Source of the DNA: an uncultured Gemmatimonadota bacterium
Lineage (GTDB): Bacteria; JAAXHH01
DNA: 64,000 nt
Reading direction: 5' to 3'
Assembly (NCBI GenBank): GCA_951812955.1
Contig: OX638340.1
Span: 448,001-512,000, forward strand
Shown here: piece after piece, positions 1-64,000 of the stretch
How positions within the stretch are numbered: position 1 is the stretch's first letter
How the letters are laid out: each line of letters opens with the position of its first letter
Made by a program: the position numbers and the translations under genes
Notes under the pieces: model-generated
Databases searched by the model: none
The model's input: the letters and a program-made list of their open reading frames with translations, nothing else
What the model was told of the DNA's origin: nothing

Positions 1-293
1 CTCCGGCAGATTTCGGCCATGAGATCGCTGAAAATGTACGGACGCAGGCTGGGGTTCTCCCGGTGCCGATTGGAAACGAAGTACCTCTTGCCCTTGTGAT
101 TGATTCCCCGTGTGGTCTCGTCTGCCTCGGCCATCTGGGCTTCCATTTCCTCGGTCAGCCGATCGCACTCGCCGCGTATGTACGCCAGCATCGCGTCGTC
201 CATGGCCGACTCGAGGATGAAGTACCCTTCCTCTTGGTACTGCTCTTTCTGTTCTACCGTTATTTCGACAGGTTGCGCCTTGGTTTCCGTCAT
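1..293 (-). CDS. Phytanoyl-CoA dioxygenase (PhyH) family Fe(II)/2OG oxygenase, N-terminal part only (gene runs off the window edge)
   Basis: The minus-strand ATG overlaps the SDR stop (TAATG). The translation [46 protein letters not shown]... matches the typical PhyH N-terminus (EQ..Q..EDGY..L). Not listed in the ORF track because it is truncated. Confidence 0.55.
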   Translation of the reverse strand, partial: MTETKAQPVEITVEQKEQYQEEGYFILESAMDDAMLAYIRGECDRLTEEMEAQMAEADETTRGINHKGKRYFVSNRHRENPSLRPYIFSDLMAEICR

Positions 294-1051
294 TATCCCC
301 GTCCTATGTAGGGCATGGTCGTCGCCATGACTGTTATGAACTGTACGTTGGCGTCAAGGGACAAACCGGCCATGAAGACGATGGCGTCGGCCACGTTCTT
401 CACGTGCATCCGCGCCTCGGCCACCAGGTCGCCGCTCGGCTGCAGGATGCCCTCTTTCATCCGCTCCGTCATTTCCGTGGCCGCGTTGCCGATGTCGATC
501 TGGCCGCAGGCGATGTTGTATTTCCGGCCATCGAGGGAAGTCGAACGCGTCAAACCGGTTACGGCGTGTTTCGTAGCCGTGTACGGCGCCGAATTCGGCC
601 GCGGCACCTGGGCGGAAACCGACCCGTTGTTGATGATCCGGCCGCCTTGCGGGTCCTGGTCCTTCATGATCTTGAAGGCTTCCCTGGTACAAAGGAAGGA
701 ACCGGTCAGGTTGACGTCCACCACGGTCTGCCACTGTTCGGCCGTCAGTTCCTCTAGGAGTACCGCGGGCGCGCCGGTTCCCGCATTGTTGAACAGCAAG
801 TCCAGCCGTCCGTAGGCCGCCTTTGTTTCGGCGAAGAGACGTTCGACCTGCGAAGCATCGCCCACGTCCGTTGGGACGACGACCAGTCGATCCGCGGCGT
901 CGCCGGCTTCGGTCACGGTCGACTCCAAAGCTTCCCTTCTCCTTCCAGCAAGTACCACGCTGAAGCCCGCGTCAAGCAGGGCGAGGGAACAGGCCTTGCC
1001 TATCCCGGAACCCGCCCCGGTCACTACGGCGACTTTCTTACCTGCGCTCAT
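293..1051 (-). CDS. SDR family NAD(P)-dependent oxidoreductase
   Basis: 252 aa with an N-terminal [10 protein letters not shown] Rossmann motif, an NNAG motif and a Y..xK catalytic region (YTATK). Confidence 0.9.
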
Positions 1052-1278
1052 GCTGTGCTCCTATCTCAGGTGTAGATACAATGTTTATACGTCCCTCAGT
1101 TAATTTTACATCCATTTGGTTCTCGGTTATTCGTCCATCAGTTTACCGGGTATATACGTCGATCATCGCTATGGTCATGCTGTTTGTCGATTCGTCTCTG
1201 CAACTAACAAATCCGGGATGGCTCCTGCAATCTTTTTTCACGAATACGGGTCCGCTGCGTCATGCTCGGCATCATACA

Positions 1279-2352
1279 TCACGAATACGGATCCGCTGCG
1301 TCGCGCAAGGCGTCTCCCAGGAAGTTGAAGGCTATGACGACGACCAGGACGGGGGCTGCGGGAAACAGCAGCCATGGATGGTTGAGCAGCACGGTCACCC
1401 GCTGCGCTTCCTCGAGCAGGACGCCCCAGCTGGTCATGGGAGGCCGGATGCCCAGTCCGAGAAAACTCAGGGCGGTTTCGCCCAGGATCATGCCGGGGAT
1501 GGCCAGTGTGGCCACGACGATGATGTGGCTGTAGCACCCGGGCATCAGGTGGCGCGAGATGATGTACCAGTGTCCCGCGCCAGCAGACCGCGCTGCCGTG
1601 GTGTAATCCTGTTCCCGGAAAACGAGGACCTTGCCCCGGACTTCGCGCGCCAGGCCGCCCCAGCTGATGATGGACAGGATGATGGTGATGCCCAGGTAGG
1701 TTTCGATACTCGTCCACCCGGCCGGTAGCGCAGCCCCGAGGGCCATCCAGAGCGGAATTGGCGGAAAAGACGCCAGGATTTCGACGACACGCTGCAGGGC
1801 GTGGTCTATCCAGCCACCGAAGTACCCTGACAGCGTGCCCAGGACGGAGCCCAGGATCAGGCTGAGGAAAACGCCGATGATTCCTACCGTGAGGGAGACC
1901 CGGGCGCCGTGGAAGATGCGCGAGAGCAGGTCGCGCCCCATGCGGTCCGTACCGAGCAGGTACATGGGACCCGCTGAATGGACCAGCCGGAAGTCTCCGC
2001 CCCCGTCACGCGACAGAAACCGGACCGGGAACCGTTGAGAACGGTCCGTCTCGTACTCCAGTTCCAGCGTTTCCGGGTTCTGCGTGGAAGTCAGTCCGTT
2101 GACGTAGAACCCGGCGGACCAGTCGAAATGCAAATCCTGGGGTGGAAGATATCGGACCTGGATCCGGATGTCGTTGTGGTCGTACGGGGAGAAAAAACCG
2201 GCGAATAACGCCACCAGGTAGAACAGTCCCAGGATCGCCCCCGCCGCGATCCCCATGCGGTTCTTCCGGAACCGACGCCAAATCAGCGTGCGGTAGCTCA
2301 GATAGCCCGCATCCCGGACCGTTTCTGCCTGATCGACCGTGGTCGTAGTCAT
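1279..2352 (-). CDS. Peptide/nickel ABC transporter permease (DppC/OppC-like) with a long N-terminal periplasmic extension
   Basis: 357 aa. Multi-TM core with the BPD_transp_1 signature region (SIIAWGGLAREVRG...) and a C-terminal ...NFLGDALRDAADPY typical of DppC/OppC. Confidence 0.9.
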   Translation of the reverse strand: MTTTTVDQAETVRDAGYLSYRTLIWRRFRKNRMGIAAGAILGLFYLVALFAGFFSPYDHNDIRIQVRYLPPQDLHFDWSAGFYVNGLTSTQNPETLELEYETDRSQRFPVRFLSRDGGGDFRLVHSAGPMYLLGTDRMGRDLLSRIFHGARVSLTVGIIGVFLSLILGSVLGTLSGYFGGWIDHALQRVVEILASFPPIPLWMALGAALPAGWTSIETYLGITIILSIISWGGLAREVRGKVLVFREQDYTTAARSAGAGHWYIISRHLMPGCYSHIIVVATLAIPGMILGETALSFLGLGIRPPMTSWGVLLEEAQRVTVLLNHPWLLFPAAPVLVVVIAFNFLGDALRDAADPYS

Positions 2353-2355
2353 GGG

Positions 2356-2443
2356 TTTGCTCCGCTTGCGCCGCTTACTCCGAGAACGCTTGCTCCGCTT
2401 GTTCCGCTTAGTCCGCTTGCTCCGCTTTGTCCGCGAACGCTGC
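2356..2443. repeat. Imperfect tandem decamer repeat (TTGCTCCGCT-like, about 8 copies) in the intergenic spacer between two permease genes of one operon
   Basis: The plus strand reads tttgctccgcttgcgccgcttactccgagaacgcttgctccgcttgttccgcttagtccgcttgctccgctttgtccgcgaacgc. On the mRNA (minus) strand this gives AAGCGGA(G/A/C)CA repeats ending in a GGAG 7 nt upstream of the downstream ATG. Confidence 0.6.
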
Positions 2444-2466
2444 CATTCATTAAAAGGCCAACTGCA

Positions 2467-3453
2467 CTAGTCATATCGTATCCTCGGATCCGCCCAGGCC
2501 AGCGCGATGTCGGCCAGGATATTGCCGATGATCAGAAGCAGGCTGAACATCATCAGCAGGGTACCCGCCAGGTAAATGTCCTCGGCGACCAGGGCCCGTA
2601 GCAGCAGCGGCCCCACGGTAGGCAATCCCAGGACGATCGCCACGATCGTGGCCCCGGAGAGGATGTTGGGCAGGCTCATGCCCAGGATCGTGATCAGCGG
2701 ATTGATGGCGATGCGCGCCGCGTGCTTTATGACGACGACGGATTCCTTAAGGCCCTTGGCGCGGGCTGTCTGCACGAAAGGCTGGCCCAGGACGTCCAGC
2801 AGGTTGCCGCGCATGATACGCATGAGCCCGGCCGTGCCGTTGATGCCCACCACGATGACCGGGATCCAGAGGTGCTTCAGGAAATCGACAAGCTTGTCCC
2901 ATGTCCATGGCGCTCCTTCGTACTCGCTCGAGAAAAGCCCGAACAAGGGTATCCTGTAGATCTCGAACACGAAGACCAGGAGGGCCAGGGCCAGCAGGAA
3001 ACCCGGCATGGACATGCCGATGAAGCTGATGAAGGACAGCACGTTGTCGGATAGACGGTACTGGTGGGTGGCCGAGTAGATACCGATGGGTATCGCCACG
3101 GCGTAGGTGAACATCAGGGCGCCCAGGGCGATGAGCACGGTAAAGGCAAGCCGGTCCCAGATCAGCTGGTTGACTTCCTGCTCGTATTCGAAGGACTCGC
3201 CGAAATCGCCCACGACGAACCCTGATATCCAGTCCACGTACTGCCGCCACATGGGCTGGTCCAGGCCGTAACGTTCGCGAAGTTCATCGATGCGCGCGAT
3301 GGAGCTGCTGTCACCGTACATTTCTTCCAGCTCCTGGATCTTGCGGTCCAGGAAATCACCCTCCGGCAACTGGATGATGACGAACCCTATCATCGATATG
3401 GCCAGGAGGGTCGGGATGGCGAGGAGACAGCGCTGTATGACGTAATGGATCAT
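2467..3453 (-). CDS. Peptide/nickel ABC transporter permease (DppB/OppB-like)
   Basis: 328 aa. N-terminal MIHYVIQRCLLAIPTLLAISMIGFVII, a conserved ARAKGL motif, and the ...WADPRIRYD C-terminus typical of DppB. Confidence 0.9.
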   Translation of the reverse strand: MIHYVIQRCLLAIPTLLAISMIGFVIIQLPEGDFLDRKIQELEEMYGDSSSIARIDELRERYGLDQPMWRQYVDWISGFVVGDFGESFEYEQEVNQLIWDRLAFTVLIALGALMFTYAVAIPIGIYSATHQYRLSDNVLSFISFIGMSMPGFLLALALLVFVFEIYRIPLFGLFSSEYEGAPWTWDKLVDFLKHLWIPVIVVGINGTAGLMRIMRGNLLDVLGQPFVQTARAKGLKESVVVIKHAARIAINPLITILGMSLPNILSGATIVAIVLGLPTVGPLLLRALVAEDIYLAGTLLMMFSLLLIIGNILADIALAWADPRIRYD

Positions 3454-3518
3454 GGGTTAACCAGGGGACAGGCCGCGGTCCATGGACTGCCCGGCATGCG
3501 GTATGTGTGATCATCCCT

Positions 3519-5477
3519 TCAGTCGATGTAAAACTGCTCGGGGAAACTCGTCGCGGGACCCGCGATGGCCCACGGGCCGAGTATTCCGCTGTCGGGTACG
3601 TTATGGAAGTTGTTCTTCACGATGACGGGCTTGGGCGTACGAGCTACCGTGCCCAGATGAAAGGGTCCATGTTCGATGTGGATCCGCACGGCGTCCTGTA
3701 CCAGCCGATGACGGGCGTCCAGGTCCTTCTCCCGCTTGATCCGGTCGTAGATATCGAGCAGTGCGACCATGACGCCCGTGGGCGCCTCGCCCTTTTCGCC
3801 GCCCGTTTCGTACCACTTGCCCACCTTGGGATGCCAGTATTTCCCAGACGTTGGAAACACCCAGTCGGGGTAGGTGAACAGGTCCATTTCCGCCTCGCCG
3901 TGGAGATGGGCGGTGAACTCGCCGAGGTCGCGACGCAGTTTCAATTCGGCGCCGGGTGGCGTATAGACTAGGACGTCCAGTCCCAGTTCCCGCCAACCCT
4001 CGGCCACGATCAGGGCGACGTCATTCTCGTGGGCGATGTGCGCCGCCGCCGGCGCGTCCAGCACGAGGGTCAGCCGCTGGCCATCGGGACGAACCCGGTA
4101 CCCTTCGGCGTCACGGCGGGTAAGCCCCATCTCGTCGAGCAGCCTGTTCGCCATTTCCAAGTCGAATTCCGCGTCGGTAGCCTTCCACAGGTCGAAGAGC
4201 CGTGCGCCCTCCGTGTCCAGGAAATGCCAGCCTTCCTCGCTCACGGTGGCGCCCTGGGGCTCCACCAGGCCCTTGAAGGCGACGGCGTTGCATTTCTCGC
4301 GGTCGATGGCCGCGGCGAGGGCCTTCCGGAATCGCTGGTCTCGTATCAGGCCGCGGAGGACCGGGTCGTTGTCCGACCAGTTGAGGTTGATCGCGGGATC
4401 CGCGCCGGATGCACTCTCCCACAATTTGACCCGGTATCCGCCCTTTTCCCGGCTTTCCATGAAGAGCGAGAAGTCCCGCAGGTCGAGATCACGGAACTGG
4501 CAGTCCACTTCTCCGGCCAGCACCCGCAGGACCCGGATCTGAGACTCAGGGACCAGGGTCGTAACCACCCTGTCGATATAAGGCAACTGGCGCCCGTTGT
4601 CATCCACGACGTAGTAGTAGGGGTTGCGTTCCAGGATCACCCGGAATCCGCCCTTCTCGATGCGGGAGATCGTCCACGGCCACAGGGAAGGCTTTTCCGG
4701 GTTGCGCTGGGGCAGCCTGTGCTTCTCGTATAACACGAAGTCGTCCACCCCGGCGTTGTGGTCCGGATGGAACTGCTTCATGTAGTGTTCCGGCACGTTA
4801 TACTCTTCGCTCCACCAGAAGCCGGTCGCCAGCCACAGGGGCACGAGCCAGTTGGGCCCGGCGAATTTCATGACGATGGTGTAGTCGTCCGGTGTTTCCA
4901 CCTCCATGGGCTTGCCGTCCACGAGACACCACACGGGCGGCGGGTAACGGTGTCGGTCGTCGAGACACAGGTCGTACCACGCGCGGAAGGAAGCCGAAGT
5001 AAAGGGATGGCCATCGGACCACCGCACGCCCTCACGCAGTTTGAGGGTCAGCGCCGTGCCGTCCTCGTTAAACGCCCACGATTCCGCCAGGCCGGGCTCG
5101 AGGCCCGTGGTCATCCGGTTCCAACGGATCAGCGGGGCGTATCCGGCGATCATCTTCCAGGTGCCGAGGTCCGTATTGTTGTGCAATTGACGCCAGGTCC
5201 CGCCGTAGACTCCGGGACCATCGTACCCTTCGTAATCATTTTTGGCCACGAGCGGGTTGGCGGGGATCCGTTCGTGAAGGGGCGGCAGGTTGCCCTCAGC
5301 TACCCGGGCGGCCAGTTGTGGCGCTTCCAGCGACGAGCGGGCCGATGCGTCGGAAACCGGTACGTCCGATGCGGGTCCGCCGCCATTGCCGGTACAGGCC
5401 AGCAGTCCGGTCAGGGCAATAAGAGGCAGGTAATTCAGTATCTCTCTCGTTCTTCGTCTCATCCGTGACTCCAACAA
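3519..5477 (-). CDS. ABC transporter substrate-binding protein, family 5 (peptide/nickel/opine type), lipoprotein
   Basis: 652 aa. Signal peptide with the lipobox LLAC. Size and architecture match SBP_bac_5. It sits between the ATPase and permease genes. Confidence 0.85.
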   Translation of the reverse strand: MLESRMRRRTREILNYLPLIALTGLLACTGNGGGPASDVPVSDASARSSLEAPQLAARVAEGNLPPLHERIPANPLVAKNDYEGYDGPGVYGGTWRQLHNNTDLGTWKMIAGYAPLIRWNRMTTGLEPGLAESWAFNEDGTALTLKLREGVRWSDGHPFTSASFRAWYDLCLDDRHRYPPPVWCLVDGKPMEVETPDDYTIVMKFAGPNWLVPLWLATGFWWSEEYNVPEHYMKQFHPDHNAGVDDFVLYEKHRLPQRNPEKPSLWPWTISRIEKGGFRVILERNPYYYVVDDNGRQLPYIDRVVTTLVPESQIRVLRVLAGEVDCQFRDLDLRDFSLFMESREKGGYRVKLWESASGADPAINLNWSDNDPVLRGLIRDQRFRKALAAAIDREKCNAVAFKGLVEPQGATVSEEGWHFLDTEGARLFDLWKATDAEFDLEMANRLLDEMGLTRRDAEGYRVRPDGQRLTLVLDAPAAAHIAHENDVALIVAEGWRELGLDVLVYTPPGAELKLRRDLGEFTAHLHGEAEMDLFTYPDWVFPTSGKYWHPKVGKWYETGGEKGEAPTGVMVALLDIYDRIKREKDLDARHRLVQDAVRIHIEHGPFHLGTVARTPKPVIVKNNFHNVPDSGILGPWAIAGPATSFPEQFYID

Positions 5478-5493
5478 TCGAATTTTTGGCCGG

Positions 5494-6492
5494 TCAAACG
5501 CCCTGGAGAGACAGCGTGTCGCTGTAATGGCACGCCGCTTCGACGCCTCCGGGGTAGGTCTTCAGCGGGGGATCGGACTCCCGGCACAGGTCGGTTGCGT
5601 ATCGACACCTCGGATGGAAATAGCACCCTTTCGGCGGCGATGCGGGATCGGGCACGTCGCCGGGCAGGGCGATGCGCTTCCGTTTCTTCTGCACCGCGGG
5701 ATCGGCCACCGGCACGGCGGAGATCAGGGCCTCCGTGTATGGGTGGAGCGGGTTGTGGTAGACCTGTTCGGAGGGACCCGTTTCCACGATCCGGCCCAGG
5801 TACATGATCGCCACCCGGTCGCTGATGTGCTGCAGCACGCTCAGGTCGTGCGTGATGAAGATATAGGACAGGTCCAGGCGGTCCTTGAGCGAGACAAGCA
5901 GGTTCAGAATCTGTGACTGGACCGATACGTCCAGCGCCGATACGGGTTCGTCCGCTATGACCAGTTCCGGCCTCAGGGAAAGAGCCCGGGCGATGCCGAT
6001 GCGCTGGCGCTGGCCACCGCTGAAGGCGTGAGGATAGCGTCGCATGTCCGCTGCGTTCAGTCCCACGTCCGCCAGCAAGCCGGCTACTTGGTCTTCCAGC
6101 TCCGACCCCCGGGCCAGCCCGTTCACACGAAGGGGTTCCCCCACGATATCACCCACCGTCATCCGTGGATTGAGGGAGGAATTCGGATCCTGGAACACCA
6201 TCTGCATCCGGCGCCGGTAGGGCTTCATTCCACGCCGGTCAAGGGAGCTCAGATTCGCCTTCTCCGCACCGAAGTAAATATCGCCCTCCGTGGACGGGAT
6301 CGTCTTCAGCACGCAGCGTCCCAGGGTGGTCTTGCCGCAACCGCTTTCGCCCGCCAGTCCCAGGGTCTCCCCTGCGTCGCAGTGGAGATCCACGCCGTCC
6401 ACTGCCCGGACGTCGCCCCGCTTGCGGCGCCATAGCCCCTTGCGGACAGGGTAGTATTTCTTCAGGTTCCGCACCTCGAGAATGGTGGACAT
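5494..6492 (-). CDS. ABC transporter ATP-binding protein (DppF/OppF-like)
   Basis: Walker [13 protein letters not shown] signature LSGGQRQR, Walker B LVIADEP, and the C-terminal oligopeptide-ABC extension. I trimmed the start from the ORF-track start (6648) to the ATG at 6492, which is preceded by GGAG; the N-terminal 52 aa of the longer ORF have no ABC character. Confidence 0.9.
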
Positions 6493-6657
6493 GACGGGTG
6501 CTCCGTGGACATCTGCGTCTGGATGGATGAGGGCGCCGGTTGCTTCGAGGCCTGGTGGCGCTGCATGCTGGCGAACAAAACGGCAATCGCCGAAACACAG
6601 GTGGCCGGTCCTGCAAGCGGCCTGCCCACAAGCGGCCCGGGCCCGCAAACGGTCGGC

Positions 6658-7662
6658 CTATCGATCCAGAGCTACGCGTTCAACGTGCCAGCACCGTGCG
6701 CGGTGCCCTTCTGTAATTTCCTCTAACATTGGTTCCGTGGTGCACTGCTCCGTGGCGTACCGGCAACGAGGCGCGAATGCGCAGCCCTTCGGCAAGTTGA
6801 GCGGCGAGGGAACCGTACCCGGTATCGTAGACAGCATGGATGCCCTTTCTCGATTTATCCGCGGCGCCGAATCGAGCAGTCCCCTGGTATACGGATGGGC
6901 AGGATGGTAGAAGATCCTTTCGGGCGAGCCGGTTTCGACCACCTGCCCAGCGTACATGATCATGATTTCGTCGGCCATGTCGGCGATCACCCCCAGGTCG
7001 TGTGTGATCATCAGGATGGCCATATTATGGCTTTTCTGGAGTTCTCTCAGCAGGTCGAGGATCTGGGCCTGGATCGTCACGTCCAGCGCCGTGGTGGGCT
7101 CGTCGGCGATCAGCAGTTCGGGACCGCACGACAGGGCCATGGCGATCATGGCGCGCTGCCGCATGCCGCCGGACAATTCGTGGGGGTACTCATCCACCCG
7201 CTGCCGCGCACCGGGTATGCCGACCTCGGAAAGGGCCTGCACCGCGCGGGAACGGGCATGCTCCCGGTCCATGCCGTGGTGCAGGCGGAGGGCTTCGCCT
7301 ATCTGGTTCCCCACGGTGTATACCGGGTTGAGGGCGGTCATGGGTTCCTGGAAGATCATGGCGATTTTTCGGCCCCGGATTCTCCGCATTTCATCGCCAT
7401 TCTGCTCGAGATCGTGAATCCCGATGCCTGAACCGCCTTCCCGATCGTGAAGAACGATCTCTCCTTCCACGTAACCCGGTCTGGGAACCAGGCGCATCAG
7501 GGACAGCCCCATCATGCTCTTGCCGCAGCCGCTTTCACCGACCACACCGAGTGTTCTGCCTCGCCTGATCTGAAACGAAACGTCGCGCACGGCCCGGACG
7601 GGACCGTCGTCTGTGGGGATTATGGCGGACAGGTGCGATATATCGAGAAGGAGGTCGTGCAT
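6658..7662 (-). CDS. ABC transporter ATP-binding protein (DppD/OppD-like)
   Basis: Walker [10 protein letters not shown], signature LSGGMRQR, Walker B LLIADEPTTALD, and the C-terminal Cys-containing OppD-type extension. Confidence 0.9.
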   Translation of the reverse strand: MHDLLLDISHLSAIIPTDDGPVRAVRDVSFQIRRGRTLGVVGESGCGKSMMGLSLMRLVPRPGYVEGEIVLHDREGGSGIGIHDLEQNGDEMRRIRGRKIAMIFQEPMTALNPVYTVGNQIGEALRLHHGMDREHARSRAVQALSEVGIPGARQRVDEYPHELSGGMRQRAMIAMALSCGPELLIADEPTTALDVTIQAQILDLLRELQKSHNMAILMITHDLGVIADMADEIMIMYAGQVVETGSPERIFYHPAHPYTRGLLDSAPRINRERASMLSTIPGTVPSPLNLPKGCAFAPRCRYATEQCTTEPMLEEITEGHRARCWHVERVALDR

Positions 7663-7828
7663 ACAAGTTCATTGTAACGCCCTGTTCGAAGGGATGTCAA
7701 GGTGTACGGACGGTGGAGGCAGTGTAATTTTGAAGAAACCGGGGCGCTGGTTTGTAAGACTTAAAACTGTATTCTCTCATTCAACCCAAACGGATCTACC
7801 AGGTCTGGATTTATTCAAGGAGTCGAAT

Positions 7829-9079
7829 ATGCATGTGTCAGAAACAGCCCGGAATGCCTGGACACGTCGAGGATTCATGAAGGGCGCGCTCGCCGCCGGA
7901 ACGGCCGGTGTCGCACTGTCCATGTCAGACAGGATTGCGATGGCCACGCAGTTGATCACGGGCGGAAAGCCCACAATCGAAGCCATCCGGGGCGTAGGCG
8001 TCCAGCCTGGTCTCGTTCGCATGAGCCTGAATGAGAATCCGCTGGGACCGTCGCCGCGGGCCATCGAAGCCATGGCGAACCGGTTGTTCGGCGTCAACCG
8101 CTATGGTACGGACCTGAGCGATCTGATGCAGGCCCTGTCGACCTTCGACGGGGTGGAACTGCCCGAGCCGGACAATTCAAGGCGGCGCTCGTTTTTCCGT
8201 CCGCCTCCCGGCCCATTCATGCTGACCCCGGGATCCAGTCTTATCCTCGACCTGCTGTGCCTGGCCTATCTCAGCCGCGACGGCGGCGAAGTCATCGAAG
8301 CGGAGTATGGCTACGGGTCCGTTTCCCGATCCGCCAGTGGTTTCAATGATATGTTCGGCGTCGACGTCAACATCATCCGGGCGCCGATGACACAGGAATA
8401 CAAGCACGACCTGGACGGGATGGCTTCCCTGGCATCCGAAAAGACCTCTCTGGTGGTCATCACCAATCCGAACAATCCCACGGGCACGTTGCTGCAGCCC
8501 GATGAAATCGAAGCTTTCGTCAAAAAGGTCCCTTCTTCGGCCATCGTGGTCATCGACGAGGCCTATCTGCACTTCGCGGAGCAGGACCCGATTCCCTCGG
8601 CCATCCCGCTCGCCGTCAAGTACGACAACGTGGTCGTGGTGAGAACCTTCTCCAAGGCCTACGCGCTCGCCGCTGTGAGACTGGGTTACTGTGTTGCCTC
8701 GCAAAAGGTCCAGGACGAATTGCGGAAGTACTACCAGGAATCTCCGAATGCCCTGGCCAGCGTGGCCGGCGCCGCAGCTGTGCGCGATCTCGAGCATCTT
8801 CAGAAGTCCAGAGAAGCCGTATGGGACTTCAAAAAGCGCTGTTACGCAGCCTTCGACGAGATGGGGATCGAGTACCTGCCGTCCCAGGGTACCTTCGTGA
8901 TGGCCGACCTGAAGCGGTCGGCGATGCAGGTAGTCAGGGAAATGCGGACACGTAACGTCTGGATAAGTTCCCGACGCCAGCAGGAATTTAGAAACTGGAT
9001 CAGGGTTTCCGCCGGTACCGAAGCGGAAACCGAGGTATTCATCCAGACCCTCAAGGACGTGCTGGCCAAGTCCAGCTAA
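7829..9079 (+). CDS. Class I/II pyridoxal-phosphate-dependent aminotransferase (HisC-like) with an N-terminal twin-arginine (Tat) signal peptide
   Basis: The start is set at the ATG at 7829 (AAGGAG 7 nt upstream). The longer track ORF (from 7613) overlaps the divergent ATPase gene. The N-terminus carries TRRGFMKGALAAGTAGVALS, a Tat motif of the S/T-R-R-x-F-L-K type. Also present: NENPLGPSP, ITNPNNPTG, and the PLP-lysine region TFSKAYALAAVRLGY. Confidence 0.8.
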   Translation: MHVSETARNAWTRRGFMKGALAAGTAGVALSMSDRIAMATQLITGGKPTIEAIRGVGVQPGLVRMSLNENPLGPSPRAIEAMANRLFGVNRYGTDLSDLMQALSTFDGVELPEPDNSRRRSFFRPPPGPFMLTPGSSLILDLLCLAYLSRDGGEVIEAEYGYGSVSRSASGFNDMFGVDVNIIRAPMTQEYKHDLDGMASLASEKTSLVVITNPNNPTGTLLQPDEIEAFVKKVPSSAIVVIDEAYLHFAEQDPIPSAIPLAVKYDNVVVVRTFSKAYALAAVRLGYCVASQKVQDELRKYYQESPNALASVAGAAAVRDLEHLQKSREAVWDFKKRCYAAFDEMGIEYLPSQGTFVMADLKRSAMQVVREMRTRNVWISSRRQQEFRNWIRVSAGTEAETEVFIQTLKDVLAKSS

Positions 9080-9153
9080 GGCCTTTTCGGAATAGGCCTT
9101 GTTTTATTTGATGAGAAAGCCCAGCGGTGTGGTCGCCGCTGGGCTTTAGTTTT
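9078..9153. terminator. Two tandem GC-rich hairpins with T-runs, likely a bidirectional terminator between convergent genes
   Basis: aaggcc-ttttcggaat-aggcctt followed by gttttattt, then aagcccagcgg-tgtggtcg-ccgctgggctt followed by tagttttcg. Confidence 0.5.
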
Positions 9154-9180
9154 CGATGTAAGTGCAAGCCGTTCGGAATG

Positions 9181-9953
9181 CTATTTCATAAGGTTCCTGG
9201 ACTCCACCCTCAACCAGTCTCTCTCGCGCTTGATGGTCTCCAGGTCACCTCTTCTGTAAAAGAAGCTCCACGGTTCGATTCCTCTCCTTCCAAACGTGGA
9301 TATCCTCTCTATCTCCGATTCCTGGAGATCAAGAAGCACCTGGATGATGCGACTTGGAAAGAAACCTCCGTAGGCTTCGCAAAGCACATTTAGTCTATCT
9401 CTCAATACAGGCGGTTCTTCGTAGCCGACCTTCCGCCAGGATTCGCTGCCGCGCGCAGGGGTACAAGATACCAGGCGATCTGTGCCAAATCTGTCACAGC
9501 CTCACCCGGTTCGGCGAAATCCCAGTCTATTACGCCCTGCAGCACGCCATCATGCCAAATTGTGTTCCAGGGGCCGAGATCGCCATGACGTATAATCAGA
9601 CCAGGCTGCCACTTCACATCCGGCGCACACCATTCGGTTTCTTCGGGAGGGACGTAATCTTTCACCGCGAGATGGTAGGATTTGAGAAACCCGGCCAACT
9701 GGCTCAGGCCGCTATCGGTCTTGAGTACTTCGGGCCAGGGTCTTAAGCCGGCTTTACCTTCGATGTAGGACAGTTCTTCGTACCCGTCTTTTAAGTCTGC
9801 AACACGTGGAACGCGTCCAAGACCGGCATCTTCAAGAAATCTGAGCAAGCCGTGCACCGCCGATGTCCATCGGTTCACCGGGCGTCGTACCAGACTCCCA
9901 ATGTGTTCGACGGTGTTCAAGGCACCGCGATTCATGTCGCGACCAGAAGTCAT
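9181..9953 (-). pseudogene. Phosphotransferase (APH/CHK kinase-like) gene apparently disrupted by a frameshift near 9402-9440, with low GC content
   Basis: ORF 9402..9953 carries the kinase catalytic motifs IIRHGDLGPWNTIW and GVIDWDFAEPG but stops early. The adjacent ORF 9181..9405, in a different frame, continues with APH C-terminal-like sequence (RLNVLCEAYGG...). GC is visibly lower (about 48-55%) than the flanking DNA. There is an intact paralog at 53253..54209. Confidence 0.5.
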
Positions 9954-9965
9954 ATACGACCCAAA

Positions 9966-10000
9966 GTAAAACGGGAGCGTGAGATACGACTCCCGCCCCC
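9966..10000 (-). terminator. Putative intrinsic terminator downstream of ftsH
   Basis: On the minus strand: cgggag-tcgtatctcacg-ctcccg followed by ttttactttgg. Confidence 0.4.
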
Positions 10001-10039
10001 GTTATCGCCGATCTTGTATTACCCGTTGTTTGCTTAGTC

Positions 10040-12286
10040 TCAACTCCCCTTCGACTCTACTGTTTTATCGATCTCGGGGGCCGTTCCTACCGGCTCCTCG
10101 TCCGATCCGTCCTCCGATGGGACTCCGTTACCATCCACTGAAGGCGCATCAGATGTCGATGCTTCAGTGTTCGACGCAGTGTTCGACGCTTCCGGCTTTT
10201 CCGTGCCAGGTTCCGGGGATTGCACTGATTCTGCAGCCTGCCCAGACTCCGAGGCCTTGGCAGACTCTTCGGTCTCGGCGGTCTGCCCAGACTCCGCGGC
10301 CTGCTCAGCCTCAGCGGCCTTCGCAGTCTCCGCGGCCTTCGCAGCCTCCTCAGCCTCGGCGGCAAGTCTTTCGCGCTCCTGTTCCATCGCCTCGAATTTG
10401 TCCTTCCCATATATGAGCTTTGCTACTTCATCCCTTATGAGCGTATCGTGCTCCAGCAGGGCCTTGGCCACGAGATGAAGCTGGGGTTCGTAGTCCCTGA
10501 GCAGTTTCTCCACCCGGTCTCCGGCTTCGGACACGAACCGCTGGATCTCCTGGTCGATCCGGTGGGCGGTTGTTTCGCTGTAGTTCGGCTGGTGGGCGAT
10601 ATCCCGGCCCAGGAAGACCTCGTGCTCCTTCTCGCCCAGGGCCGTGGCCCCAATTTCCTCGCTCATCCCCCAGTCGCATACCATGTGGCGGCTGATCCGG
10701 GTGACCTGTTCGATATCGCTTTGCGCGCCGGAGGTGACTTCCCCGAAGACGATCTGCTCGGCCGCGCGGCCTCCCAGTGCCGCGGCCATCGTGCCCAGGC
10801 AGTACGAGCGGGACTGCAGGTAGCGCTCCTCCGGCAGGGAAATAGTCACGCCCAAACCGCGGCCCTGCGGCAGGATCGTCACCTTGTGCAGTGGGTCGAT
10901 TTCTTCGATGAGTTCGAAGGCGAGGGCATGGCCGGCCTCGTGGTAGGCCACGACTTTCCGCTCCTTGTCGCTGATCACGAGATGCCGCTTCGCGCCCATC
11001 ATCATCTTCTCTTTCGCCTCTTCGAAATCCTCGTTCGTCACGGAGGTGTGGTCGTACCGCGCGGCAATCAGGGCGGCTTCGTTCACCATGTTAGCCAGGT
11101 CCGCCCCGACCATCCCAGGCACGCCCTTGGCCAGCACGTCGAGCTTGACCGAGTCGTCGAGCGGGATTTTGCGGCTCTTCACATGTATCTCAAGGATCTT
11201 TTCCCGACCCACCACATCGGGCCGGTCGACGACGATATGGCGGTCGAAGCGGCCGGGACGGAGCAGGGCGGGGTCGAGCACGTCCGGCCGGTTGGTTGCG
11301 CCGATCACGATGATGGAATCCGTCTTTTCGAAGCCGTCCAGCCCCACCAGCAACTGGTTCAGGGTTTGTTCCCGCTCGTCGTGCCCGCCGCCGAGGCCGG
11401 CGCCGCGGTGACGGCCGATGGCGTCGATTTCATCGATGAAGATGATACACGGGGCGTTCTGGCGGGCCTGGTCGAAGAGATCGCGCACGCGGGAGGCGCC
11501 GACCCCGACAAACATCTCGACGAAGTCTGATCCGCTCATGCTGAAGAAGGGCACGCCCGCCTCGCCTGCCACGGCCTTGGCCAGCAGGGTCTTGCCGGTA
11601 CCCGGGGGGCCCAGCAGCAGTGCGCCTTTCGGTATGCGGCCGCCCAGGGCGTGGAACTTGTCCGGATTCTTCAGAAATTCCACGATTTCCTGCAGGTCGC
11701 GCTTGGCTTCGAGCACCCCCGCCACGTCGGCGAAGGTGATGGAGGGCCGATCTTCGACGATCATCTTGGCCCGGCTCTTGCCAAAGGAGAACATGCCGCG
11801 CTGTCCCGACTGCATCTGTCGCAGAATGAAAATCCAGAACCCGATCAACAACAGCCAGGGCAGGGCGGCGATGAGGTAGCCGACCCAGTTGGTGGCCTCC
11901 GGCTCGGCCGTCACCATGACGTTCCTGGCCATGAGATCGGCTACGAGATCCGGATCGTCAAAGGGGATGTATACCTTGAAGTCACGCAGGCTCTGGTTCG
12001 TGCCCTCGATCATCGTCGATGAATCCTGACGGAGCCGGCCGGTTATCAATTTCTCGGTGATGGTGACCTGCTCGATATTGTCGGCTTCGAGAAACTGCTG
12101 GAACTGCGTGTAGGAAACCGTAATCGAGCTATCGCCCCGCTGGGGAAGGAACTGCGCGGCCATCAGGAAGAAAAGGAAGAGCACGAGCCAGATAAGGATT
12201 GAGCGGTTCTTCTTCGACTTGTCCGGCTGTGGCTGTCGTTCGTTTCGGGGCGGGGGCTGTTGCCGTTCGTTGTGCGGTTGGGACAT
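10040..12286 (-). CDS. ftsH: ATP-dependent zinc metalloprotease FtsH, with a Pro/Gln-rich N-terminal extension and a ~150-aa acidic Ala/Glu-rich C-terminal tail
   Basis: AAA+ Walker [23 protein letters not shown], second region of homology, zinc-binding HEAGHAL, two N-terminal TM segments flanking a periplasmic domain. The tail contains [45 protein letters not shown]... Confidence 0.95.
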
Positions 12287-12323
12287 TCGTCTGGAAGACC
12301 TCGGTTCGTTCGACGGGTTGGAT

Positions 12324-12929
12324 TCAGAACCCGGAGCAGATCGGCGCGGCTACGATAAGGTGGCGAAGGTCCAGGCTACCCTCGAAAGGATTACGGGACC
12401 AGTTCCTGAACATGTTGCGAAGCTTGCTTCGCGCTTCCGACAGCCTCCGTTTGACGGTGCCCACGGGGACGTCCATTCTCATGCTGACCTCGTCACAGGA
12501 ATAGCCGGTAAAATAGTACATGGCCACCGTACGCCTGAGCGCTTGCGAAAGGGCATTCACCCCATGCTTCAACTTGCGGCTGTTCGCCCGTTTCAGGTGT
12601 TCGTCTCCCGGCCAGGCGTCCTGCCCGGGTTCGAGCTCCGGCCACTCCTCGCCCCGGTTCCTCAGGTCGCCCACGTGAGCGAGGCACCGATTGCGCGCAA
12701 TGACACGCAGCCACTGGGGAAATCGGTCGCGGTCGCGGAGGGACGACAGTCGCTGGTAGGCGGAGATCCAGACGTCTTGAACGATGTCCTGGGCATCCTG
12801 GCGGTTTCTCACCATGGAACCGACTACGCGCCGGATCTCACGGTCGTACCGCTTGACCAGCGTCTCGAAGTCGTCAGTGCAGCCGTTCAGCACGCTATCT
12901 ATGATGATTCCGTCCGCTGTATGCGCCAT
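12324..12929 (-). CDS. RNA polymerase ECF-type sigma-70 factor
   Basis: 201 aa. Region 2 (DAQDIVQDVWISAYQRL) and region 4 HTH (VAMYYFTGYSCDEVSMRMDVPVGTVKRRLSEARSKLR). It ends 37 nt upstream of the ftsH start on the same strand. Confidence 0.9.
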   Translation of the reverse strand: MAHTADGIIIDSVLNGCTDDFETLVKRYDREIRRVVGSMVRNRQDAQDIVQDVWISAYQRLSSLRDRDRFPQWLRVIARNRCLAHVGDLRNRGEEWPELEPGQDAWPGDEHLKRANSRKLKHGVNALSQALRRTVAMYYFTGYSCDEVSMRMDVPVGTVKRRLSEARSKLRNMFRNWSRNPFEGSLDLRHLIVAAPICSGF

Positions 12930-13093
12930 GCCTTAAGCACCTGCCATTGGGGTTCATTCACTCCTGAAGCGCGGAAGCGAACGCTCCGCTTCACGCATTC
13001 TACTATATTCAGAGGACCGGGGGAGGAAAAAGGTTCGGTTTTTTTTCACACCCATCCGATCCGCCGGTAATATACCCTTAAATCGGGACTCCG

Positions 13094-14437
13094 TCAAGCA
13101 GCCCCGGCGGCCCGTTCGTTGGCGGATACTACGCGAATCTCCCGGGTCAGACCGATCAATCCCACCAGGTTGGGAAACATCATGCAGGCGACCATGATGT
13201 CGCCCAGGTCCCAGATAACCCGTGCTTCGTAAACGGCCCCGAAAAATGCGGCCGCGCACCAGGCGATGCGGATGCCCCACACCACGCCCCGGGAATCCGT
13301 CACGAACCGGAGGCCCTGTTCGGCATAGTAGGACCACGTGACCATGGTGGTGAAACCGAACATGAGCGAGCAGAGCGCGACGATGACGCCGCCGAAGGGG
13401 ATCGAGGTGTTGAGCGCGGAAGCCACGAGCGCAGTACTGATTTCGCCGTTGTGCCACACGCCGGCGATGACTACGGTGACCGCGGTCATGGAGCAGACGA
13501 TTATCGTGTCGATGAAGACCCCGATCATGGAAATGTAGCCCTGCCGCATTGGTTTGGTCGTCCGGGCGGCGCTGTGGGCGATTCCCGCGCTGCCGAGCCC
13601 GGCCTCGCTGGATATGACGCCCCTGCGGATGCCGTACTGAACCGTACGTGCGATCGTGGCTCCTGCGAATCCTCCGATCGCCGCCACCGGGGTGAAGGCG
13701 CTCTCCACGATCAGCCACAGGGCCGCCGGCAGGGCTTCGATGTGTGTGAATACAACGTAACACACGCTGACGGCGTAAACGACCACCATGGTGGGTACGA
13801 GCCTTTCGGCGACGAGGCCAATACGCTTTATCCCGCCGATGATGACCACGGCCAGGATGACGGTCAGCAGGAGACCGGTGATCCACTTGGCCACGTCGAA
13901 CTGGGTGCTCATCACGAGGGCGATGGAATTCGCCTGGCCGATGTTGCCCCCACCCAGGCCACCCAACGTGGCGCAAAGGGCGAAGATGGCGCCAATGGTG
14001 GGCAGGTTCAGGCCCTCCTTCAGGTAGGACATGGGACCGCCGAGCATGAGGCCGTCCCGGGTCTTCCCCCGGTACCTCAGCGCCAGCACGGTCTCGGCAT
14101 ACTTCGTCGCCATGCCCAGGGGCGCCATGGCCGCCATCCAGAAGGCCGCGCCCGGGCCTCCGACTGCGATGGCCGTGGCCACGCCGGCGATGTTGCCGTT
14201 GCCGATGGTCGCCGCCATGGCGGTAGTCAGCGCCTGGAACGGCGATATGTCGCCTGAATCCTGCTCGCCCTTGTCCCGCCGCAGGGCGCCCCGCATGACC
14301 AGGCCGATGGCCGTGCCGAACTTCCGGAACTGGACTCCCCTGCTGGCCACGGTGAGCATGAGACCCAGGATGGCGAGCACACCGATCGTCCAGGGACCCC
14401 ACATGAAATCGGAAATCGCGCGCAGGACGGCATCCAT
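13094..14437 (-). CDS. Alanine/glycine:cation symporter (AGCS) family transporter
   Basis: Start set at MDAVLRAISDFMWGPW (ATG at 14437, GGAGAAAGAGG upstream). Multi-TM with AGCS conserved regions (FQALTTAMAATIGNGNIAGVATAI; GLGSAGIAHSAA). Confidence 0.9.
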   Translation of the reverse strand: MDAVLRAISDFMWGPWTIGVLAILGLMLTVASRGVQFRKFGTAIGLVMRGALRRDKGEQDSGDISPFQALTTAMAATIGNGNIAGVATAIAVGGPGAAFWMAAMAPLGMATKYAETVLALRYRGKTRDGLMLGGPMSYLKEGLNLPTIGAIFALCATLGGLGGGNIGQANSIALVMSTQFDVAKWITGLLLTVILAVVIIGGIKRIGLVAERLVPTMVVVYAVSVCYVVFTHIEALPAALWLIVESAFTPVAAIGGFAGATIARTVQYGIRRGVISSEAGLGSAGIAHSAARTTKPMRQGYISMIGVFIDTIIVCSMTAVTVVIAGVWHNGEISTALVASALNTSIPFGGVIVALCSLMFGFTTMVTWSYYAEQGLRFVTDSRGVVWGIRIAWCAAAFFGAVYEARVIWDLGDIMVACMMFPNLVGLIGLTREIRVVSANERAAGAA

Positions 14438-14648
14438 GGCGTACCTCTTTCTCCGAAGTCGAGTTGACGTTGAATGTAAACGGCTTAAACCGGGAGACAG
14501 GTTCAATCTACTGAGCCGTGGCGGTGATACAAGGGAAAGTAGGGAAAGTAAGCAGCGGCCGGTCCCTTAAGTCCTGTTTTCATTGTCACCGCCATTGACG
14601 GCTTTTATTTTGGGAGTTCACATCTTTTCCGCTTCATCCGGAGTTCCC

Positions 14649-15791
14649 ATGGCTTACCGGACATATGGGGTGCTGCTGGTGAGTTTCAGCAGGCACAGCC
14701 ACCAGCGCAGCTTCGTTCCCGCCTTCGTGGATCATCCCCGAGTCCGGATCGTCGGGGTTGCGGACGATAAGGACATCGACCCATATCTCGAACCGCTGAA
14801 CCGGTCCTGGGCCGACCGGCTGGGCGTACCCTATCACCAGGGCATCGAAGCGGCCGTGCGGCGGTCCGAAGTGGACATCGTGAGCATCGGTCACGAGATA
14901 GAACGGCGCGCCGAGATCGCTATGATGGCCGCGGACGCGGGGAAGCACCTGTGGATCGACAAATTCATCGGCGCCGACATGGACGAGTGCAACGCCGTCG
15001 TCGACGCCGTGGATGGATCAGGTGTCTCAACCATCCTTCCCAGTTACGTTTACAACGATCTTGTCAACCAGTTCCGAAGGATGATTAGTACGGGTTTTCT
15101 CGGCGAGTTGACGGCGATGCACGTCGATATCCTCTTCGCGAAAGGGATTCCCCGGTCCATCTCGAAGGCCCGGTGGAAAACGGATTTCCTGCCGCCGGGG
15201 AGATGGAAGTTCCCGGACATCAAGCGGGAGATTCTGACCGTCGGCGCCTACGCCGTGGCTCTGGTACAGCAGTGTTTCGAACCCATCGCGGAAGTGTACG
15301 GCCAGGGCGGAGCCTATTTCTTTCCGGAGCACGCCGCCCATGGCGCGGACGACTTCGGAACGCTGACGCTCGTCGATCGATCGGGCCGGGTGGCCTCCAT
15401 ATCGGCAGGCCGCAGCGGTATCGCGTCTCACGGAGCGGGCGGACCGAACCAGGCCTACCTCTTCGGCACGAAAGGCACGGGTCGGATCGACGGGAAGCGT
15501 CCGGGTGTCGACACCCACTTGAGAAACCGCATCGTTCATGGTGATTTCAGCGTTGGCGACGACGATCCCATGCAGTGGCACAGCGGTCCGCCCACGCTCC
15601 TGGCCTCAACCGGCCCCGACTTCTCGACCGAAGCGCTGAAGGACCTGGTAAACGCGCTGGACACCGGTGGCAGTCCCCGCTACACCGTCCACGACGCGCG
15701 GGATCTCATGGAAGTCCTGCTGGCCGGATACGATTCCATAGTCCGGCATGGATCCGTGCAACTGCCGGTACGGGGCAAGGAGGCCTCGTGA
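14649..15791 (+). CDS. Gfo/Idh/MocA family oxidoreductase
   Basis: Start at MAYRTYGVLLVSF (ATG at 14649, GGAG 5 nt upstream). The N-terminal Rossmann-like region is followed by a GFO_IDH_MocA C-terminal domain. Confidence 0.8.
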   Translation: MAYRTYGVLLVSFSRHSHQRSFVPAFVDHPRVRIVGVADDKDIDPYLEPLNRSWADRLGVPYHQGIEAAVRRSEVDIVSIGHEIERRAEIAMMAADAGKHLWIDKFIGADMDECNAVVDAVDGSGVSTILPSYVYNDLVNQFRRMISTGFLGELTAMHVDILFAKGIPRSISKARWKTDFLPPGRWKFPDIKREILTVGAYAVALVQQCFEPIAEVYGQGGAYFFPEHAAHGADDFGTLTLVDRSGRVASISAGRSGIASHGAGGPNQAYLFGTKGTGRIDGKRPGVDTHLRNRIVHGDFSVGDDDPMQWHSGPPTLLASTGPDFSTEALKDLVNALDTGGSPRYTVHDARDLMEVLLAGYDSIVRHGSVQLPVRGKEAS

Positions 15792-16663
15792 TTCCCATCG
15801 ACGGGCTGGTGATCGGCGGTAAGCAGGATTACGACCTGTTTCGGGAGGACACCGAAGGGCAGGCCGGCATGGCCTTCGCCGGGGTACCCGGAAGCATGCG
15901 CGACGGCGGGGGCGCTGGATCCGACGGAGAGACTACGGTTGCCTCTGCACCGGGTGTGTTCGAAGCATACCGGCCCCGCAGGGTCCTGTTCCTCTCCCCC
16001 TACCGGGGCATGGCCGCGGACGTTGAACGTCTAACGGCAAGCGGCGTCGAAGTGCGGACTGCCGGGCCGCTTCCCAGGTTTTCGCCTCGACGGATCCACC
16101 CGCCCATCGTCGATATGCAACATGCCGACCGAGGTTTCACGGCGATGCTGGAAATGAGCCGGGACGCCGATTTCGGAGAGCCGGTATATCTGAGGGTGAT
16201 TTCCTCCCCGGATGGCGGACGGTGGAGCAAGTGGTGGTGCGCTTTCCGGCAGTGCCGCATGGCCGGTGCCCTGCTTGGTGCTCGGCTGCGCAGGATATAC
16301 GTTGCATCCACGGGCAGCGCGGACCGGGGGCATGTGTCCATCACGCTGAAAACGGAACGTGATTCCACCGGTCATCTACTGGTCGCGTCACGTGGATCCG
16401 GACTGCGGGACGATGTGTTCTTTCTGGGTACCGGCGGCACACTCGCCGGAGATGCCCTGCTCAATCGACCGGGCGTGTACGACGGATCGAACTACAGGTT
16501 GCTACCGGACCCGGCCTTGAGACGCCTGGCCGATCTGTGGAATGCAGATGCGGTCGCCGAATTGAACGGCGCCGAATACCGGTTCTATTACGGCCTTCTT
16601 CGCGCGATCGGAAGGGCGTCCCGATCGGGGATTGGAATATGCCTGGATTACCCCGGTGTATGA
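15788..16663 (+). CDS. Hypothetical protein translationally coupled to the upstream oxidoreductase
   Basis: GTG start overlapping the upstream TGA (GTGA), preceded by AAGGAGG. 292 aa with no recognisable motifs. Several shadow ORFs on the opposite strand make it lower confidence. Confidence 0.45.
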   Translation: MIPIDGLVIGGKQDYDLFREDTEGQAGMAFAGVPGSMRDGGGAGSDGETTVASAPGVFEAYRPRRVLFLSPYRGMAADVERLTASGVEVRTAGPLPRFSPRRIHPPIVDMQHADRGFTAMLEMSRDADFGEPVYLRVISSPDGGRWSKWWCAFRQCRMAGALLGARLRRIYVASTGSADRGHVSITLKTERDSTGHLLVASRGSGLRDDVFFLGTGGTLAGDALLNRPGVYDGSNYRLLPDPALRRLADLWNADAVAELNGAEYRFYYGLLRAIGRASRSGIGICLDYPGV

Positions 16664-16711
16664 TGTTTTTGACTTCTGACAGGTCGCACACTGTAAGGGA
16701 TTCGTGATACC

Positions 16712-17701
16712 ATGACCGTGATTGCTTCTACCGCGGCCAACGTGGATTCGGACGAGACCGTTCGCGCGCCCGTCGCCTTCCACCAACGCATGCTGAAAAA
16801 TCCCATGGTCTGCGCGGGTGGCGGCATGGTCCTTTTCCTGGTGGTCATGGCACTGGCCGCGCCGGTCCTAACCGGACTGGGTTTCCTCGAGGATCCCATG
16901 CGCCAACTCTCTGACGGGCTGGACGCCGACGGACTGCCCATCCCGCCAGGGGACCGGTTCCTGATCGGGACGGACCACCTGGGCCGGGATATGCTGGCCC
17001 GGTTGGTTCACGGCACCCGTATCTCCCTGTTCGTGGGTATCGTGGCCATGCTGATCGCAGTCTGCGTCGGAGTGACCGTGGGCATGCTCGCGGGGTACCA
17101 CGGCGGCTGGGTGAACACTGTGCTTATGCGCGGGACCGACGTGATGCTGACGATCCCGGGCCTGCTTCTGGCTATCGCCTTAGCGGGGCTGATGGACGGA
17201 CGGGTGATTCACCTGCATCCCGATGCGCTGGACTGGCACGGGCTGGACATTACGCTCAAACGCGGACTCGTCAGCGTGTTCCTCGTCATCGGCCTGATCA
17301 GTTGGACCTGGATCGCCCGGACCATAAGGGGACAGGTCCTGGTCCTGAAGACCCGGGAGTTCGTCGCTTCATCGCAGGCCATCGGCTGTTCGGACGTACG
17401 TATCATGTTCCGGCACCTGTTGCCGAACGTCATGCCCCTGGTCATTGTGCTCGGTTCCCTGGCTACGGCGAATACCGTCCTGCTCGATGCCGGGTTGAGC
17501 TACCTGGGCGTCGGCGTGCCGCCGCCCACACCGTCTTGGGGAACCATGATCGCGGAAGGGCAGCCCTACTTCATCGTTTCTCCGCACCTTACCATCGCAC
17601 CGGGTGTGTCCATTATCGTGGCCGTGGTGGGATTCAACCTGCTGGGACAGGGCCTGCAAGAGGTGCTGGATCCTTATGTGAAGGATGGACAGGGGAAGTG
17701 A
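16712..17701 (+). CDS. ABC transporter permease (DppC/OppC-like)
   Basis: 329 aa. BPD_transp_1 signature region (LISWTWIARTIRGQVLVLKTREFVASSQAIG) and the ...NLLGQGLQEVLDPYV C-terminus. Confidence 0.9.
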   Translation: MTVIASTAANVDSDETVRAPVAFHQRMLKNPMVCAGGGMVLFLVVMALAAPVLTGLGFLEDPMRQLSDGLDADGLPIPPGDRFLIGTDHLGRDMLARLVHGTRISLFVGIVAMLIAVCVGVTVGMLAGYHGGWVNTVLMRGTDVMLTIPGLLLAIALAGLMDGRVIHLHPDALDWHGLDITLKRGLVSVFLVIGLISWTWIARTIRGQVLVLKTREFVASSQAIGCSDVRIMFRHLLPNVMPLVIVLGSLATANTVLLDAGLSYLGVGVPPPTPSWGTMIAEGQPYFIVSPHLTIAPGVSIIVAVVGFNLLGQGLQEVLDPYVKDGQGK

Positions 17702-17709
17702 ACGGGATC

Positions 17710-19389
17710 ATGGTTGCCTGCGGATCTTACCTGCGTAAGCGTATATACCGGTGGCGTATATACAATGTGTCTACAAACCCTCGATGCGGGATCCTGGTTC
17801 CCCTCTGGCTCGCGATCCTCTTCTTATCCGCGTCCTGTGGAGGAGACGGCCGGCTCGAGCGGCTGCATCCCGAGGAGAACGTGCTGCGGATCGCCGTACC
17901 GTCGGATCCACGATCGCTCGATCCGGCCATCGCCTACGACGTGGTGACCTGGCCGCTCGTGCGCACCCTGTTTCACGGTCTGGTCGACTATGACGACGAC
18001 CTGAATCTGGTACCCTGGCATGCGCGATCATGGACGATCTCCGAGGATGGACGGACGATCACTTTCAAACTGCGACAGGACATACGATTCTCGAACGGCC
18101 GGCCGATAACTTCCGAAGATTTCGCCTATTCCCTCCAACGGATTCTGAATCCAGCCGTCAAGTCCCCCGGACAGGGATTCTATCGGAATATAGCCGGTGC
18201 AAGAGCGTTTCAGGACGGTTCGGCGGACCGGGTCTCCGGCCTGCGCACCCCCGATCTGGAGACCCTCGAGATCGAGCTGGTCCAACCCGATCTGCCTTTT
18301 CTCTACTGTATCGCCATGCCCTTTGCCTATGCCGTTCCCCGCGAAGAAGTGGAGCGGCACGGGGACGAGTTCGGCCGGTATCCCGTGGGATCCGGCCCCT
18401 TCACGCTGGCGCGGTGGCAACGGGGCACGGGACTGAGGCTGGAGAAGAACCCGGGCTACTACCGGGCGGACGATATCCGGCTTGAAGCCATCGATCTGAT
18501 GGTCGGAGGGGATGAAACCCTGCATATGATGATGTTCGAGCGCGGCGAGCTGGATATCGCGAGTGTCACGTCAACGGGTATTCCTGACGCGGACTTTATC
18601 CGGGTTATGAACGATCCCGTGCTCAGCAAGCGCGTCGCCCACCAGCCGTTGAACGCCATTCAGTACCTTTCGATGAACACCGAACTGCCGCCTTTCGACA
18701 ACGTAAACGTGCGCAGGGCGGTAAACCACGCCATCGACCGCAAGCGTATCGTAGGCCTGATCAGCGACCGGGGGATTCCCGCCCGGGGCGTGCTGCCGCC
18801 CGGCATGCCGGGATTCAACGAAGCGCTCACAGGATATGACCACGACCCGGAAAAGGCCAGGACACTGCTCGAGGAGGCCGGATTTTCGGAAGGATTTACC
18901 ACCGAGCTCATGGTCACGGCCCAGAGCGGTATTGATTCCAAGATCGGACAGGCGGTGCAGCAGGACCTTGCAGAGGTCGGTATAACCGTGGAGATCAGGC
19001 CGGTGACCGGTCCAACGCGAATCGAAGCGACGGGCCGGCGCGGCGCGGTGCCCTTCGCCACCTTCGGCTGGTACCAGGACTATCCTGACCCGAGCAACTT
19101 CCTCGACGTGCTGCTGAATGGCAACCGGATCACAGAGGTACACAGCACCAACGTGGCGTTCTATGACAATGAGCGGGTCAATGCTTTACTGAACGAAGCG
19201 TCCTCCAGTACCGATCAGGGCCATCGACTGGCCCTGTACCAGGAAGCGGAACGGCTGATCGTGGATGACGCACCCTGGGTGTTTCTGTACTACCCGCAGA
19301 TGTACCTGCTTCGTCAGCCGTGGCTGAAGGGACTGAAGCTCAATCCGGTCTGGCCCATCCGCTACGAACTGATGTGGGTCGAACCATGA
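17710..19389 (+). CDS. ABC transporter substrate-binding protein, family 5 lipoprotein
   Basis: Start at the ATG at 17710, just after the permease stop. Signal peptide plus lipobox-like ...LFLSASCGG. Family-5 SBP length. The longer track ORF (from 17302) is the overlapping alternative frame of the permease. Confidence 0.85.
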   Translation: MVACGSYLRKRIYRWRIYNVSTNPRCGILVPLWLAILFLSASCGGDGRLERLHPEENVLRIAVPSDPRSLDPAIAYDVVTWPLVRTLFHGLVDYDDDLNLVPWHARSWTISEDGRTITFKLRQDIRFSNGRPITSEDFAYSLQRILNPAVKSPGQGFYRNIAGARAFQDGSADRVSGLRTPDLETLEIELVQPDLPFLYCIAMPFAYAVPREEVERHGDEFGRYPVGSGPFTLARWQRGTGLRLEKNPGYYRADDIRLEAIDLMVGGDETLHMMMFERGELDIASVTSTGIPDADFIRVMNDPVLSKRVAHQPLNAIQYLSMNTELPPFDNVNVRRAVNHAIDRKRIVGLISDRGIPARGVLPPGMPGFNEALTGYDHDPEKARTLLEEAGFSEGFTTELMVTAQSGIDSKIGQAVQQDLAEVGITVEIRPVTGPTRIEATGRRGAVPFATFGWYQDYPDPSNFLDVLLNGNRITEVHSTNVAFYDNERVNALLNEASSSTDQGHRLALYQEAERLIVDDAPWVFLYYPQMYLLRQPWLKGLKLNPVWPIRYELMWVEP

Positions 19390-19420
19390 AAAACAAGACG
19401 GACCATCGCGGAAGACCAAC

Positions 19421-20341
19421 ATGCTGAATCGAATCCTGCGGCGCCTTGGCTGGGCAGTCGTGATACTGTGGGGAACGACGGTGATTACGTTTCTCATCGT
19501 CCACGCGGTTCCGGCCGATCCGGTCAGAGTATACGCGGGGGCGAACGCGGACGCGGAGACGATCGAGCGGATCCGATCGGAAATGGGTTTCGACGATCCC
19601 CTTGTCGTACAGTACGGACGCTACATCGGCAACCTGTTGCAGGGCGACCTCGGCACGTCCCTGGTGACGGGAGAACGGGTGCTTGACGCCATTCTGGTGC
19701 GGTTTCCCGTCACTTTCTCCCTGGCCCTGACAGCGGTTTTCCTTTGGATGCTGATGAGTGTGCCCCTGGGTGTCCTTACGGCGAAGTACAGGGGCCGAGC
19801 CATCGACCGGACCGTGCTCATCGTATCCCTGGTCGCCATATCCCTGCCCGTCTTCTGGCTGGCGCGCATGTTGCAATACTACCTGGCCTACCGGACCGGC
19901 TTGTTTCCCGTGGGCGGGCTGGCGGGCTGGACCCACATCATTCTGCCCGCGGTGACTCTTGCCCTGGTCATTACGGGTTACTACGCCCGATTGGTCCACA
20001 CGAACATGGTGGAGGTGCTGAACGCCGATTACGTGCGCGTGGCCCGTGCCAAGGGGATCCCCGAGTATGTCGTGTTGTTCAAGCATGGACTGCGGAACGC
20101 GGTAATCCCCGTCATCACCATCCTAGGCCTCGACATGGCTGCGCTCATGGGCGGCGTGGTGTTCACCGAGAACGTATTCGCCCTGCCCGGACTGGGCGTC
20201 CTGGCCCTGCAATCGGTCTTCAATCTCGACGTTCCCATGATCATGGGCGTCGTACTCTTCTCGGCCGCGATGGTAGTCTGTGCCAATATCGTGGTCGATT
20301 TCGTGTACATGTGGATCGATCCGAGAGTCGAAGGAACTTAG
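19421..20341 (+). CDS. ABC transporter permease (DppB/OppB-like)
   Basis: 306 aa. N-terminal MLNRILRRLGWAVVILWGTTVITFLIVHAVPADP, an ARAKGIPEY motif, and the ...WIDPRVEGT C-terminus. Confidence 0.9.
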   Translation: MLNRILRRLGWAVVILWGTTVITFLIVHAVPADPVRVYAGANADAETIERIRSEMGFDDPLVVQYGRYIGNLLQGDLGTSLVTGERVLDAILVRFPVTFSLALTAVFLWMLMSVPLGVLTAKYRGRAIDRTVLIVSLVAISLPVFWLARMLQYYLAYRTGLFPVGGLAGWTHIILPAVTLALVITGYYARLVHTNMVEVLNADYVRVARAKGIPEYVVLFKHGLRNAVIPVITILGLDMAALMGGVVFTENVFALPGLGVLALQSVFNLDVPMIMGVVLFSAAMVVCANIVVDFVYMWIDPRVEGT

Positions 20342-20464
20342 CGATTTGCGGATCGGGGTCCTGCAAAGCGCTGCAGGTTGCTACGGCAACTGCCGCAACT
20401 GCTGCGACCCGCCGCACGCACGCGGACGCTAGCCGTAATCAGGAAATCAGCGCGGTGGCGCTGG

Positions 20465-21088
20465 TCAGGAAAGCAGGGCAGACGACAGCAGGTCCACCAC
20501 CAGTTCTTCCTCTTCGTACCCGTAGGCCAGCCAGAACTGGTTCTCGTCGTGATCAAGGATCATGGTGGGGAACTTGTCGGCGTGGAGGGACCGGCGCAAT
20601 TCGAAATCCTTGTGGAGCAATTCGTCGGTGTGGTTTGAAACGAGGTCCTCGCAGAAGCGGTCGACATCCAGTCCCGCTTCCCCGGCGAGTTGCGCGAGCG
20701 TCTCCGCGTTCGACGGATTCCGCGCTTCGAGGTAATAGGCCCGCTGAATGGCGTTAAACATCGCCTCCGTCCCTTCCGGCCGTTGCATCCCGGCGGCGAT
20801 GACCGCCCGGCAGGCAGGGTAGGTCGATCTTCGCGGCTCGCAGTCCTTCCAGAAATCCCAGTTGAATTCCGCACCCGTCCGTTCTGCGACCAGCCGCCAC
20901 TGGGACTGCACGTAGGACCGGGTTTCACCGGACATGGGTTCTTCAGCATCGCGGGCCAGGCCGCCCATGACGTAGCGAATGGGGATTTCGACCGGTAGCA
21001 CGCCGGAGACCGACTCCAGCACGGGGCTGAATCCCCAGCACCAGGAGCACATGGGATCGGCGATGTAGTAGAGCACGTCCCGTTGCAT
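20465..21088 (-). CDS. DsbA family thiol:disulfide oxidoreductase-like protein (thioredoxin fold)
   Basis: 207 aa with CSWC (CxxC) near the N-terminus. Overall it resembles DSBA-like (PF01323-type) proteins. Confidence 0.75.
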   Translation of the reverse strand: MQRDVLYYIADPMCSWCWGFSPVLESVSGVLPVEIPIRYVMGGLARDAEEPMSGETRSYVQSQWRLVAERTGAEFNWDFWKDCEPRRSTYPACRAVIAAGMQRPEGTEAMFNAIQRAYYLEARNPSNAETLAQLAGEAGLDVDRFCEDLVSNHTDELLHKDFELRRSLHADKFPTMILDHDENQFWLAYGYEEEELVVDLLSSALLS

Positions 21089-21211
21089 GGCACGCCTTCC
21101 GCGAGTCGCCTGAAACCAACCAAAAAGACCTGTGCGAGTGTATTCCCGGAACGTATTATAATGAAGCCGAGATCACTTTTCCAAGAGTATATATCAGGAG
21201 GAGATGCACAT

Positions 21212-22300
21212 ATGTTCAACGGACTGGGCATGGACATGGGAAACCTGCCGCGGTTGTCGCGCGCCCGCACGCGATCCATCTCGCCGGAAAACACGGATGG
21301 CGGCAAGGGCCGGGGCGGCATGGCCACGGAGGGCACCGGAGCCCACAACGCGCGGCATCTCGGGCAGGGTTGGAAGGTTTCCCCATCCTTCGACATCGAA
21401 GCCGGCGAAACACTGACGATGGCCGATATAGAAGGATCCGGGGCCATACAGCATATCTGGCTGACACCCACCGGCCACTGGCGCTTCGCCATACTCCGCA
21501 TATTCTGGGACGACGAGGAACATCCTTCCGTGGAATGTCCCGTAGGTGATTTTTTCGCCTGCGGCTGGAGTGAATACGCGCACGTGTCGTCGTTAGCCGT
21601 GTGCGTGAACCCGGCCAGCTCTTTCAACTGCTACTGGGAAATGCCATTCCGCAAACGTTGCCGCATCACGCTGGAGAACATCGCCGACGAGAAGATGCGC
21701 GTGTACTACCAGATCGACTACACCCTGACCGAAGTGCCCGACGACATCGGCTACTTCCACGCAAACTTCAGGCGCGTGAACCCCCTTCCGTACAAAAAAG
21801 TATTCACCATTGTCGACGGTGTGAAGGGGCACGGCCATTACGTCGGCACCTACATGGCGTGGGGATCCAACAGCAACGGATGGTGGGGCGAGGGCGAGAT
21901 CAAGTTTTACATCGACGGGGACGACGAGTTTCCGACGATCTGCGGGACGGGCGTCGAGGACTACTTCTGCGGATCATACAACTTCGATATCGATGGCCGG
22001 TACGTGGAATACACCACCCCGTACGCGGGCATGCCCCAGGTCATCCGCCCGGACGGCCTGTATAAGTCCCAGCAGCGCTTCGGCATGTACCGGTGGCACG
22101 TGTCGGATCCCGTACGGTTCGAAGAAGATCTCAGGGTGACGATCCAGGCGCTGGGCTGGCGTCAGCTGCTCGGTTTTGCCGAAGGCGGCCCCTTTCAACC
22201 GCTCCAGGACGATATCGCTTCGGTGGCATTCTGGTACCAGACCCTGCCGAGTGAACCCTTCCCCGCGTTGCCGGACCGGGATCGACTGGAAGTCATCTGA
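21212..22300 (+). CDS. DUF2961 family protein (glycoside hydrolase family 172-like)
   Basis: Start at MFNGLGMDMGN (ATG at 21212, CAGGAGGAG upstream). The N-terminal region LSRARTRSISPENTDGGKGRGGMA resembles the conserved DUF2961 N-terminus. Assigned from memory of the family, not a search. Confidence 0.65.
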   Translation: MFNGLGMDMGNLPRLSRARTRSISPENTDGGKGRGGMATEGTGAHNARHLGQGWKVSPSFDIEAGETLTMADIEGSGAIQHIWLTPTGHWRFAILRIFWDDEEHPSVECPVGDFFACGWSEYAHVSSLAVCVNPASSFNCYWEMPFRKRCRITLENIADEKMRVYYQIDYTLTEVPDDIGYFHANFRRVNPLPYKKVFTIVDGVKGHGHYVGTYMAWGSNSNGWWGEGEIKFYIDGDDEFPTICGTGVEDYFCGSYNFDIDGRYVEYTTPYAGMPQVIRPDGLYKSQQRFGMYRWHVSDPVRFEEDLRVTIQALGWRQLLGFAEGGPFQPLQDDIASVAFWYQTLPSEPFPALPDRDRLEVI

Positions 22301-22356
22301 GTGGGAGGAATGTTACACGCGGCGGTACGGCACGTGCACCGGTCCGCGGGAGCATA

Positions 22357-23610
22357 ATGGAACCGGAACAGCTTCAGTCGGTCCGCAGCCGGATCACGCA
22401 CACCCTGTTCGTTACCCAGGCCCTCTTCGGCGCTACTCAGGTCGCGGCCTTCACCGTGGTGCCCATCCTGGCGGCGCAGCTAGCCGACAGCGAGCGCATG
22501 ACGGGCGTGCCCATGACCATCGCTTTTCTCGCCCGCTCGATCAGCGCTTTCCCCTTCGGCTGGATCATGGACCGCCTGGGTCGCCGGGCCGGGCTTACGG
22601 CCGGGTACGTGTCGTCCCTGATCGCCGCGGCAACGAGTTTCCTCAGCGTGGCCGTCCATTCCTTCGCCGGGTTCTGCATCGCGTCCTTTTTCGCAGGCAT
22701 GGCGCGCAGTTCCAGCGAGCAGGCCCGGTTTGTCGGCGCCGAAATCTACCCCGAGTCCGAACGGGCGCGCATCATCGGCCGAATCGTTTCCGCCGGCACG
22801 ATCAGCGCCATCGCCGGCGCCATGATGGTGGCGCCAGCGGGGATCTGGATCGCCCAATACGGCTACCCGCCCATGTCCGGCCCCTTCGTCGTCGGCGTGG
22901 GCCTGAGCCTTGCCGCAGTCCTGCTTACCGTATTTCTCGTCCGCCCCGATCCGCTGGACATCGCCCGGCGGATCAGACCTTCAGCTGAATCGGATATCGA
23001 CGAGTCGACCGCACGTCCCGTGCGGGAAATCCTCCGTAACGTGCACGTCAGATACGGGATCACGGCCATGGCCATCGGCCAGTTCGTCATGACGCTGCTC
23101 ATGGTGATTACCCCGCTGCACATGAGTCACCACGACCATGGTACGTGGCTGATCTCCTGGGTCATCATGGCCCACGCTATCGGCATGTTCGGGGTTTCCG
23201 GCATAACCGGCCGCCTGATCATGCGGTGGGGGCAGCACAATGTGATCATATGGGGCATGATCATCCTCCTCGTCTCCTGCGTGATCGCACCTGTTTCACC
23301 ACGGTTCATTCCGCTCGCGATCGCCCTCTTCCTCCTGGGGCTGGGGTGGAACTTCTGTTTCATCGCTGGCTCGTCTCTGCTTTCCAATGCGCTCGCCCCC
23401 CTCGAACGTGGACGCGTCCAGGGCGTCAACGAGATGTTCATCGCGCTGGCAGCGAGCTCCGCCAGCCTGGTGACGGGGTTTCTATTCGAAATGGGCGGTA
23501 TGCTGCTGCTGGCCGCGATCGGGACGGCCTTTTCCGTCGTGCTGGGATGCTACAGCCTGCTCTACGCTCGGAAAACGGGTCGGGAAACGCAAGCGGAAGC
23601 AGCGGGTTGA
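22357..23610 (+). CDS. MFS transporter
   Basis: 417 aa, 12 predicted TM helices, with an MFS-like GWIMDRLGRRAGL motif in loop 2-3. Confidence 0.85.
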   Translation: MEPEQLQSVRSRITHTLFVTQALFGATQVAAFTVVPILAAQLADSERMTGVPMTIAFLARSISAFPFGWIMDRLGRRAGLTAGYVSSLIAAATSFLSVAVHSFAGFCIASFFAGMARSSSEQARFVGAEIYPESERARIIGRIVSAGTISAIAGAMMVAPAGIWIAQYGYPPMSGPFVVGVGLSLAAVLLTVFLVRPDPLDIARRIRPSAESDIDESTARPVREILRNVHVRYGITAMAIGQFVMTLLMVITPLHMSHHDHGTWLISWVIMAHAIGMFGVSGITGRLIMRWGQHNVIIWGMIILLVSCVIAPVSPRFIPLAIALFLLGLGWNFCFIAGSSLLSNALAPLERGRVQGVNEMFIALAASSASLVTGFLFEMGGMLLLAAIGTAFSVVLGCYSLLYARKTGRETQAEAAG

Positions 23611-23645
23611 GCGCGGTTTGATTACTTGTACATTTATTGTGTGGT

Positions 23646-24803
23646 TTACGGCCGAACCGGTTCGGGGATCTCGTCCACCGAGGCACATCCCAGGTTGGCC
23701 ATGTTGACTTCGAGATCGGCCTTGAGGATCTCGAAGGCATGATCGCCCCCCGTTTTACCGAATGCGCCCACGCCGTACATGAAGGCCCTTCCCAGCAGCA
23801 CGAAATCTGCGCCCAGCGACAGGGCCCGGATGATGTCCAGTCCGGTGCGCACCCCGCTGTCGAACAGGACACGGGCCCGTCCATTGACCTGGCGGACGAT
23901 GGGTGCAAGCGCGTCGATGGCGGCGAGCGTGCCGTCAAACTGCCGCGCGCCGTGGTTCGAGACCTGGATGCCGTCCACGCCGGTCTCTATCGCCCGTTCC
24001 GCGTCGTCGGGATGAAGGATGCCCTTCACGATCACCGGTCCGTCCCAGATATCGCGCGCCTCACGGATATAGTCCCAGTCCAGCGTACCGCCCAGTTCCT
24101 GGCCGACGTAACTCGCCACCTCGCCCATCTGCTTCGAATCGGCGTATTTTTCGATGGCCCTGAGCCTGGGCAGGCCGGCGAGCAGGGTCTGAATCGTCCA
24201 GGTGGGATGCATCAGCGCTTCGTAAACGAACCCGGCCGTGATCCGCGGCGGCGTCTCCAGGCCCGCCCGGCTGGTCCGTTCCCTGCGGCTGCCCACGGGC
24301 ACGTCCGCCGTGACCACGAGCGTATGGAAGCCGGCGTCCATGGCGCGCTTCAACAGATCGTCCCGTATTTCCCGCCGCCTGGGAGGATATAGTTGAAACC
24401 AGCCCATGTCACCTACCAGGGGGCCGACCGACTCGGGCGACTGCGTGGCTACCGTACTCAGGCAGTAGGGAAAGCGGTATTTCGCGGCTGTGGCGGCCAG
24501 GATAAACTCCGCCCTGGGCCACATGAGCCCAGTCAGTCCCACCGGCGAAACGCCAAAAGGCACGCTGTACGTCCGGCCGAACAGTTTCGTGGTCAGATCG
24601 GGCTTCAGTTCGCCCCGCATGAACACCGGCGCGAGCATGACTTCCGCCATGCGTTCCAGGTTCCTCGCCACCGCACGTTCGTCCCCTGTCCCGCAGTCCA
24701 GGTATTCCCACGCAATGTGCGGCAGTCTCTTGCGGGTCAGTCTGCGCAGGTCGCTCACTGCCGGATATCGCTGCAACCGTCGTTTGAATCGTTTTTCCGT
24801 CAT
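23646..24803 (-). CDS. FMN-dependent alpha-hydroxy acid dehydrogenase (L-lactate dehydrogenase/glycolate oxidase family)
   Basis: Start at MTEKRFKRRLQRYP. TIM-barrel FMN family motifs, including VSNHGARQFDG and GADFVLLGRAFMYG. Confidence 0.85.
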   Translation of the reverse strand: MTEKRFKRRLQRYPAVSDLRRLTRKRLPHIAWEYLDCGTGDERAVARNLERMAEVMLAPVFMRGELKPDLTTKLFGRTYSVPFGVSPVGLTGLMWPRAEFILAATAAKYRFPYCLSTVATQSPESVGPLVGDMGWFQLYPPRRREIRDDLLKRAMDAGFHTLVVTADVPVGSRRERTSRAGLETPPRITAGFVYEALMHPTWTIQTLLAGLPRLRAIEKYADSKQMGEVASYVGQELGGTLDWDYIREARDIWDGPVIVKGILHPDDAERAIETGVDGIQVSNHGARQFDGTLAAIDALAPIVRQVNGRARVLFDSGVRTGLDIIRALSLGADFVLLGRAFMYGVGAFGKTGGDHAFEILKADLEVNMANLGCASVDEIPEPVRP

Positions 24804-24945
24804 GTTGTTCGTTCCGCTCGGGCGGTAAATGATGGTTGATTTCAGCCGTGGTACCGCGTAATTTGCTATGGGCCTCGCGCCGCGAGTCCGGCGGCGAGCG
24901 TACCCCAAGATATAGGTATGCACTCAAAAAAAGCAAGGCGATCAA

Positions 24946-27036
24946 ATGGAAAGCAATCCACTGCTGAACTGGAACGACCTGCCCTCCTTCGACCAGATCG
25001 AAATCGGTCATATCGAACCGGGCATCCATGCGGTGCTTGAACGATGCGAACGGTCCGTAGTCCGTCTCGAGGAAACAGCGCCGTGCACCTGGCACGCGCT
25101 CATGGACCCGCTCGAGAAAATAGAAGACGACCTGGGACGCACATGGGGCATCGTGTCCCACCTCCACGGGGTGAAGAACTCACCTGAACTGCGGGAGGTC
25201 TACGACCCCCTGCTTGCTGAAGTGGTCAAGTTCAGCAACCGGCTCGGCCAAAGCGGACCCCTGTACCAGGCGTTCTGCGCCTTGCGGGACAGTGACGAAG
25301 CAAAGCAATTCGAACCCGCGCAGGAGCGTATACTGGCGTCGGCTATCCACGAAGCCGAGTTGAACGGCGTGGGGCTCGACGACGCGGGACGCGAACGCTA
25401 CAACGAGATCAGCGAACGGCTCGCGGAACTGAGCACGAAGTTTTCGAACAATGTCCTCGACGCCACCAAGGCCTACAGAATCACGCTGACAGAATCTGAA
25501 GAAGTCGACGGGCTTCCGGCTACCCTGCTCGAACTGGCAGCGGACACGGCCCGGCAGGAGGGACACGAACAGGCCACTTCGTCGGACGGTCCGTGGGTGC
25601 TCACGCTGGACTATCCCAGTTTCATGCCGTTCATGCAGCACAGCAAGCGACGGGACCTGCGGGAGCAAATGTACCGCGCCTTCGTTTCCAAGGCGTCGGA
25701 CGGACAGTGGGACAACCGGGATGTAGCCAGGGAGATCGTCGCCCTGAGGAACGACAAGTGCAGACTGCTCGGGTTTAATACCTTCGCGGAGTTGAGTCTC
25801 AGTCGGAAAATGGCGCCTGATGCGGGATCTGTGCGGGGCCTGCTCAACGAACTGAGCTCGGCGAGCCGCGGCGCCGCCAAACACGACATGGAGGCGCTCA
25901 AGGCGCTGGCAGGCGTCGAGAAAGACGGCGAACTGAGGCACTGGGACGTCCCCTACTGGTCGGAACGGCTTCGCGAGACGCGCTACGACCTGAAGGACGA
26001 AGAACTCAGACCCTATTTTCCGTTGCCCCGCGTGTTGAACGGATTGTTCGAACTCACGGAGCGGCTGTTCGAGGTGCGCCTGGAGGAGACGACCGGCGAA
26101 GCACCGGTATGGCATGAAGACGTACAGTACTTCCGGGTATACGACGATCGGAACGAACCCGTGGCGGGGTTCTACCTGGACCCGTACAGCCGTCCCGCGG
26201 AGAAGCAGGGCGGCGCGTGGATGGATACGCTGGTGGGCAGAAGCGCGGTCATGGCTTCCTCCGGACAGGCTGCCCGGCTGCCCGTGGCCTATATGATCTG
26301 CAACCAGGGTAAGCCCGTCGGCGGCAAACCCTCCCTCATGACGTTCCGGGAAGTGGAAACCCTTTTTCACGAGTTCGGCCACGCCCTCCAGCACATGTTG
26401 ACGAACATCGATTACGGCATGGCGTCCGGTATTTCCAACGTGGAATGGGACGCGGTGGAGATCGCCAGTCAGTTCATGGAAAACTGGTGTTACGACCGGG
26501 CGACGTTGAAAGGCCTGGCACGCCATTACGAGACGGACGAACCGCTGCCGGATGAAATCATCGATCGCCTGCTTGGCGCCAGGACGTTCCGGGAGGGCAG
26601 CAATACCCTCAGGCAGGTGAACTTCGGCCTGCTCGACATGGAGCTGCACGAAGGTTTCGATCCGGAGGGATCGGAGACCATCCTAGACGTGCAGCGCCGG
26701 ATCGATGCGCAGACGCTGATCCTGCCGTCGCTGGCGGAGGATCGGTTCTTCTGTTCGTTCTCCCACATTTTCGCGGGAGGTTACGCGGCAGGATACTATA
26801 GTTACAAGTGGTCGGAAGTGCTCAGTGCGGACGCCTTCTCCGCGTTCCAGGAAGCGGGTCTGGATAACGACGGGGAGATGCGTCGCCTGGGCCGCAGGTT
26901 CCGCGATACCATCCTCGCCCTCGGCGGCAGCCGGCATCCCATGGACGTCTTCAGAGATTTCCGCGGGCGGGAACCTACCACGGAAGCGCTGCTTCGCCAG
27001 GGCGGCCTTCTGGAGGCGGGCGGTGAAAGTCGCTGA
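24946..27036 (+). CDS. prlC: Oligopeptidase A (M3 family zinc metallopeptidase)
   Basis: 696 aa. HEFGHALQH zinc-binding motif. Length and overall architecture match PrlC/Dcp. Confidence 0.9.
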   Translation: MESNPLLNWNDLPSFDQIEIGHIEPGIHAVLERCERSVVRLEETAPCTWHALMDPLEKIEDDLGRTWGIVSHLHGVKNSPELREVYDPLLAEVVKFSNRLGQSGPLYQAFCALRDSDEAKQFEPAQERILASAIHEAELNGVGLDDAGRERYNEISERLAELSTKFSNNVLDATKAYRITLTESEEVDGLPATLLELAADTARQEGHEQATSSDGPWVLTLDYPSFMPFMQHSKRRDLREQMYRAFVSKASDGQWDNRDVAREIVALRNDKCRLLGFNTFAELSLSRKMAPDAGSVRGLLNELSSASRGAAKHDMEALKALAGVEKDGELRHWDVPYWSERLRETRYDLKDEELRPYFPLPRVLNGLFELTERLFEVRLEETTGEAPVWHEDVQYFRVYDDRNEPVAGFYLDPYSRPAEKQGGAWMDTLVGRSAVMASSGQAARLPVAYMICNQGKPVGGKPSLMTFREVETLFHEFGHALQHMLTNIDYGMASGISNVEWDAVEIASQFMENWCYDRATLKGLARHYETDEPLPDEIIDRLLGARTFREGSNTLRQVNFGLLDMELHEGFDPEGSETILDVQRRIDAQTLILPSLAEDRFFCSFSHIFAGGYAAGYYSYKWSEVLSADAFSAFQEAGLDNDGEMRRLGRRFRDTILALGGSRHPMDVFRDFRGREPTTEALLRQGGLLEAGGESR

Positions 27037-27081
27037 GCGGCAGATTCAGCGTCTTCCTGGCCTACACCGGCGGGTTGCTCC

Positions 27082-28161
27082 ATGAAAGACTCCGTTCGCA
27101 TCGGCATGATCGGCGCCGGGCACATTGCGCATTCCCATGCGGAGGCCTGGCGGAAGGAAGCCTCGCTGACCGCGGTCGCCAGCCGCCGTATCGAAAGCGC
27201 CCGATCTCTGGCGGACCGGTATGGCATTCCCCACGTGTGCCGGGATGTCGACGAGTTGCTCAATCGCAGCGACGTCGACGCCGTCGGCATTACCACGCCC
27301 CATCACCTGCATCATCCAATCGCCCTGGCGGCCCTGAATGCCGGTAAGTCCGTATTCTCCGAGAAACCTCTCGCGATGAACGGGTCACAGGCACGGGAGA
27401 TGTGGCTCGCAGCCCGTCGCTACGGGGCAAAAACCGGTATCCAGTCGGGCCTTCGACTCTTTTCCGCGCTCCGGCTCCTGTCCCGATTGTTGCGGGACGG
27501 AACAGCCGGGAGAGTCCATACATTCGACGCCCACTGGTCCTTCGACTGGGCAAGGCAGCCCGATTTTCCGCTCACCTGGCGGTTCCGTCGGGCCGAAGCG
27601 GGCACCGGGGCCCTGGGCGATCTCGGGGTATACATGATCGACGCGGCCCGGTGGCTCGTCGGCGAGATATCGCAGGTGAATGCGGAACTGGCCTTGTACG
27701 TGACGCACCGTCCATTGCTCACCGCGGAAGATCATTTCGGTGAACTGCGTAGGAAGCACCGGGAAGGGGAACTGGATATCCCGCGCGAGACCGGGCAGGT
27801 GGAAAACGATGACGTCTGCCAGTTAATGCTGCGGTTCGAGAACGGAGCCCGTGGGTCGATCCGAGCCAGCAGGCTGCACCAGGAACATACCCTGCGCGTG
27901 GATTGCGAGCGGACTTCCTATTTCTGGCAGATGGAGGGCGGCGGAGACCTGATGGAACGGGCTTCGGACGACAAATACATGCCCGTATGGGTTCCTGCAA
28001 CGTCCCACGATGACAGCATCGTCACGACTTTTCTGGACAATATCCGACAGGACCGGGACGAGGCGCCCACCTTCCGTGATGGCCTGGCGGCCCAGCTTGT
28101 GATTGACGCGGCGGTAGAGTCGAACGACACAGGCAGGTGGGTTGAAGTTGAGCGAATCTAG
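27082..28161 (+). CDS. Gfo/Idh/MocA family oxidoreductase
   Basis: 359 aa. N-terminal VRIGMIGAGHIAHSHAEAW Rossmann motif, an EKPLA motif, and the C-terminal GFO_IDH_MocA domain. Confidence 0.9.
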   Translation: MKDSVRIGMIGAGHIAHSHAEAWRKEASLTAVASRRIESARSLADRYGIPHVCRDVDELLNRSDVDAVGITTPHHLHHPIALAALNAGKSVFSEKPLAMNGSQAREMWLAARRYGAKTGIQSGLRLFSALRLLSRLLRDGTAGRVHTFDAHWSFDWARQPDFPLTWRFRRAEAGTGALGDLGVYMIDAARWLVGEISQVNAELALYVTHRPLLTAEDHFGELRRKHREGELDIPRETGQVENDDVCQLMLRFENGARGSIRASRLHQEHTLRVDCERTSYFWQMEGGGDLMERASDDKYMPVWVPATSHDDSIVTTFLDNIRQDRDEAPTFRDGLAAQLVIDAAVESNDTGRWVEVERI

Positions 28162-28206
28162 GGACCTGGGGATGCTCCCGAAGTACGAAAAGCCGGTGAG
28201 TCGCCA

Positions 28207-28974
28207 ATGAATCTCGATTTCCTGCTTGTATCCGCTACGAATATTGAACAGGAGTCGATCCGTGCATCGATGAAAGTCGACGGAACGGATCGGCCCCAGG
28301 GGCGACCGTGGCACCTAGGCTCGTTGTCCGGAAAGTCGGTGCTCCTGATCGAGGGCGGCGTGGGACAGGTCAATACGGCCTCGGCCCTGACCCTGGCGCT
28401 GACACGCCATGAACCCGCTGTCATCCTGCAATTCGGTGTGGGCGGCGCATACTTGCGGTCAGGTCTCCGCGTCGGCGACCTCGCCGTCGCCACAGAGGAA
28501 TGGTACGGTGACACCGGCATCGTGACACCGGAGGGCTGGATGGATATGGAGCAGATGGGGTTTCCCATGCTCGCCGGCCGTACGGCCGTCCACGGAAAGA
28601 CGCCAGAGGAGCCCCTGTACAACAGGATACCGCTCGACGCAGCGCGAACGGAGAACATCCGGCAATGCCTCGCATCCGGATTGGAAGCCGAATCAGCACA
28701 CCAGACCGTGGCCGGTTCCTTCGTCACCGTGCAGCAATGCAGCGGCGTCCAGTCGGTCGGCGATACGCTGGCCGCCCGTTATGACGGAATATGTGAGAAC
28801 ATGGAAGGCGCGGCGGCAGCTCATGTAGCCGTGGCGAACGGCATTCCCTTTGTGGAAATCCGCGGCATCAGCAACCGGGTGGTCGACCGAGACCTGTCCG
28901 GCTGGGATCTGCCCCTGGCAATCCGCCGCTGCCAGCAGGCGGTGAAACTGATCATGGAACAGGGAGTCCAATGA
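28207..28974 (+). CDS. mqnB: Futalosine hydrolase (MTA/SAH-nucleosidase family), menaquinone biosynthesis via the futalosine pathway
   Basis: PNP_UDP_1 family motifs (the GVGGAY region; ENMEGAAAAHVAVANGIPFVEIRGISNRV resembles the MTAN EMEGAA block). Called MqnB because it sits immediately next to mqnD. Confidence 0.7.
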   Translation: MNLDFLLVSATNIEQESIRASMKVDGTDRPQGRPWHLGSLSGKSVLLIEGGVGQVNTASALTLALTRHEPAVILQFGVGGAYLRSGLRVGDLAVATEEWYGDTGIVTPEGWMDMEQMGFPMLAGRTAVHGKTPEEPLYNRIPLDAARTENIRQCLASGLEAESAHQTVAGSFVTVQQCSGVQSVGDTLAARYDGICENMEGAAAAHVAVANGIPFVEIRGISNRVVDRDLSGWDLPLAIRRCQQAVKLIMEQGVQ

Positions 28975-29048
28975 CTGGGCGCGCGCTTAGCGGCTCTTTT
29001 CCAGGATATGTACTGCGTCTTCGATCCCGCATGTAAACAGGTAGCATC

Positions 29049-29876
29049 ATGACACCCCTTTCACTCGGGTACTCTCCCTGTCCGAACGATACGTTCATCT
29101 TCTGTGCCTTGACCCAGGGCAGGATTCCCGATGCGCCTCCTTGCCGTGAGGTATTGGAAGATATCGAGTCCCTGAATACCCTCGCTCTTGAGCGGAAACT
29201 GGACCTGACGAAAATTTCCTTTCACGCCCTGGCCCACCTCAGGGACCATTACGTCCTGCTCCGGTCCGGTGGGGCGCTGGGCCGGGGATGCGGCCCCCTG
29301 GTGGTTTCGAGAGAACCGTTGTCGCCGGAACGGTTGAAGGGAAAGAAAATCGCGCTGCCCGGACGCCTGACCACGGCGGCACTGCTAATGAGGCTTTTCG
29401 ATCCTGCCCTGGATCGACTGGTCTACCTTCCATTCGACGAGATCATGCCGGCCTGCGAACGCGGTGACGTCGACGCCGGGGTGATCATCCACGAAAGCCG
29501 GTTTACTTTCGCAGCATACGGCCTCTCGCAAGTGATCGACCTCGGAGCCTGGTGGGAGGAAGAGACCGGTCACCCGATACCCCTGGGAGGGATTCTCGCG
29601 CGGAGGGACCTGGGACGTTCGATGCACGAACGGCTCGACCGGTCGATACGATCGAGCATCGAATTCGCCTATGCCCATCCCTGTGAAGTCAGGCCCTATA
29701 TCAGGCGCTACGCCCAGGAAATGGATGAAACGGTCATGCAGCAACACATCGATCTCTACGTGAATGAGTACTCCCTGCAGTATGGAGAGGACGGGGAAGC
29801 TGCTATTCACGACCTGTACGCACGCGCCGAGGAAGCCGGTATCGTGCCTGCGTCGGGTCATTCACTGTACGAGTGA
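29049..29876 (+). CDS. mqnD: 1,4-dihydroxy-6-naphthoate synthase (MqnD)
   Basis: The N-terminus LSLGYSPCPNDTFIFCAL is the characteristic MqnD (PF02621) start. 275 aa. Confidence 0.8.
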   Translation: MTPLSLGYSPCPNDTFIFCALTQGRIPDAPPCREVLEDIESLNTLALERKLDLTKISFHALAHLRDHYVLLRSGGALGRGCGPLVVSREPLSPERLKGKKIALPGRLTTAALLMRLFDPALDRLVYLPFDEIMPACERGDVDAGVIIHESRFTFAAYGLSQVIDLGAWWEEETGHPIPLGGILARRDLGRSMHERLDRSIRSSIEFAYAHPCEVRPYIRRYAQEMDETVMQQHIDLYVNEYSLQYGEDGEAAIHDLYARAEEAGIVPASGHSLYE

Positions 29877-29953
29877 CGGCGCTTGCGCCAAGGGAAACCC
29901 GAGACGGTAATCCAGGTCTTGCGGGTGATCCGATATTATCGAAAGGAAGCAAC

Positions 29954-30766
29954 ATGCGAATACTGATCATGACGGACATGGAAGGGGTCAGCGGCATCGT
30001 GGCCTGGGACCAGGTAAACGGCGGCAAGCCCATGTACGAGGAGGGCAGGCGGCTGTATACAGAGGAGATCAACGCCGCCGTTCGGGGCGCACGGGCTGCG
30101 GGGGCAACGGAGATCGTGGTGGTCGACTGTCACGGCGCCGGGGGAGACTGGACCTTCAATTCGCTGGTGCCCGAGTTACTCGATCCCGGATGTGAATGGG
30201 TCGCGAAGCATCCCTGGTCGCGTTACACGGAGATGTTTGAAACGGGATGCGACGCCGCGCTTTTCGTCGGCATGCACGCCCGGGCGAACACCCCCGACGG
30301 CGTGATGTGTCACACGATCTCCACCACGGGCTGGCGCAGTTTGCATTTCAATGACGACGAGGTGGGTGAAGTCGGTATCAACGCCGCCCTGTGCGGTCAC
30401 TACGGGGTTCCCGTGCTGCTGGTCACCGGCGACGAGGCCGTTTGCCGGGAATCCCGGGAACTCCTGGGCGAGAATCTGCCGGTCGTGGCCGTGAAACGGG
30501 GTCTTTCAAGGTACTCGGCCAGGCAGATTCCCCCGGTGCGGGCTCGACAGATGATCGAGGACGGAACGCGGCAGGCGCTTCAGGACATGCCGAATATCAA
30601 TCCATACGTCCCAACGGCGCCCACGAAGATCACCATCGAATTGGACACCGTGGACAACGCATCACATCACAGGGGCAGGCAAGGAGTGTCGTTTCCCGAC
30701 CCCCTGACCGTCGTCAGCGAGGGCCGGGACTGGATGGAAGCCTGGAATCAGATCTGGGGCTGGTAG
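29954..30766 (+). CDS. Peptidase M55 family D-aminopeptidase (DppA-like)
   Basis: Start at MRILIMTDMEGVSGI (AAGGAAG upstream), the hallmark M55 N-terminus. Confidence 0.8.
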   Translation: MRILIMTDMEGVSGIVAWDQVNGGKPMYEEGRRLYTEEINAAVRGARAAGATEIVVVDCHGAGGDWTFNSLVPELLDPGCEWVAKHPWSRYTEMFETGCDAALFVGMHARANTPDGVMCHTISTTGWRSLHFNDDEVGEVGINAALCGHYGVPVLLVTGDEAVCRESRELLGENLPVVAVKRGLSRYSARQIPPVRARQMIEDGTRQALQDMPNINPYVPTAPTKITIELDTVDNASHHRGRQGVSFPDPLTVVSEGRDWMEAWNQIWGW

Positions 30767-30834
30767 TTGCTGGCCAGCCAGGTTTTTTCAAACTGATCTT
30801 CGAAAACGCCCGTTAGCGCGACTATCCGAGATGC

Positions 30835-31653
30835 CTACAGCTGTTCCATCAGGTTACGGACGAACCGCAGGTCCGAACGGGCGAGATCGACGACCGTGTC
30901 CACGGGTTCTCCCCCATATTCACTATGCATGGTGACGGGCCCGTCGAATCCCTGGGCCTTCAGCGTGGCAAGGGTCGTTTTCCAGTCTCCGAATCCCGTA
31001 CCAAGACGGACCACGTCGACCTCCCACCGCCTCTCGCCGTCCCGGATCCGCTGCACACGTGCGAGGTCCTTGAAGGACATGACGGAAAGGTATTCCCTGA
31101 CGATGTTGAGCGCCATGTCGATCGGCTCCCCGCAGATGGACAGGTGTCCCACGTCCGCGAATACGCCGACGTGTGCGGGATCGAATCCCTGTACCACGTG
31201 CATGACTGCGGACGAATTCAGGCCCATGGAGTGCCCCGAATGGTTGTGTACGACCGTCTTTACACCCGTTTTCTCCGATAGGCGTTGAAATCCGTCCAGT
31301 TCCTTCCGCGCACGGTCCAGTTCCGTCCAGTAATCCGACCCCGGCGACCAGTGCCAGTACCCCAGCTTGATGTGCTTTACTCCGTTCTCGCCGCAGGCCT
31401 GGTAGTATTTCTCCGCGTAATCCAGCGTGGCCGTGGTGAAATCCCCCGGCGCGGTCACCAGTGGAATGGAAAGTCCAGCGTCTGAAAGCACCCGCGCGGC
31501 TTTCGGAAGGGCCCGGTCTATGTTGCCGGGATTCACCGGATAGCCGTCGCGCACGCACAGATCGGCGCCGGAAACGCCCACGCTCTGGACTTTCTCCGCT
31601 ATTTCCGATATAGTCAGGCCCTCGAGATGCTTTGTGAACATGATGAACTGCAT
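30835..31653 (-). CDS. Sugar phosphate isomerase/epimerase (xylose isomerase-like TIM barrel)
   Basis: 272 aa. AP-endonuclease-2/xylose-isomerase-like TIM-barrel pattern (HNHSGHSMG..., E/D metal ligands). Confidence 0.85.
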   Translation of the reverse strand: MQFIMFTKHLEGLTISEIAEKVQSVGVSGADLCVRDGYPVNPGNIDRALPKAARVLSDAGLSIPLVTAPGDFTTATLDYAEKYYQACGENGVKHIKLGYWHWSPGSDYWTELDRARKELDGFQRLSEKTGVKTVVHNHSGHSMGLNSSAVMHVVQGFDPAHVGVFADVGHLSICGEPIDMALNIVREYLSVMSFKDLARVQRIRDGERRWEVDVVRLGTGFGDWKTTLATLKAQGFDGPVTMHSEYGGEPVDTVVDLARSDLRFVRNLMEQL

Positions 31654-31784
31654 TAGTTAATTCCTCCATGAGTTTAGATGCGGGCAAAGTGAGGGACCCC
31701 CGGAAGGTGTCACGCCGCATGGATGAATCGGTACTCGAATGAAAGACGCTGATCGACTCCAATGTTCATTAACCTGCCGTGTAC

Positions 31785-33770
31785 TCAATACGATTCCCAT
31801 CGATGGGGTTGGTCCGGGAACCAGGCCAGGTCGACCCCCATGGCGACAAGTTGCCAGAACAGATAAGCGAGCAGGACGCCAATAAACATCCGTCGGACCT
31901 TCTGGTAAAGTGCCGGACCTCCAATGCGGAATACGATGGTCTGGACCAGCCACGCCAGGAAAATCGGCAAAAACGCGCTTCGCACCGGGGCGGACATGAC
32001 GACCACCATGCCTATGGGATGGAGCGGCCACCACGGCAGGAGAATCCTTCCGGCCAGGAGCACGAACATCATTACAACGCCGCTCCCGAAAAACAGTACT
32101 TCGAGTTCATTGATCCGGGTCGCGTTGTTGACCCAGGTCACGATCAGATCGTAAAACTGGTTGCCCCGCGAGGTGCCCAGGTCGGTCCGCAGGCTCTGGG
32201 CACCGTAAGTGTTTCCGGCGTAGATCAGATATCCGATGGAAGCCGTGGCACTCAGGCAGAACGCCGCGGCCACGCTGGCGAAGAGGTGCTTTGCGGAGGG
32301 CTGCCGGCGGGAAACTCCATTCTCTGTTTTGTTAATGTACTGTGCCTGCATGCGCTGCCGCCACTGTGATTTGAGCCAGGCCACGTGGGATGTGCCAATC
32401 ATGGTGAAGGTGCGCCAGTTGCGCGCGAACCCGTTGGCCATGCCCAGTGTCGTCAAATCGCCGTGGCTGATCTGGGACGAACCGACGATGGCGATGGAGA
32501 ACTGGTGGCTGTTGATGGGCAGATCGAGCGTCACCACGCCCGTTTCGGCCACCACGCGCGCCATGGCGATATAGAAGATGAAGAGGAGCGTGATGAACAG
32601 GGCCATGATCGGCAGGGACAGACCGGCGGCGTACAGCCAGCACACGATGAAGGACATGCCAAGCAGGAATCCGAAGACGGCGGTCCGATAGGAGAACAGC
32701 TCTTCGGCGTCATCCAGCCGGCTGTTTCGGCCCAGCGCGTGCCGCCAGACTTCTTTCAGATGCCTACGGGCCATCCAGAGACCGAAGAGGACGAAGGTCA
32801 CCAGCCCGGCGATCGACTGGATACCTGCCAGGCCCCCGTGGATGATGGTTCCGGAGGTGGAACCGATGCCGACCATGTTGAGCGTACCCTCCTGGAGCAC
32901 GTAAAAGACCAGGAAGAACCACATGCTGAACAGGACGTCCCGGTTTACGAAGATCAGCAGGCAGAAGACGAAAACGTTCATCTGAAAGTTGAGCCCGGGA
33001 AAAGCGGGATCGAGGGTAAGAACCTGGGAATTCTCCGCCATGATTGGGAACGGGGGCCACGCACCCCAGAATGAGATGATGTTACAGATCATGAAAAGCG
33101 ACATGACCACCGCACCGGACAGGGTCCAGCGGCTGATGCCGTCTGACTTTCCTTCGCCCAGTGAGATCAGGTGCAGGCCCACTTCTCCCAGGGGAAACTG
33201 GAGGCGTTCGTGTTCGACCCACTGTTTCCTGAGCATTACTACAATGCACGCGCCGACAAAAAGCAGGACTAGAATGAAGGAACCCCACCAGAACAGAGGG
33301 GACAGCCAGGCGCCCCAGGGGATGGACTGGCCGGACTGAAGTCCTTCGTAGAACACCCTTACCGCTGCCCGGTCACTGAGGACCAGCCATTCTGGCAGAT
33401 AAGGAAAGAAGATGGATTCCCAGGCATTTTCCGGTGAAGCGAAGTAGAACGGCGCGGTGATCACGACGAGCAGGTACTTGGTCATGGCCTGGTCGGGCAC
33501 CGTGGAGGCGATCCAGCCCATGGCGAAGATGACGATCATTTCATAGAAAGAAAGGGCCCAGGCGGGACGTATCCGACCGATTAAAACGTTGGGCAGCAGT
33601 ACGCAGAACAGGAACGGGACGAGGAACACCGGTGGGAGATGGGTCGCTGCCGGTTCGATTCCGATCTGGTTGGCGGCGTATTCTCCCGTGAAACCGATGA
33701 ATATCGAAAGCGCGGCCCCGATGAGGACCGCGCGGAAGGATCGGATATACTGAAGTATAATCGTTGTCAT
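31785..33770 (-). CDS. Large polytopic membrane protein of an unrecognised family (paralog of 60949..62931)
   Basis: 661 aa with at least 14 hydrophobic segments. It shares FYFASPENAWE, LRKQWVEHERLQFPL, FGLWMARRH, ELFSYRTAV, RVVAETG, LDLPINS, TRNWRT, WPLHPIG and LYQKVRRMFIGVLLAYL with the second copy. Confidence 0.8.
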   Translation of the reverse strand: MTTIILQYIRSFRAVLIGAALSIFIGFTGEYAANQIGIEPAATHLPPVFLVPFLFCVLLPNVLIGRIRPAWALSFYEMIVIFAMGWIASTVPDQAMTKYLLVVITAPFYFASPENAWESIFFPYLPEWLVLSDRAAVRVFYEGLQSGQSIPWGAWLSPLFWWGSFILVLLFVGACIVVMLRKQWVEHERLQFPLGEVGLHLISLGEGKSDGISRWTLSGAVVMSLFMICNIISFWGAWPPFPIMAENSQVLTLDPAFPGLNFQMNVFVFCLLIFVNRDVLFSMWFFLVFYVLQEGTLNMVGIGSTSGTIIHGGLAGIQSIAGLVTFVLFGLWMARRHLKEVWRHALGRNSRLDDAEELFSYRTAVFGFLLGMSFIVCWLYAAGLSLPIMALFITLLFIFYIAMARVVAETGVVTLDLPINSHQFSIAIVGSSQISHGDLTTLGMANGFARNWRTFTMIGTSHVAWLKSQWRQRMQAQYINKTENGVSRRQPSAKHLFASVAAAFCLSATASIGYLIYAGNTYGAQSLRTDLGTSRGNQFYDLIVTWVNNATRINELEVLFFGSGVVMMFVLLAGRILLPWWPLHPIGMVVVMSAPVRSAFLPIFLAWLVQTIVFRIGGPALYQKVRRMFIGVLLAYLFWQLVAMGVDLAWFPDQPHRWESY

Positions 33771-33889
33771 TGGACGGCTAAGGGAACCGGATCATGTCCA
33801 TAGTACCTGGGCTGCGCGATCAGGACCACGCGGTCAGGTCCACGTGGTCAGATCCACACGGTCAATCGCAATCGGTCAGTTGCAGACAA

Positions 33890-35296
33890 TCAGGACCACA
33901 CGGTCAGCCCCATGACGAGATATACGACACCTGTGAGCACGGCGGCGATCATCGCATAAGGGATCTGCGTTCTGACGTGATCGATATGGTCGGATGCGGC
34001 GCCTGTCGAGGCGAGGATGGAGGTGTCAGAGAGCGGAGAGCAGTGATCGCCGAAGACCCCGCCGCCGGCCACGGCCGCTATGGTCGCGTATACGATGTCG
34101 GTCAATACGTCCCCCGAATATACCAGGGCCACGGGCACCGCGATCGGCAGCATGATGGCAAAGGTACCCCAGGAAGTTCCGGTGGAAAAGGCCATCACGG
34201 CCGCCAGCACGTAGGCGCACAAGGGGAGCATGGACGGGGTGAGGAAATCCCTCGAAATCGATACCATGTAGTCGGCCGTGCCCATGTCTTTGCTCAGCTG
34301 GTTGATGGTATAGGCGAAAGCCAGGATCATAATGGCCGGCATGATCCCCTTGATACCCGTCATCGCCGTGTCCATGATGTCGTTTAGCTGAATGCCCTGT
34401 ATACGAATCGAAATACCCAGGAAAATCACGACGGCGAGATAGGCTTCGAGCGTCTTCGCGGACCCGGTTAGAATGAACGAGCCCAGGACGATGACGATAA
34501 TCAGGATGACCGGCAGGATGAAGTTCAGGAACAGGCGCGGCTTGATTTCCGGGAACATCGGGGTCTCGGTCAGTTCCCGTCCGATGAGCGGTACCGCCCC
34601 GTCTCTGAGCACCTTGCCTTCCTTCAAAGCCCTGCGTTCCGCTTTCTTCATGGGACCGAATTCGGGGACCAGCCCGGCGGAGAACAGACCGACCAGAATT
34701 ACCGCCGCGAAGGCATAGATATTGTAGGGAATGGAATGTATGAAGGCGTTCAACGCATCGCCGGGATTGGCTATGGGGCCCATGCCGATGGTGAGTCCCG
34801 ATATGTAGATCGCCCATCCCGTGAAGGGCATGAGCACGATGACCGGGGCCGAGGTGGAGTCTGCGATATAGGCCAGCTTCTCCCTGGAAATCCGCGCCTT
34901 GTCGGCCAGGCTCCGCATCGTGGTCCCGACGAACAACGGGCTGAAGTAATCGCTGAAGAAGACGAACATGCCCAGCACCCACGTCCAGAGCTGCACGCCC
35001 TTGCGCGACAGCTGTCGGTACGCCACCCACTGGGTAAACGTCTGGATGGCGCCGGTTCGGATGAAAAAGGCGATCATGATCCCGATGCAGATCTCGAGAA
35101 GGAATACCCAGGAGAAACTGGTGTTTCCGATCGCGTTGATCATCAACTCGGAAAACCCCAGGGGACCCTGACCCGATATCAGGACGCCGACCAGGCAGGC
35201 CACCGCCAGGGAATACACGGCGTTCCGGGTCGTGAAGGCCAGCACGATGGCAAGGGCCGGTGGCACGATGGAGAGGATGCCGAGGTTTGTTTCCAT
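33890..35296 (-). CDS. Na+/H+ antiporter NhaC family transporter
   Basis: 468 aa, multi-TM, with NhaC-family conserved regions (YIADSTSAPVIVLMPFTGWAIY; FSTGTSWGTFAIMLPIAVP). Confidence 0.85.
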   Translation of the reverse strand: METNLGILSIVPPALAIVLAFTTRNAVYSLAVACLVGVLISGQGPLGFSELMINAIGNTSFSWVFLLEICIGIMIAFFIRTGAIQTFTQWVAYRQLSRKGVQLWTWVLGMFVFFSDYFSPLFVGTTMRSLADKARISREKLAYIADSTSAPVIVLMPFTGWAIYISGLTIGMGPIANPGDALNAFIHSIPYNIYAFAAVILVGLFSAGLVPEFGPMKKAERRALKEGKVLRDGAVPLIGRELTETPMFPEIKPRLFLNFILPVILIIVIVLGSFILTGSAKTLEAYLAVVIFLGISIRIQGIQLNDIMDTAMTGIKGIMPAIMILAFAYTINQLSKDMGTADYMVSISRDFLTPSMLPLCAYVLAAVMAFSTGTSWGTFAIMLPIAVPVALVYSGDVLTDIVYATIAAVAGGGVFGDHCSPLSDTSILASTGAASDHIDHVRTQIPYAMIAAVLTGVVYLVMGLTVWS

Positions 35297-35467
35297 GCTG
35301 GTTCCGGGAATCAGGTACTGGACAGGATTTCAACTAAGAAACATCTATCGGGTTCCTCAGGCAACAACCTATATTGTCGGGGACAATGAGAATCTGGCAC
35401 ACTGAGTTGAGATTTCTGCCATCTACCACGTTTTGATCGGCGAGAGCACCCCCGAGGCCCTGAATCC

Positions 35468-36265
35468 ATGGAACACCTCAGCTACATGCTGATCGATCCC
35501 CCAGCTCGATGGGGCGGGAGTATCGACGATACCTTCGGTTTCATAAGAAACAGCGGATATACCGGCGTGGAACTTAACCTCACACCGGAACTGGTGAGCC
35601 GGCTGGATGAAATCGAACGCGCTGCCCGCGGAAATCAACTGCGCGTTGTTTCCCTGCTCACGGGTGTGGCATACGAGGACGGGCTCTGTCTCAGCTCCCC
35701 AGATGAATCAATCCGCGAAATGACCGTCGCCCGTCTGGTGGAGAACCTGGAGACCGCGGAACGGTTCAACGCCATACTCGTGGTCGGATTGCTTCAGGGA
35801 CTGCGGTCCGATGAACCGGACCCGGATGTCGCCAACGAACGGATCGTCTCCTGCCTGCAGCTTGTTGGAAGGGAAGCGGAATCGAAAAGTATAGACATTG
35901 TGATCGAGCCGGTAAACCACCTTCAAGTGGGGTTCAATCACAGCGTGGGCGAGGTCCGTAAACTGATCCGCACCATCGGGTCGAGCGCTTTTCATCCCAT
36001 GGTCGATACGATTCACATGAATATCGAAGAGACCTCTCTCGTCAAGCCGATCCAAGACTGCGGCGCCAGTCTCAGGCACGTGCATCTCTGTGAAAGCCAC
36101 GGCGGCCTGCCGGGAACCGGCCGAATCGACTTCGCGGAAGTACTCCATGCCCTGAAAGGCATAAACTATCCGCATTTTGCATCGGTGAAGGTCTACCGAA
36201 AGGCCGGGTTGCGGGAAGCGGTGGAGCGGAGTATGGCTTACTTCAGGGGCTTGCGGTCGGGATAG
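35468..36265 (+). CDS. Sugar phosphate isomerase/epimerase (xylose isomerase-like TIM barrel)
   Basis: 265 aa with a xylose-isomerase-like TIM-barrel pattern (IVIEPVNH, HVHLCESHGG). Confidence 0.85.
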   Translation: MEHLSYMLIDPPARWGGSIDDTFGFIRNSGYTGVELNLTPELVSRLDEIERAARGNQLRVVSLLTGVAYEDGLCLSSPDESIREMTVARLVENLETAERFNAILVVGLLQGLRSDEPDPDVANERIVSCLQLVGREAESKSIDIVIEPVNHLQVGFNHSVGEVRKLIRTIGSSAFHPMVDTIHMNIEETSLVKPIQDCGASLRHVHLCESHGGLPGTGRIDFAEVLHALKGINYPHFASVKVYRKAGLREAVERSMAYFRGLRSG

Positions 36266-36393
36266 GCTTGCTGCCAGTGGCTTGCGGTCGGGATAGGCTT
36301 GCTGCCGGTGAATCGGGATAGGTGGGCCTCTCCGTAAGGGCCATTTCGGCTTTTGTGGATGACACGTCTTCAGGGCCATTCCGGCTTTTGCGG
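36248..36393. repeat. Two short tandem direct-repeat blocks at the junction of convergent genes
   Basis: A 31-nt unit ggcttgcggtcgggataggcttgctgcc(a/g)gtg in about 2.4 copies (36248..36322), overlapping the stop of the upstream gene. Then gggccatt(t/c)cggcttttg(t/c)gg twice, 35 nt apart (36338..36393). Confidence 0.6.
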
Positions 36394-37386
36394 GTGGCCG
36401 GTGCGGATGGATGCCAACCCCGCTTCGCATACCGCCACGACGCGCGCGCCGATTCGTGCCGGGATCGGGTTTTCCATTTTTCCGTCGAGCGTGTCCAGGA
36501 AGTCCACGACGGACCGGCCCCAGCCATGGCCGCCCACGGCGGCATCGTCCGAGGCATTGGGTAGTACGATCGGTTCCTTCCCGCGGCGGTACAGCTTGCC
36601 ATTCCATAGCGTCCCCTCGGTGCCATAGACGGCCAGCATGCCGCCTCCCATGCCTTCCCCCGAGCAGCCGCTGGTGACGAAAACCTTTCCGAGCACCCCG
36701 TTCTCGAATTTCAGCATGACGATATAGCAGTCGTCCGAGGGAAACTCGGGCACGCTCAGTTTGCTGCTGTAGGCGAAGACCTCGCCGACGGGCGAATCGA
36801 CTGTGGACAGGATGTTGTCTATGGGATGGCAGCCGCCGCCCAGGAGTATGTTCTGCGGGTTATCCCGGTCGATCCGCCACGGCGTGTGGCCCCGCCCGCC
36901 CGGATGGTAGATAGACCACATGTCGTGGATATAGTCGCCCTGGACAAAAAACACGTCGCCGATCTCACCCGATCGGGCTGCCATGGACATTTCCCGCCAG
37001 GGGTACATGTACCGGATAGTATGATCCGTCATCACCGTCCGGCCCGTCCGGTCGGCGGCGTCGATGATGCGGTGTGCGTCGGCGACGGTCGTGGCCAACG
37101 GCTTCTCCACGAGGGCGTGGGCGCCGAGTTCCAGCGCCATGACGGTCTGATCGGCGTGCAGGTGGTCCGGTCCGGCCACGGCGACGATGTCCGGCCGTGT
37201 TCTAGAGATCAATGTCCGAAGGTCGTCACCGGTAGCGGCATCGCGATAGAGCGACCTGGCCGCTGCAAGTTTCGCCTCGATGGGGTCGAAGAGGGCGGTA
37301 ACTCGGGCGCGGCCGCTTTGCTCGGCCACGTGCGCCACGTATTTGCCGGCGCTGCCGCAACCGCTCAGAAGTAAGGAATAGGACAT
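36370..37386 (-). CDS. Gfo/Idh/MocA family oxidoreductase
   Basis: 338 aa. N-terminal Rossmann region, an EKPLA motif, and the C-terminal GFO_IDH_MocA domain. Confidence 0.9.
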   Translation of the reverse strand: MSYSLLLSGCGSAGKYVAHVAEQSGRARVTALFDPIEAKLAAARSLYRDAATGDDLRTLISRTRPDIVAVAGPDHLHADQTVMALELGAHALVEKPLATTVADAHRIIDAADRTGRTVMTDHTIRYMYPWREMSMAARSGEIGDVFFVQGDYIHDMWSIYHPGGRGHTPWRIDRDNPQNILLGGGCHPIDNILSTVDSPVGEVFAYSSKLSVPEFPSDDCYIVMLKFENGVLGKVFVTSGCSGEGMGGGMLAVYGTEGTLWNGKLYRRGKEPIVLPNASDDAAVGGHGWGRSVVDFLDTLDGKMENPIPARIGARVVAVCEAGLASIRTGHPQKPEWP

Positions 37387-37413
37387 GTCAGTTATGGCCT
37401 CAACGAGCCGCGG

Positions 37414-38748
37414 TCACTTCATCTGCTCCAGCCTGGTCCGGTACTTGTCATACAGGTCGGTGTGCTTGCTGCTGATATCGACCGGCCGGCCCTGGATGAA
37501 GGCCCGTTCCACCTGGGTCATGATCTCGAGGGGGTCCCCGTCGGTCACGATCAGGGTGGCGTCCTTGCCCGTCTCCAGGGAACCGAGCCTGTCTTCCACC
37601 CCGAGGATACGCGCCGGATAGAGGGTGACGGATTTCAACGCCTCTTCCCTGGGCAGGCCGTAGGCCGCCGCGGTCGCGGCGTGGTAGGGCAGGTTCCGTA
37701 CGTTCGAACCGCCGCCGCCTTCGAGCCATACCCTGCGCTCGCCGATGCAGAAATCCAGGCCGGCTTCATAGAGTTTCAGGGCATTGGTGAACGGCGCGTC
37801 ATAGGCTTCCCAACGGCGAGCGGGCAGGTAATGCACGGCGCCGATGATCACAGGGATCGCGTTTTCCTTCAAGCGGTCCGCCACCCGCCATACGTCCGCC
37901 CCGCCGACCAGGACGATCTTGAGATCTTCGGCGAGGGCCCAGTCGATGGCGGCGTGGATCTGTTTTACTTCAGATGCGTGTACGAGAACGGGAAGTTCTT
38001 TCTTAAGCACCGGGATCATCGACTCCCAGCCGAGGTCGGAGGGATGAAACGGCCCGCCGGTGCGTTCGGCCTCCTTGGCGATCATGTATGCCCTGGCTTC
38101 GCGAAAGGCGTCGCGAAGTCTGGTAAGGGCTTCCCTGCGCGCTTCGACCTGCTTCTCCCGGCTGTCCGCACCGGGAAAATCGAATATGCGGTAGGATGGC
38201 CAGCGTACGTGAAGTCCCACCGTCGATTGCAGCGTCATTTCCTCAGTGGTCCAGCCATCCAGCGCGATAAGGCCGGAAAGCCCAGAGATCAGGCCGCCAC
38301 TGGGCATGGTCAGGGCGGTCAGTATCCCGTTCGCACGGGCAACAGGGAAGTACTCGCTGTCGGGATTCACGGCGGTAACCGCGCGGACGCTCGGGGTAAC
38401 GTCCCCGATTTCCACGTTGTCCTGGGTCGCCCGCACCGAGCTGATCTCGGTCAGTCCCAGGGTCGTCGGCGCGGCGATCAGCCCGGGATACACATGTTTC
38501 CCCGTAACGTCGATGACCAGCGTGTTTTCGGGCAGGGCCAGATCGGTCCCGATACCTGTTATAACGCCGGCATCAAAGAGCACCGTGGCGCCTTCGAGGA
38601 CAGCGCCGCTCACCGTATGCACGGTTCCGCCAGTCAGGGCGATGGGACGAGCCTGCGGCCCGGACGGTTTCTGCTTGGAAGCAGCCGCCTCGTGGACCAT
38701 GGGACCGGATGCGAGACCAGCAATCAACAATACAGCCATCGTTCGCAT
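37414..38748 (-). CDS. Amidohydrolase family protein (secreted metal-dependent hydrolase)
   Basis: Amidohydrolase fold motifs (GKHVYPGLIAAPTTLGL; the C-terminal D-loop region GKDATLIVTDGDPLE). The true start is uncertain because the 5' end holds a 36-bp tandem triplication with three in-frame ATGs (38748, 38784, 38820). The track ORF extends to 38892. Confidence 0.75.
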   Translation of the reverse strand: MRTMAVLLIAGLASGPMVHEAAASKQKPSGPQARPIALTGGTVHTVSGAVLEGATVLFDAGVITGIGTDLALPENTLVIDVTGKHVYPGLIAAPTTLGLTEISSVRATQDNVEIGDVTPSVRAVTAVNPDSEYFPVARANGILTALTMPSGGLISGLSGLIALDGWTTEEMTLQSTVGLHVRWPSYRIFDFPGADSREKQVEARREALTRLRDAFREARAYMIAKEAERTGGPFHPSDLGWESMIPVLKKELPVLVHASEVKQIHAAIDWALAEDLKIVLVGGADVWRVADRLKENAIPVIIGAVHYLPARRWEAYDAPFTNALKLYEAGLDFCIGERRVWLEGGGGSNVRNLPYHAATAAAYGLPREEALKSVTLYPARILGVEDRLGSLETGKDATLIVTDGDPLEIMTQVERAFIQGRPVDISSKHTDLYDKYRTRLEQMK

Positions 38749-38838
38749 CCAACAAGCGCCTGCGAGTACAGCCATTGTCCGCCTCCAACAAGCGCCTGCG
38801 AGTACAGCCATCGTTCGATTCCAACAGGCGCTGGAAGA
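38731..38838. repeat. 36-bp tandem triplication within the 5' coding end of the amidohydrolase gene
   Basis: Three 36-nt units (tacagccatcgttcgcatccaacaagcgcctgcgag and two near-identical copies). They encode RTMAVLAGACW(R/M) three times, each with an in-frame ATG. Confidence 0.8.
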
Positions 38839-38900
38839 CTTCGCCGAACGCCGCGTCCCCTGGATTGTCCGGGGCAATATCACCATCTCCAACCTCCATT

Positions 38901-38940
38901 CGCCGGGAAACCGGCCTGTCCGCCGGGAAACCGGCCTGTC
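38901..38940. repeat. Perfect 20-nt tandem duplication, each copy forming a 5-bp stem with a GAAA/UUUC tetraloop, between two amidohydrolase genes
   Basis: cgccgggaaaccggcctgtc appears twice. GCCGG-GAAA-CCGGC is a perfect hairpin. It lies immediately downstream of the stop at 38946. Confidence 0.7.
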
Positions 38941-38945
38941 CGGTC

Positions 38946-41936
38946 CTACGCCTCCGGCGACGCTTCCCCGGTCTCGGACGAACCTTCGTCCGCATCGGGC
39001 GACTTGAGCAGTTTCTGAATCAGTCTCGTTCTTTCTTCTTCCACTTCTTTCCTCATCTGCCTGTCTTCATCGATATCGAAGTATCTTCTTCCGTCGATCC
39101 AGGTCTGTTCGCATTTCGTATACGTGGACAGGGGATGGCCGTTCCAGATCACAAAATCGGCGTCCTTGCCCGGCTCGAGCGATCCGACCCAGGGATCGAT
39201 GGCCAGTTGCTTCGCCGCGTTGAGCGTGACGAACTTCAGGGCTTCTACCTCGTCGACCCCGCCGTATTTCACCGCCTTTGCCGCCTCGGTGTTCAGTCGC
39301 CGGGCGAGTTCATCGCTGTCGGAGTTGAAGGTGACCAGTACGCCCGCGTCGTGCATCAAGGCCCCGTTGTAGGGAATGGCGTCGTAGGCTTCCACCTTGA
39401 ACGCCCACCAGTCGCTGAAGGCAGAAGCACCCGCGCCGTGGGCGGCCAGTTCGGGTGCGACCTTGTACCCCTCCAGCACGTGTTGAAAGGTGCCGATCGT
39501 AAAACCGAAATCTTCGGCCACCCGAAGGAGCATCAGGATCTCGTCCTGCCGATAGGAATGACAGTGGACGAGACGTTCGCCGGCCAGGATCTCCTGCAGT
39601 GTTTCCAGTTCGAGGTCGCGCCGGGGAGGGACGACGCCGGATTTATCTTCCAGAGCGTTGTACCGGTCCCACGACTGTTGATATTCCCGGGCCGCGCGGA
39701 AACGGTCGCGGATGATCTGTTCGACCCCCATGCGGGTCTGTGGATAGCGGTCGCTGAGAATGCGCCAGTTGCTGCGCTTGACGTTCTCGCCCAGGGCGAA
39801 CTTGATCCCCGCCTTGGCTTCGGAGAATTTGAGTTCCTCGGGGCCTGTACCCCATCTCAGCTTGATGACCTGGTTCTTGCCGCCAATCGGATTGGCCGAC
39901 CCGTGCAATACATTGGCCACGGTGAGACCGCCGGCCAGCTCTCGGTACATGGCGATATCGTAGCTGTCGATGACGTCTCCGATACCCACCTCGGCGGTCA
40001 CGGCCTGCGTGCCCTCGTTGATGCCCTCCATGATGGCCGTGTGCGAATGGGCGTCGATGATGCCGGGCGTGACGTGCTTGCCGGTACCGTCGATTTCTAC
40101 GGCATCCTCTGGCGCTTCGAGGTTCGTACCCACCTCGTCGATTTTCCCCGCGCGGATCAGCACGTCCGCGTTTTCCAGTTTGCCCCGCTCGTCCAGCGTC
40201 CACACCGTGGCGTTCCGCACGACGAAGTATTCCGGCTGCGCTGGCGCGCTTTCTCTACCGAAGGCTCCGGGTGGATACAGCGCCGGCGGTTCGTCTGCCG
40301 CGGCGGACTTCGGAATCTCCAGCGTTACCGCTTCATGCTCCGCGATGCGTTCCGCTGACCAGCTCACGCTTTCGCCGCCGGGGCGGACCCCCCGGCCCGA
40401 GATCCGGTCTCCCTGGACAGAACCCGAAAAACGCCAAACACCGGCTTCACCCAGCGCTTCATGCTCAATGCTGAATGCGATTCGGGTATCGTCCAGGTCC
40501 ATGCGGACCGTCTTGATCGTGGTACCGTCTTTGTCGATGGTGCCCTTCGGCGAACCCGCCGATCCTTCAATGGCCAGCGACAGGCTGTCTCCCTGCAGGA
40601 CGATCAGCCACGTCCCCCGTGGATCGACTACCGGGCGTGGGGTGACCACGTGACGGTTACCCGCGACCCACACATCCTGCACGCGCACGCCCTCAGCGAA
40701 CAGGGGGCCGTCGGTAATCGTCATGTTGGCCAGTTTCCCGGACTCCAGCGTACCGAGCTGGCGGCTAATGCCAAGCATGGATGCAGGGGTCGTAGTCAAC
40801 GAGGCCAGCGCGGCTTCATAATCCAGCCCGTGCTCGATCGCTTCCCGCACCCTTTCGTGAAAGTCGGCGCTTTTACCCAGCCTTGTACTGCTCAGCGCAA
40901 TGGGGATCCCGGCCCGGTGCAATTGGCCCGGATTCCCGGGCGCCAGGTCCCAGTGCCGCAGTTCTTCCAACGTGACGTCCACGGCGTCTTCCGGCGTGGA
41001 TACGGAGAGATCTTCCGACCGTGGAAAATCGAGCGGCAGGATGACCGGCGCGCCCACTTCGCGCACCGCGTCCAGCATGCGGTATTCATGGCCGCTGCCC
41101 CGGACGAGGAATCGAAGTCCGAATTCATCCGCCAGACTGGCGGCACGCAGAAAGGCGTGGTCGTCATCGACACTCATGAGAACGGCCTGGCCGCGGGCGA
41201 TCACCCCGTCCAGCGCCGCCAGCGCGTCATTGTCCTCCGGGCGTTCCTGCTGGGGATTCTCTGCGAAAGCCGCATGGGCGTCCCGGTACCATTGCGCGTC
41301 CAGGATCGTCTGCCGTATGAGGGCCGCGACGCCCATCATGGAGGCCGGATAGGTGCGGTTCCGGTTTCTCTTCATGCGCAGATGCTGGAACACATCGCGC
41401 TTCAGTATGTTCTCGTTGGGCGATCCGGAACCCAGGTTCACCACCGCGCTGCTGCCAGAGAAAACTCCCCGATCGGCTACGACCATGGCCGCCGCGAAAC
41501 CGGATTTACGCAGCCGGGCGAGTTCCTGCTCACTGACGCGGTATGCTTCGCCGGCGGCGCGTTCAGGACGGACACCGGGATTCCAGTGGGTCGATCCCGT
41601 GGACTTCTCCGCTTCCTCTTCCGGCAGGCCGGCCTGTGTGAACATCTCGATCAATCCGGGATAAATGGTCTTGCCGGAATAGTCCCACCGCTGGGCGTCC
41701 GGTGGAATGTCGACGGACGCTCCGGCTTCCACGATCAGCCCGTCCCGGACGATCACGACGCCCCTGTTGATCACGAGATCGGGCCGGACGTAAATCCGGG
41801 CGTCCTCCAGGGCGTGGACGCGTGAAGGATTCTCCCGCAGTCCCGTCTGCGGCGCCGTCTGCTGGGCTTCCGCGGCAAGGGTGACCGCCCCGGACAGCAG
41901 CATGGCCTGGATCATGATCCAACAGGTTTTCAGCAT
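38946..41936 (-). CDS. Large two-domain amidohydrolase family protein with signal peptide
   Basis: Start at MLKTCWIMIQAMLLSGAVTLAAEA (ATG at 41936, with a perfect AGGAGG 6 nt upstream). Two amidohydrolase modules (GKTIYPGLIEMFTQAGL...; ...GIIDAHSHTAIMEG...). About 996 aa. Confidence 0.85.
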   Translation of the reverse strand: MLKTCWIMIQAMLLSGAVTLAAEAQQTAPQTGLRENPSRVHALEDARIYVRPDLVINRGVVIVRDGLIVEAGASVDIPPDAQRWDYSGKTIYPGLIEMFTQAGLPEEEAEKSTGSTHWNPGVRPERAAGEAYRVSEQELARLRKSGFAAAMVVADRGVFSGSSAVVNLGSGSPNENILKRDVFQHLRMKRNRNRTYPASMMGVAALIRQTILDAQWYRDAHAAFAENPQQERPEDNDALAALDGVIARGQAVLMSVDDDHAFLRAASLADEFGLRFLVRGSGHEYRMLDAVREVGAPVILPLDFPRSEDLSVSTPEDAVDVTLEELRHWDLAPGNPGQLHRAGIPIALSSTRLGKSADFHERVREAIEHGLDYEAALASLTTTPASMLGISRQLGTLESGKLANMTITDGPLFAEGVRVQDVWVAGNRHVVTPRPVVDPRGTWLIVLQGDSLSLAIEGSAGSPKGTIDKDGTTIKTVRMDLDDTRIAFSIEHEALGEAGVWRFSGSVQGDRISGRGVRPGGESVSWSAERIAEHEAVTLEIPKSAAADEPPALYPPGAFGRESAPAQPEYFVVRNATVWTLDERGKLENADVLIRAGKIDEVGTNLEAPEDAVEIDGTGKHVTPGIIDAHSHTAIMEGINEGTQAVTAEVGIGDVIDSYDIAMYRELAGGLTVANVLHGSANPIGGKNQVIKLRWGTGPEELKFSEAKAGIKFALGENVKRSNWRILSDRYPQTRMGVEQIIRDRFRAAREYQQSWDRYNALEDKSGVVPPRRDLELETLQEILAGERLVHCHSYRQDEILMLLRVAEDFGFTIGTFQHVLEGYKVAPELAAHGAGASAFSDWWAFKVEAYDAIPYNGALMHDAGVLVTFNSDSDELARRLNTEAAKAVKYGGVDEVEALKFVTLNAAKQLAIDPWVGSLEPGKDADFVIWNGHPLSTYTKCEQTWIDGRRYFDIDEDRQMRKEVEEERTRLIQKLLKSPDADEGSSETGEASPEA

Positions 41937-42008
41937 GATTCTCCTCCTGCAGAAAAGATTCAGATACTGATTAAAACCCAAAGCAGCACAATAACTTACT
42001 AACATTCA

Positions 42009-42548
42009 CTACATTAATTGTTCAATGACTTTGTCCAGTGCCTGGTCGATCTGGGCAGCGAGTGCTTTCCCGTCCAACCGGCCGATGGGATGATCGATCT
42101 CGACGATGGGATAGCCACCGTTTCCCAGTTGTTCGGCCATCACCCGTGCGGTGTGTGTGAAGTTGGACGTACAAAGCAGTGCGGCCGGTAGTCCAAGGTG
42201 CTCGAGCATGAGGACATCGTGCATGCTGCACGCGCTGCAGGACCCTCAGTCTCCGACTCCCACGAGTGCGAAATTGCAGCGCCTTACGATAAGATCGGTC
42301 ATCTCTTCTGACAGCACGCGACTTGCGCTTTCCTTGGTGTATTCAACCGAATCCACAGGATGGGCCAGGCGAATCGTTAACTGCTCGAAGAGGCCGCGCA
42401 GGATCACGTCGGAATTGGGCTTGCCGTTTCCCACCAGCGCGGCTGTGACATGCTGAACACCCAGGGGCCGCAGCGCCATGCGAAGGGTCGATGTGTCGGC
42501 CGAGGCCGTGGGATCAACGAGGGTTACCGACATTTTCACACGCTCCAT
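42009..42548 (-). CDS. UGSC-family selenoprotein, with the in-frame UGA at 42246..42248 read as selenocysteine
   Basis: Track ORFs 42246..42548 and 42009..42224 are in the same frame, separated only by TGA plus 7 codons. The minus strand reads ...GTC GGA GAC TGA GGG TCC TGC AGC..., which is VGD-U-GSC-SACS-MHDVLML..., and U-G-S-C is the eponymous family motif. There is hairpin potential just downstream of the UGA. The likely start is the second ATG (MSVTLV..., GGAG upstream). Confidence 0.7.
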
Positions 42549-42583
42549 GTTTCCGCGGAAGGCGGGTATTCAGTACGTTCCGT

Positions 42584-43603
42584 TCATTGCCTGGTGGTGC
42601 AGGTTGAGATCCAGCGCGTAACCGGCCGCGACCCTACGCCTCTGCCCGAACCCAGCCACGGCGGAATGATGGCGGAATGTCCGCCGGCCGATCCTCCAGC
42701 GAACATGATCCATATGCCATCCCGGTCCGGCGTCAGCGTGACGGGTTCTTCGGGACCCAGGTCGTCGTGCCTGCCCGTTGCCTGGATTTCACGTCCCGTG
42801 GCCGCCGTGCGTTCAAAAAGCGCTTCACGGATCATTTCACGAGTCCACCCGGCCCGGCTGAATACCGATCGGTGTTCCGGGCAGATGATGAATACGATGG
42901 CTGCGCCGGCGTAGTTGGTCGTCCGGGCGACGCGCGCAAACGAGTCGATCAGGCCATCGGGCTGGTCGTTAACGTGGTCGGCTACGGAGTGGGGTGCTTC
43001 GGCGGCAAGGACCGTGACGGCGTTTTTGTCCGGGGAAACGCCCAGTTCTTCGCCCTGGGTCGGCCATCCGGCGCAACGGGCTTCCGGCAGACAGTACGCA
43101 ATGCGTCCGGCATGGGCTATCGTCGCCCGGTCCAGGTCACCCGGCACACTGCCGACACCGTTTCGTATGACCAGGTTCAAGGCACGCCCCAGCGTCAGAT
43201 TGGACCGGTTGCCCGCACCGAGCACGGCCGTTTCCGGATTGAAACGCAACGACTCCACAACGGGACCGTGGACGATCGCCAGGGGGGCGGCGCCGCCAGT
43301 GCTGGCCGACGGTCCGACGATATTGAACGCCGGGTCCAGGATGGCCTCGACCGTGGCAAGGACGACAGGGAACAGCGAATCAGTGCATCCCGCCATAACC
43401 GCGTTCGCCGCCACCAGTTCGGCTGAGATGGATCTGTTCCGCTCAGGCACCGTGCCGATTTCACGGTCCGGTTCGATGCCGTGCGCATCGAGCATCCGAT
43501 CAATGCGATCGCGGACGGGCGGCACCACGGGAAGGCCATCCGACCAGCCCCGGTCGAAGGCGTATTCTATGGCATCAATTTCGGATTCGACCTGGTGGGC
43601 CAT
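42584..43603 (-). CDS. Hypothetical protein (unrecognised family) between the cytochrome c and the selenoprotein gene
   Basis: About 340 aa from the ATG at 43603 (the track ORF extends to 43702 but overlaps the upstream gene). No motif recognised. It starts 8 nt after the cytochrome c stop. Confidence 0.55.
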   Translation of the reverse strand: MAHQVESEIDAIEYAFDRGWSDGLPVVPPVRDRIDRMLDAHGIEPDREIGTVPERNRSISAELVAANAVMAGCTDSLFPVVLATVEAILDPAFNIVGPSASTGGAAPLAIVHGPVVESLRFNPETAVLGAGNRSNLTLGRALNLVIRNGVGSVPGDLDRATIAHAGRIAYCLPEARCAGWPTQGEELGVSPDKNAVTVLAAEAPHSVADHVNDQPDGLIDSFARVARTTNYAGAAIVFIICPEHRSVFSRAGWTREMIREALFERTAATGREIQATGRHDDLGPEEPVTLTPDRDGIWIMFAGGSAGGHSAIIPPWLGSGRGVGSRPVTRWISTCTTRQ

Positions 43604-43611
43604 TAGCAGCG

Positions 43612-44004
43612 TTACCTGCCGTAGTAGTTTTCCAGATAGGTAAGAATGGTTTCTTCGGTTTTCGAATCGAATTTCTTCAATCCCTTTTCCGCCTGCATCC
43701 AACGGATAGCATCAAGCCACTCCGCGCGGTTCGCCCGATAGGAACGGATGATCTGGGTAGGATGGCATTGGGCGCATTCCCTTTCCACGACGGGGTAGCC
43801 GTCGCCCATGATCAGCCGGGTCCGGTGGTTCAGTTCCAGGCCCGTTCGCGGGTCGAACATCGTTACGGGCTTGGCCGCCTCGGCCCTGGCATTGGCCTGT
43901 GCGACTTTCGATCGCTCCGCTTCGTAGTAGATCAGACCGACTACCAGGACATCCAGGATGATGACGAAGGCAAACTGGCCAAGTACGCGCAGAAACGAAT
44001 TCAT
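43612..44004 (-). CDS. Putative membrane-anchored mono-heme c-type cytochrome
   Basis: 130 aa. N-terminal TM helix (FAFVIILDVLVVGLIYY) and a single CAQCH heme-binding motif. AGGAG 7 nt upstream of the ATG. Confidence 0.6.
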   Translation of the reverse strand: MNSFLRVLGQFAFVIILDVLVVGLIYYEAERSKVAQANARAEAAKPVTMFDPRTGLELNHRTRLIMGDGYPVVERECAQCHPTQIIRSYRANRAEWLDAIRWMQAEKGLKKFDSKTEETILTYLENYYGR

Positions 44005-44052
44005 GGACCACTCCTGTGATTGTGCAGACAGGGATGTGCGGCTATACGGGTA

Positions 44053-46248
44053 CTAACGCGCTCTCGCGCCGATGGGGAGTCCGAACCCTATGTACCACGT
44101 TCGGCCCGCCGCCGGTTCGAAAAAGCGGTCTCCAAAGGCATTTGGGACGATGGAACCATTGTAACGGGTGTCGAACAGGTTGTTGACGCCCGCGAAGAGG
44201 ACGCCGCCGATCATGTCCCCATTATAGGTAATACCCGCACGTAAATCAAACAGCGCGTATCCCTCGTTGATGAAGTCCGATTTCGGCTTACTGCTTCCCG
44301 GTGCGGGACCGTTGAAGTCGTTGGCAAAGTACTCCGCGGTCCACTGCGCGTTCATTTCCACGAAGGCACCGCTGCAGGGGTGAGTGTATGTGATACCGGC
44401 GAACAGATGATGGGGTGGTACACCGGGCACTTCGTTGTCCGAAAGCTGGTACAGCCTGGTGTCACCTTCGACCTCCCGTTCGAGTTCAAAATCGCTGAAT
44501 TGGAACTGCATCCCCGTGTAGGCCAGCGCCATGTCGAGCGCGGGGAGTGGTGACCAGGTCAGCTTCAGTTCGATGCCCCGGTTCCGCGTCTGGCCGGCGT
44601 TCCTGAAGAAGATCTCGTCCGTCTCAGGATTGTCGATCTGGAAGGGCAAAAGCATGTTGCGGATCCCAAAGGCGAAAACGGCCGCGTCATAGGACAACCC
44701 GGCTTCCGGCAAAAATCCCTTCACACCTGCCTCGAATCCCCGCAGTTGTTCGGGTTCCAGGCCGGGATTGAATCCCCCGGCTTCCGTGGGCCGGTTGCTC
44801 AGTTCCGACGTGGTAGGGGTCTGGAAAGCCGTGGAAAAATTGCCGTAGAACGCCGTGAGGGGAGCCGGCCGGAATGCCACACCCAGCTGGGGACTGAACT
44901 GTGCCATGTTCCGTGTCCCAGAGTCGTCGGTCCGGTCGGAAAGATACCGGTCCGTCGCCTCGAACTTGAACCGGTCATAACGACCGCCGGCGGTTACGAT
45001 GATATCCGGCCACGGCGTCCATTCGAATTCCACGAAGGGTCCGATGCCGTCAACGTTTTCCTCCTGATCCAGCCTGAGATCCCCCAGCGAAAGTTCGTCG
45101 AATACGCGTCCGTCGTCCAGTGCGCCCACAAGGTCGCCGGGTATGCCCTCGTTCCCGTATTCAAGTCGTTCATCCCGCTGTATCTCCACGTCCATTCCCA
45201 AGGTCATTCTCAATCCGCCCGAACCGATTCCGGTCTGATGGCTGTAAACGCCCCGGGCTCCGGCGCCACGGCGGTCCAGGTCGATGACCCGTCCCGGGAT
45301 AGGGTTGAACAGCGAGCGCCCCATGCCGAACACCGTAATCTCTCCCTGCCTTCCTTCTGTTTCGTACCGCAAGGAAACGCCACCCTGGGCCTGCCTGACC
45401 CGCTTCGAAGCGCCCTGGCTCCGGACGAAGAACCTCGCGCCGGCGGGGTCCGTCTCGGCCGTGGCCTTGTCCAGCGAACTCGGATTGAACTGGTAAGGCG
45501 CGTTGAAGTAGTTGATGACGGTAGTCAGATGCCAGGTCTCGTTGATCGCACGTTTACCCACCACGTTGATCCCGGTCGACCGTGCGAAGGCGTGGTCGCG
45601 GTACCCATCGATCCATAACGTGTTGTAATTGACGAGAAACTGGTTGTCGCCGGCGCTGCCGGTTGCCTTGCCCTGTATACGCCGAAAACCGTGAGAGCCG
45701 GTGATGAAGCGCGGCGTGACTTGAAAAGGCCGGTCCGAAGCCTCCTCCGAGCGAATCTGGATGACCCCACCCGCCGCATTGCCGTAAAGCGATGAACTGG
45801 GTCCGCGAAGAACCTCGATCTGCCCTGCTGAAGTGAGGTCGAGGTTATTCAGCTGTGACTGGCCGTCGGCCATGGTCAGGGGAATGCCGTCCAGCACCAG
45901 TTTCACGCCACGGACGCCGAATGAAGCCCGGCTTCCCAGGCCCCGGATGCTGATCCGGTCGCCCTGGGACACGTTGTTGCGATTGTGCACGATAATGCCG
46001 GGCAGGCTGCGCACGCTCTCCTCCAGCGACAGCCCCGGTTCGGCAAGCTGAATCGCGTCCCGGTCCACCACGTCCACTGCGTAGGGTACGTCGAGCACGG
46101 GGCGGACGTACCTCGTGGCCCTCACCTCGACGGGCTGGAGGATGTAATCGACGGAAGCGTCGGTGGTATCCGGGTCGGACTGCTGCCAGGCGTTGGCGGG
46201 AAGCAGGTAGGACAGAATTACAAAACAAAAAGGAAGGAATGGTCTCAT
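44053..46248 (-). CDS. TonB-dependent receptor
   Basis: 731 aa. Signal peptide, plug-domain motifs (VVDRDAIQL..., IEVLRGPSSSLYGNAAGGVIQI), a beta-barrel, and a C-terminal aromatic residue. Confidence 0.9.
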   Translation of the reverse strand: MRPFLPFCFVILSYLLPANAWQQSDPDTTDASVDYILQPVEVRATRYVRPVLDVPYAVDVVDRDAIQLAEPGLSLEESVRSLPGIIVHNRNNVSQGDRISIRGLGSRASFGVRGVKLVLDGIPLTMADGQSQLNNLDLTSAGQIEVLRGPSSSLYGNAAGGVIQIRSEEASDRPFQVTPRFITGSHGFRRIQGKATGSAGDNQFLVNYNTLWIDGYRDHAFARSTGINVVGKRAINETWHLTTVINYFNAPYQFNPSSLDKATAETDPAGARFFVRSQGASKRVRQAQGGVSLRYETEGRQGEITVFGMGRSLFNPIPGRVIDLDRRGAGARGVYSHQTGIGSGGLRMTLGMDVEIQRDERLEYGNEGIPGDLVGALDDGRVFDELSLGDLRLDQEENVDGIGPFVEFEWTPWPDIIVTAGGRYDRFKFEATDRYLSDRTDDSGTRNMAQFSPQLGVAFRPAPLTAFYGNFSTAFQTPTTSELSNRPTEAGGFNPGLEPEQLRGFEAGVKGFLPEAGLSYDAAVFAFGIRNMLLPFQIDNPETDEIFFRNAGQTRNRGIELKLTWSPLPALDMALAYTGMQFQFSDFELEREVEGDTRLYQLSDNEVPGVPPHHLFAGITYTHPCSGAFVEMNAQWTAEYFANDFNGPAPGSSKPKSDFINEGYALFDLRAGITYNGDMIGGVLFAGVNNLFDTRYNGSIVPNAFGDRFFEPAAGRTWYIGFGLPIGARAR

Positions 46249-46305
46249 CGTGTACCGAATCTATATGGCGGGGCGGACGCTGGGCCCGCCACGCTTTGTT
46301 CACCA

Positions 46306-46935
46306 CTAATCCAATGCACGAATTTTGACATTCTTGAAACGGATTTTGCCCTGGCCGAAGGCCTGCAGCACGACGACGCCGCTGTAATGGGAGGAATCCT
46401 GGATCTTAACGGCTTCTTCCCCGTTGAGCGTGACCGTGATGTCGCGTCCGTCGGCGGTGATGACCATGGTGTTCCACTGGCCTTCGGTTTTCGGTGGCGG
46501 TTCGTATATGGCCAGCGCCACGATGCTGCCCGTGGTATATCCCGAGCTATGGGTGTCTGCGATATTGATCTCGTAGAAAGAATACTGATTCACCCTCGCC
46601 CCGGTATCGCGCGGTCCCCGGACGAATACGCCGCTGTTATGTCCGGCGTCCTGGTTGAACTGCACACTCAGCTCGAAATCGGTGAATTCGTCGTAGGTAC
46701 CGATGTATCCGGGACCCCGGCCCGTTACTTCACCGGTGAGCATGCCGTCCTCCACCGTCCAGGTTGCCGTTCCGCCCCGGTGGGTCCATCCCAGGAGGGT
46801 ATTGCCGTCGAAAAGGAGCTTCCAGCCCGCCTCTTTCTCGGCGTCGGTCAGCATGTTGTCCTGCGCGGCGGCCGTGCCGTGTATACCGACAAGGATCATG
46901 ACGGCGGCCGCCACGCTCCACATGTAGCGTTTCAT
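46306..46935 (-). CDS. DUF1080 domain protein (3-keto-disaccharide hydrolase-like), secreted
   Basis: 209 aa. Signal peptide. GWKLLFDGNTLLGW near the N-terminus and a C-terminal IRFKNVKIR region, typical of DUF1080/PF06439. Confidence 0.8.
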   Translation of the reverse strand: MKRYMWSVAAAVMILVGIHGTAAAQDNMLTDAEKEAGWKLLFDGNTLLGWTHRGGTATWTVEDGMLTGEVTGRGPGYIGTYDEFTDFELSVQFNQDAGHNSGVFVRGPRDTGARVNQYSFYEINIADTHSSGYTTGSIVALAIYEPPPKTEGQWNTMVITADGRDITVTLNGEEAVKIQDSSHYSGVVVLQAFGQGKIRFKNVKIRALD

Positions 46936-46983
46936 TGCGTATCTCCTCTGTTTTTCGTTTGCTCAGGCTCTCAGTCTTTCCGA

Positions 46984-48990
46984 CTATTCGCCTTCTTCTG
47001 CTTCGGGTTCTTCACCCAGTTTCAACGCGACCAGTTCGGCGGGATGGCCGCTGGCGCCTACGGTCATGATGATGTACTGCACGTCGTTATGCATATAGGT
47101 CATGGGCATGCCGCTCTGGGAGGCGGGCAGTTCGATTGAGGCAACGACCTCGCCCGTCGCCTTGTCGTAGGCATGGAAATACGGATCACCGCCGTAACCT
47201 TCACCGGCGAAGAGCAGCGTGCTCGTCACCAGGGAACCGATCCGGGTGGCCTTGCCGGTCTTCGGAAGATCGACACCGGCGAGCTCGGGCAGATCCTTGA
47301 TGGCCTGCGGCGTATCTCCGTTCGGCGCCATCCATACGTGGTCGCCCGAATTCATGTCGACCGCGGTGATGCGGCCCCAGGGCGGCTTGACCAGCGGAAT
47401 CTCTCCGAATACTCTCGGCGCACGCAGACCGGCCGAGAAGTAGTCCATGTCCGATTCTTCAGGATCCGGCGCACGTAACGCCAGTTTGGAAATGCTGGTG
47501 TTGGAGGGGATGAAGTTCACGCCGGAAACCGGATCCAGGCAGGTCATGTTCCAGTTGACCCCGCCATTGGCGCCCGGGATCTGAATCGTCCCGATCGTTC
47601 CATCCGGCGCCTCGGCAAGGGATGGAGGCTGGAAAAGCGGACCATACCGGTGATTCCCCATCAGGTTGATCGCTTCCTGGCGGACCGCAGGCGTGAAGTC
47701 GACCAGATCGTCCTGACTGATGCCCTGGTGTTCCCAGGGAGCCGGCTTGACAGGGATCGGCTGCGTGGGTGACGCCCGGTCGCCGGGCACGTCGCTCGCA
47801 GGAACGTCCGTCTCGGGCATATCCCAGATCGGTTCGCCGGTCACCCGGTCGAAGACATAGGAATACCCCTGCTTGGTGTTCTGGATAACGATCTTCCGAG
47901 CCTCGCCGTCGATCATTACGTCGGCCAGGATCGGCGCGGCGGGGTTGTCGTAATCCCAGATGTCATGGTGGACGATCTGGAAGTGCCAGATCTTCTCGCC
48001 GGTGTTGTAATCGACGGCCACCAGGCTGTTAGCGAACAGGTTGTCACCCAGGCGGTGTCCACCGTAATAGTCGTTCGTCGGCGCTTCGATGGGCAGATAC
48101 GCATAGCCCAGTTCCTCGTCGACTGAAATGGAGGTCCACACGCCGGCGTTCCCGGTATAGGACTTCGAATTCTGCTCCCAGGTTTCGGATCCTTCCTCGC
48201 CCTCCTCCGGTATGACCTTGAACTTCCAGACGATCGCGCCGGTTCGGGCGTCGTAGGCCACGACGTCACCAGGTGAATTGGTCATCGACCTTGGCCGGAA
48301 TCCCGCGGCGAGCGCGGGCGGAACGAGAACGAGATCCCCCACGACCGTCGCGGGAGACGTATTCGCCAGGTTGCCCACCGGGCTGACGTTTTCCGAATTT
48401 CGCCAGCCTTCCATCATGTCGACGACGCCGTTATTGCCGAAACCGGACACGGGGATCCCCGTATCAGCGTCTAGGGCTACCAGGTAGAATCCCCGGGTGA
48501 TCAGGATGACGCGGTTGTCGCCCTGGCCGTCGGTCCAGAAGGAGACGCCGCGGCCCGAATTGCGTCGGGGAGCCGAAGCCCAGCGTTCTTCGTCCTCGAC
48601 CGGCCGGTAGGTCCACATCGTCTCGCCCGTTTCAGGCTCGATGGCCATGGCACTGCGCCGCGTGCCCGCCGTGGAATACAGCATGCCGTCGACATAGATC
48701 GGCACAGGCTGCGCATAGAACTCGGGCCGGGGGCCGAAGTTGTCTTGTTTCCACGTCCAGGCGACCTCGAGACGGCCCACATTATCCGCGTTGACCTGAT
48801 CCAGCGGAGAATACCGCGTGTAGGCCAGGTCGCGACCGAGCATGCGCCATTCGCTGTCGGACTGCTCAACGGATATAATCCTGCCCGGCTGTCTCTCGAC
48901 CGCGGGTTCGCACGCTGAAACTACCAGGAACGCCAGAACCAGGCCAATCGCCGGGGGCGTCCATCGACACATACGGAAATATCGGATCAT
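46984..48990 (-). CDS. PQQ-dependent dehydrogenase (quinoprotein alcohol/sugar dehydrogenase family), lipoprotein
   Basis: Start at MIRYFRMCRWTPPAIGLVLAFLVVSAC (GGGAGG upstream). Eight-bladed PQQ propeller family features (the LEVAWTW/W-motif repeats, the ...DADTG... region). Confidence 0.8.
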   Translation of the reverse strand: MIRYFRMCRWTPPAIGLVLAFLVVSACEPAVERQPGRIISVEQSDSEWRMLGRDLAYTRYSPLDQVNADNVGRLEVAWTWKQDNFGPRPEFYAQPVPIYVDGMLYSTAGTRRSAMAIEPETGETMWTYRPVEDEERWASAPRRNSGRGVSFWTDGQGDNRVILITRGFYLVALDADTGIPVSGFGNNGVVDMMEGWRNSENVSPVGNLANTSPATVVGDLVLVPPALAAGFRPRSMTNSPGDVVAYDARTGAIVWKFKVIPEEGEEGSETWEQNSKSYTGNAGVWTSISVDEELGYAYLPIEAPTNDYYGGHRLGDNLFANSLVAVDYNTGEKIWHFQIVHHDIWDYDNPAAPILADVMIDGEARKIVIQNTKQGYSYVFDRVTGEPIWDMPETDVPASDVPGDRASPTQPIPVKPAPWEHQGISQDDLVDFTPAVRQEAINLMGNHRYGPLFQPPSLAEAPDGTIGTIQIPGANGGVNWNMTCLDPVSGVNFIPSNTSISKLALRAPDPEESDMDYFSAGLRAPRVFGEIPLVKPPWGRITAVDMNSGDHVWMAPNGDTPQAIKDLPELAGVDLPKTGKATRIGSLVTSTLLFAGEGYGGDPYFHAYDKATGEVVASIELPASQSGMPMTYMHNDVQYIIMTVGASGHPAELVALKLGEEPEAEEGE

Positions 48991-49246
48991 TACGCACTGC
49001 CTCCCATGATACAAATTAAATGATGCCGCGAATCGCATGGAAACCTGTCCGGATACGGGGATACCGGATCACACAGCAACAGGTCTGGCCTGCATGCCTT
49101 GGATTCCACGAATGCTCTGCAATTCAAACGCGATTTAACGCAAGTATCTCACCAATGTATTTGTCCGGATTACTGATGTAAAGCCCTTTGTGTCTGGTAC
49201 CGCCCGACGGCGCCGGTCTCGAAGGTGGTTTCACCGCGCAGGCGTC

Positions 49247-49855
49247 TCATCCCGGCAAAATGTAACTTTCCAATTCGTACTTGAGTCCATCGAGCGTCGC
49301 GTAATGATAACCGTGGATTCCGATTCCGGTTGCGGCGTCGACGTTTTCGATTTTGTCGTCGATGAACAGCGCCTCGCCCGGTTTGACACTTAAAAGATCT
49401 AACGCCGCATTGAATATCCCGGGATGAGGTTTGGCATGGCCGATCGAAGAGGAGTTGACTATGTGGTCGAATGTCCGGCTGATTCCCAGCCGCTTGAGAT
49501 CGGTTTCAAGCCGGGTCGTGGCATTCGTGACGAGCACCAGGCTCGCGCATTCGCGGCATTCCTGCAGAAGTTCCAGCACGTCGGTATCGATCTCGCCCGG
49601 CGAAAGAGACCACAATCGCACCGCTTCCGCCGCGTCTGCATCCGGAAAACGAAGCTGAAGACGTTCGGCAACCTCCGTCCTCCAGCTGGAATCCGAAATC
49701 CGGCCGGTGATGGCGCGTACCAGCAAGTCGGGTTCGAATGCAGTATTGGGAAGCGCGTCACGGGGAAGACCCGCGGCAGCTTCGGCCTGTTGAATGATCT
49801 CGGGGTCCCACTTGCGAACAACGCCGTCCAGATCTGTCAGAACCGCCTTGATCAT
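49247..49855 (-). CDS. HAD family hydrolase
   Basis: 202 aa with motif I DLDGV, a motif II Thr and the motif IV FIDD region. Confidence 0.85.
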   Translation of the reverse strand: MIKAVLTDLDGVVRKWDPEIIQQAEAAAGLPRDALPNTAFEPDLLVRAITGRISDSSWRTEVAERLQLRFPDADAAEAVRLWSLSPGEIDTDVLELLQECRECASLVLVTNATTRLETDLKRLGISRTFDHIVNSSSIGHAKPHPGIFNAALDLLSVKPGEALFIDDKIENVDAATGIGIHGYHYATLDGLKYELESYILPG

Positions 49856-49858
49856 GGA

Positions 49859-51640
49859 TCAATATCTTCTCGGCCAGGGCATCTTGGGCGGACCGAAATC
49901 CGGCTCGCCCAGCAAGGGGGTCGACAGGCAGTAGAATCCGTGGTTGGCGAACAGCCAGACCAGGTTGCGGTCGTATTCCACATAGATGCCATGGGTCAGA
50001 TTGCCCAGTGCGTAGTCCGGGGTCCGGGATGGATCGAATTTCGGCACGAAGAAAGCGGTGATTTTCGGGTCGGAAAGGTCGGAGACATCGAAAACCTGAA
50101 CGCCGGCGTTGTAAAAGGCATAGAGAAGGATGTCTTCCTTGGGTGTACCGGGCTGGGTATAATAGCCGCTTCGTTTCGGACCGAAACTCCCGCGCCGCTG
50201 CACGAAATCCGTGAAGGGGGCGTCCGCGGGCGGTACCGGTCGGGGCAACGTGCCAAGCAGCCTGGGATTGGCGGGATCATTCACGTCGATCATGAAGATG
50301 TCTTTATACGGCTCCCAACCGTCCTCGTTCAGGGGATATCCGGAAAAATAGACCACACCGGTCTTTTCCATCTGCGTTACGTTGATGTAATCTCCCTCCG
50401 TGCCTGCTACGCTCGGGGGAAAGTTCAGGTGCCCCAGCGCCTTGATATCTGCCGGGTCCGATAGGTCCAGCGCGTAGAACCCGAGGCCGCCCATGGCGGC
50501 GTATCCGTACCTGCCGCCTTCTTCAACCGGTTTGGGCATGAAAATCGACATGCGGGCGCCGAACCAGGATGTCCGGTTGCCGGCGCGGGGATTGGCCCGG
50601 TAGGCGGCTTCATCTTCTGGATTCCCAAGTCTCTGGCCAGGTACGTTGAACTGGCTGATAAACACCGGATTGGCCGGGTCGGACATGTCCCAGGCCTGGT
50701 AGCCGGCCGAGTACAGGTCGCTCGGGTATTCGGTAAGCGCGTATTCCGCACTGGGCGCCGCGGCAACGAACATGTACTCGCCGCCGTGATAGGCGGGAAT
50801 ATCCCGAACGCCGGATCCCTGTTGCTGCCCGACAGGCGCATCGGGGTTTTCGTAGTCGGTGGTTCGCTCCGCCAGCAGCGTCCAGTCCGCCGGCAGGGGG
50901 CCGTTCATTTCATATACCTTGAATCCCTTGAGGTGATTGGCGTTTCGAATGGCTTCCACCTTGTCGGGTTCCGTGCGCTTGTCGTTGAGGACGCCGAAGC
51001 GGCGGATCTCGAAGGCCTGGACCATGACGTACTTGTCCAGGTCCTCGTTCCACTGGATGGACGCGGCGCCGAACATGTCGCCTTCGTCATAGGGGTTGAC
51101 CTCTTCGCCCGGTCCTTCCCCGGTCCAGGTGCTTCCCTTCTCGTGTACGACCTTCAAATCCTTCGGATCGGTGATATCATAGATTTTCAGGGCGCGGCGG
51201 ACGTACTGGTACATGTATCGTCGGCCGTCGAAATCGACGATGTTCTGCCAGGTATGGAACGGTTCGACCGTGATCGGGTAGTAGGCCTCGACGGTCATGT
51301 CCTTCGCGTACTCGTTCGTATCCCAGTAGTCTAGCTGGCCTTCAAATGGTTTGGATTCATGCTGATGGGGCGTGGCCGCCGGGTAGATGAATCGGCCGGT
51401 TTCCGGATCCATGCCGTAACCGGCGGGATCGGGTTCGGGTGGCGTACGGTCCTCCGCCAGCGCGTCGGCCCGGATGACGTATTCGTCGGTAACGGGCGGC
51501 GGTGCAGGCGTCTCACTGTCTGGGGAAGTACCGCAGGCCAGGGCCGCACTCAGGCAAATAACAATTCCAATGAGTGTAGTCTTGTCGCGTAAATGGCGAT
51601 GGTTCGATACATCAGCGTGGCGTTTTGGATTCATTAGCAT
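49859..51640 (-). CDS. LVIVD-repeat beta-propeller lipoprotein (function unknown)
   Basis: 593 aa. Signal peptide with lipobox (LSAALAC). Repeated LVIVD-like blocks (KIYDITDPKDL; GFYALDLSDPADI; FMIDVNDPANP; VQVFDVSDLSDPKI). Confidence 0.6.
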   Translation of the reverse strand: MLMNPKRHADVSNHRHLRDKTTLIGIVICLSAALACGTSPDSETPAPPPVTDEYVIRADALAEDRTPPEPDPAGYGMDPETGRFIYPAATPHQHESKPFEGQLDYWDTNEYAKDMTVEAYYPITVEPFHTWQNIVDFDGRRYMYQYVRRALKIYDITDPKDLKVVHEKGSTWTGEGPGEEVNPYDEGDMFGAASIQWNEDLDKYVMVQAFEIRRFGVLNDKRTEPDKVEAIRNANHLKGFKVYEMNGPLPADWTLLAERTTDYENPDAPVGQQQGSGVRDIPAYHGGEYMFVAAAPSAEYALTEYPSDLYSAGYQAWDMSDPANPVFISQFNVPGQRLGNPEDEAAYRANPRAGNRTSWFGARMSIFMPKPVEEGGRYGYAAMGGLGFYALDLSDPADIKALGHLNFPPSVAGTEGDYINVTQMEKTGVVYFSGYPLNEDGWEPYKDIFMIDVNDPANPRLLGTLPRPVPPADAPFTDFVQRRGSFGPKRSGYYTQPGTPKEDILLYAFYNAGVQVFDVSDLSDPKITAFFVPKFDPSRTPDYALGNLTHGIYVEYDRNLVWLFANHGFYCLSTPLLGEPDFGPPKMPWPRRY

Positions 51641-51662
51641 GGCTATCCTTCGATCACCCGGC

Positions 51663-52781
51663 TTAAGGTTTGGCTAACATGGGGGTAACAAGCTTTCCGA
51701 TGCCTTCGATCTCCATTTCTACCACGTCCCCCGGCTTGAGATACTCGGGCGGATTGCGGGCCCTTCCCACGCCGTCCGGCGTGCCCGTGGCAATCACGTC
51801 GCCCGGATAGAGGGTTTGCACAGAGGTCAGGTACCGGATCATGTGCGCCTCGTCGTAGATCATGTAGCTGGTATTGCTGTCCTGCTTGATCACGCCATTG
51901 ATCCAGGTCCTGATCTCGAGGTCATCATGCTGGATGAACTCTTTGGGCACGATGTACGGACCGAAAGGCGCGGCGCGGTCGCTGCTCTTGCTATTGAACC
52001 AGTTCGGCCCGGGGAACATCCGGTTTATCGGTTTCAGTCCGGAACCGCCCCGGCGGCTGACGTCGAACACGATGCTGTAGCCGAAGACGTAATCGTGGGC
52101 GTTCTCCAGGGTAAGGTCTAGGGCCGGCCTGCCGATGATAATGGCCAGTTCGGCTTCCCAGTCGATGTTGACGTCACTGGGGACGTAGTACGGTTCGCCC
52201 GGATCGATAATGGTTGAGCGGGGCGACTTGGCGAAGAAGTATGGTTCTTCCGCGTCCACGTCCACTTCCACGGCGGCGAATCCCGCGCCACCGATGGCCG
52301 AATCCTCCATCTCGTCCGCATGGGCCCGGTAGTTGGCCGCCGCCGCAAGCAGGTTGTAGGGGTACTTGATCGGGGCCTTGATGGACACGTCGTCCGGGTC
52401 GAAGACGAAGGGCAGGTTCCCGCCCGCCAACCGGTTCTCCGTTCCCATGTAGTTTGCGATCATGTACATACGGTTGGATACGCCGTCGTACTGCTCGATC
52501 AACGCCCGCATTTCCTTTGGAATGGAGACGATGGAAAGCCCGAGCTGCCGGGTGACATAGGCATTCGCCTCGTGCAGGTCCATCAGCTTTTCCTGGTCCG
52601 CCTGGTCCGCCTGGACGAGCATGCCGATACGGATGGCCCCCGTGGCCTCGAAGGTGGCGAGCTTGAAGGGCGTGTCTGGCTGGTCGGATACCTGGGACCG
52701 GGCTGTGCCAGGGAAAGACAGCAGGAGCATGCTGACTAAGTATACGGTAACGACCGCCAGTAGCCTCATCTGCTTCGACAT
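51663..52781 (-). CDS. Fumarylacetoacetate hydrolase (FAH) family protein with signal peptide
   Basis: 372 aa. The FAH-fold C-terminal region (the PGDVIATGTP metal-binding motif, GIGKLV). Confidence 0.85.
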   Translation of the reverse strand: MSKQMRLLAVVTVYLVSMLLLSFPGTARSQVSDQPDTPFKLATFEATGAIRIGMLVQADQADQEKLMDLHEANAYVTRQLGLSIVSIPKEMRALIEQYDGVSNRMYMIANYMGTENRLAGGNLPFVFDPDDVSIKAPIKYPYNLLAAAANYRAHADEMEDSAIGGAGFAAVEVDVDAEEPYFFAKSPRSTIIDPGEPYYVPSDVNIDWEAELAIIIGRPALDLTLENAHDYVFGYSIVFDVSRRGGSGLKPINRMFPGPNWFNSKSSDRAAPFGPYIVPKEFIQHDDLEIRTWINGVIKQDSNTSYMIYDEAHMIRYLTSVQTLYPGDVIATGTPDGVGRARNPPEYLKPGDVVEMEIEGIGKLVTPMLAKP

Positions 52782-52976
52782 ATGTAGCTTCTCCTGGATA
52801 ATGGGTCCAACCGGCGCGCATGTATTCAGCCGCAGGGCGGATCAGTACACCGGTTGGCCGTGTTGCGTTTTTGGCGGTATGCCGGACTTCCAGGCCAGGA
52901 TTTTGCGGAGAACAACCGGGCTCAGAAGCAGTGAGGAAGGATGAAAAACAAGTCGTAAGAATCTGGAAATATCGGA

Positions 52977-53050
52977 TCGGGGCGGGGAGATTTGAACTCC
53001 CGACCTCCTGCTCCCGAAGCAGGCGCGCTGACCGGGCTGCGCTACGCCCC
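52977..53050 (-). tRNA. tRNA-Pro (anticodon CGG)
   Basis: The minus strand reads GGGGCGTAGCGCAGCCCGGTCAGCGCGCCTGCTTCGGGAGCAGGAGGTCGGGAGTTCAAATCTCCCCGCCCCGA. It has a cloverleaf with T-loop GGTTCAAATCC-like and anticodon loop UUCGGGA. Confidence 0.85.
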
Positions 53051-53099
53051 GATATGTGTACAAACAGGAGCAAGGACCCGGCGGGCTGCCTTGCCGAAA

Positions 53100-53173
53100 T
53101 CGGGGCGACTGGATTTGAACCAGCGACCACCAGCCCCCCATGCTGGTGCGCTACCTGACTGCGCTACGCCCCG
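53100..53173 (-). tRNA. tRNA-Pro (anticodon GGG)
   Basis: The minus strand reads CGGGGCGTAGCGCAGTCAGGTAGCGCACCAGCATGGGGGGCTGGTGGTCGCTGGTTCAAATCCAGTCGCCCCGA, with anticodon loop AUGGGGG. Confidence 0.85.
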
Positions 53174-53252
53174 AAACTTCGGCGTGTAATTTACGGAGGC
53201 AGGGGGTTTCAGGCAAGGGAATTTTTCGGTGTCAGATCGTGGTCCGGCGTGG

Positions 53253-54209
53253 TCACATACGGCCGCGTGCCTGTTCGACAAACCATAGGTGGTCGGCGCG
53301 GATCAGGGATTCGTCCCGTTCGGCAGTGGCGAGAAAACCGAGTTTGTTCACGACGCGCAGAGCGGTGTACAGGTCCCACCACGGCAGGCAGCCGAAGTCC
53401 ACCCGATTCACGGATTCGTAGTACCGGGTGAAGGCGTCCATTATGTCTGGTCCGTAGAGCATCAGGATCTCGAACCGGGCATTCGACACGTCGTAGAGGG
53501 GATCCCCCAGGCGCGTGTCTTCCCAGTCGATGACCGCAGTGAGCCGGCCATCCCGCCAGAGCGTATTCCCCGGCCAGTAGTCTCCGTGCAGGACGACCGG
53601 AGTGTTATTCAAGGACAACGGCCAGCGTGGATTAAGCAGATCCAGCAAAGTACGTTCATCGGCCGAGACCAGGGCAGGATCACTTTTTCTACAAAACGCT
53701 TCGGTACAGTCATCCTCCAGCTTCAGCAGGAAATCGAGATCCCGTCCGGCCAGATCCATCTGGTGGACCTTGGCCAGTTCGCCCGCCATCTGCATCACGT
53801 AGTCCGTGGGATCATCGGGTTTCAGGTCGGTAACGCCTTCCATGTATTCCACGACGAGGGACGGCGTAGAGAACAATGGGTCGTTCGAGTCCAGGTAAAC
53901 CGGATTGGGCGTGGCCAGGCCTGCCGCGTGCGTTAACTGAAGGACCCGGAACTCGTCCGCGGCCACGTTCGGGTTCTGCTGAAGGTCGACCTCGCCGTGC
54001 AGACGGTGAATGAGTTTCCTCATCGTACCATCCGATAACTCGATTTCCAGGACGGTCACGTCGGCCGAATAACCACCGGGCAGGCTGAGATGGCGCTTCA
54101 GCCTGGCGTGCGGATTGAATCTGTGGACCAGTTTCTCGAACCGACTGGATTCGTCTACAGTTGCCATGTGTCTCAAGTACAGTTGGTTTCCCGACCAAGC
54201 CCGGACCAT
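53253..54209 (-). CDS. Phosphotransferase enzyme family protein (APH/CHK kinase-like)
   Basis: Kinase-like motifs VVLHGDYWPGNTLW (catalytic HGD) and AVIDWEDTRLGDP (DWE/DFG-like). The start may be the internal MATVDESSRF (54167). Confidence 0.8.
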   Translation of the reverse strand: MVRAWSGNQLYLRHMATVDESSRFEKLVHRFNPHARLKRHLSLPGGYSADVTVLEIELSDGTMRKLIHRLHGEVDLQQNPNVAADEFRVLQLTHAAGLATPNPVYLDSNDPLFSTPSLVVEYMEGVTDLKPDDPTDYVMQMAGELAKVHQMDLAGRDLDFLLKLEDDCTEAFCRKSDPALVSADERTLLDLLNPRWPLSLNNTPVVLHGDYWPGNTLWRDGRLTAVIDWEDTRLGDPLYDVSNARFEILMLYGPDIMDAFTRYYESVNRVDFGCLPWWDLYTALRVVNKLGFLATAERDESLIRADHLWFVEQARGRM

Positions 54210-54214
54210 ACCGG

Positions 54215-54300
54215 ACTAAACCGACCGATCCGGCCCAAACCGACCGATCCGGCCCAAACCGACCTATTCTGACCCAACCAGACCGATCTGGACCGGACAT
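54215..54300. repeat. Intergenic degenerate tandem repeat of a ~19-20 nt unit
   Basis: aaaccgaccgatccggccc appears twice exactly, flanked by degenerate copies (ccggactaaaccgacc...; aaaccgacctattctgaccc; aaccagaccgatctggaccgg). Confidence 0.65.
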
Positions 54301-54320
54301 TCCAGTTCGCCGAAGGATGC

Positions 54321-55769
54321 CTATTCACCCGGGTAGTCGATCGCCCACCTACCCTCGAGATTTCCGCTGCCGCTCGTTCTGCTCCAGAGGGAAACCACGT
54401 CGGCCGGTGCGTTGTTTTCCGCAAGATGAGCAAGAAACAGTGCGTGCAGGTCATCCAGTGTGTCCACGTTGTCGTCGGCGATATTGTTTTGGGTCAGGCG
54501 GTCATTCGAAAGGTCGTAGAGCTCAGGCCTGCCGTCGGCTCCGACCGGTGCGTAACCCCAACGATCCGTAACGAGGAATGGCGTCGTGGCCCGTCGGGGC
54601 AGGCCGTCACCCGGCATCGCGATGTGGCATCCGCTGACTGCGTAGTCGCGATGGGTCGGCCGGCCATCCAGCACGGCGGGGGCGAAGGAGGCTCCATCGA
54701 AAGGCTTCGGTGGTTCGACCGTGACGGCGGCCAGGTCGCAGAGACTCGGGAACAGGTCGATTGTCTGTGCGATCAGGGGCAGCCGCGTACCTCGGGGTAC
54801 CGCGCCTCCGGCCAGCATCAGCATGACGTGGCCGATCTCCGGGTAGATGGGCCAGTACCTGCCGTCGTCCTCCTGAATGTTTGATTTCCCGGTCCGATCG
54901 TGTTCTCCGATGGACATGCCGTGGTCCGACATGACGGCCACGATGGTGTCATCCCACAGTTCGAGGTCGTCGATCTTCCGCAGGACCTGGCCGATGTGAC
55001 GGTCCACGAGTTCCGCTTCTGCCGCATAATGGGCCCACAGGTTGTGAAGTTCCTCCGGCGTATAGGCGGACGATGGGCCGTAGTTCGGATGCAGCATGGG
55101 CGGACCCGAATAGTCGGGATCGTAGCGTCGCACCAGGTATTCCGGCGGATCCCAGGGTTCGTGGGGATCGAAGAAATCCACCCACAGGAAAAACGGGTTG
55201 GATTCGGCGTTCTCCTCGAGCCAGCGGATTGCGGTCTGCGCCGTCCCGGCCGAGAAGACTTCGGATTCATATCGGTAGTACCGGTTGAGCCAGCGGTGCT
55301 GGTTGACGAGCGTATGCCCGCGAAACCTGGGGTTTATACGGGTTTTTTCGTCCCGGACGACGACATCGACGGGGTCGTTGAGGTGGAGCAGCGGTTTGTC
55401 GCCTTCCTGTCCACGATGCTGGTACGCCGCGTCGAAACCATCGGGGAAACGGGCCTTGAACAGGTGGGGACAGTCACAGATCAACTGCGTGGCGTATCCC
55501 TGTTCGCCAAGCATCCTGCCAGCGTGGTTGGGACCGCTCCGGTCGATGGCCTGCCATCCGTAGTGGGGCCATCCCGTAACGCCCGTCGCAAAATCGGTCC
55601 GGTGCGGGATTGTGGGGAAGCTGCCCATGTGGCACCGCGTGATCTCCGTGGCCCGTTCCGCTCCGAAGCGATCCAGCTCGGGCGTGCGAACGGGACGCTC
55701 CGCACGGCTTCCCAGGTTGTCGTGGCGAAAGGTATCCGTAATGAGTACGACGATGTTCTTCGGCATCAT
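54321..55769 (-). CDS. Sulfatase-like hydrolase/transferase (alkaline phosphatase superfamily) with Thr in place of the catalytic Cys/Ser
   Basis: The N-terminus NIVVLITDTFRHDNLG is followed by T-I-P-H-R-T-D-F-A-T-G, which aligns to the sulfatase C/S-x-P-x-R-x4-T-G signature with Thr at the nucleophile position. A downstream VAVMSDHGMSIGEH block is also present. Confidence 0.75.
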   Translation of the reverse strand: MMPKNIVVLITDTFRHDNLGSRAERPVRTPELDRFGAERATEITRCHMGSFPTIPHRTDFATGVTGWPHYGWQAIDRSGPNHAGRMLGEQGYATQLICDCPHLFKARFPDGFDAAYQHRGQEGDKPLLHLNDPVDVVVRDEKTRINPRFRGHTLVNQHRWLNRYYRYESEVFSAGTAQTAIRWLEENAESNPFFLWVDFFDPHEPWDPPEYLVRRYDPDYSGPPMLHPNYGPSSAYTPEELHNLWAHYAAEAELVDRHIGQVLRKIDDLELWDDTIVAVMSDHGMSIGEHDRTGKSNIQEDDGRYWPIYPEIGHVMLMLAGGAVPRGTRLPLIAQTIDLFPSLCDLAAVTVEPPKPFDGASFAPAVLDGRPTHRDYAVSGCHIAMPGDGLPRRATTPFLVTDRWGYAPVGADGRPELYDLSNDRLTQNNIADDNVDTLDDLHALFLAHLAENNAPADVVSLWSRTSGSGNLEGRWAIDYPGE

Positions 55770-55864
55770 AGCCCTTTCGAGTCCTGAAGTTGTGGGACAT
55801 TATGGACGCGCAAATCTGTATACATTGAATCAGGCCACCGGGAAACCGCGGTGTTTCCCCGTGC

Positions 55865-56710
55865 TCAACCGGCGATTCGGCAGGCATCCAGGTATAGGTC
55901 CACCGACGCTTTCAGGGTCATCTCCCCGCGCATCACCTGATCTTCATAGGCTCGGTACCAGCCTGGAATCAGCGACCGGGCTTCGCGGAATTCGGCGAGG
56001 ATGAGCCGGGCGAAGTCACCGCTCTCCTCCAGGTACCCGGAATCGTCGAAACACGCGATCGCCCGGGCCCGGTCATAGTCGAGCCGTATGATCTCAGCCT
56101 TCCACGCTCCATCCTCTAATGTCATCTGGGCATAGGCCGCGCGGGGATCGCCGTCGAAAGGCGCGCCTACCGCGCCCACGTTGACGACCAGGGTGCCGTC
56201 CACGTAACGGATCAGGGGCCGGTGCGTGTGTCCCACCAACAGGACCTTCGGCGCGGGAGCGATTTTCTCGCGCAGCGATTCTTCTGTATCATCGGGGAAG
56301 ATGCCCTTGCGGTCTCCCAGCATGGACGCGTGTACCATCCGGATCTCGTTTCCCGATTCGTCTATCATGTCCCACTGGACGGGTAAGTCCTCGAGCGGTT
56401 CGACGAGGCCGTTCAACTGGTCGAATGTCCATTTCGCGTGGCGGGTTATCTCGTATTCCGGGCCGTGTTCGGCCAGGGTCCCCTCAACGTATTTCAGGAC
56501 GTATCTTTCGTGGTTGCCCCGTATGACCGCCCAGTTTTCGGCCCTGGCGCGTCCGAGTACGCTTTCGGTGCAGGCGCGCGGATTCGGGCCCCGGTTGATT
56601 ATGTCGCCCGCGACGAGTACGCGATCGGGGCGCCAGCGATCAATATGGGCGAGGACGGTTTCCAGCGCGTCCAGGTTGCTGTGCACGTCGGCGAATACGG
56701 CGATCTTCAT
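55865..56710 (-). CDS. Metallophosphoesterase (calcineurin-like phosphoesterase family)
   Basis: DVHSN, GDIINRGP and GNHE motifs. Its start ATG overlaps the stop of the upstream gene (ATGA). Confidence 0.85.
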   Translation of the reverse strand: MKIAVFADVHSNLDALETVLAHIDRWRPDRVLVAGDIINRGPNPRACTESVLGRARAENWAVIRGNHERYVLKYVEGTLAEHGPEYEITRHAKWTFDQLNGLVEPLEDLPVQWDMIDESGNEIRMVHASMLGDRKGIFPDDTEESLREKIAPAPKVLLVGHTHRPLIRYVDGTLVVNVGAVGAPFDGDPRAAYAQMTLEDGAWKAEIIRLDYDRARAIACFDDSGYLEESGDFARLILAEFREARSLIPGWYRAYEDQVMRGEMTLKASVDLYLDACRIAG

Positions 56711-58938
56711 GGTGATTTGGGTTTGATTATTTGTTCAGTCGACAGGAATCGACGCAACACGTTGGCTACGATCCTGGATATGTCGTTGCCGCCCTCGTTG
56801 TAAAGCAGGCTGCCGCAGAAGGTAATGGATCCCGTAGAAAAGAGCTGGCTGCCTGTATCCGACTGCTGGTAAACCATGTCCGCCCGAACCAGTCTATCGA
56901 TCGGTTCTCCGGACCAGGTGGTGATGTGGGTAAGCAGTTCCTCCGGAACGGGAATGAAGGACTCGTGATGGTTTTCGGAACTTGCGATGACGCGCGTATT
57001 TTCGGGCGTTCCCAGCCGATGGTCGGCCCGGTCGAGTTCAAATCCGGCCGCCCCGTTGCCGCTGAAACCATAATCACCCACGGTTTCGCCCGTCACGCCC
57101 TCGAAGATCCACGCGGTCTCGGGGTTGGTGCGTGCGTCCGGGCTGATACGGTAGTACGATCCGTGAAAGTTGCCCTGTGCGGAAAACCCCACGGCCGCAA
57201 GCTGCTGCGGGGGACGGCCGTTCCTGCGCCAGAGTCCCCCGTAGCCGCCGTCGAAGGCGTGGTAGTACTCGCCAGGTTCCGCCGCCCAGGCCCGGATGCC
57301 GCCTTCATTGCGCCGGATTTCCAGCGTTCCATTGTCTTCCGGGTGGACGGCGATACGCCAGTAGAATCCGTTGCCGCCCAGGTACATGAAGTGGCCGCCC
57401 CGTTCCCGGTACTGTCGCAATGCGTCGAGCGTGCGGGGCGTATGGTATTCCGGATGTGAACCCGTGGTCACGGCGCTATATTCTTTGATCGCCTCGTAAC
57501 CGTCGTCGTGCAGTTCCTGGTCGGTGACGATGTCGAAGGGGATCCCCATCTTTTCGAGCCACGCGTACAGGTGGGTGTCCGCCTGCAGATGCCGCAGCCC
57601 CGAGCAGTCCCCTTCTGTGGCGCCGAAGGTGATGTAGCCCGGCCGTAGGGAGAAGAGAGGGCGCCTGTGACTGGCATGGCAGATGCCACTCCCGTCGGTG
57701 TGGAAATTGTAGGTTGAAAGCCCGTATTTCCGGTACACCGCGGGATTCCAGGGATAGGCGTTCCATGCGCTGATCCGGTCCAGCCAGGACGGCTCGAAGT
57801 TGGGGCGGGCGTGGTTGCCATAGATGGTATAGGTGAAAGTGGACGCCAGTACGCAGAGATCCGCTGTCGGTCTGCCTCTGGGCGGACAGACATAGAACGG
57901 CATCATGTCCTCGTGCTCACCGCAACGGATACGGGCCGCGTATAGTCCCGACTTCATGCCACTTGGAATCGTGAACGTGAAGTCGGTTTCCCAGCCGAAG
58001 TCGTAGATGTCGTCTTCGTGGAAGTGTATGGCGCCGTACTGGTCCGGCGCGTGCTTCCAGGACATCTCCTCACCGGTCCACGTCGAACCGGTCATGGCAC
58101 GGACAGGCATGTTGACCAGGCGGCCTTGCAGTGACAGGGGGCCGACGTCCACCACCCGGGTCGAACTCGTGTCCCGGGCGAAGTCCCACAGAGCCCAGGC
58201 GCCTCGATGGTCTTTGATGTCGTATTCGTGGTCGTCAGTCTCTTCCACCGGAACGTCTACGAGGGCCGGCGCTTCGATCTTTCCATTGAAATGGCCGCTA
58301 ACGGGATCGCCGTCTACGCCGCCGAATATGATCCGTGCCACGTCGTCGATAGAAACGGACCCGATGGCCGCGACCGTGAAATTGGCCGGTCCAGGCAGCG
58401 CGTCCAGCGCGCGGAATCCCACGCTCACCGTGCCGTTTCCGGCATCGTAACTGGCCCACACCCGGTACCATCGCCTGGCCTTGATCGGCTCGCTTCGGCA
58501 GGTGATGAGGCGCTCCTGGTTTGCCGATAATTGGACTGCAACGGTTAAAGCGGCGCGGTCCAGGCAAAGACTCAGCACCGGCTTCCGTTCGCTGTTGCCG
58601 CAACTTACGATGCCCTGGCGTACTTTTTGAGGGGTCGTCGGCCAGATGGTGGCGGAGATGGAAATGCCATAGTCAGATTGGAAGCGGCCGTCTAGCGGGA
58701 TGACGGCGTGGGAGCCCGGATCGAACGGTTGAGACCTGGAAGGGAATTCGCCGCCGAAGGAAAGGTCCACGTCCTTGATTTGCAGGCCAGGACCAGCCGG
58801 ATTGGGATCGGCGCAGATCACGCGGACGAGACTGGCGTGAAAGGGCTCCCGGGCTTCGCTGCTTACCTTGAAGGCGATTTCGTCGCCGGGCCGGCCGGAC
58901 AACCGGTCGGAGTAGCCCAGTAAAGGAATTTCGTTCAT
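56707..58938 (-). CDS. Large hypothetical protein, possibly N,N-dimethylformamidase beta-subunit-like
   Basis: 743 aa, no TM segment. My tentative recollection is that it resembles the DmfA2-like large-subunit family. Its start overlaps the PhyH stop (TAATG) and its stop overlaps the next start (ATGA). Confidence 0.45.
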   Translation of the reverse strand: MNEIPLLGYSDRLSGRPGDEIAFKVSSEAREPFHASLVRVICADPNPAGPGLQIKDVDLSFGGEFPSRSQPFDPGSHAVIPLDGRFQSDYGISISATIWPTTPQKVRQGIVSCGNSERKPVLSLCLDRAALTVAVQLSANQERLITCRSEPIKARRWYRVWASYDAGNGTVSVGFRALDALPGPANFTVAAIGSVSIDDVARIIFGGVDGDPVSGHFNGKIEAPALVDVPVEETDDHEYDIKDHRGAWALWDFARDTSSTRVVDVGPLSLQGRLVNMPVRAMTGSTWTGEEMSWKHAPDQYGAIHFHEDDIYDFGWETDFTFTIPSGMKSGLYAARIRCGEHEDMMPFYVCPPRGRPTADLCVLASTFTYTIYGNHARPNFEPSWLDRISAWNAYPWNPAVYRKYGLSTYNFHTDGSGICHASHRRPLFSLRPGYITFGATEGDCSGLRHLQADTHLYAWLEKMGIPFDIVTDQELHDDGYEAIKEYSAVTTGSHPEYHTPRTLDALRQYRERGGHFMYLGGNGFYWRIAVHPEDNGTLEIRRNEGGIRAWAAEPGEYYHAFDGGYGGLWRRNGRPPQQLAAVGFSAQGNFHGSYYRISPDARTNPETAWIFEGVTGETVGDYGFSGNGAAGFELDRADHRLGTPENTRVIASSENHHESFIPVPEELLTHITTWSGEPIDRLVRADMVYQQSDTGSQLFSTGSITFCGSLLYNEGGNDISRIVANVLRRFLSTEQIIKPKSP

Positions 58939-59750
58939 TAGCTACCCGGAAGTAGTTCGTCGTCCGGCCGCCGCTCGCGGTAGCCGCAGACCATCAGACC
59001 GGGCCGACCGAAGCTTTGGCCGTATTCCTGCCTGTTATCGGGATTCCGGTAGCCCATGCGAACGAGTCTCCGCGGCCGTTTCGTCTGGTTAATGTAGGAA
59101 CCGTGCACGGTATCGATGCAGAACAGGACCACGTCGCCTGCCCTGGCCGGAACGGGCACCGTGTCTGCCAGATTGTACTCGTTCGTGGGCAGGTGCGGCG
59201 CACAGGGTCCCTCTTCCGTTTCCGTGATGTGCTGGAGATGGCCGGATTTATGAGATCCCGCCAGGAAGCGGATTTCGCCGTTTTCGTGACAGGTATCGTC
59301 CAGGTGCACGAGGACGTCGATGTACCGGCCGTCGTGATGGCCGTAAAAAGGGTTGTCCTGGTGCAGGGGAAATGGATGGCCTGTCTGGGGCGGCTTGATA
59401 TGCAGCGTGGTGTGGTGCAGCTCCACGTTCGGACCCAGCAGCTGCGACAGGGCCTCGACCAGCCGGGGATTGGCTACCGCACGAGACCAGGCCTGGGAAT
59501 AGAAATGGAGGTCGTGCATGGCCGTAAGCTTAGACCTGGCCTCCGTTTCCGGATCCATATACGCCAGGCGCCAGGGACCGTTCCACCCCGGGCTCGTGAA
59601 AGCCCAATCCTCGACGAGCCGGTCCATTTGTGCTGAAAGTTCGGCCGTTTCTTCCGGCGTGAAGATCTCCGGGATGTGGAGAAACCCATTTTCATGGTAG
59701 AACGCGATCCGCTCGTCGCTCAGCACGGTTTGTTCCATGACCATGGTCAT
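58938..59750 (-). CDS. Phytanoyl-CoA dioxygenase (PhyH) family Fe(II)/2-oxoglutarate-dependent oxygenase
   Basis: 270 aa. N-terminal FYHENGFLHIPEIFTPEE. HxD...H facial-triad context (PLHQDNPFY ... FLAGSHK). Typical PhyH length. Confidence 0.85.
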   Translation of the reverse strand: MTMVMEQTVLSDERIAFYHENGFLHIPEIFTPEETAELSAQMDRLVEDWAFTSPGWNGPWRLAYMDPETEARSKLTAMHDLHFYSQAWSRAVANPRLVEALSQLLGPNVELHHTTLHIKPPQTGHPFPLHQDNPFYGHHDGRYIDVLVHLDDTCHENGEIRFLAGSHKSGHLQHITETEEGPCAPHLPTNEYNLADTVPVPARAGDVVLFCIDTVHGSYINQTKRPRRLVRMGYRNPDNRQEYGQSFGRPGLMVCGYRERRPDDELLPGS

Positions 59751-59907
59751 TGCTGATTCTCCTTGTTGGGTTTGCGTGCGGGGAGTTTAAGGCGTTTCCT
59801 TCCCTTCGAATTTAGCAAGTCGGGCACCGGCAGGCAACACCATTTCAACGCGATGCGCAATCGGCTGGTTGGAATTCCTCACGTAGGCTGATCGCCTCAT
59901 CCAAAGA

Positions 59908-60888
59908 TCACGAACGGTACACTTCAGCCAGAAGTTCGTATGACCGCAACCGGGCTTTGAAATCATGGGTGATGGTGACGGCCATGATCTCTTCAGCGCC
60001 GAACTGGTCCGCAAGCCGGTCGATGGTGTCCCGGACCTGCTCCGGACTGCCCACGGCCGCGAGCCGGAACTTGTCGTCGAGGAATGCGCGTTCGGCTTCA
60101 CTGAACTGGTGCTTCTCGGCCTCCTCCACCGTGGGCACGACGTTGCTAGGCTTGCCCGATGCGAAACGGGCGAAGAGCAGATCGCGGCTCAGGGCGAGAC
60201 GTCGGGCTTCCGCCTCGGTGTCGGCGCAGATGACGTTGATCGCAATACAGGTCTTGGCCTGGGGCGACTGGGTGGACGGCTCGAAATATTGGCGATAGAA
60301 TTCCAGGATGCGCGGGTCGATGTTGCTGTTGATGAACAGGGCAAAATTGTAGGGGAGTCCCAGACGGGCCGCCAGCATGGCGCTATCGGGACTGGAACCG
60401 AGCATCCAGACCGGAGGCGGAGACAAGATGGGCGGTGTGACCCGCGGCTCGAAATCCTTGTCTTGCAGGATCTCCACGAGTTCAGCAACCAGATCGGGAA
60501 ACTGATCGAACCGGGGTCCGGCGCCGGGCGACAGCATCCGGGCGGTCTTCATGTCGCCGCCGGGCGCACGGCCGACCCCCAGGTCGACGCGGTCCGGGTA
60601 GAGATTCGTGAGCACGGAGAAGCTTTCGGCGACCTTGAAGGGACTGTAATAGGGCAGCATGACGCCGCCGGACCCGATCCGCATGCCTCCCGTGGCGGCT
60701 CCGATGGCCGCGAGCAACACTTCGGGCGAACTTCCGGCCAGGCAGTGGGCGTTGTGGTGCTCGGACACCCAGAAGCGCTTGTAACCCAGGCGTTCAGCCG
60801 TTCTGGCCAGGGTCAGGGTCTCCTGGAAGGCCTGCACCGCCGTGACGCCTTCCCGCACGGGGGACTGATCGAGTATGGACAGGTTCAT
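59908..60888 (-). CDS. LLM class flavin-dependent oxidoreductase (luciferase-like monooxygenase)
   Basis: 326 aa. N-terminal LARTAERLGYKRFWVSEHH, typical of bacterial luciferase-like proteins. Confidence 0.9.
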   Translation of the reverse strand: MNLSILDQSPVREGVTAVQAFQETLTLARTAERLGYKRFWVSEHHNAHCLAGSSPEVLLAAIGAATGGMRIGSGGVMLPYYSPFKVAESFSVLTNLYPDRVDLGVGRAPGGDMKTARMLSPGAGPRFDQFPDLVAELVEILQDKDFEPRVTPPILSPPPVWMLGSSPDSAMLAARLGLPYNFALFINSNIDPRILEFYRQYFEPSTQSPQAKTCIAINVICADTEAEARRLALSRDLLFARFASGKPSNVVPTVEEAEKHQFSEAERAFLDDKFRLAAVGSPEQVRDTIDRLADQFGAEEIMAVTITHDFKARLRSYELLAEVYRS

Positions 60889-60948
60889 TAATCAGGATTC
60901 CTATTCGTTACCAGGTTCAATTTAAACGGTTAGGTCGGGATCGCCCGA

Positions 60949-62931
60949 CTACCAGCCGTCCACGATATGGCCCGCGCCCGGAAACCAGGCCGCGTCCACC
61001 AGAAAGGTCAGAAAGACGCCGAGGACATAGCCCGCGAGAATGCCAATAAACAGGGGTTGTGCCTTGCGGTACAGCGATACGCCGCCGAGACGCAGGATCA
61101 CCGTCTTGATCAGCCAGACGATCAGAATGGAAAAGAAAGCCATGTCGGCCGCGTAGGTGGTCACGATCCCGAATCCCACGGGATGGAGGGGCCAGAAATG
61201 CAGCCGGTGATGGGCCCAGATCAGGAATCCCGAGATCAAAATCCCGTTCAACACCATGGTCAGCTGAGGTTGTGTCATGGCCTGAGGATTGGTCAGGAAG
61301 GTCTCCAACTGGGCCCAGTATCCGCTCGCGCCGGACTGAAAACCGCCGGCCTGGAGCTGGGACGCGCCCATGTCATACCCCAGGTACAGCGTGTACACGA
61401 TGGCCGTCATGAATCCGATGAAGAGTGAAAGGGCAATGGCGCCGAAAACGCCCCGGCCCACGCCGCCCATGACGTCCCCCACCTTGGCGGCGTGCGCCAT
61501 CGAACACATCCCGAGCGTCCGCCAGTTGCGCGTAAAGGTCTGGCAGAGCCACATCCCCGTGATCGTGCGGGCATTGATGTGCTCCGACCCGACGAACCGG
61601 AACGTGATCTCGTTGGCGCTGTTGTACGGCAGGTCCAGGGACGCCAGGCCGGTCTCGGCCACTACGCGGGTCACGCCGATGTACAGAACCAGCAGCACGA
61701 ACATCATGAGCATCACGACCCAGAGCGTCATGCCCGCGCTCCACAGGAGGAAAACCATGTAAAGCGAACCGCCGGCGAAAGATAGGACGGCCGTGCGATA
61801 GGAAAAGAACTCCCGTGTATCATCGATTTCCGGCGCTTTGCCGAATGCCTTCCGAAACACGTCACGGATATGCCTGCGTGCCATCCACAGACCGAACAGC
61901 ACGAAAATGAAAAAGCCGGACAGATGTTGAAAGTGCATCATCTCGAGAGGACCGGGGACGCCGACCCGCGTCATCACGCCCTGTTGAACGATGCGGATGA
62001 GATAGAACAACCAGACGCTGAGCAGCACCTCCACCCTCGTGAAGTACGCCACCCCGATCAGCAGGAAATTCAGGCGGACCTGGATCGGGTGGAAGGCTTC
62101 ATACAGGGTCAGGGGAAAGGCGTGCCCCGCGCCGAAAGGGATGGCGGGGAACAGATCGAAGAAGCTGAACATATTCCAGGTCATGATAAACAGCGTGATG
62201 CCGAACCCCCACCAGAACAGGCGCACGCGGGCAATCCTCGGGAACAGGGCCGTTTCTTCGGCCCCGTCGACCAGCGTCAATGGCACCTGGGCTAGCGGGA
62301 AGGTCAGCCGTTCGTGTTCCACCCACTGCTTCCGCAGGATGACCATGATAGACGCGCCGACCAGGAAGAGGGCGATGTAGAATGTTATCCACCAGAACAT
62401 GGGCACCCACCAGATTTGCCATCGGATGGTTGTTCCCGAATACACGCCTTCATAGAATTGGTTCAGACCGCCCAGGTTGTCCCGCACGACCAGCCAGGAA
62501 GGAAGGTAGTCGAGGAAAAGTTCCGCCCAGCGGTTTTCGGGGTTGGCGTAGTAGAAAGGACCGCTGATGATCGAGACCGCGTAATTGCTGAAGGCCCATC
62601 CGGGGATGGCGGACGCCGTGAAGACCAGGAAGAAGATCACGATCAGCTCCTGCCGGCTGAATGGACGGCCGTAACCCGCCTTTTTCAATACCGGGTTGAC
62701 CAGGAGTACCATCAGCAGGAAGGGCAGCAGCGCGGCGACGGGCAGGTGGGTGACCGTGATGAAGGATCCGCGCGTGACGAATTCGGAGGAGAGCGACCAG
62801 AGCGTCAGTAGGACGGTGAAGACGCATCCTATGGCCACGGCCCGTAGGGTAAGGCCGGCGGAAACGGGTTGCTTTACAGGCGGAGGCACGGTGGCCTGTC
62901 GGCCGGTCTGGGGCGATGAGACAGTGGGCAT
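60949..62931 (-). CDS. Large polytopic membrane protein of an unrecognised family (paralog of 31785..33770)
   Basis: 660 aa with many TM helices. It shares FYYANPENRWAE, LRKQWVEHERLTFPL, FGLWMARRH, EFFSYRTAV, RVVAETG, LDLPYNS, TRNWRT and WPLHPVG with the first copy. Confidence 0.8.
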   Translation of the reverse strand: MPTVSSPQTGRQATVPPPVKQPVSAGLTLRAVAIGCVFTVLLTLWSLSSEFVTRGSFITVTHLPVAALLPFLLMVLLVNPVLKKAGYGRPFSRQELIVIFFLVFTASAIPGWAFSNYAVSIISGPFYYANPENRWAELFLDYLPSWLVVRDNLGGLNQFYEGVYSGTTIRWQIWWVPMFWWITFYIALFLVGASIMVILRKQWVEHERLTFPLAQVPLTLVDGAEETALFPRIARVRLFWWGFGITLFIMTWNMFSFFDLFPAIPFGAGHAFPLTLYEAFHPIQVRLNFLLIGVAYFTRVEVLLSVWLFYLIRIVQQGVMTRVGVPGPLEMMHFQHLSGFFIFVLFGLWMARRHIRDVFRKAFGKAPEIDDTREFFSYRTAVLSFAGGSLYMVFLLWSAGMTLWVVMLMMFVLLVLYIGVTRVVAETGLASLDLPYNSANEITFRFVGSEHINARTITGMWLCQTFTRNWRTLGMCSMAHAAKVGDVMGGVGRGVFGAIALSLFIGFMTAIVYTLYLGYDMGASQLQAGGFQSGASGYWAQLETFLTNPQAMTQPQLTMVLNGILISGFLIWAHHRLHFWPLHPVGFGIVTTYAADMAFFSILIVWLIKTVILRLGGVSLYRKAQPLFIGILAGYVLGVFLTFLVDAAWFPGAGHIVDGW

Positions 62932-63050
62932 GATGTCAGTGGATTCCAGGAGAGGAGGGGGCTGGACTGCGTCCTACGTTACGCGTCAACTCTAGGCGTA
63001 CGTAAATCAACTGTACTATGTGTTCCCGGGCAGCTCAAGGACATAGGGAA

Positions 63051-63881
63051 TCAACGGTTCTCAACACAGTTCCTGAGCTTTTCCAGACCCTTTTGAGCCG
63101 TGGTTACCGGTCCTTCGGCCCAGTACGCCGGATTGAACAGTTCCAGTGAAAGCATGCCCCGGTAATCCTGCTGTTCCAGGCTGGCCACGATCTCGTCCCA
63201 GGGCGCTTCGCCGTCGCCCGGATAGACCCTGTGCTCGTCCTCGATATCCACGTGGGCGGGTACCGCTGGATAGTCGTTCACGTGGACCAGACCCAGCCGG
63301 CCGGGACCGAGGTAATCCATCCCCCGCTGGTGTCCGCTTCCCTTGTACATGTGGAAGATGTCGGTCAGTAGCCTGGCATCTCGCACGCCGCTTTCCGCGG
63401 CGACGAGAAGGGCTTCGCCGACCGTGCCCAGCGTGCGGGCTATTCCCCAGAATTCCAGCAGGGGTTTCGGGGAGAAATCCGAAACGGCATCCGAAAGTTC
63501 GGCAAATCTCCTGGCGACAGAAAACAGGTCGACCTCCCGGTCGTGGATCCCCTTCGGGGCCGTGGCTACATAGGGGCATTCCAGGTCCTGGGCCATCTTG
63601 AAGCACCGTCTCGCTTCTTCAAGCCCTCTGGCATGGCGGTCGGTTTCGGGAACCGCCCATTCGAAAAATGCGATCAGGTTCACGATACGGATCCCGCGGC
63701 TGTCCGCGCGTTCGCGAATCTGTTCCACCGTTCCGCCTTCTTCGACCCAGGCATCGATTTCCTCTGCCCAGGGTTCAATGCCGTCATACCCGGCATCGGC
63801 CGCGATATCCACGTATTCCAGTACGGAAACTCCGGGCGACCGGATCGTGCTGGTATTGAGGCAGTAGTCAAAACGTCCCAT
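63051..63881 (-). CDS. Sugar phosphate isomerase/epimerase (xylose isomerase-like TIM barrel)
   Basis: 276 aa with a xylose-isomerase-like TIM-barrel pattern (GYDGIEPW, LVHVNDY, SLELFN). Confidence 0.85.
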   Translation of the reverse strand: MGRFDYCLNTSTIRSPGVSVLEYVDIAADAGYDGIEPWAEEIDAWVEEGGTVEQIRERADSRGIRIVNLIAFFEWAVPETDRHARGLEEARRCFKMAQDLECPYVATAPKGIHDREVDLFSVARRFAELSDAVSDFSPKPLLEFWGIARTLGTVGEALLVAAESGVRDARLLTDIFHMYKGSGHQRGMDYLGPGRLGLVHVNDYPAVPAHVDIEDEHRVYPGDGEAPWDEIVASLEQQDYRGMLSLELFNPAYWAEGPVTTAQKGLEKLRNCVENR

Positions 63882-64000
63882 TTGTCACATCCCTTCTGCT
63901 GGGCCGCCGTACCGCCCGTACAGGATCCGGACGGCGCGGTTGTATGGCCATTTTTAAGGCATGCTTCAAGAGTAATAACCAATCATAGATGGCTTTACAA

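Follow-up and report, generated by a model that had tools for sequence, protein, structure and literature searches.

The minus-strand frame at 42533..42009 of the window, i.e., the 64-kb stretch of DNA analyzed here, is very probably one gene that encodes a 174-amino-acid (aa) member of the UGSC selenoprotein family. The frame runs for 174 codons from an ATG at 42533 to a TAG at 42011-42009, and its sole interruption is a TGA at 42248-42246. As judged from sequence comparison, this in-frame UGA most likely encodes selenocysteine (Sec). The original prediction had described two pieces in one frame, one of 100 aa (42548..42246) and one of 71 aa (42224..42009), with TGA plus 7 codons between them, and had read D-U-G-S-C on the minus strand. 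Both statements were confirmed when the sequence was re-read: the minus-strand codons GTC GGA GAC TGA GGG TCC TGC AGC GCG TGC AGC ATG CAC translate across the TGA as V-G-D-U-G-S-C-S-A-C-S-M-H. The length of the read-through product, previously given as 179 aa, was revised to 174 aa. The most likely start, judging by the sequence, is ATG 42533 (Met6 of the 100-aa open reading frame [ORF]), because homologs begin at the equivalent MxVxLVDPT and because a Shine-Dalgarno-like GGAG (42543..42546, minus strand) is located 9 nucleotides (nt) upstream. The extent of the gene (42009..42533, minus strand) was assigned from the frame, the homolog starts, and matches to Pfam and NCBIfam. All public gene calls of the locus consist of a 95-aa and a 71-aa piece. 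Here, a selenoprotein gene that automatic callers still split in two was recognized by a reader of the raw sequence.

Membership in the UGSC family, as originally claimed, was substantiated by a full-length Pfam match, by the top NCBIfam match, and by homologs with Cys at the UGA site. With U replaced by C in the read-through product, Pfam PF24696 (UGSC) matched at 143.7 bits (gathering score, 25 bits), and protein residues 10-178 aligned with positions 2-170 of the 172 in the profile. The top match by far in NCBIfam was NF041046, "UGSC family (seleno)protein" (119.8 bits; 9.2e-35), which is also the name given to members by NCBI. The equivalog cutoff of this model (125 bits) was not reached by the window protein, while 8 of 10 other Sec-type proteins encoded in comparable gene cassettes (see below) passed it, with scores of up to 156.6 bits. 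The N- and C-terminal halves, taken singly, each matched the corresponding part of NF041046. As both halves match one contiguous Pfam domain, the shared frame of the two pieces is not due to chance. The halves are thus parts of a single UGSC domain rather than unrelated to the family, and homologs do not end where the UGA lies, since Cys-type proteins run straight through this position. Six Cys-type homologs (~35% identity) have VGVGD-C-GSCSA opposite VGVGD-U-GSCSA of the window protein. Furthermore, an exhaustive UGSC profile search yielded 2,880 cluster representatives at an E value of ≤0.001, and GxGDCGSC was carried by most of the best 150 of these. Alignment with the first Cys of this motif strongly supports the prediction that the residue at the UGA opens a U-G-S-C (UxxC) pair, with C-G-S-C in its place in the Cys-type homologs.

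The UGSC gene is a correct rediscovery of a known, curated family that has been predicted since 2007-2008 (Zhang & Gladyshev 2007/2008). Previous research reported a "UGSC-containing protein" from Hyphomonas neptunium and marine metagenomes and described it as a selenoprotein with no known function (PMC1976440). In the Global Ocean Sampling (GOS) data, UGSC was among the most abundant selenoprotein families (255 Sec versus 21 Cys forms), with a UxxC motif, and its fusion to a domain named "Unknown_1" was reported (PMC2398784). According to a 2026 review, the function of UGSC is still uncharacterized and no member has been tested experimentally (PMC13188914). The window protein shares with the known family (e.g., H. 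neptunium ABI76733.1) the full-length domain, the position of U-G-S-C, the alternation of Sec and Cys, and aquatic uncultured hosts. Apart from the 5 bits that separate it from the NCBIfam equivalog cutoff, there is no essential difference between them.

The TGA is conserved far beyond the window. Loci were collected with an alignment of the 339-aa protein encoded next to the UGSC gene, searched against a single genome for each GTDB species; this query does not discriminate between Sec and Cys at the UGSC motif. At least 598 matches were obtained, and the best 80 loci were taken. In 73 of these 80, a UGSC gene adjoins the 339-aa gene immediately downstream on the same strand, and the motif codon is TGA in 72 of these 73 cassettes. 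The carriers belong to the Chloroflexota, Methylomirabilota, Acidobacteriota, Actinomycetota, and Alpha-, Beta-, Gamma-, and Deltaproteobacteria. Likewise, six near-identical contigs of up to 3.9 Mb from independent metagenome assemblies share both the synteny and the TGA of the window locus, and the TGA is present throughout loci L001-L008. In a comparison with the 82%-related locus L007, the dN/dS ratio was 0.205 upstream of the TGA (95 codons) and 0.213 downstream of it (79 codons); therefore, purifying selection is equal on either side of the TGA.

These data bear directly on whether the locus could be a pseudogene or a Cys-type UGSC gene with a nonsense mutation or sequencing error. A TGA is one base away from TGC or TGT, and single-read sequencing errors were regarded as not excludable in earlier work (PMC1976440). 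However, the same TGA recurs in close relatives from six separate assemblies and, over a range of phyla, in 72 of 73 cassettes, the dN/dS ratio downstream of it is ~0.2, and the frame contains no other disruptions. An inactivated or misread Cys-type gene is thus effectively refuted.

Another possibility is that translation stops at the UGA to give a 95-aa fragment, while a separate 71-aa protein starts from ATG 42224 and the two pieces possibly reassemble. The products annotated by gene callers correspond to such a split gene, and an ATG is indeed located 7 codons after the TGA in the window's lineage. However, ATG 42224 is not preceded by a Shine-Dalgarno sequence, and the preceding bases are occupied by the hairpin described below. 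Elsewhere, the codon at this position is CTG, ACG, ATA, TTG, or GTG, and as it is CTG, ACG, or ATA in many lineages, the C-terminal part cannot start alone there. The ATG is not retained and the seven preceding codons encode the invariant G-S-C of the family motif, which makes independent initiation of the C-terminal part untenable. In addition, the break would cut through the predicted strand/helix junction of the active site. Two separately translated pieces are therefore very unlikely, and read-through of the UGA at 42248-42246 by the ribosome is strongly supported.

Comparison of family members strongly supports a short hairpin after the UGA that is conserved and covarying across Sec-type members only. 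In the window, this SECIS-like hairpin (42214..42235, minus strand) has a core stem formed by 42232-42228 and 42222-42218 (CGUGC/GCACG) and a loop at 42227-42223 (AGCAU). A possible 3-bp extension (G42233-U42216, C42234-G42215, and G42235-U42214, with A42217 bulged) was deduced from the sequence and agrees with the local minimum-free-energy (MFE) fold. The hairpin begins 13 nt after the UGA, and its apical loop lies 18 nt after it. Reportedly, bSECISearch uses a spacing range of 16 to 37 nt, within which the UGSC loop falls. Across 77 distinct Sec-type sequences, aligned without gaps, the consensus is (C)GUCGUGC-AGUGU-GCACGAC(G), and the inner five pairs are formed in 76 to 77 of the 77 sequences. 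Pair 22/32 is U-A in 69 sequences, G-U in 6, A-U in 1, and U-G in 1; pair 24/30 is C-G in 74, G-C in 2, and U-A in 1; and pair 21/33 is G-C in 55, G-U in 20, and A-U in 1. Changes on both sides were observed in 5 of 8 pairs, a result equalled by 3 of 500 shuffles, and the covariation score was equalled by none of 500, in each case with shuffles that ignore phylogeny. RNAalifold independently chose the same CGUGC/GCACG stem. The second position of the loop is G without exception, and at least 90% of the Sec-type sequences have U at the third. In the same register, the core stem is broken in three Cys-type genes, which is a small sample. As the hairpin sits within conserved coding sequence, part of its conservation is at the protein level.

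The hairpin of the window is a weaker variant of this element, with the loop AGCAU instead of the consensus AGUGU and an uninterrupted stem of 5 to 6 bp. The window has GTC (Val) where sister strains have GCC (Ala), which turns an extension pair from G-C into G-U. When the 70 nt that follow the UGA in the window were folded, the MFE structure was no better than that of shuffled sequence (z = 0.06), and as a single-sequence fold could not be distinguished from shuffles, the structure was drawn from comparative data. No Rfam SECIS family was detected, either at gathering thresholds in the whole window or at an E value of ≤10 in 41950-42650. Two other hairpins had been proposed originally. The first, CUGCA-N5-UGCAG, had 87.5% of cells paired and one pair changing on both sides, and it overlaps and competes with the better-supported stem; the second, GCAUG...CAUGC, turned out to be specific to the window's lineage. 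Like the bacterial SECIS of the Escherichia coli fdhF type, the UGSC element is a stem-loop within the coding sequence shortly after the UGA, and its family consensus apical loop (AGUGU) has an invariant G followed by U. In contrast to bacterial SECIS elements, it is short (5 to 8 bp) and has no Rfam family, and in the loop of the window (AGCAU), C replaces the U after the G.

Read-through could also result from insertion of a residue other than Sec, with the UGA read as Trp or Gly by an altered code or as Cys or Trp by near-cognate suppression. In favor of this, the 64-kb window contains none of the genes for Sec decoding: no tRNA-Sec was found with ARAGORN or Rfam, and no selA, selB, or selD was found among the Pfam labels of genes called at ~36 to 57 kb through the syntenic contigs or in Pfam searches of 20 further ORFs. 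However, more genes in the window end in TGA than in any other stop codon (22 of 37), and TGA also terminates the 339-aa partner gene in many lineages; the genetic code is therefore standard. The residue seen in homologs at the UGA site is Cys and in no case Trp or Gly, and the UGA is followed by a hairpin that is specific to the Sec form. Furthermore, a tRNA-SeC gene adjoins the cassette in two carrier genomes, both Dehalococcoidia, where it is located just downstream of the Sec-type UGSC gene at a distance of 140 to 900 nt (L016, 7425-7522, minus strand; L036, 6712-6810, minus strand). Decoding of the UGA as another amino acid is thus highly improbable. Sec as the encoded residue, as claimed in the original prediction, is supported indirectly by conservation of the TGA, equal selection on both sides of it, the covarying hairpin, the standard code, and the tRNA-SeC gene beside the cassette in the two carriers. 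By analogy with established bacterial Sec decoding, SelB carrying Sec-tRNASec would recognize the hairpin as a SECIS and insert Sec.

The genes beyond tRNA-SeC in L016 and L036 were considered as selA or selB, and this was rejected; they encode a class V aminotransferase (NifS/selenocysteine-lyase-like) and then an arginase-family protein. A scan of the window for other coding frames interrupted by TGA produced no convincing candidate, a weak negative because the filter used also missed the UGSC TGA.

A structural model was obtained with AF2 for the Cys homolog P0003, in place of the window protein, from a 58-row alignment. The model (pLDDT, 90.1) has five beta-alpha units, and the motif Cys is located where strand 3 ends and helix 3 starts. 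From this model, we infer a Rossmann/flavodoxin-like alpha/beta domain for UGSC. The UGSC literature suggested a thioredoxin-like fold; however, a thioredoxin fold was not found in the AF2 model of the Cys homolog. Proteins with that fold that carry UxxC or CxxU (thioredoxin-like, peroxiredoxin-like, and SelW-like selenoproteins) share with UGSC a U-x-x-C at a helix N terminus and presumed thiol/selenol-disulfide exchange. Going by the Cys homolog, Sec would be positioned at the end of strand 3 and the N terminus of helix 3. Motif and model together suggest that it probably cycles between a selenol/thiol state and a selenenylsulfide with the Cys three residues further on.

Eight of 11 Sec-type UGSC proteins, including that of the window, gave weak matches to selenoprotein B models (GrdB, GrdF, GrdH, and PrdB; TIGR01917, TIGR01918, and TIGR04483), with E values of 1e-4 to 0.1 and at most 21.4 bits. 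The register was always the same, with UGSC residues ~75-155 opposite GrdB ~327-405 or PrdB 138-183, spanning the Sec. This register fits the Sec positions of GrdB and PrdB, which we take to be near 350 and 151, respectively. The best score (L025, 21.4 bits) and that of the window protein (16.4 bits) were both below the cutoff of 65 bits for the TIGR01918 subfamily, and none of 60 Cys-type UGSC members matched Pfam GRDB. The similarity to GrdB and PrdB is thus a weak lead at the sequence level, and homology is not established. UGSC and selenoprotein B have in common the UxxC motif and a second subunit encoded next door, the latter being apparent in the case of UGSC. However, UGSC scores at most ~21 bits against cutoffs of 65 to 600, is much shorter, and does not have the rest of GrdB. 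Its partner is neither GrdE nor PrdA, with no similarity to a pyruvoyl proenzyme detected, and its hosts belong largely to aerobic heterotroph lineages rather than to Stickland fermenters. No grd or prd genes (including grdA, grdC, and grdD) were found in the window or in the loci examined. Together, the fold assignment and the weak link to GrdB and PrdB point away from the thioredoxin-like fold proposed in the literature.

The 339-aa gene (F339; 42584..43603, minus strand) ends 50 nt upstream of the UGSC start and belongs to no described family. More than 640 homologs were found, the family has no Pfam or NCBIfam match, and profile searches against PDB sequences returned nothing for either the UGSC or the 339-aa family. 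The invariant motifs of F339 are GWSDGLPVVPP, NAVMAGC (Cys73), TSTGG, and a C-terminal AGG..FS..IPGW. In addition to the adjacency used above to define the cassettes, the linkage is apparent from the UGSC side: in five Cys-type UGSC loci, the next gene always belongs to the F339 family, often with overlapping stop and start codons, and 8 of the best 150 UGSC representatives are fusion proteins with UGSC at the N terminus and the 339-aa domain at the C terminus. F339 is therefore an almost obligate neighbor or fusion partner of UGSC, and it very probably corresponds to the domain called "Unknown_1" in the GOS data (PMC2398784). F339 was also considered as a selenoprotein itself, and this was rejected, as all of its TGAs are terminal stops. 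Across the 80 loci, no third neighbor recurs as a conserved gene; the most frequent is a short-chain dehydrogenase (SDR)-like family, in 9 loci.

The region upstream of UGSC had originally been read as an unknown protein fused to a c-type cytochrome. Gene calls on the syntenic contigs do not bear out this fusion and instead give two separate genes, the 339-aa gene and a 130-aa gene (43612-44004, minus strand); the 372-aa upstream ORF is an artifact of over-extension to the first TTG. The 130-aa protein has an N-terminal hydrophobic helix, a single CAQCH heme c motif, and a weak SorB-like match (E value, 0.004). Its gene is directly upstream of F339, and since it is conserved only in the closest relatives, it probably lies outside the cassette.

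UGSC and F339 are found in catabolic gene contexts. In the window, the pair is accompanied by genes for a TonB-dependent receptor, a PQQ dehydrogenase, and amidohydrolases, and the actinobacterial loci contain an Opp-type ABC transporter, SDRs, a Zn-dependent alcohol dehydrogenase (Zn-ADH), an aldehyde dehydrogenase, and Amidohydro_2. Gene linkage and fusions suggest that UGSC and F339 could form a two-protein unit in which UGSC is the small redox subunit, and the invariant Cys of F339 (in NAVMAGC) is a candidate partner thiol for UGSC. It is conceivable, if rather doubtful at present, that UGSC and F339 are subunits of a widespread selenoenzyme, with a Sec domain distantly related to the selenoprotein B of glycine and D-proline reductases and a Sec-x-x-Cys pair that would serve in a reductive or thiol-dependent reaction as an imported small molecule is catabolized. 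On this proposal, a small CxxC (NifU-like) protein would be added as a third component in some Cys-type clusters, and F339 would represent both a new fold and a new family.

With an almost obligate partner that has no described family or solved fold, with a family-specific SECIS consensus, and with a fold assignment and a weak link to GrdB and PrdB, there are now handles on the function of UGSC. There is a moderate chance that what was learned about the partner, the SECIS element, and the fold will lead to something new. As UGSC is abundant in aquatic metagenomes (PMC2398784), solving the role of UGSC and F339 would account for a considerable part of the selenium that microbes require.

Variations on the cassette were observed in a number of loci. 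Some F339 homologs (~483 aa) have an AhpC/TSA-like (peroxiredoxin-fold) N-terminal extension, which was confirmed for P0107 and P0111 and deduced for P0125 from its length and near-identical C terminus; this extension is a further hint of thiol redox chemistry. Actinobacterial Cys-type clusters contain a third small gene of 72 to 86 aa with a C-x-[DE]-C-L-[VA]-P motif and weak likeness to NifU (L087, 9652-9882; L091, 7714-7974; L093, 7744-7962). In P0188, the NifU-like small domain (residues 1-110) is fused N-terminally to UGSC and the 339-aa domain. No such small gene is located beside the cassette of the window. In L005 (13330-14607), one 425-aa product was called that covers the 339-aa gene together with the N-terminal portion of UGSC, and the locus is ~79 nt shorter than in other strains; the single call reflects either an assembly error or a naturally occurring in-frame fusion. 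In L018 (283-1884 and 4974-6544), L021, L072, and L073, each genome carries two Sec-type UGSC genes that differ in subtype, with the motifs A-x-A-D-U versus G/A-I/V-G-D-U and with the gene order either way round. A second copy of the 339-aa gene is present in L018, L021, and L072.

The window is also rich in genes for peptide uptake and breakdown (1279-5561, 16915-19389, 24916-27036, 29768-30766, and 37414-42005), which encode Opp-type permeases, two family 5 solute-binding proteins, an M3 oligopeptidase, an M55 D-aminopeptidase, and two large amidohydrolases. Opp-type transporters likewise flank Cys-type UGSC clusters in Actinobacteria. Finally, DUF6785 and DUF6784 are combined in two large paralogous proteins of the window (31785-33791 and 60949-62973, both on the minus strand).

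Follow-up and report, generated by a model that had tools for sequence, protein, structure and literature searches.

The 339-aa protein encoded in the studied Gemmatimonadota window (the whole analysed stretch of 64,000 nucleotides of contig OX638340.1) is a near-constant gene partner of UGSC, a widespread and so far uncharacterised selenoprotein family. The small cytochrome gene that precedes these two is separable from them and forms part of a different block, made up of cell-envelope genes. Having listed the three genes in a row, the preliminary description suggested a short electron-transfer chain and proposed to check whether homologs of the middle protein travel with UGSC genes in other genomes. 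They do: in 72 of the 80 GTDB species genomes, the next gene downstream, in the same orientation, encodes UGSC. The genomes come from Chloroflexota, Methylomirabilota, Acidobacteriota, Actinomycetota, Proteobacteria, Myxococcota, and Nitrospirales, and an adjacent UGSC was not detectable in the other eight loci of the 339-aa family. The suggested chain is thus supported for its second half, as the 339-aa protein is tied to UGSC by this adjacency and by gene fusions, but not for its first member, since among the 80 loci the cytochrome accompanies the pair only twice, each time in the clade to which the window belongs.

Organization of the locus

All genes discussed here are located on the minus strand, the 130-aa cytochrome ORF being followed after 8 nt by the 339-aa ORF and, after a further 35 nt, by the UGSC selenoprotein gene (Table 1). 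The TAA stop of the cytochrome ORF occupies 43612-43614, and the 339-aa ORF opens with an ATG at 43603. Both short gaps had been correctly given in the preliminary description, as had the transmembrane helix, the single CAQCH site and the ribosome-binding site of the 130-aa product, which are confirmed by the translation and by the AGGAG sequence upstream of it; the middle ORF is present as well, its length being 339 rather than 340 aa. The scan for promoters and terminators returned sites no more numerous than in shuffled sequence and does not define the operon boundaries.

Table 1. Genes and sequence elements of the studied locus (coordinates in the window).
Feature	Coordinates	Strand	Supporting details
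UGSC-family selenoprotein, 179 aa via predicted UGA readthrough	42009..42548	-	Sec101-Gly-Ser-Cys104, then Cys107
SECIS-like 5-bp hairpin	42218..42232	-	RNAalifold consensus, 71 sequences
UGA codon, predicted to be read as selenocysteine	42246..42248	-	TGA at homologous position in 71/72 genes
339-aa protein, large uncharacterised family, conserved UGSC partner	42584..43603	-	invariant Cys73 in NAVMAGC
Probable membrane-anchored monohaem c-type cytochrome, 130 aa	43612..44004	-	CAQCH 77-81, Met103
AGGAG ribosome-binding site	44010..44014	-	5 nt before cytochrome ATG
TonB-dependent outer-membrane receptor	44053..46248	-	plug and TonB barrel domains
Secreted DUF1080 / 3-keto-disaccharide-hydrolase-like protein	46306..46935	-	PF06439 at 3e-36; synteny
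PQQ-dependent dehydrogenase without own cytochrome domain	46984..49038	-	PF01011 at 2e-175, residues 64-656 of 684

The two genes of the pair are close to each other in these loci, with a median of about 65 nt separating the ends of the alignments, and in several pairs the stop and start codons overlap. The pairing is also recovered from the opposite side: in a reverse search from Cys-type UGSC genes, the adjoining gene belongs to the 339-aa family (32-34% identity, E about 1e-45), again with overlapping stop and start. One pair of the Cys type is located at 4001-5619 of L096. All-against-all ORF clustering revealed no third conserved neighbour recurring across the 80 loci; short-chain dehydrogenases (SDR) are present in 11 loci and PQQ dehydrogenases in five, roughly at the chance level for such common families. 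ABC uptake systems of the NMT1 or Dpp type adjoin some of the loci.

The UGSC selenoprotein

The UGSC protein of the window matches the Pfam family PF24696 (8e-42, residues 10-178) and, just below the 125-bit cutoff, the NCBIfam model NF041046 (9e-35, 119.8 bits). Its in-frame TGA lies within the motif GVGD-U-GSCSAC, and the D-U-G-S-C core is invariant in 15 UGSC sequences. Only one of the 72 downstream UGSC genes has Cys instead of the TGA-encoded residue at this position. A SECIS-like hairpin, CGUGC-AGCAU-GCACG, begins 16 nt after the U of the UGA. Single-sequence folding gave no significant signal (z = 0.4), and the hairpin is seen only in the comparison of 71 sequences, in 70 of which the stem is able to form; synonymous codons in this region are strongly biased (AGT for Ser in 58 of 71, NCG in 70 of 71). 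Taken together, these features make it probable that the UGA is translated as selenocysteine. The search for full-length UGSC homologs returned only six proteins, all of the Cys type, as the genes of the Sec forms are broken in two by gene callers.

UGSC was described in the literature as a major aquatic selenoprotein, whose function was not known, and its fusion to an unnamed conserved domain was noted as well, the "UGSC/Unknown_1 fusion" (Zhang and Gladyshev, 2008; PMC2398784); according to a 2026 review, it is still functionally uncharacterised. The culturable Hyphomonas neptunium has been reported to carry a UGSC gene (PMC1976440). The "Unknown_1" domain is likely to be our 339-aa family; motif searches in the supplementary sequence files of the 2008 work gave no match. 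The near-universal pairing with UGSC, the fusions to other redox domains and the predicted structure described below were not found in the literature searchable here.

As to the relationship of UGSC to known selenoproteins, nine of 15 UGSC sequences match the GrdB model TIGR01917 (best 6e-5), while others match TIGR01918, GrdF, GrdH, and PrdB. In the window protein, residues 75-173, including Sec101, align to positions 320-411 of the GrdB model (about 90 positions). Full membership in the GrdB/PrdB families (TIGR01917, TIGR01918, TIGR04483) was rejected, the window protein scoring 16.4 bits against a cutoff of 602. By these weak matches, UGSC is a small and distant relative of the selenoprotein B group rather than one of its members.

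The 339-aa family

The frame of the 339-aa protein is strongly conserved, contrary to what would be expected of the non-coding frame considered in the preliminary description: the word search gave 642 matches, the identity of which ranges from 96% to about 35%, and the profile search of 1.84 billion cluster representatives gave 7,891. The statement that the protein has no recognisable motifs proved correct with respect to the databases, as the window protein gave no match when scanned against Pfam and NCBIfam or searched against PDB sequences, but the family has invariant motifs of its own. In the alignment these are GW[ST]DGLPVVPP, NAVMAGC, ending with Cys73, and RANATIGRA. Cys73 is invariant across 78 diverse members and is kept in both halves of a tandemly duplicated homolog (P0145); Gly72, which precedes it, is invariant as well, as are the polar residues Asp22, Arg133, Asn135, Arg140, Asp158, and Glu174. 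A Pfam scan of the 78 members revealed nothing except thioredoxin-type extensions fused in some homologs.

The structure of the 339-aa protein is predicted with confidence, and Cys73 is predicted to fall within a short inter-helix turn. The fold has no solved relative whose chemistry could be transferred to it by homology. The top Foldseek matches of the model were Toblerone-fold cyclic amide hydrolases (cyanuric acid hydrolase and barbiturase), which are similar to it in length; this assignment was rejected, as the structural superposition was not significant. Designed TIM barrels, the only matches in a profile search of PDB sequences, were judged spurious. Nor is the protein itself a thioredoxin-fold oxidoreductase, given its one invariant Cys and the absence of a CxxC. 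The thioredoxin-type Pfam matches are confined to N-terminal fused extensions of some homologs.

The domain fusions are informative with respect to the function. The 339-aa domain is found with a C-terminal UGSC (P0149, P0156, and P0186, which the gene caller ended at the Sec codon) or an N-terminal one (P0180 and P0215, with post-Sec halves P0161, P0162, and P0165). In five other proteins (P0105, P0172, P0194, P0195, and P0204) it is fused to AhpC/TSA or Redoxin folds, in P0281 to a thioredoxin-reductase-like Pyr_redox_2 domain with a CAVC motif, and in P0193 to the catalytic beta chain of ferredoxin:thioredoxin reductase (2e-21). In one locus (L071), a separate gene of a CPTC thioredoxin-like protein takes the place of UGSC. 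These arrangements point to a thiol redox role of the family, and the occurrence of redox partners other than UGSC indicates that it has a role independent of Sec. The middle protein, for which no role could be assigned previously, may now be assigned, judging by the pairing and the fusions, to a thiol/selenol redox relay, as its partner or its terminal subunit.

The small cytochrome and the envelope gene block

The 130-aa ORF begins with MNSFLRVLGQFAFVIILDVLVVGLIYY, a hydrophobic N-terminal helix; the conserved hydrophobic segment occupies residues about 8-28 and is predicted as part of one long helix 2-44. It probably puts the haem domain outside the cytoplasm. CAQCH is the only CxxCH of the protein. 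This motif (Cys77, Cys80, His81), whose absence from homologs would have refuted the preliminary description, is invariant, together with Met103 and the N-terminal helix, in all 16 aligned homologs, down to 57% identity. No Pfam cytochrome model was matched at E<=1, and the PDB gave no match in either sequence or profile searches; the AF2 model is of low confidence (pLDDT 68), and the Foldseek search with it was empty. The only family match, to an NCBIfam model and covering the whole haem domain, is the SorB cytochrome (E=0.0044; 17 bits vs. a cutoff of 93). Based on the motif and on this below-threshold match, the protein is probably a membrane-anchored monohaem c-type cytochrome.

Within the window's clade, a TonB receptor gene is directly upstream of the cytochrome gene in every case, and in L007, L014, and L016 the block likewise begins with a PQQ dehydrogenase gene. 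The TonB receptor is most similar to the PqqU-like model NF041535 (1.5e-91; 308 bits, far under the cutoff of 1200). The PQQ dehydrogenase, the DUF1080 protein and the TonB receptor start with signal or lipoprotein-type sequences; the sequences of the 339-aa protein and UGSC contain no export signal. The separability of the cytochrome is evident in both directions: in L014 and L015 the block of PQQ dehydrogenase, DUF1080, TonB receptor and cytochrome genes is present without the 339-aa/UGSC pair, and in L006 and L001-L004 the pair is present without the cytochrome.

Judging by synteny, the 130-aa cytochrome probably receives its electrons from the PQQ dehydrogenase. A haem-less PQQ dehydrogenase in a same-strand block with a small monohaem cytochrome resembles the methanol dehydrogenase/cytochrome cL and ethanol dehydrogenase/cytochrome c550 systems, and SorB of the SorAB sulfite dehydrogenase is the sole family matched by the cytochrome of the window. 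Unlike cytochromes cL and c550, however, the latter is probably membrane-anchored and not soluble; unlike these two and SorB, it matches no cytochrome model of Pfam and no PDB sequence at a significant level, and, in contrast to the quinoprotein systems, the DUF1080 and TonB receptor genes stand between the dehydrogenase and the cytochrome genes.

Proposed mechanism and alternatives

We consider it rather probable that the locus comprises two independent modules transcribed in a row, one of the cell envelope and one cytoplasmic. In the former, consisting of the PQQ-dependent dehydrogenase, the DUF1080 protein, the TonB-dependent receptor and the cytochrome, the periplasmic haem domain would supply the respiratory chain with electrons taken up from the PQQ dehydrogenase or, alternatively, from nearby periplasmic sugar oxidoreductases. 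As for the latter, the 339-aa protein and UGSC, whose functional tie is supported by the pairing, would form a dedicated two-subunit thiol/selenol reductase. Sec101-x-x-Cys104 of UGSC would alternate between the selenol/thiol and selenenylsulfide states and either deliver reducing power to Cys73 of the 339-aa protein or resolve a covalent intermediate there, the two proteins presumably acting as a physical complex. The 339-aa protein would be the substrate-binding catalytic subunit, and its invariant Arg133, Arg140, Asn135, Asp22, Asp158, and Glu174 suggest that the substrate is a small molecule and probably an anion. The pair could be recharged from NAD(P)H or ferredoxin via thioredoxin-type reductases. 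The near-constant partner, the wiring to thioredoxin-type and peroxiredoxin-like domains and the confident structure thus provide a concrete hypothesis of a two-subunit thioredoxin-dependent reductase operating with Cys73 and Sec101, which makes the function of UGSC testable and defines a protein pair for expression.

Selenoprotein B systems are recharged by thioredoxin and thioredoxin reductase, and trxA and trxB genes occur within grd operons. The 339-aa/UGSC pair is similar to glycine/sarcosine/betaine reductase (GrdB and GrdE) and D-proline reductase (PrdB and PrdA) in that a UxxC selenoprotein is encoded beside a larger Cys-bearing partner and in its link to the thioredoxin system, which in the 339-aa family takes the form of domain fusions. 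The differences are that UGSC is shorter than selenoprotein B (about 180 aa vs. roughly 240-440 aa) and scores far under the family cutoffs; that no similarity to GrdE or PrdA could be detected in the 339-aa partner; that homologs of GrdA, GrdC, and GrdD do not recur near the pairs; and that, unlike Stickland fermenters, the organisms that carry the pair are mainly aerobic members of the Chloroflexota, Acidobacteriota, Actinomycetota, and Proteobacteria, mostly of soil and water. We tentatively raise the possibility that the 339-aa family is the new-fold catalytic subunit of a third, widespread class of "selenoprotein-B-type" reductases of aerobic soil and aquatic bacteria, in which Sec of UGSC, Cys73 and electrons of the thioredoxin system would reduce an unrecognised small molecule. 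If true, this would at last explain what a selenoprotein family that is among the most abundant in the environment does.

A closer analogy, in which the pair would be a true counterpart of glycine or D-proline reductase protein B, seems unlikely. The 339-aa protein would then be a pyruvoyl proprotein, self-cleaved at Gly72-Cys73, and would bind an amine as a Schiff base, the C-N bond of which is reductively cleaved by Sec of UGSC. The weak but consistent homology of UGSC to GrdB, GrdF, GrdH, and PrdB, the invariant Gly72-Cys73, the thioredoxin and thioredoxin-reductase fusions mirroring trxA and trxB of the grd operons, and the ABC uptake systems beside some loci are in favor of it. However, none of the 78 members of the 339-aa family matches the GrdE/PrdA Pfam family (Gly_reductase) at E<=1, and the window protein has no corresponding NCBIfam match; the inter-helix turn predicted around Cys73 differs from the strand-turn context of pyruvoyl cleavage sites, and the hosts belong mostly to aerobic lineages, not to Stickland fermenters.

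We regard as slightly less likely still a role of the 339-aa protein as a protein substrate, scaffold or maturation/repair factor of UGSC (for example, one that holds or regenerates the selenol), with catalysis residing in UGSC. The strict one-to-one pairing, the fusions, the single invariant Cys and the lack of an enzyme-family match for the 339-aa protein would agree with such a role, but the numerous polar residues that are invariant in this protein (Asp, Arg, Asn, Glu, His) resemble an active site, and the family also occurs without UGSC, in the company of thioredoxin-fold, thioredoxin-reductase-like or ferredoxin:thioredoxin-reductase partners.

A transfer of respiratory-chain or quinol electrons by the membrane cytochrome to the 339-aa protein and then to UGSC, or in the reverse direction, is improbable: the redox-type motifs of all three proteins and the tight spacing and same-strand order, kept in L007, L009-L011, L016, and L017, are compatible with it, but 78 of the 80 pair loci have no cytochrome, the cytochrome block occurs without the pair, the alternative donors fused to the 339-aa domain are disulfide reductases of the cytoplasm that depend on NAD(P)H or ferredoxin, and, c-type haem domains being periplasmic by established biogenesis while the pair carries no export signals, a direct electron transfer between them is topologically unlikely. 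With the two-module organization, the close spacing of the cytochrome gene would reflect operon packing of the envelope module beside the cytoplasmic one and not an electron-transfer chain, which corrects the earlier over-reading. In the window's clade, the cytochrome gene adjoins the 339-aa gene at 8-20 nt down to about 58-64% cytochrome identity (L007, L009, L016, and L017), and any functional link between the two may be limited to this clade.

Gene organization of the region

The preliminary description of the three genes was accurate, except that it left their strand unstated (the minus strand carries every gene of the region) and gave the uncharacterized protein 340 residues instead of 339. 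The TAA stop of the cytochrome gene precedes the ATG of the 339-aa ORF by 8 nt. The UGSC ORF matches the UGSC families of Pfam (8e-42) and NCBIfam (UGSC_fam, 9e-35). A 1019-aa amidohydrolase ORF (longest-ORF reading) begins 3 nt past the UGSC stop (42005-42009), and this spacing suggests that the two genes are co-transcribed in the window genome; among the loci compared from other genomes, the amidohydrolase neighbor is kept in L016, while L007 has TerB-type genes there instead. Two tandem repeats lie between the amidohydrolase genes.

Features of the region (positions in the window)
Feature	Position	Strand	Details
Tandem repeat	38731-38831		36 nt x 2.8 copies, 87% matches; repeated MAVLAGACW-type N-terminal coding segment of ORF 37414-38892
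Tandem repeat	38901-38942		20 nt x 2.1 copies, 100%
Two large amidohydrolases		-	downstream of UGSC; Pfam scan
UGSC ORF	42009-42548	-	one in-frame TGA, motif GVGD-U-GSCSAC
Hairpin, 5 bp	42218-42232	-	first nt 16 nt past the U of UGA
339-aa ORF	42584-43603	-	ends 35 nt before the UGSC ORF
130-aa probable cytochrome	43612-44004	-	begins MNSFLRVLGQFAFVIILDVLVVGLIYY; single CAQCH, residues 77-81
AGGAG	5 nt 5' of the cytochrome ATG	-	read from sequence
TonB-dependent receptor	44053-46248	-	upstream of the cytochrome
DUF1080/3-keto-disaccharide-hydrolase-like protein	46306-46935	-	upstream, envelope block
PQQ-dependent dehydrogenase	46984-49038	-	upstream; PF01011 over residues 64-656 of 684

The 339-aa family and its pairing with UGSC

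The 339-aa protein belongs to a real, very large and unannotated family. A word-indexed search found 642 relatives (96% to about 35% identity), and the profile built from an alignment of 78 of them (A1) matched 7,891 cluster representatives among 1.84 billion at E<=1e-3, 5,190 of them at E<=1e-10 and 2,404 at E<=1e-30; when a single genome was scanned for each species, at least 598 loci were confirmed. Fused extra domains aside, no Pfam-A family matched any scanned member, nor was there a match for the window protein among NCBIfam models or PDB sequences. Among the invariant positions of the family are Gly19, Asp22, Gly23 and Pro25 (motif GW[ST]DGLPVVPP), Ala71, Gly72 and Cys73 (NAVMAGC), Arg133, Asn135 and Arg140 (RANATIGRA), as well as Asp158, Gly166, Glu174, Trp180, Gly303 and Ser310. 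The AlphaFold2 model from the A1 alignment is a confident alpha/beta structure (pLDDT 90.5, pTM 0.91).

The constant companion of this protein is UGSC, not the cytochrome. When both were located by tblastn in the 80 best species-level loci of the family, UGSC was found directly 3' of the 339-aa gene, on the same strand, in 72, with a median gap between alignment ends of about 65 nt and with overlapping stop and start codons in several pairs; one of the other eight loci lacks contig room, and another has UGSC nearby on the opposite strand. All-against-all clustering of every ORF in the 80 loci revealed no third recurrent gene. The Sec position of the downstream UGSC is an in-frame stop, confirmed as TGA, in 71 of the 72 and Cys in one. 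Carriers of the pair include Chloroflexota/Dehalococcoidia, Methylomirabilota, Acidobacteriota, Actinomycetota, Alpha-, Beta-, Gamma- and Deltaproteobacteria, Myxococcota and Nitrospirales. Reciprocally, the gene after a full-length Cys-type UGSC overlaps the UGSC stop codon and encodes a protein of 350-355 aa that belongs to the 339-aa family (32-34% identity, E about 1e-45).

Some Acidobacteriota/Rokubacteria have two paralogous pairs within a few kb (L027, L030, L081, also L060 and L082), the second with UGSC 5' of its partner. In L005 a UGSC-less homolog of the 339-aa protein adjoins a rhodanese gene and lies a few kb from a DUF3179 gene (429-1544) called in two pieces (104 and 259 aa); a 2026 review names another selenoprotein family with an in-frame UGA, of which such two-piece calling is typical.

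UGSC and its selenocysteine codon

Asp100, Sec101, Gly102, Ser103 and Cys104 are invariant in 15 aligned UGSC sequences, Cys107 and Ser108 nearly so. Nine of the 15 match the GrdB model TIGR01917 (best 6e-5), and there are others that match TIGR01918, GrdF, GrdH and PrdB; in the window protein, residues 75-173, which include Sec101, align with GrdB positions 320-411. Every score is far under the family cutoffs, so that by these profile matches UGSC is distantly related to the selenoprotein B of glycine and D-proline reductases, in shortened form, and falls outside that family.

Folding of the window sequence alone gave no significant SECIS hairpin. RNAalifold over 71 sequences yielded a 5-bp hairpin, whose stem is possible in 70; a few sequences alter both sides of a pair with pairing intact, and synonymous bias there is strong (Ser as AGT in 58 of 71, NCG in 70 of 71). 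We regard the UGA as a genuine Sec codon.

Proposed function of the pair

In the literature searched, UGSC is still described as an abundant, functionally uncharacterized aquatic selenoprotein, and the only fusion mentioned is to an unnamed 'Unknown_1' domain (Zhang and Gladyshev, 2008, PMC2398784). Among the A1 profile matches, the 339-aa domain is fused to UGSC at the C-terminus (P0149, P0156, P0186, where gene callers stop at the Sec codon) or the N-terminus (P0215 with DCGSC, P0180; post-Sec halves P0161, P0162, P0165), to AhpC/TSA or Redoxin thioredoxin folds (P0105, P0172, P0194, P0195, P0204), to a Pyr_redox_2 domain that resembles thioredoxin reductase and bears a CAVC motif (P0281) and to the catalytic beta chain of ferredoxin:thioredoxin reductase (P0193, 2e-21). 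In L071 the place of UGSC is taken by a free-standing thioredoxin-like gene (128 aa, CPTC), and the tandem duplicate P0145 keeps the AGC motif in both copies. As all the fused modules are cytoplasmic thiol/disulfide redox modules, the 339-aa protein is most simply read as the last member of a thiol/selenol relay, the one that would face the substrate.

The selenoprotein B of glycine and D-proline reductases acts together with GrdE or PrdA, a larger protein that binds the substrate, and dithiols or the thioredoxin system return the oxidized Se-S center to its reduced state. The pair follows the same logic, and we see it as a thioredoxin-linked reductase of the selenoprotein B type whose large subunit is new. 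Most probably, though by no means certainly, it is a cytoplasmic two-subunit reductase in which Sec101/Cys104 of UGSC and the invariant Cys73, as the redox or nucleophilic residue of the 339-aa protein, would form a relay; thioredoxin-type reductases would recharge it, electrons running towards a small, possibly anionic substrate. The gene pairing, the fusions, the conserved residues and the separability of the cytochrome are backed by the data, whereas complex formation, the part played by Cys73, the course of the electrons and the donor of the cytochrome are inferences. That the large subunit is a true analogue of the pyruvoyl proteins GrdE and PrdA is improbable, given that Pfam scans revealed no similarity to either, and a non-catalytic scaffold or maturation role of the 339-aa protein seems slightly less probable still. 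The reductase reading offers a testable handle on a very abundant, long-uncharacterized selenoprotein family.

Flanking the pair in several Chloroflexota/Actinomycetota loci (L001-L003, L096-L100) are ABC uptake systems whose binding proteins are of the NMT1 or Dpp/Opp type, a hint that the pair may act on a small molecule imported by the cell.

The probable cytochrome and the envelope block

The 130-aa protein is probably a monohaem c-type cytochrome of a narrow clade (24 relatives found). CxxCH, Met103 and an N-terminal hydrophobic helix are invariant in 16 aligned sequences; the sole family match is to the SorB cytochrome subunit of sulfite dehydrogenase, over the whole haem domain though at no better than E=0.0044. 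Pfam and PDB sequence searches returned nothing, and a Foldseek search with the low-confidence AlphaFold2 model was empty.

The cytochrome accompanies the pair in only two of the 80 loci (L016, L017), both of the window's own clade. The order PQQ dehydrogenase, DUF1080, TonB receptor, cytochrome, 339-aa protein, UGSC is shared by the window, L007 and L016, and is kept in L009-L011 with the dehydrogenase reduced to a remnant. L014 and L015 lack the pair and have the same envelope genes and cytochrome followed by a GFO/IDH/MocA oxidoreductase; aldolase and GFO/IDH/MocA genes surround the cytochrome of L012 and L013, which are more distant. Conversely, L006 (339-aa protein 60% identical) and Chloroflexota loci carry the pair without the cytochrome. 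The PQQ dehydrogenase itself lacks a haem domain, and it, the DUF1080 protein and the TonB receptor have signal or lipoprotein-type N-termini, absent from the 339-aa protein and UGSC. The haem of c-type cytochromes is attached outside the cytoplasmic membrane. With such gene company, the cytochrome would fit the envelope block as electron acceptor of the periplasmic dehydrogenase, and it is badly placed for electron exchange with two soluble cytoplasmic proteins. The chain proposed earlier, made up of cytochrome, unknown protein and UGSC, thus retains its last two members as a redox couple and loses the first, a neighbor from another module; as a whole it is very unlikely.

At about 3610-3789 of L009-L011 there is a 45-aa ORF with 75% identity to the C-terminal 60 residues of the window dehydrogenase, which looks like the remnant of a deleted gene heading an otherwise conserved DUF1080, TonB and cytochrome block. 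In four unrelated Alphaproteobacteria/Acidobacteriota genomes (L037, L046, L049, L066), PQQ-dependent dehydrogenases 27-47% identical to that of the window are found no more than a few kb from the pair; the excess is slight and may be due to chance. The TonB receptor, two genes from the PQQ dehydrogenase (44053-49038), has the PQQ importer PqqU as its best NCBIfam match (1.5e-91, though its 308 bits fall far short of the cutoff, 1200); the two may constitute a cofactor-uptake-plus-enzyme cassette of a host that may not make PQQ itself.

Follow-up and report, generated by a model that had tools for sequence, protein, structure and literature searches.

A clade-specific accessory gene block that may act on an N-acyl or peptide-like compound in an uncultured bacterium

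N,N-dimethylformamide (DMF) is a synthetic solvent, and the small-subunit gene of DMFase is expected directly upstream of its large-subunit gene. The large subunit, DmfA2 (PDB identifier 6LVB), is a three-domain protein of the family PF20254 whose catalytic residues (Y399, Y440, E521, H519 and N547) comprise a 2-Tyr-1-Glu Fe(III) site along with an essential His and Asn, and by itself it is inactive and needs the small subunit (PMC7686228). The N-acetyl-(R)-β-phenylalanine acylase (PDB identifiers 8HUY, 8I59 and 8I5A), which is the best solved relative, over a full-length alignment, of a 743-residue protein encoded in the locus described here, is represented in these entries by one polypeptide only, present as two identical chains. 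Two further groups are relevant for comparison. The PhyH/ectoine-hydroxylase-type Fe(II)/2-oxoglutarate (2OG) dioxygenases have a PF05721 fold, an HxD…H triad and a 2OG-binding Arg, and the arylsulfatase/phosphonate-monoester-hydrolase (PMH) branch of the alkaline-phosphatase superfamily, including EfAS and the PMHs, has a sulfatase fold (PF00884), an Asp/Asp-His ligand pattern and a Cys or Ser that is converted to the formylglycine nucleophile.

The window, a stretch of 64,000 nucleotides from an uncultured bacterium, contains a minus-strand block of eight enzyme and transporter ORFs, which in 5' to 3' order encode a TIM barrel protein, a DUF6785+DUF6784 membrane protein, a luciferase-like (LLM) oxidoreductase, a PhyH dioxygenase, the 743-residue acylase, a metallophosphoesterase (MPE), a sulfatase-like enzyme and a kinase (Table 1). 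The gene positions and domain calls of a preliminary description, and the mix of enzymes it listed, are borne out by the ORFs, Pfam and NCBIfam, and, as it also held, no known pathway for the block could be matched in Pfam, NCBIfam, the PDB or the literature. We tentatively read the locus as a clade-specific accessory gene block, probably catabolic or salvage in role, with two neighbouring expression units that would act on an N-acyl or peptide-like compound.

Table 1. Features of the block and its downstream boundary in the window
Feature	Position	Strand	Basis and remarks
Xylose-isomerase-like TIM barrel, 276 aa	63051..63881	-	PF01261 (AP_endonuc_2) E 4.6e-30
DUF6785+DUF6784 polytopic membrane protein, 660 aa	60949..62931	-	Domain calls
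LLM flavin oxidoreductase, MsnO8/YhbW subfamily, 326 aa	59908..60888	-	PF00296 (Bac_luciferase) E 1.4e-43
Promoter-like motif TTGCCT-N17-TAAATT	59809..59837	-	58 nt upstream of PhyH start codon
PhyH-family Fe(II)/2OG dioxygenase, 270 aa	58938..59750	-	PF05721 E 1.3e-31; leads coupled trio
Amidohydrolase, DMFase large-subunit/N-acetyl-(R)-β-phenylalanine acylase family, 743 aa	56707..58938	-	PF20254 (DMFA2_C) E 5.8e-89
Calcineurin-like MPE, YfcE/MJ0936-like, 281 aa	55865..56710	-	PF12850 E 2.5e-22, PF00149 E 1.5e-17
Sulfatase-fold enzyme, arylsulfatase/PMH branch, 482 aa, cytoplasmic	54321..55769	-	PF00884 E 1e-23
19-bp tandem repeat, 4.4 copies	54211..54294	.	TRF score 103, 81% matches; fills sulfatase-like/kinase spacer
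APH-fold small-molecule kinase, 318 aa	53253..54209	-	PF01636 E 3.8e-28; last gene before tRNA genes
Downstream boundary: second promoter-like motif copy and two tRNA-Pro	52974..53216	-	ARAGORN, Rfam, motif searches
Second promoter-like motif copy	53188-53216	-	Motif searches
tRNA-Pro genes	53099-53174 and 52974-53052	-	ARAGORN, Rfam

The stop codon of the PhyH gene overlaps the start codon of the acylase gene in the sequence TAATG, and the stop codon of the latter overlaps the start codon of the MPE gene in ATGA. The translational coupling earlier attributed to the cluster therefore holds for these two junctions and not for the others, where gaps of 119, 60, 157, 95 and 111 nt separate the genes. 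Overlapping stop and start codons are commonplace in bacterial operons, and a further one occurs in the window at 29873-29876, so that these overlaps are not proof of the stoichiometric co-expression that had been read from them. A conserved promoter-like motif is located between the LLM and PhyH genes; 12 related loci (which carry the prefix L) retain its TTGC and TAnATT blocks ahead of PhyH, among them L097 and L099, where the neighbours of PhyH differ. The pattern TTGC-N19-TANATT occurs twice in the 64 kb against an expectation of 0.14, with the second copy 13 nt upstream of a tRNA-Pro gene; a generic sigma-70 scan did not pick up the TTGCCT-N17-TAAATT motif. An AGGAG is conserved 5' of the PhyH ATG, and the region preceding the sulfatase-like gene showed no conserved motif. 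We infer that the motif may mark the start of a PhyH-headed transcription unit and, because of its location between LLM and PhyH, the block seems to comprise two or more expression units instead of a single coupled operon. That the TIM barrel and membrane protein genes stand at the head of the coupled genes, as had been proposed, is not apparent from the sequence. The first unit would consist of the genes for the TIM barrel, an OPT/Yellow-Stripe-fold transporter (DUF6785/6784) and an MsnO8-type LLM oxidoreductase, and the second, starting from the motif, of the overlap-coupled genes for a PhyH Fe/2OG hydroxylase, an Fe(III) amidohydrolase and a YfcE-like MPE, with a Thr-nucleophile sulfatase-fold phosphoesterase and an APH-fold kinase probably sharing its transcript.

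The 743-residue protein matches the acylase (PDB identifier 8HUY) with an E-value of 4e-193 and 44% identity, and DmfA2 (PDB identifier 6LVB) at a lower similarity (E 5e-130). Domain analysis reveals a DMFA2_C domain and a complete DMFase iron site: Y373, Y410, E497, H495 and N523, which align to the five catalytic residues of DMFase in the order given above, are all invariant in our alignment A1, and the 2-Tyr-1-Glu site is intact. The preliminary label of a DMFase-like protein was thus correct for the family, though the protein is better read as one of the N-acetyl-β-phenylalanine acylase type given the closer match to 8HUY. We rejected a genuine DMF degradation locus, which the PF20254 match and the retained iron ligands might suggest, as very improbable: the acylase is closer than DMFase, a PhyH gene and no small-subunit gene is found immediately upstream, where the latter would be expected, a lone large subunit is inactive (PMC7686228), and members of the family are found widely among marine bacteria, beside nutrient transporters. 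DMF is, moreover, unlikely as a substrate in a sponge symbiont. In the window the acylase gene is flanked by the PhyH and MPE genes, a context read for the window protein only. Outside the clade that carries the block, it is found beside ABC-transporter genes, including those for Opp/Dpp-type permeases and family-5 binding proteins, beside TRAP transporters, and beside genes for an amidase, M24 hydrolase, class-III aminotransferase and aldehyde dehydrogenase; its neighbours in L097 are M24, M14 and beta-lactamase-type hydrolases. These contexts suggest a peptide-like substrate for the acylase.

A search with the 743-residue protein yielded 80 GTDB species-representative genomes; in 75 of them (at 44-66% identity) genes for PhyH, MPE, sulfatase-like, LLM or TIM barrel partners are lacking within 10 kb, the lone exception being one weak PhyH match, and a 62%-identical acylase orthologue stands alone as a monocistronic gene. 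In most lineages, then, the acylase operates without these partners. A general pathway across lineages is not supported, and the dedicated pathway envisaged earlier is at odds with genes that are unlinked outside one clade. The block is kept only in this small Latescibacterota-like clade, within wider synteny, and is intact down to ~60% protein identity in L002-5, L008, L082, L085 and L090-93. The spacing of PhyH, acylase and MPE is -4 to +5 nt in every intact copy found, in agreement with the linkage proposed for these three genes, and the MPE gene directly follows the acylase gene in all 13 clade loci that reach past the latter.

It is possible, if somewhat doubtful, that the block reflects synteny only, i.e., that independent accessory enzymes without a common substrate are neighbours through genome kinship and that only the PhyH–acylase–MPE trio or the acylase–MPE pair is co-regulated. 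Collinearity extends past the block on both sides, with conserved Peripla_BP_2/ABC genes upstream and PQQ dehydrogenase, 3-keto-disaccharide hydrolase and TonB receptor genes downstream, so conservation within the clade is weak evidence of functional linkage. Insertions and losses in the clade occur at inter-gene gaps, such as an FtsX-like permease gene between LLM and PhyH in L002 and the missing DUF6785, FAH and 593-aa genes in L082; in the rearranged branch of L096 and L097, 4.6 kb lie between PhyH and acylase–MPE, and no TIM barrel, LLM, sulfatase-like or kinase genes are present. Orthologues of every component also turn up in unrelated settings. This genome type is rich in paralogous families (the window has three TIM barrels, three GFO/IDH/MocA genes and two DUF6785 genes), and chance adjacency is therefore not rare. 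Against synteny alone, the order PhyH–acylase–MPE–sulfatase-like–kinase persists at 59-79% protein identity with its first three genes overlapping or nearly so, and the history of the PhyH gene points in the same direction. The window PhyH belongs to a tight orthologue group (64-97% identity across phyla) with varied neighbours, and its orthologues of 64-83% identity occur in many different gene contexts. Because the Chloroflexota copies are 83% identical to it, the gene was probably gained laterally and then fixed immediately upstream of the acylase gene, which is easier to explain under selection for co-expression.

The PhyH protein shares the fold, metal triad and 2OG-binding Arg of its family, with H130/D132/H216 and R227 invariant in 19 orthologues, but differs from EctD and PhnY* in scoring far under both NCBIfam equivalog cut-offs (64 against 336 for ectoine hydroxylase, 52 bits against 500 for PhnY*). 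A second PhyH gene, earlier placed at 1..293, could not be confirmed for this 97-residue fragment, which has no Pfam match, a pairwise E-value of 0.05 to the cluster PhyH and a best PDB match with an E-value of 0.75.

The MPE, with best PDB matches to 3RQZ and 3QFM, has the motifs D8-x-H10, G35-D36, G65-N-H-E68 and GHTH and a C-terminal extension of ~80 residues; we found no precedent for its role beside an amidase. The sulfatase-like enzyme has the fold and ligand pattern of the arylsulfatase/PMH branch, its D12 and D282-H283 matching the PMH-type metal ligands of EfAS (PMC12421950). It departs from that branch at the nucleophile, where T-I-P-H-R is found as against C-x-P-x-R and T53 aligns with the Cys that is the formylglycine precursor. 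Of 109 full-length sequences in the alignment (the query plus 108 representatives of the subfamily), 102 carry Thr at this position, in the motif SFPT[IVL]P.R.D..TG, owing to which the enzyme is probably a phospho(di)esterase and its earlier phospho-type reading is reasonable. A sulfatase locus was rejected. The signature T-x-P-[NH]-R-x-D-x-x-T-G presumably resembles the Thr nucleophile motif of nucleotide pyrophosphatase/phosphodiesterases, and we know of no characterised member of this Thr-type subfamily. The kinase (motifs HGDYWPGN and IDWED) best matches hygromycin-B 4-O-kinases in the PDB (E 9e-8), and its gene comes after that for the sulfatase-like enzyme in L002-L005, L008, L082, L085 and L090; it is a member of the conserved block that was absent from the earlier list of cluster genes.

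These three phosphate-handling enzymes beside an amidase, and a weak similarity (E 7e-14) of PhyH to the model for the methylphosphonate hydroxylase PhnY*, accord with the earlier proposal that the genes from the TIM barrel to the sulfatase-like enzyme form one pathway whose substrate is an N-alkyl or lipid compound in phosphorylated or phosphonylated form; marine invertebrates are also rich in phosphonolipids. Examples of such a substrate would be an N-acyl aminoalkylphosphonate or a host-derived phosphono-sphingolipid. We nevertheless consider this pathway unlikely: the ectoine hydroxylase model scores above that of PhnY*, the window's annotated ORFs include no PhnZ, PhnX, PhnW, PhnA or C-P lyase type domains, and nothing phosphonate- or lipid-specific was found in the window. 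Further, the promoter-like motif parts the TIM barrel, transporter and LLM genes from the others, and the transporter fold together with the acylase contexts elsewhere favours peptide-like over lipid substrates.

The TIM barrel protein is a member of a generic sugar isomerase/epimerase/dehydratase family, with best PDB matches to IolI (PDB identifier 1I60, E 7e-10) and the N-terminal domain of QuiC-type dehydroshikimate dehydratase and with every NCBIfam equivalog score far under cut-off. The LLM protein scores 373 bits against TIGR03558 (MsnO8 family, cut-off 167). The DUF6785+DUF6784 protein, earlier termed an unknown membrane protein, is indeed a membrane protein but need not be called unknown, as it is predicted to be a secondary transporter of OPT/Yellow-Stripe fold; its sequence identity to barley YS1 (PDB identifiers 7WSR and 7WST) is only 12-14%, Pfam gives no OPT match, and its gene is dispensable to the block, being missing from L082. 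The matches to IolI and to hygromycin-B kinase, the nearest solved relatives of the kinase being aminocyclitol kinases, raise the alternative that the TIM barrel, kinase and phosphoesterases act on a sugar or cyclitol derivative that is both N-acetylated and phosphorylated, with the acylase as deacetylase. The nearby PQQ dehydrogenase, 3-keto-disaccharide hydrolase (3keto-disac_hyd) and TonB receptor would be partners in such a route; their genes are syntenic in L082 and L085, and the three GFO/IDH/MocA genes and two further TIM barrels of the window are likewise compatible with it. This alternative is improbable, since the similarities are all at the family level (E 1e-7 to 1e-10), two tRNA genes and three others lie between the block and the PQQ gene in the window, and the OPT/YSL fold is not that of a sugar-carrier family.

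Under the favoured N-acyl or peptide-like reading, the block belongs to an uncultured Latescibacterota-type, marine or sponge-associated bacterium in which the peptide-type carrier would import a small peptide-like or N-acylated amino compound. The acylase would cleave an amide bond of this compound, the PhyH enzyme would hydroxylate the substrate or a product, and the kinase and the two phosphoesterases may act on a phosphate ester of the same or a related compound. Nearly all of the named DUF6785 homologues found come from Latescibacterota, Zixibacteria and MAGs that bear the label Gemmatimonadetes or Gemmatimonadota. The spacer between the sulfatase-like and kinase genes, occupied by the tandem repeat in the window, varies in length from ~2 to 80 nt in relatives.

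All open reading frames named in the preliminary description are present on the minus strand and their family assignments stand, and the same conserved run continues past the sulfatase-like gene into an APH-fold kinase gene, after which come two tRNA-Pro genes. The two overlaps reported there, TAATG at 58938 between the PhyH dioxygenase gene and that of a 743-aa protein, and ATGA at 56707-56710 between the latter and the metallophosphoesterase (MPE) gene, are both found in the sequence. The remaining five of the seven junctions in this eight-gene block are gaps of 119, 60, 157, 95 and 111 nt (range 60-157 nt), and therefore the term "translationally coupled cluster" fits the trio of PhyH, 743-aa protein and MPE but not the eight-gene run. 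A second PhyH gene, placed earlier at positions 1-293, is a fragment that could not be confirmed as PhyH. The spacer between the sulfatase-like and kinase genes is occupied by a 19-bp tandem repeat (CCGGACCAAACCGACCGAT, 4.4 copies) and is much shorter in some relatives.

Features of the block and of the surrounding window (window positions)
Feature	Positions	Strand	Family or model	Remark
TIM barrel	63051-63881	minus	PF01261	
Membrane protein, 660 aa	60949-62931	minus	DUF6785 + DUF6784	
LLM oxidoreductase, MsnO8 subfamily	59908-60888	minus	TIGR03558	373 bits vs cut-off 167
Promoter-like motif	59809-59837	minus		58 nt before PhyH start codon
PhyH dioxygenase	58938-59750	minus	PF05721	
DMFA2_C protein, 743 aa	56707-58938	minus	PF20254	
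Calcineurin-like MPE	55865-56710	minus	PF12850	
Sulfatase-fold protein	54321-55769	minus	PF00884	
19-bp tandem repeat	54211-54294			
APH-fold kinase	53253-54209	minus		downstream of sulfatase-like gene
Promoter-like motif	53188-53216	minus		13 nt before tRNA-Pro
HAD hydrolase to TonB-dependent receptor	44053-49855	minus		downstream of tRNA genes
Second DUF6785/6784 protein	31785-33770	minus	DUF6785/6784	
Further xylose-isomerase-like TIM barrel	30835-31653	minus		
M55 D-aminopeptidase	29873-30766			
M3 oligopeptidase	24946-27036			
Opp/Dpp-type ABC systems (two)	1279-7662; 16712-20341			family-5 binding proteins
ORFs of 362-593 aa (four)	12954-14402; 15575-16663; 42584-43702; 49859-51640			no Pfam match above threshold

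The genes between the TIM barrel and the sulfatase-like protein, both included, do not look like a single operon, which should be tightly spaced and free of internal promoters: there are the five gaps, a promoter-like motif in the gap between the LLM (luciferase-like flavin oxidoreductase) and PhyH genes, and an insertion at that place in a relative. When the DNA preceding PhyH in the window was aligned with that of 12 related loci, two conserved blocks emerged, TTGC… and TAnATT, at sigma-70-type spacing (TTGCCT-N17-TAAATT in the window), together with a conserved AGGAG ahead of the PhyH ATG. The 64-kb window has two copies of the pattern TTGC-N19-TANATT where 0.14 would be expected; both are intergenic, and the motif stays with PhyH despite other neighbours in two homologous loci (L097 and L099). 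In the relative (locus L002, 6703-9093), the gene of an unrelated 796-aa FtsX/MacB-like permease lies on the same strand exactly within the LLM–PhyH gap. From the conserved motif and this insertion we infer two expression units, namely TIM barrel–transporter–LLM and PhyH–acylase (the 743-aa protein)–MPE, the second probably extending through the sulfatase-like and kinase genes; upstream of the sulfatase-like gene neither the promoter-like motif nor a conserved block was found. At their strongest, the data say that PhyH, the acylase and MPE are co-expressed from their own putative promoter, probably together with the sulfatase-like enzyme and the kinase. A generic sigma-70 and terminator scan returned fewer sites for the real than for shuffled sequence and did not pick up the conserved motif, and an Rfam scan identified the two tRNAs only, with no riboswitch in the 157-nt leader. 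TTGCCT-N17-TAAATT is also a candidate promoter consensus of this uncultured lineage.

To collect genomic contexts of the acylase, one genome of each GTDB species was scanned with a pattern; 582 homologous stretches were confirmed, of which the 80 best loci, including flanks of at most 10 kb per side, were examined. The block is present in only five of the 80 genomes, those with the closest acylases (79-86% identity); all five are MAGs of sponge or marine origin whose label reads Latescibacterota, "Gemmatimonadetes" or just "bacterium", and they are collinear from the TIM barrel through a PQQ dehydrogenase. The other 75 loci carry acylases of 44-66% identity and belong mostly to Alpha- and Gammaproteobacteria, with some from Poriferihabitaceae, Dehalococcoidia, Acidobacteria and another Latescibacterota. 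Except for one weak PhyH match, no homologues of PhyH, MPE, the sulfatase-like protein, LLM or the TIM barrel were found near the acylase in these 75 loci at an E-value of 1e-3, and a PhyH-based survey of 80 metagenome loci recovered the block only in the same Latescibacterota-like clade (L090-93, L101). Thus, the expectation that the same neighbours would recur in distant genomes failed. One acylase orthologue of 62% identity is monocistronic. Deeper members of the clade (L082 and L085, with acylases 63% and 70% identical) keep the order TIM barrel–(transporter)–LLM–PhyH–acylase–MPE–sulfatase-like–kinase–…–PQQ dehydrogenase, the transporter being absent from L082 and the FAH and 593-aa genes from both. 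In two further loci (L096 and L097), GrpB, aldo-keto reductase and M14-like genes lie between PhyH and the acylase–MPE pair; neither locus has the other partners, and M24, 2OG oxygenase and beta-lactamase-type hydrolase genes are found nearby instead.

Collinearity within the clade reaches past the block on both sides, and therefore clade conservation alone cannot show functional linkage. That these genes are neighbours by descent only is, in our judgement, a doubtful but real possibility. Wherever a clade locus continues beyond the acylase gene, an MPE gene lies directly 3' of it, and the spacing within PhyH–acylase–MPE is -4 to +5 nt in all intact copies.

The PhyH protein matches PF05721 with 111 bits (cut-off 22), and its HxD…H triad (H130, D132 and H216) and 2OG-binding R227 are invariant in 19 orthologues. 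It falls far below the models of the ectoine hydroxylase EctD (TIGR02408; 64 against a cut-off of 336) and of PhnY* (NF052437; 52 against 500). A phosphonate or lipid compound had been proposed earlier as a possible substrate of the cluster; such a pathway finds no specific support in the window, whose annotated ORFs show no phosphonate-catabolic domains, and a role in cyclitol or glycoside metabolism is less likely still. The PhyH orthologues are unusually conserved (64-97% identity), and copies from Caldilineaceae (Chloroflexota; L087-L089 and L102-L104) are 79-83% identical to the window protein. There, the gene order is TIM barrel–Cys-type sulfatase–unknown gene–PhyH–PhyH–GMC oxidoreductases, with PhyH duplicated in tandem and two oxidoreductase genes. 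Because the identity is so high across phyla, it suggests a recent lateral transfer, possibly among sponge symbionts; the most that can be said from these data is that the clade's PhyH was probably acquired laterally and then fixed directly 5' of the acylase gene.

The 743-aa protein matches PF20254 over its full length (299.6 bits, cut-off 27) and has more than 4,600 homologues at E ≤ 1e-10 among 8,000 candidates scored. Its nearest solved relative is the N-acetyl-(R)-β-phenylalanine acylase (PDB identifier 8HUY; E-value 4e-193, 647 bits, 44% identity over 725 aligned positions), whereas the large subunit of DMFase (PDB identifier 6LVB; E-value 5e-130, 439 bits) is further away. DMFase binds Fe(III) at a 2-Tyr-1-Glu site formed by Y399, Y440 and E521, has H519 and N547 as essential residues, and needs its small subunit (about 15 kDa) for activity (PMC7686228). 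These five residues align to Y373, Y410, E497, H495 and N523 of the 743-aa protein, respectively, which are invariant in 22 homologues. In DMFase loci the small-subunit gene adjoins the large-subunit gene directly upstream, whereas here the upstream neighbour is PhyH (1-nt overlap) and the downstream one MPE, with a small-subunit gene at neither side. Since the protein is closer to 8HUY and the small-subunit position is held by PhyH, we predict that it is a single-chain Fe-dependent amidohydrolase (acylase) and prefer this to the earlier "DMFase-like" label; that the block is a true DMFase locus is likewise less likely still than a phosphonate or lipid pathway.

Elsewhere, recurrent neighbours in the 75 loci are, with the number of loci in brackets, an ABC ATPase cluster (19), Opp/Dpp-type permeases (9 and 7), family-5 binding proteins (8), TRAP transporters (7), amidase (9), LysR regulators (9), M24 hydrolases (6) and class-III aminotransferases (6). 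The Roseovarius chromosome (L060), for example, has the order LysR–TRAP–acylase–IS110–aldehyde dehydrogenase–aminotransferase–M24, and clusters of LysR, TRAP or Opp/Dpp, acylase, and amidase, aldehyde dehydrogenase, class-III aminotransferase or M24 genes are seen in Rhodobacteraceae among the proteobacterial loci (L041-L069). Such layouts resemble ectoine-type compatible-solute catabolic loci, which hints that the family may deacylate small N-acyl diamino or amino acids; an ectoine-like catabolic role suggested by the Roseovarius context was kept only as a hint on small N-acyl amino compounds. Given these transporter and enzyme contexts and the solved acylase, the data allow at the strongest that the family would handle small, peptide-like N-acyl amino compounds.

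The sulfatase-like protein has the fold of its family (PF00884; 84.6 bits, cut-off 25), and its D12 and D282-H283 follow the PMH-type metal-ligand pattern described for EfAS (PMC12421950). The C/S-x-P-x-R motif of formylglycine sulfatases is absent, the C-x-P-x-R position being occupied by T53-I-P-H-R. An exhaustive search retrieved 263 cluster representatives of its subfamily at E ≤ 1e-30, and when the query was aligned with 108 full-length sequences from the best 150 of these, the formylglycine position was Thr in 102, Cys in six and Ser in one of the 109 sequences, within the motif SFPT[IVL]P.R.D..TG. Because Thr cannot become formylglycine, a phosphoryl-transfer role is a sensible prediction, and the Thr-type subfamily is probably annotated wrongly as sulfatase. 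Most subfamily members (P0361-P0510) align from residue 2, and thus have no long N-terminal leader. For genomic context, the single representative looked up lies on a 2-kb contig; plasmid matches are below 33% identity, mix Cys and Thr types, and have uninformative neighbours such as a sugar ABC transporter (Rhizobium) and IS elements (Martelella). The MPE matches PF12850 with 80 bits and its translation contains D8-V-H10, G35-D36, G65-N-H-E68 and GHTH; the catalytic motifs are intact in both MPE and the kinase, which resemble only generic members of their families.

The 660-aa protein had been described as an unknown membrane protein, but an OPT/YSL fold can be assigned from its AlphaFold model, which is confident (pLDDT 85, pTM 0.84, from a 37-sequence alignment) and shares its fold with a solved OPT/Yellow-Stripe-like member. 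The OPT family profile did not match at E-values up to 0.01, where DUF6785 and DUF6784 were the only hits. As judged from the model, it is a predicted OPT/YSL-fold secondary carrier; characterised members of this superfamily transport oligopeptides and amino-acid-derived metal chelates. A second DUF6785/6784 gene, sharing 35% identity with the first, is the immediate upstream neighbour of a further, xylose-isomerase-like TIM barrel gene, so that the transporter–TIM pairing occurs twice in 64 kb with opposite gene order. In three of four other genomes examined (L170, L171 and L173), DUF6785 lies no further than 6 kb from genes of PhyH proteins and Cys-type sulfatases, with a TIM barrel in one and tandem DUF6785 copies in two. 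A functional tie to these genes was not adopted, because the sulfatases there are Cys-type and the families so numerous that chance adjacency is plausible; the adjacency may reflect a real association or high family copy number only.

Putting these assignments together, an N-acylated, possibly phosphorylated, peptide-like compound would be taken up, its amide bond would be cleaved by the acylase, PhyH would act as a hydroxylase, and the kinase and the two esterases would turn over a phosphate ester. We infer every substrate step of this pathway and put it forward tentatively, with confidence a little short of even. The narrower proposal, that five promoter-headed genes (PhyH, Fe-acylase, MPE, Thr-type phosphoesterase and APH kinase) form a dedicated route by which a sponge- or seawater-associated Latescibacterota clade breaks down one phosphorylated N-acyl compound, peptide- or chelator-like and imported by the OPT/Yellow-Stripe-type carrier, we consider unlikely. 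If true, the route would be a so far undescribed one and the carrier a previously unrecognised bacterial member of the OPT/Yellow-Stripe type, and a first role in physiology would be found for the Thr-type sulfatase-like subfamily, for the marine DMFase-like acylases and for DUF6785. Should the PhyH–acylase–phosphoesterase unit act on one compound, this would point to a nutrient drawn from the environment by sponge-associated and pelagic Latescibacterota. Overall, the preliminary description is partly confirmed in its observation and partly supported in its interpretation.

The gene combination had no match among curated family models, solved structures and the searchable literature, and literature searches on DMFase in sponges or MAGs, β-phenylalanine acylase, Latescibacteria sulfatases and Thr-type sulfatases gave nothing on this cluster. 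The block is a new and so far uncharacterised case of something ordinary, viz., clade-specific accessory genes drawn from large enzyme families. It does not overturn current understanding; the gain lies in better annotation and a few testable enzyme targets. Three corrections matter regardless of whether one compound is involved: an acylase rather than a DMFase, a Thr-type phosphoesterase rather than a sulfatase, and an OPT/YSL-fold carrier rather than a DUF. Proteins annotated as "DMFase" in marine bacteria are more fittingly interpreted as iron-dependent acylases with links to peptide-type and TRAP transporters.

Genes for taking up and degrading peptides are generally abundant in this part of the genome, with two Opp/Dpp-type ABC systems, an M3 oligopeptidase and an M55 D-aminopeptidase in the window. 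Past the tRNA genes, the downstream DNA encodes a HAD hydrolase together with three proteins whose genes are in synteny with the block in both L082 and L085: a PQQ-dependent dehydrogenase, a 3-keto-disaccharide-hydrolase (DUF1080) protein and a TonB-dependent receptor. Among the four ORFs lacking a Pfam match above threshold, that of 593 aa has faint beta-propeller matches only and is kept next to the block in close relatives.
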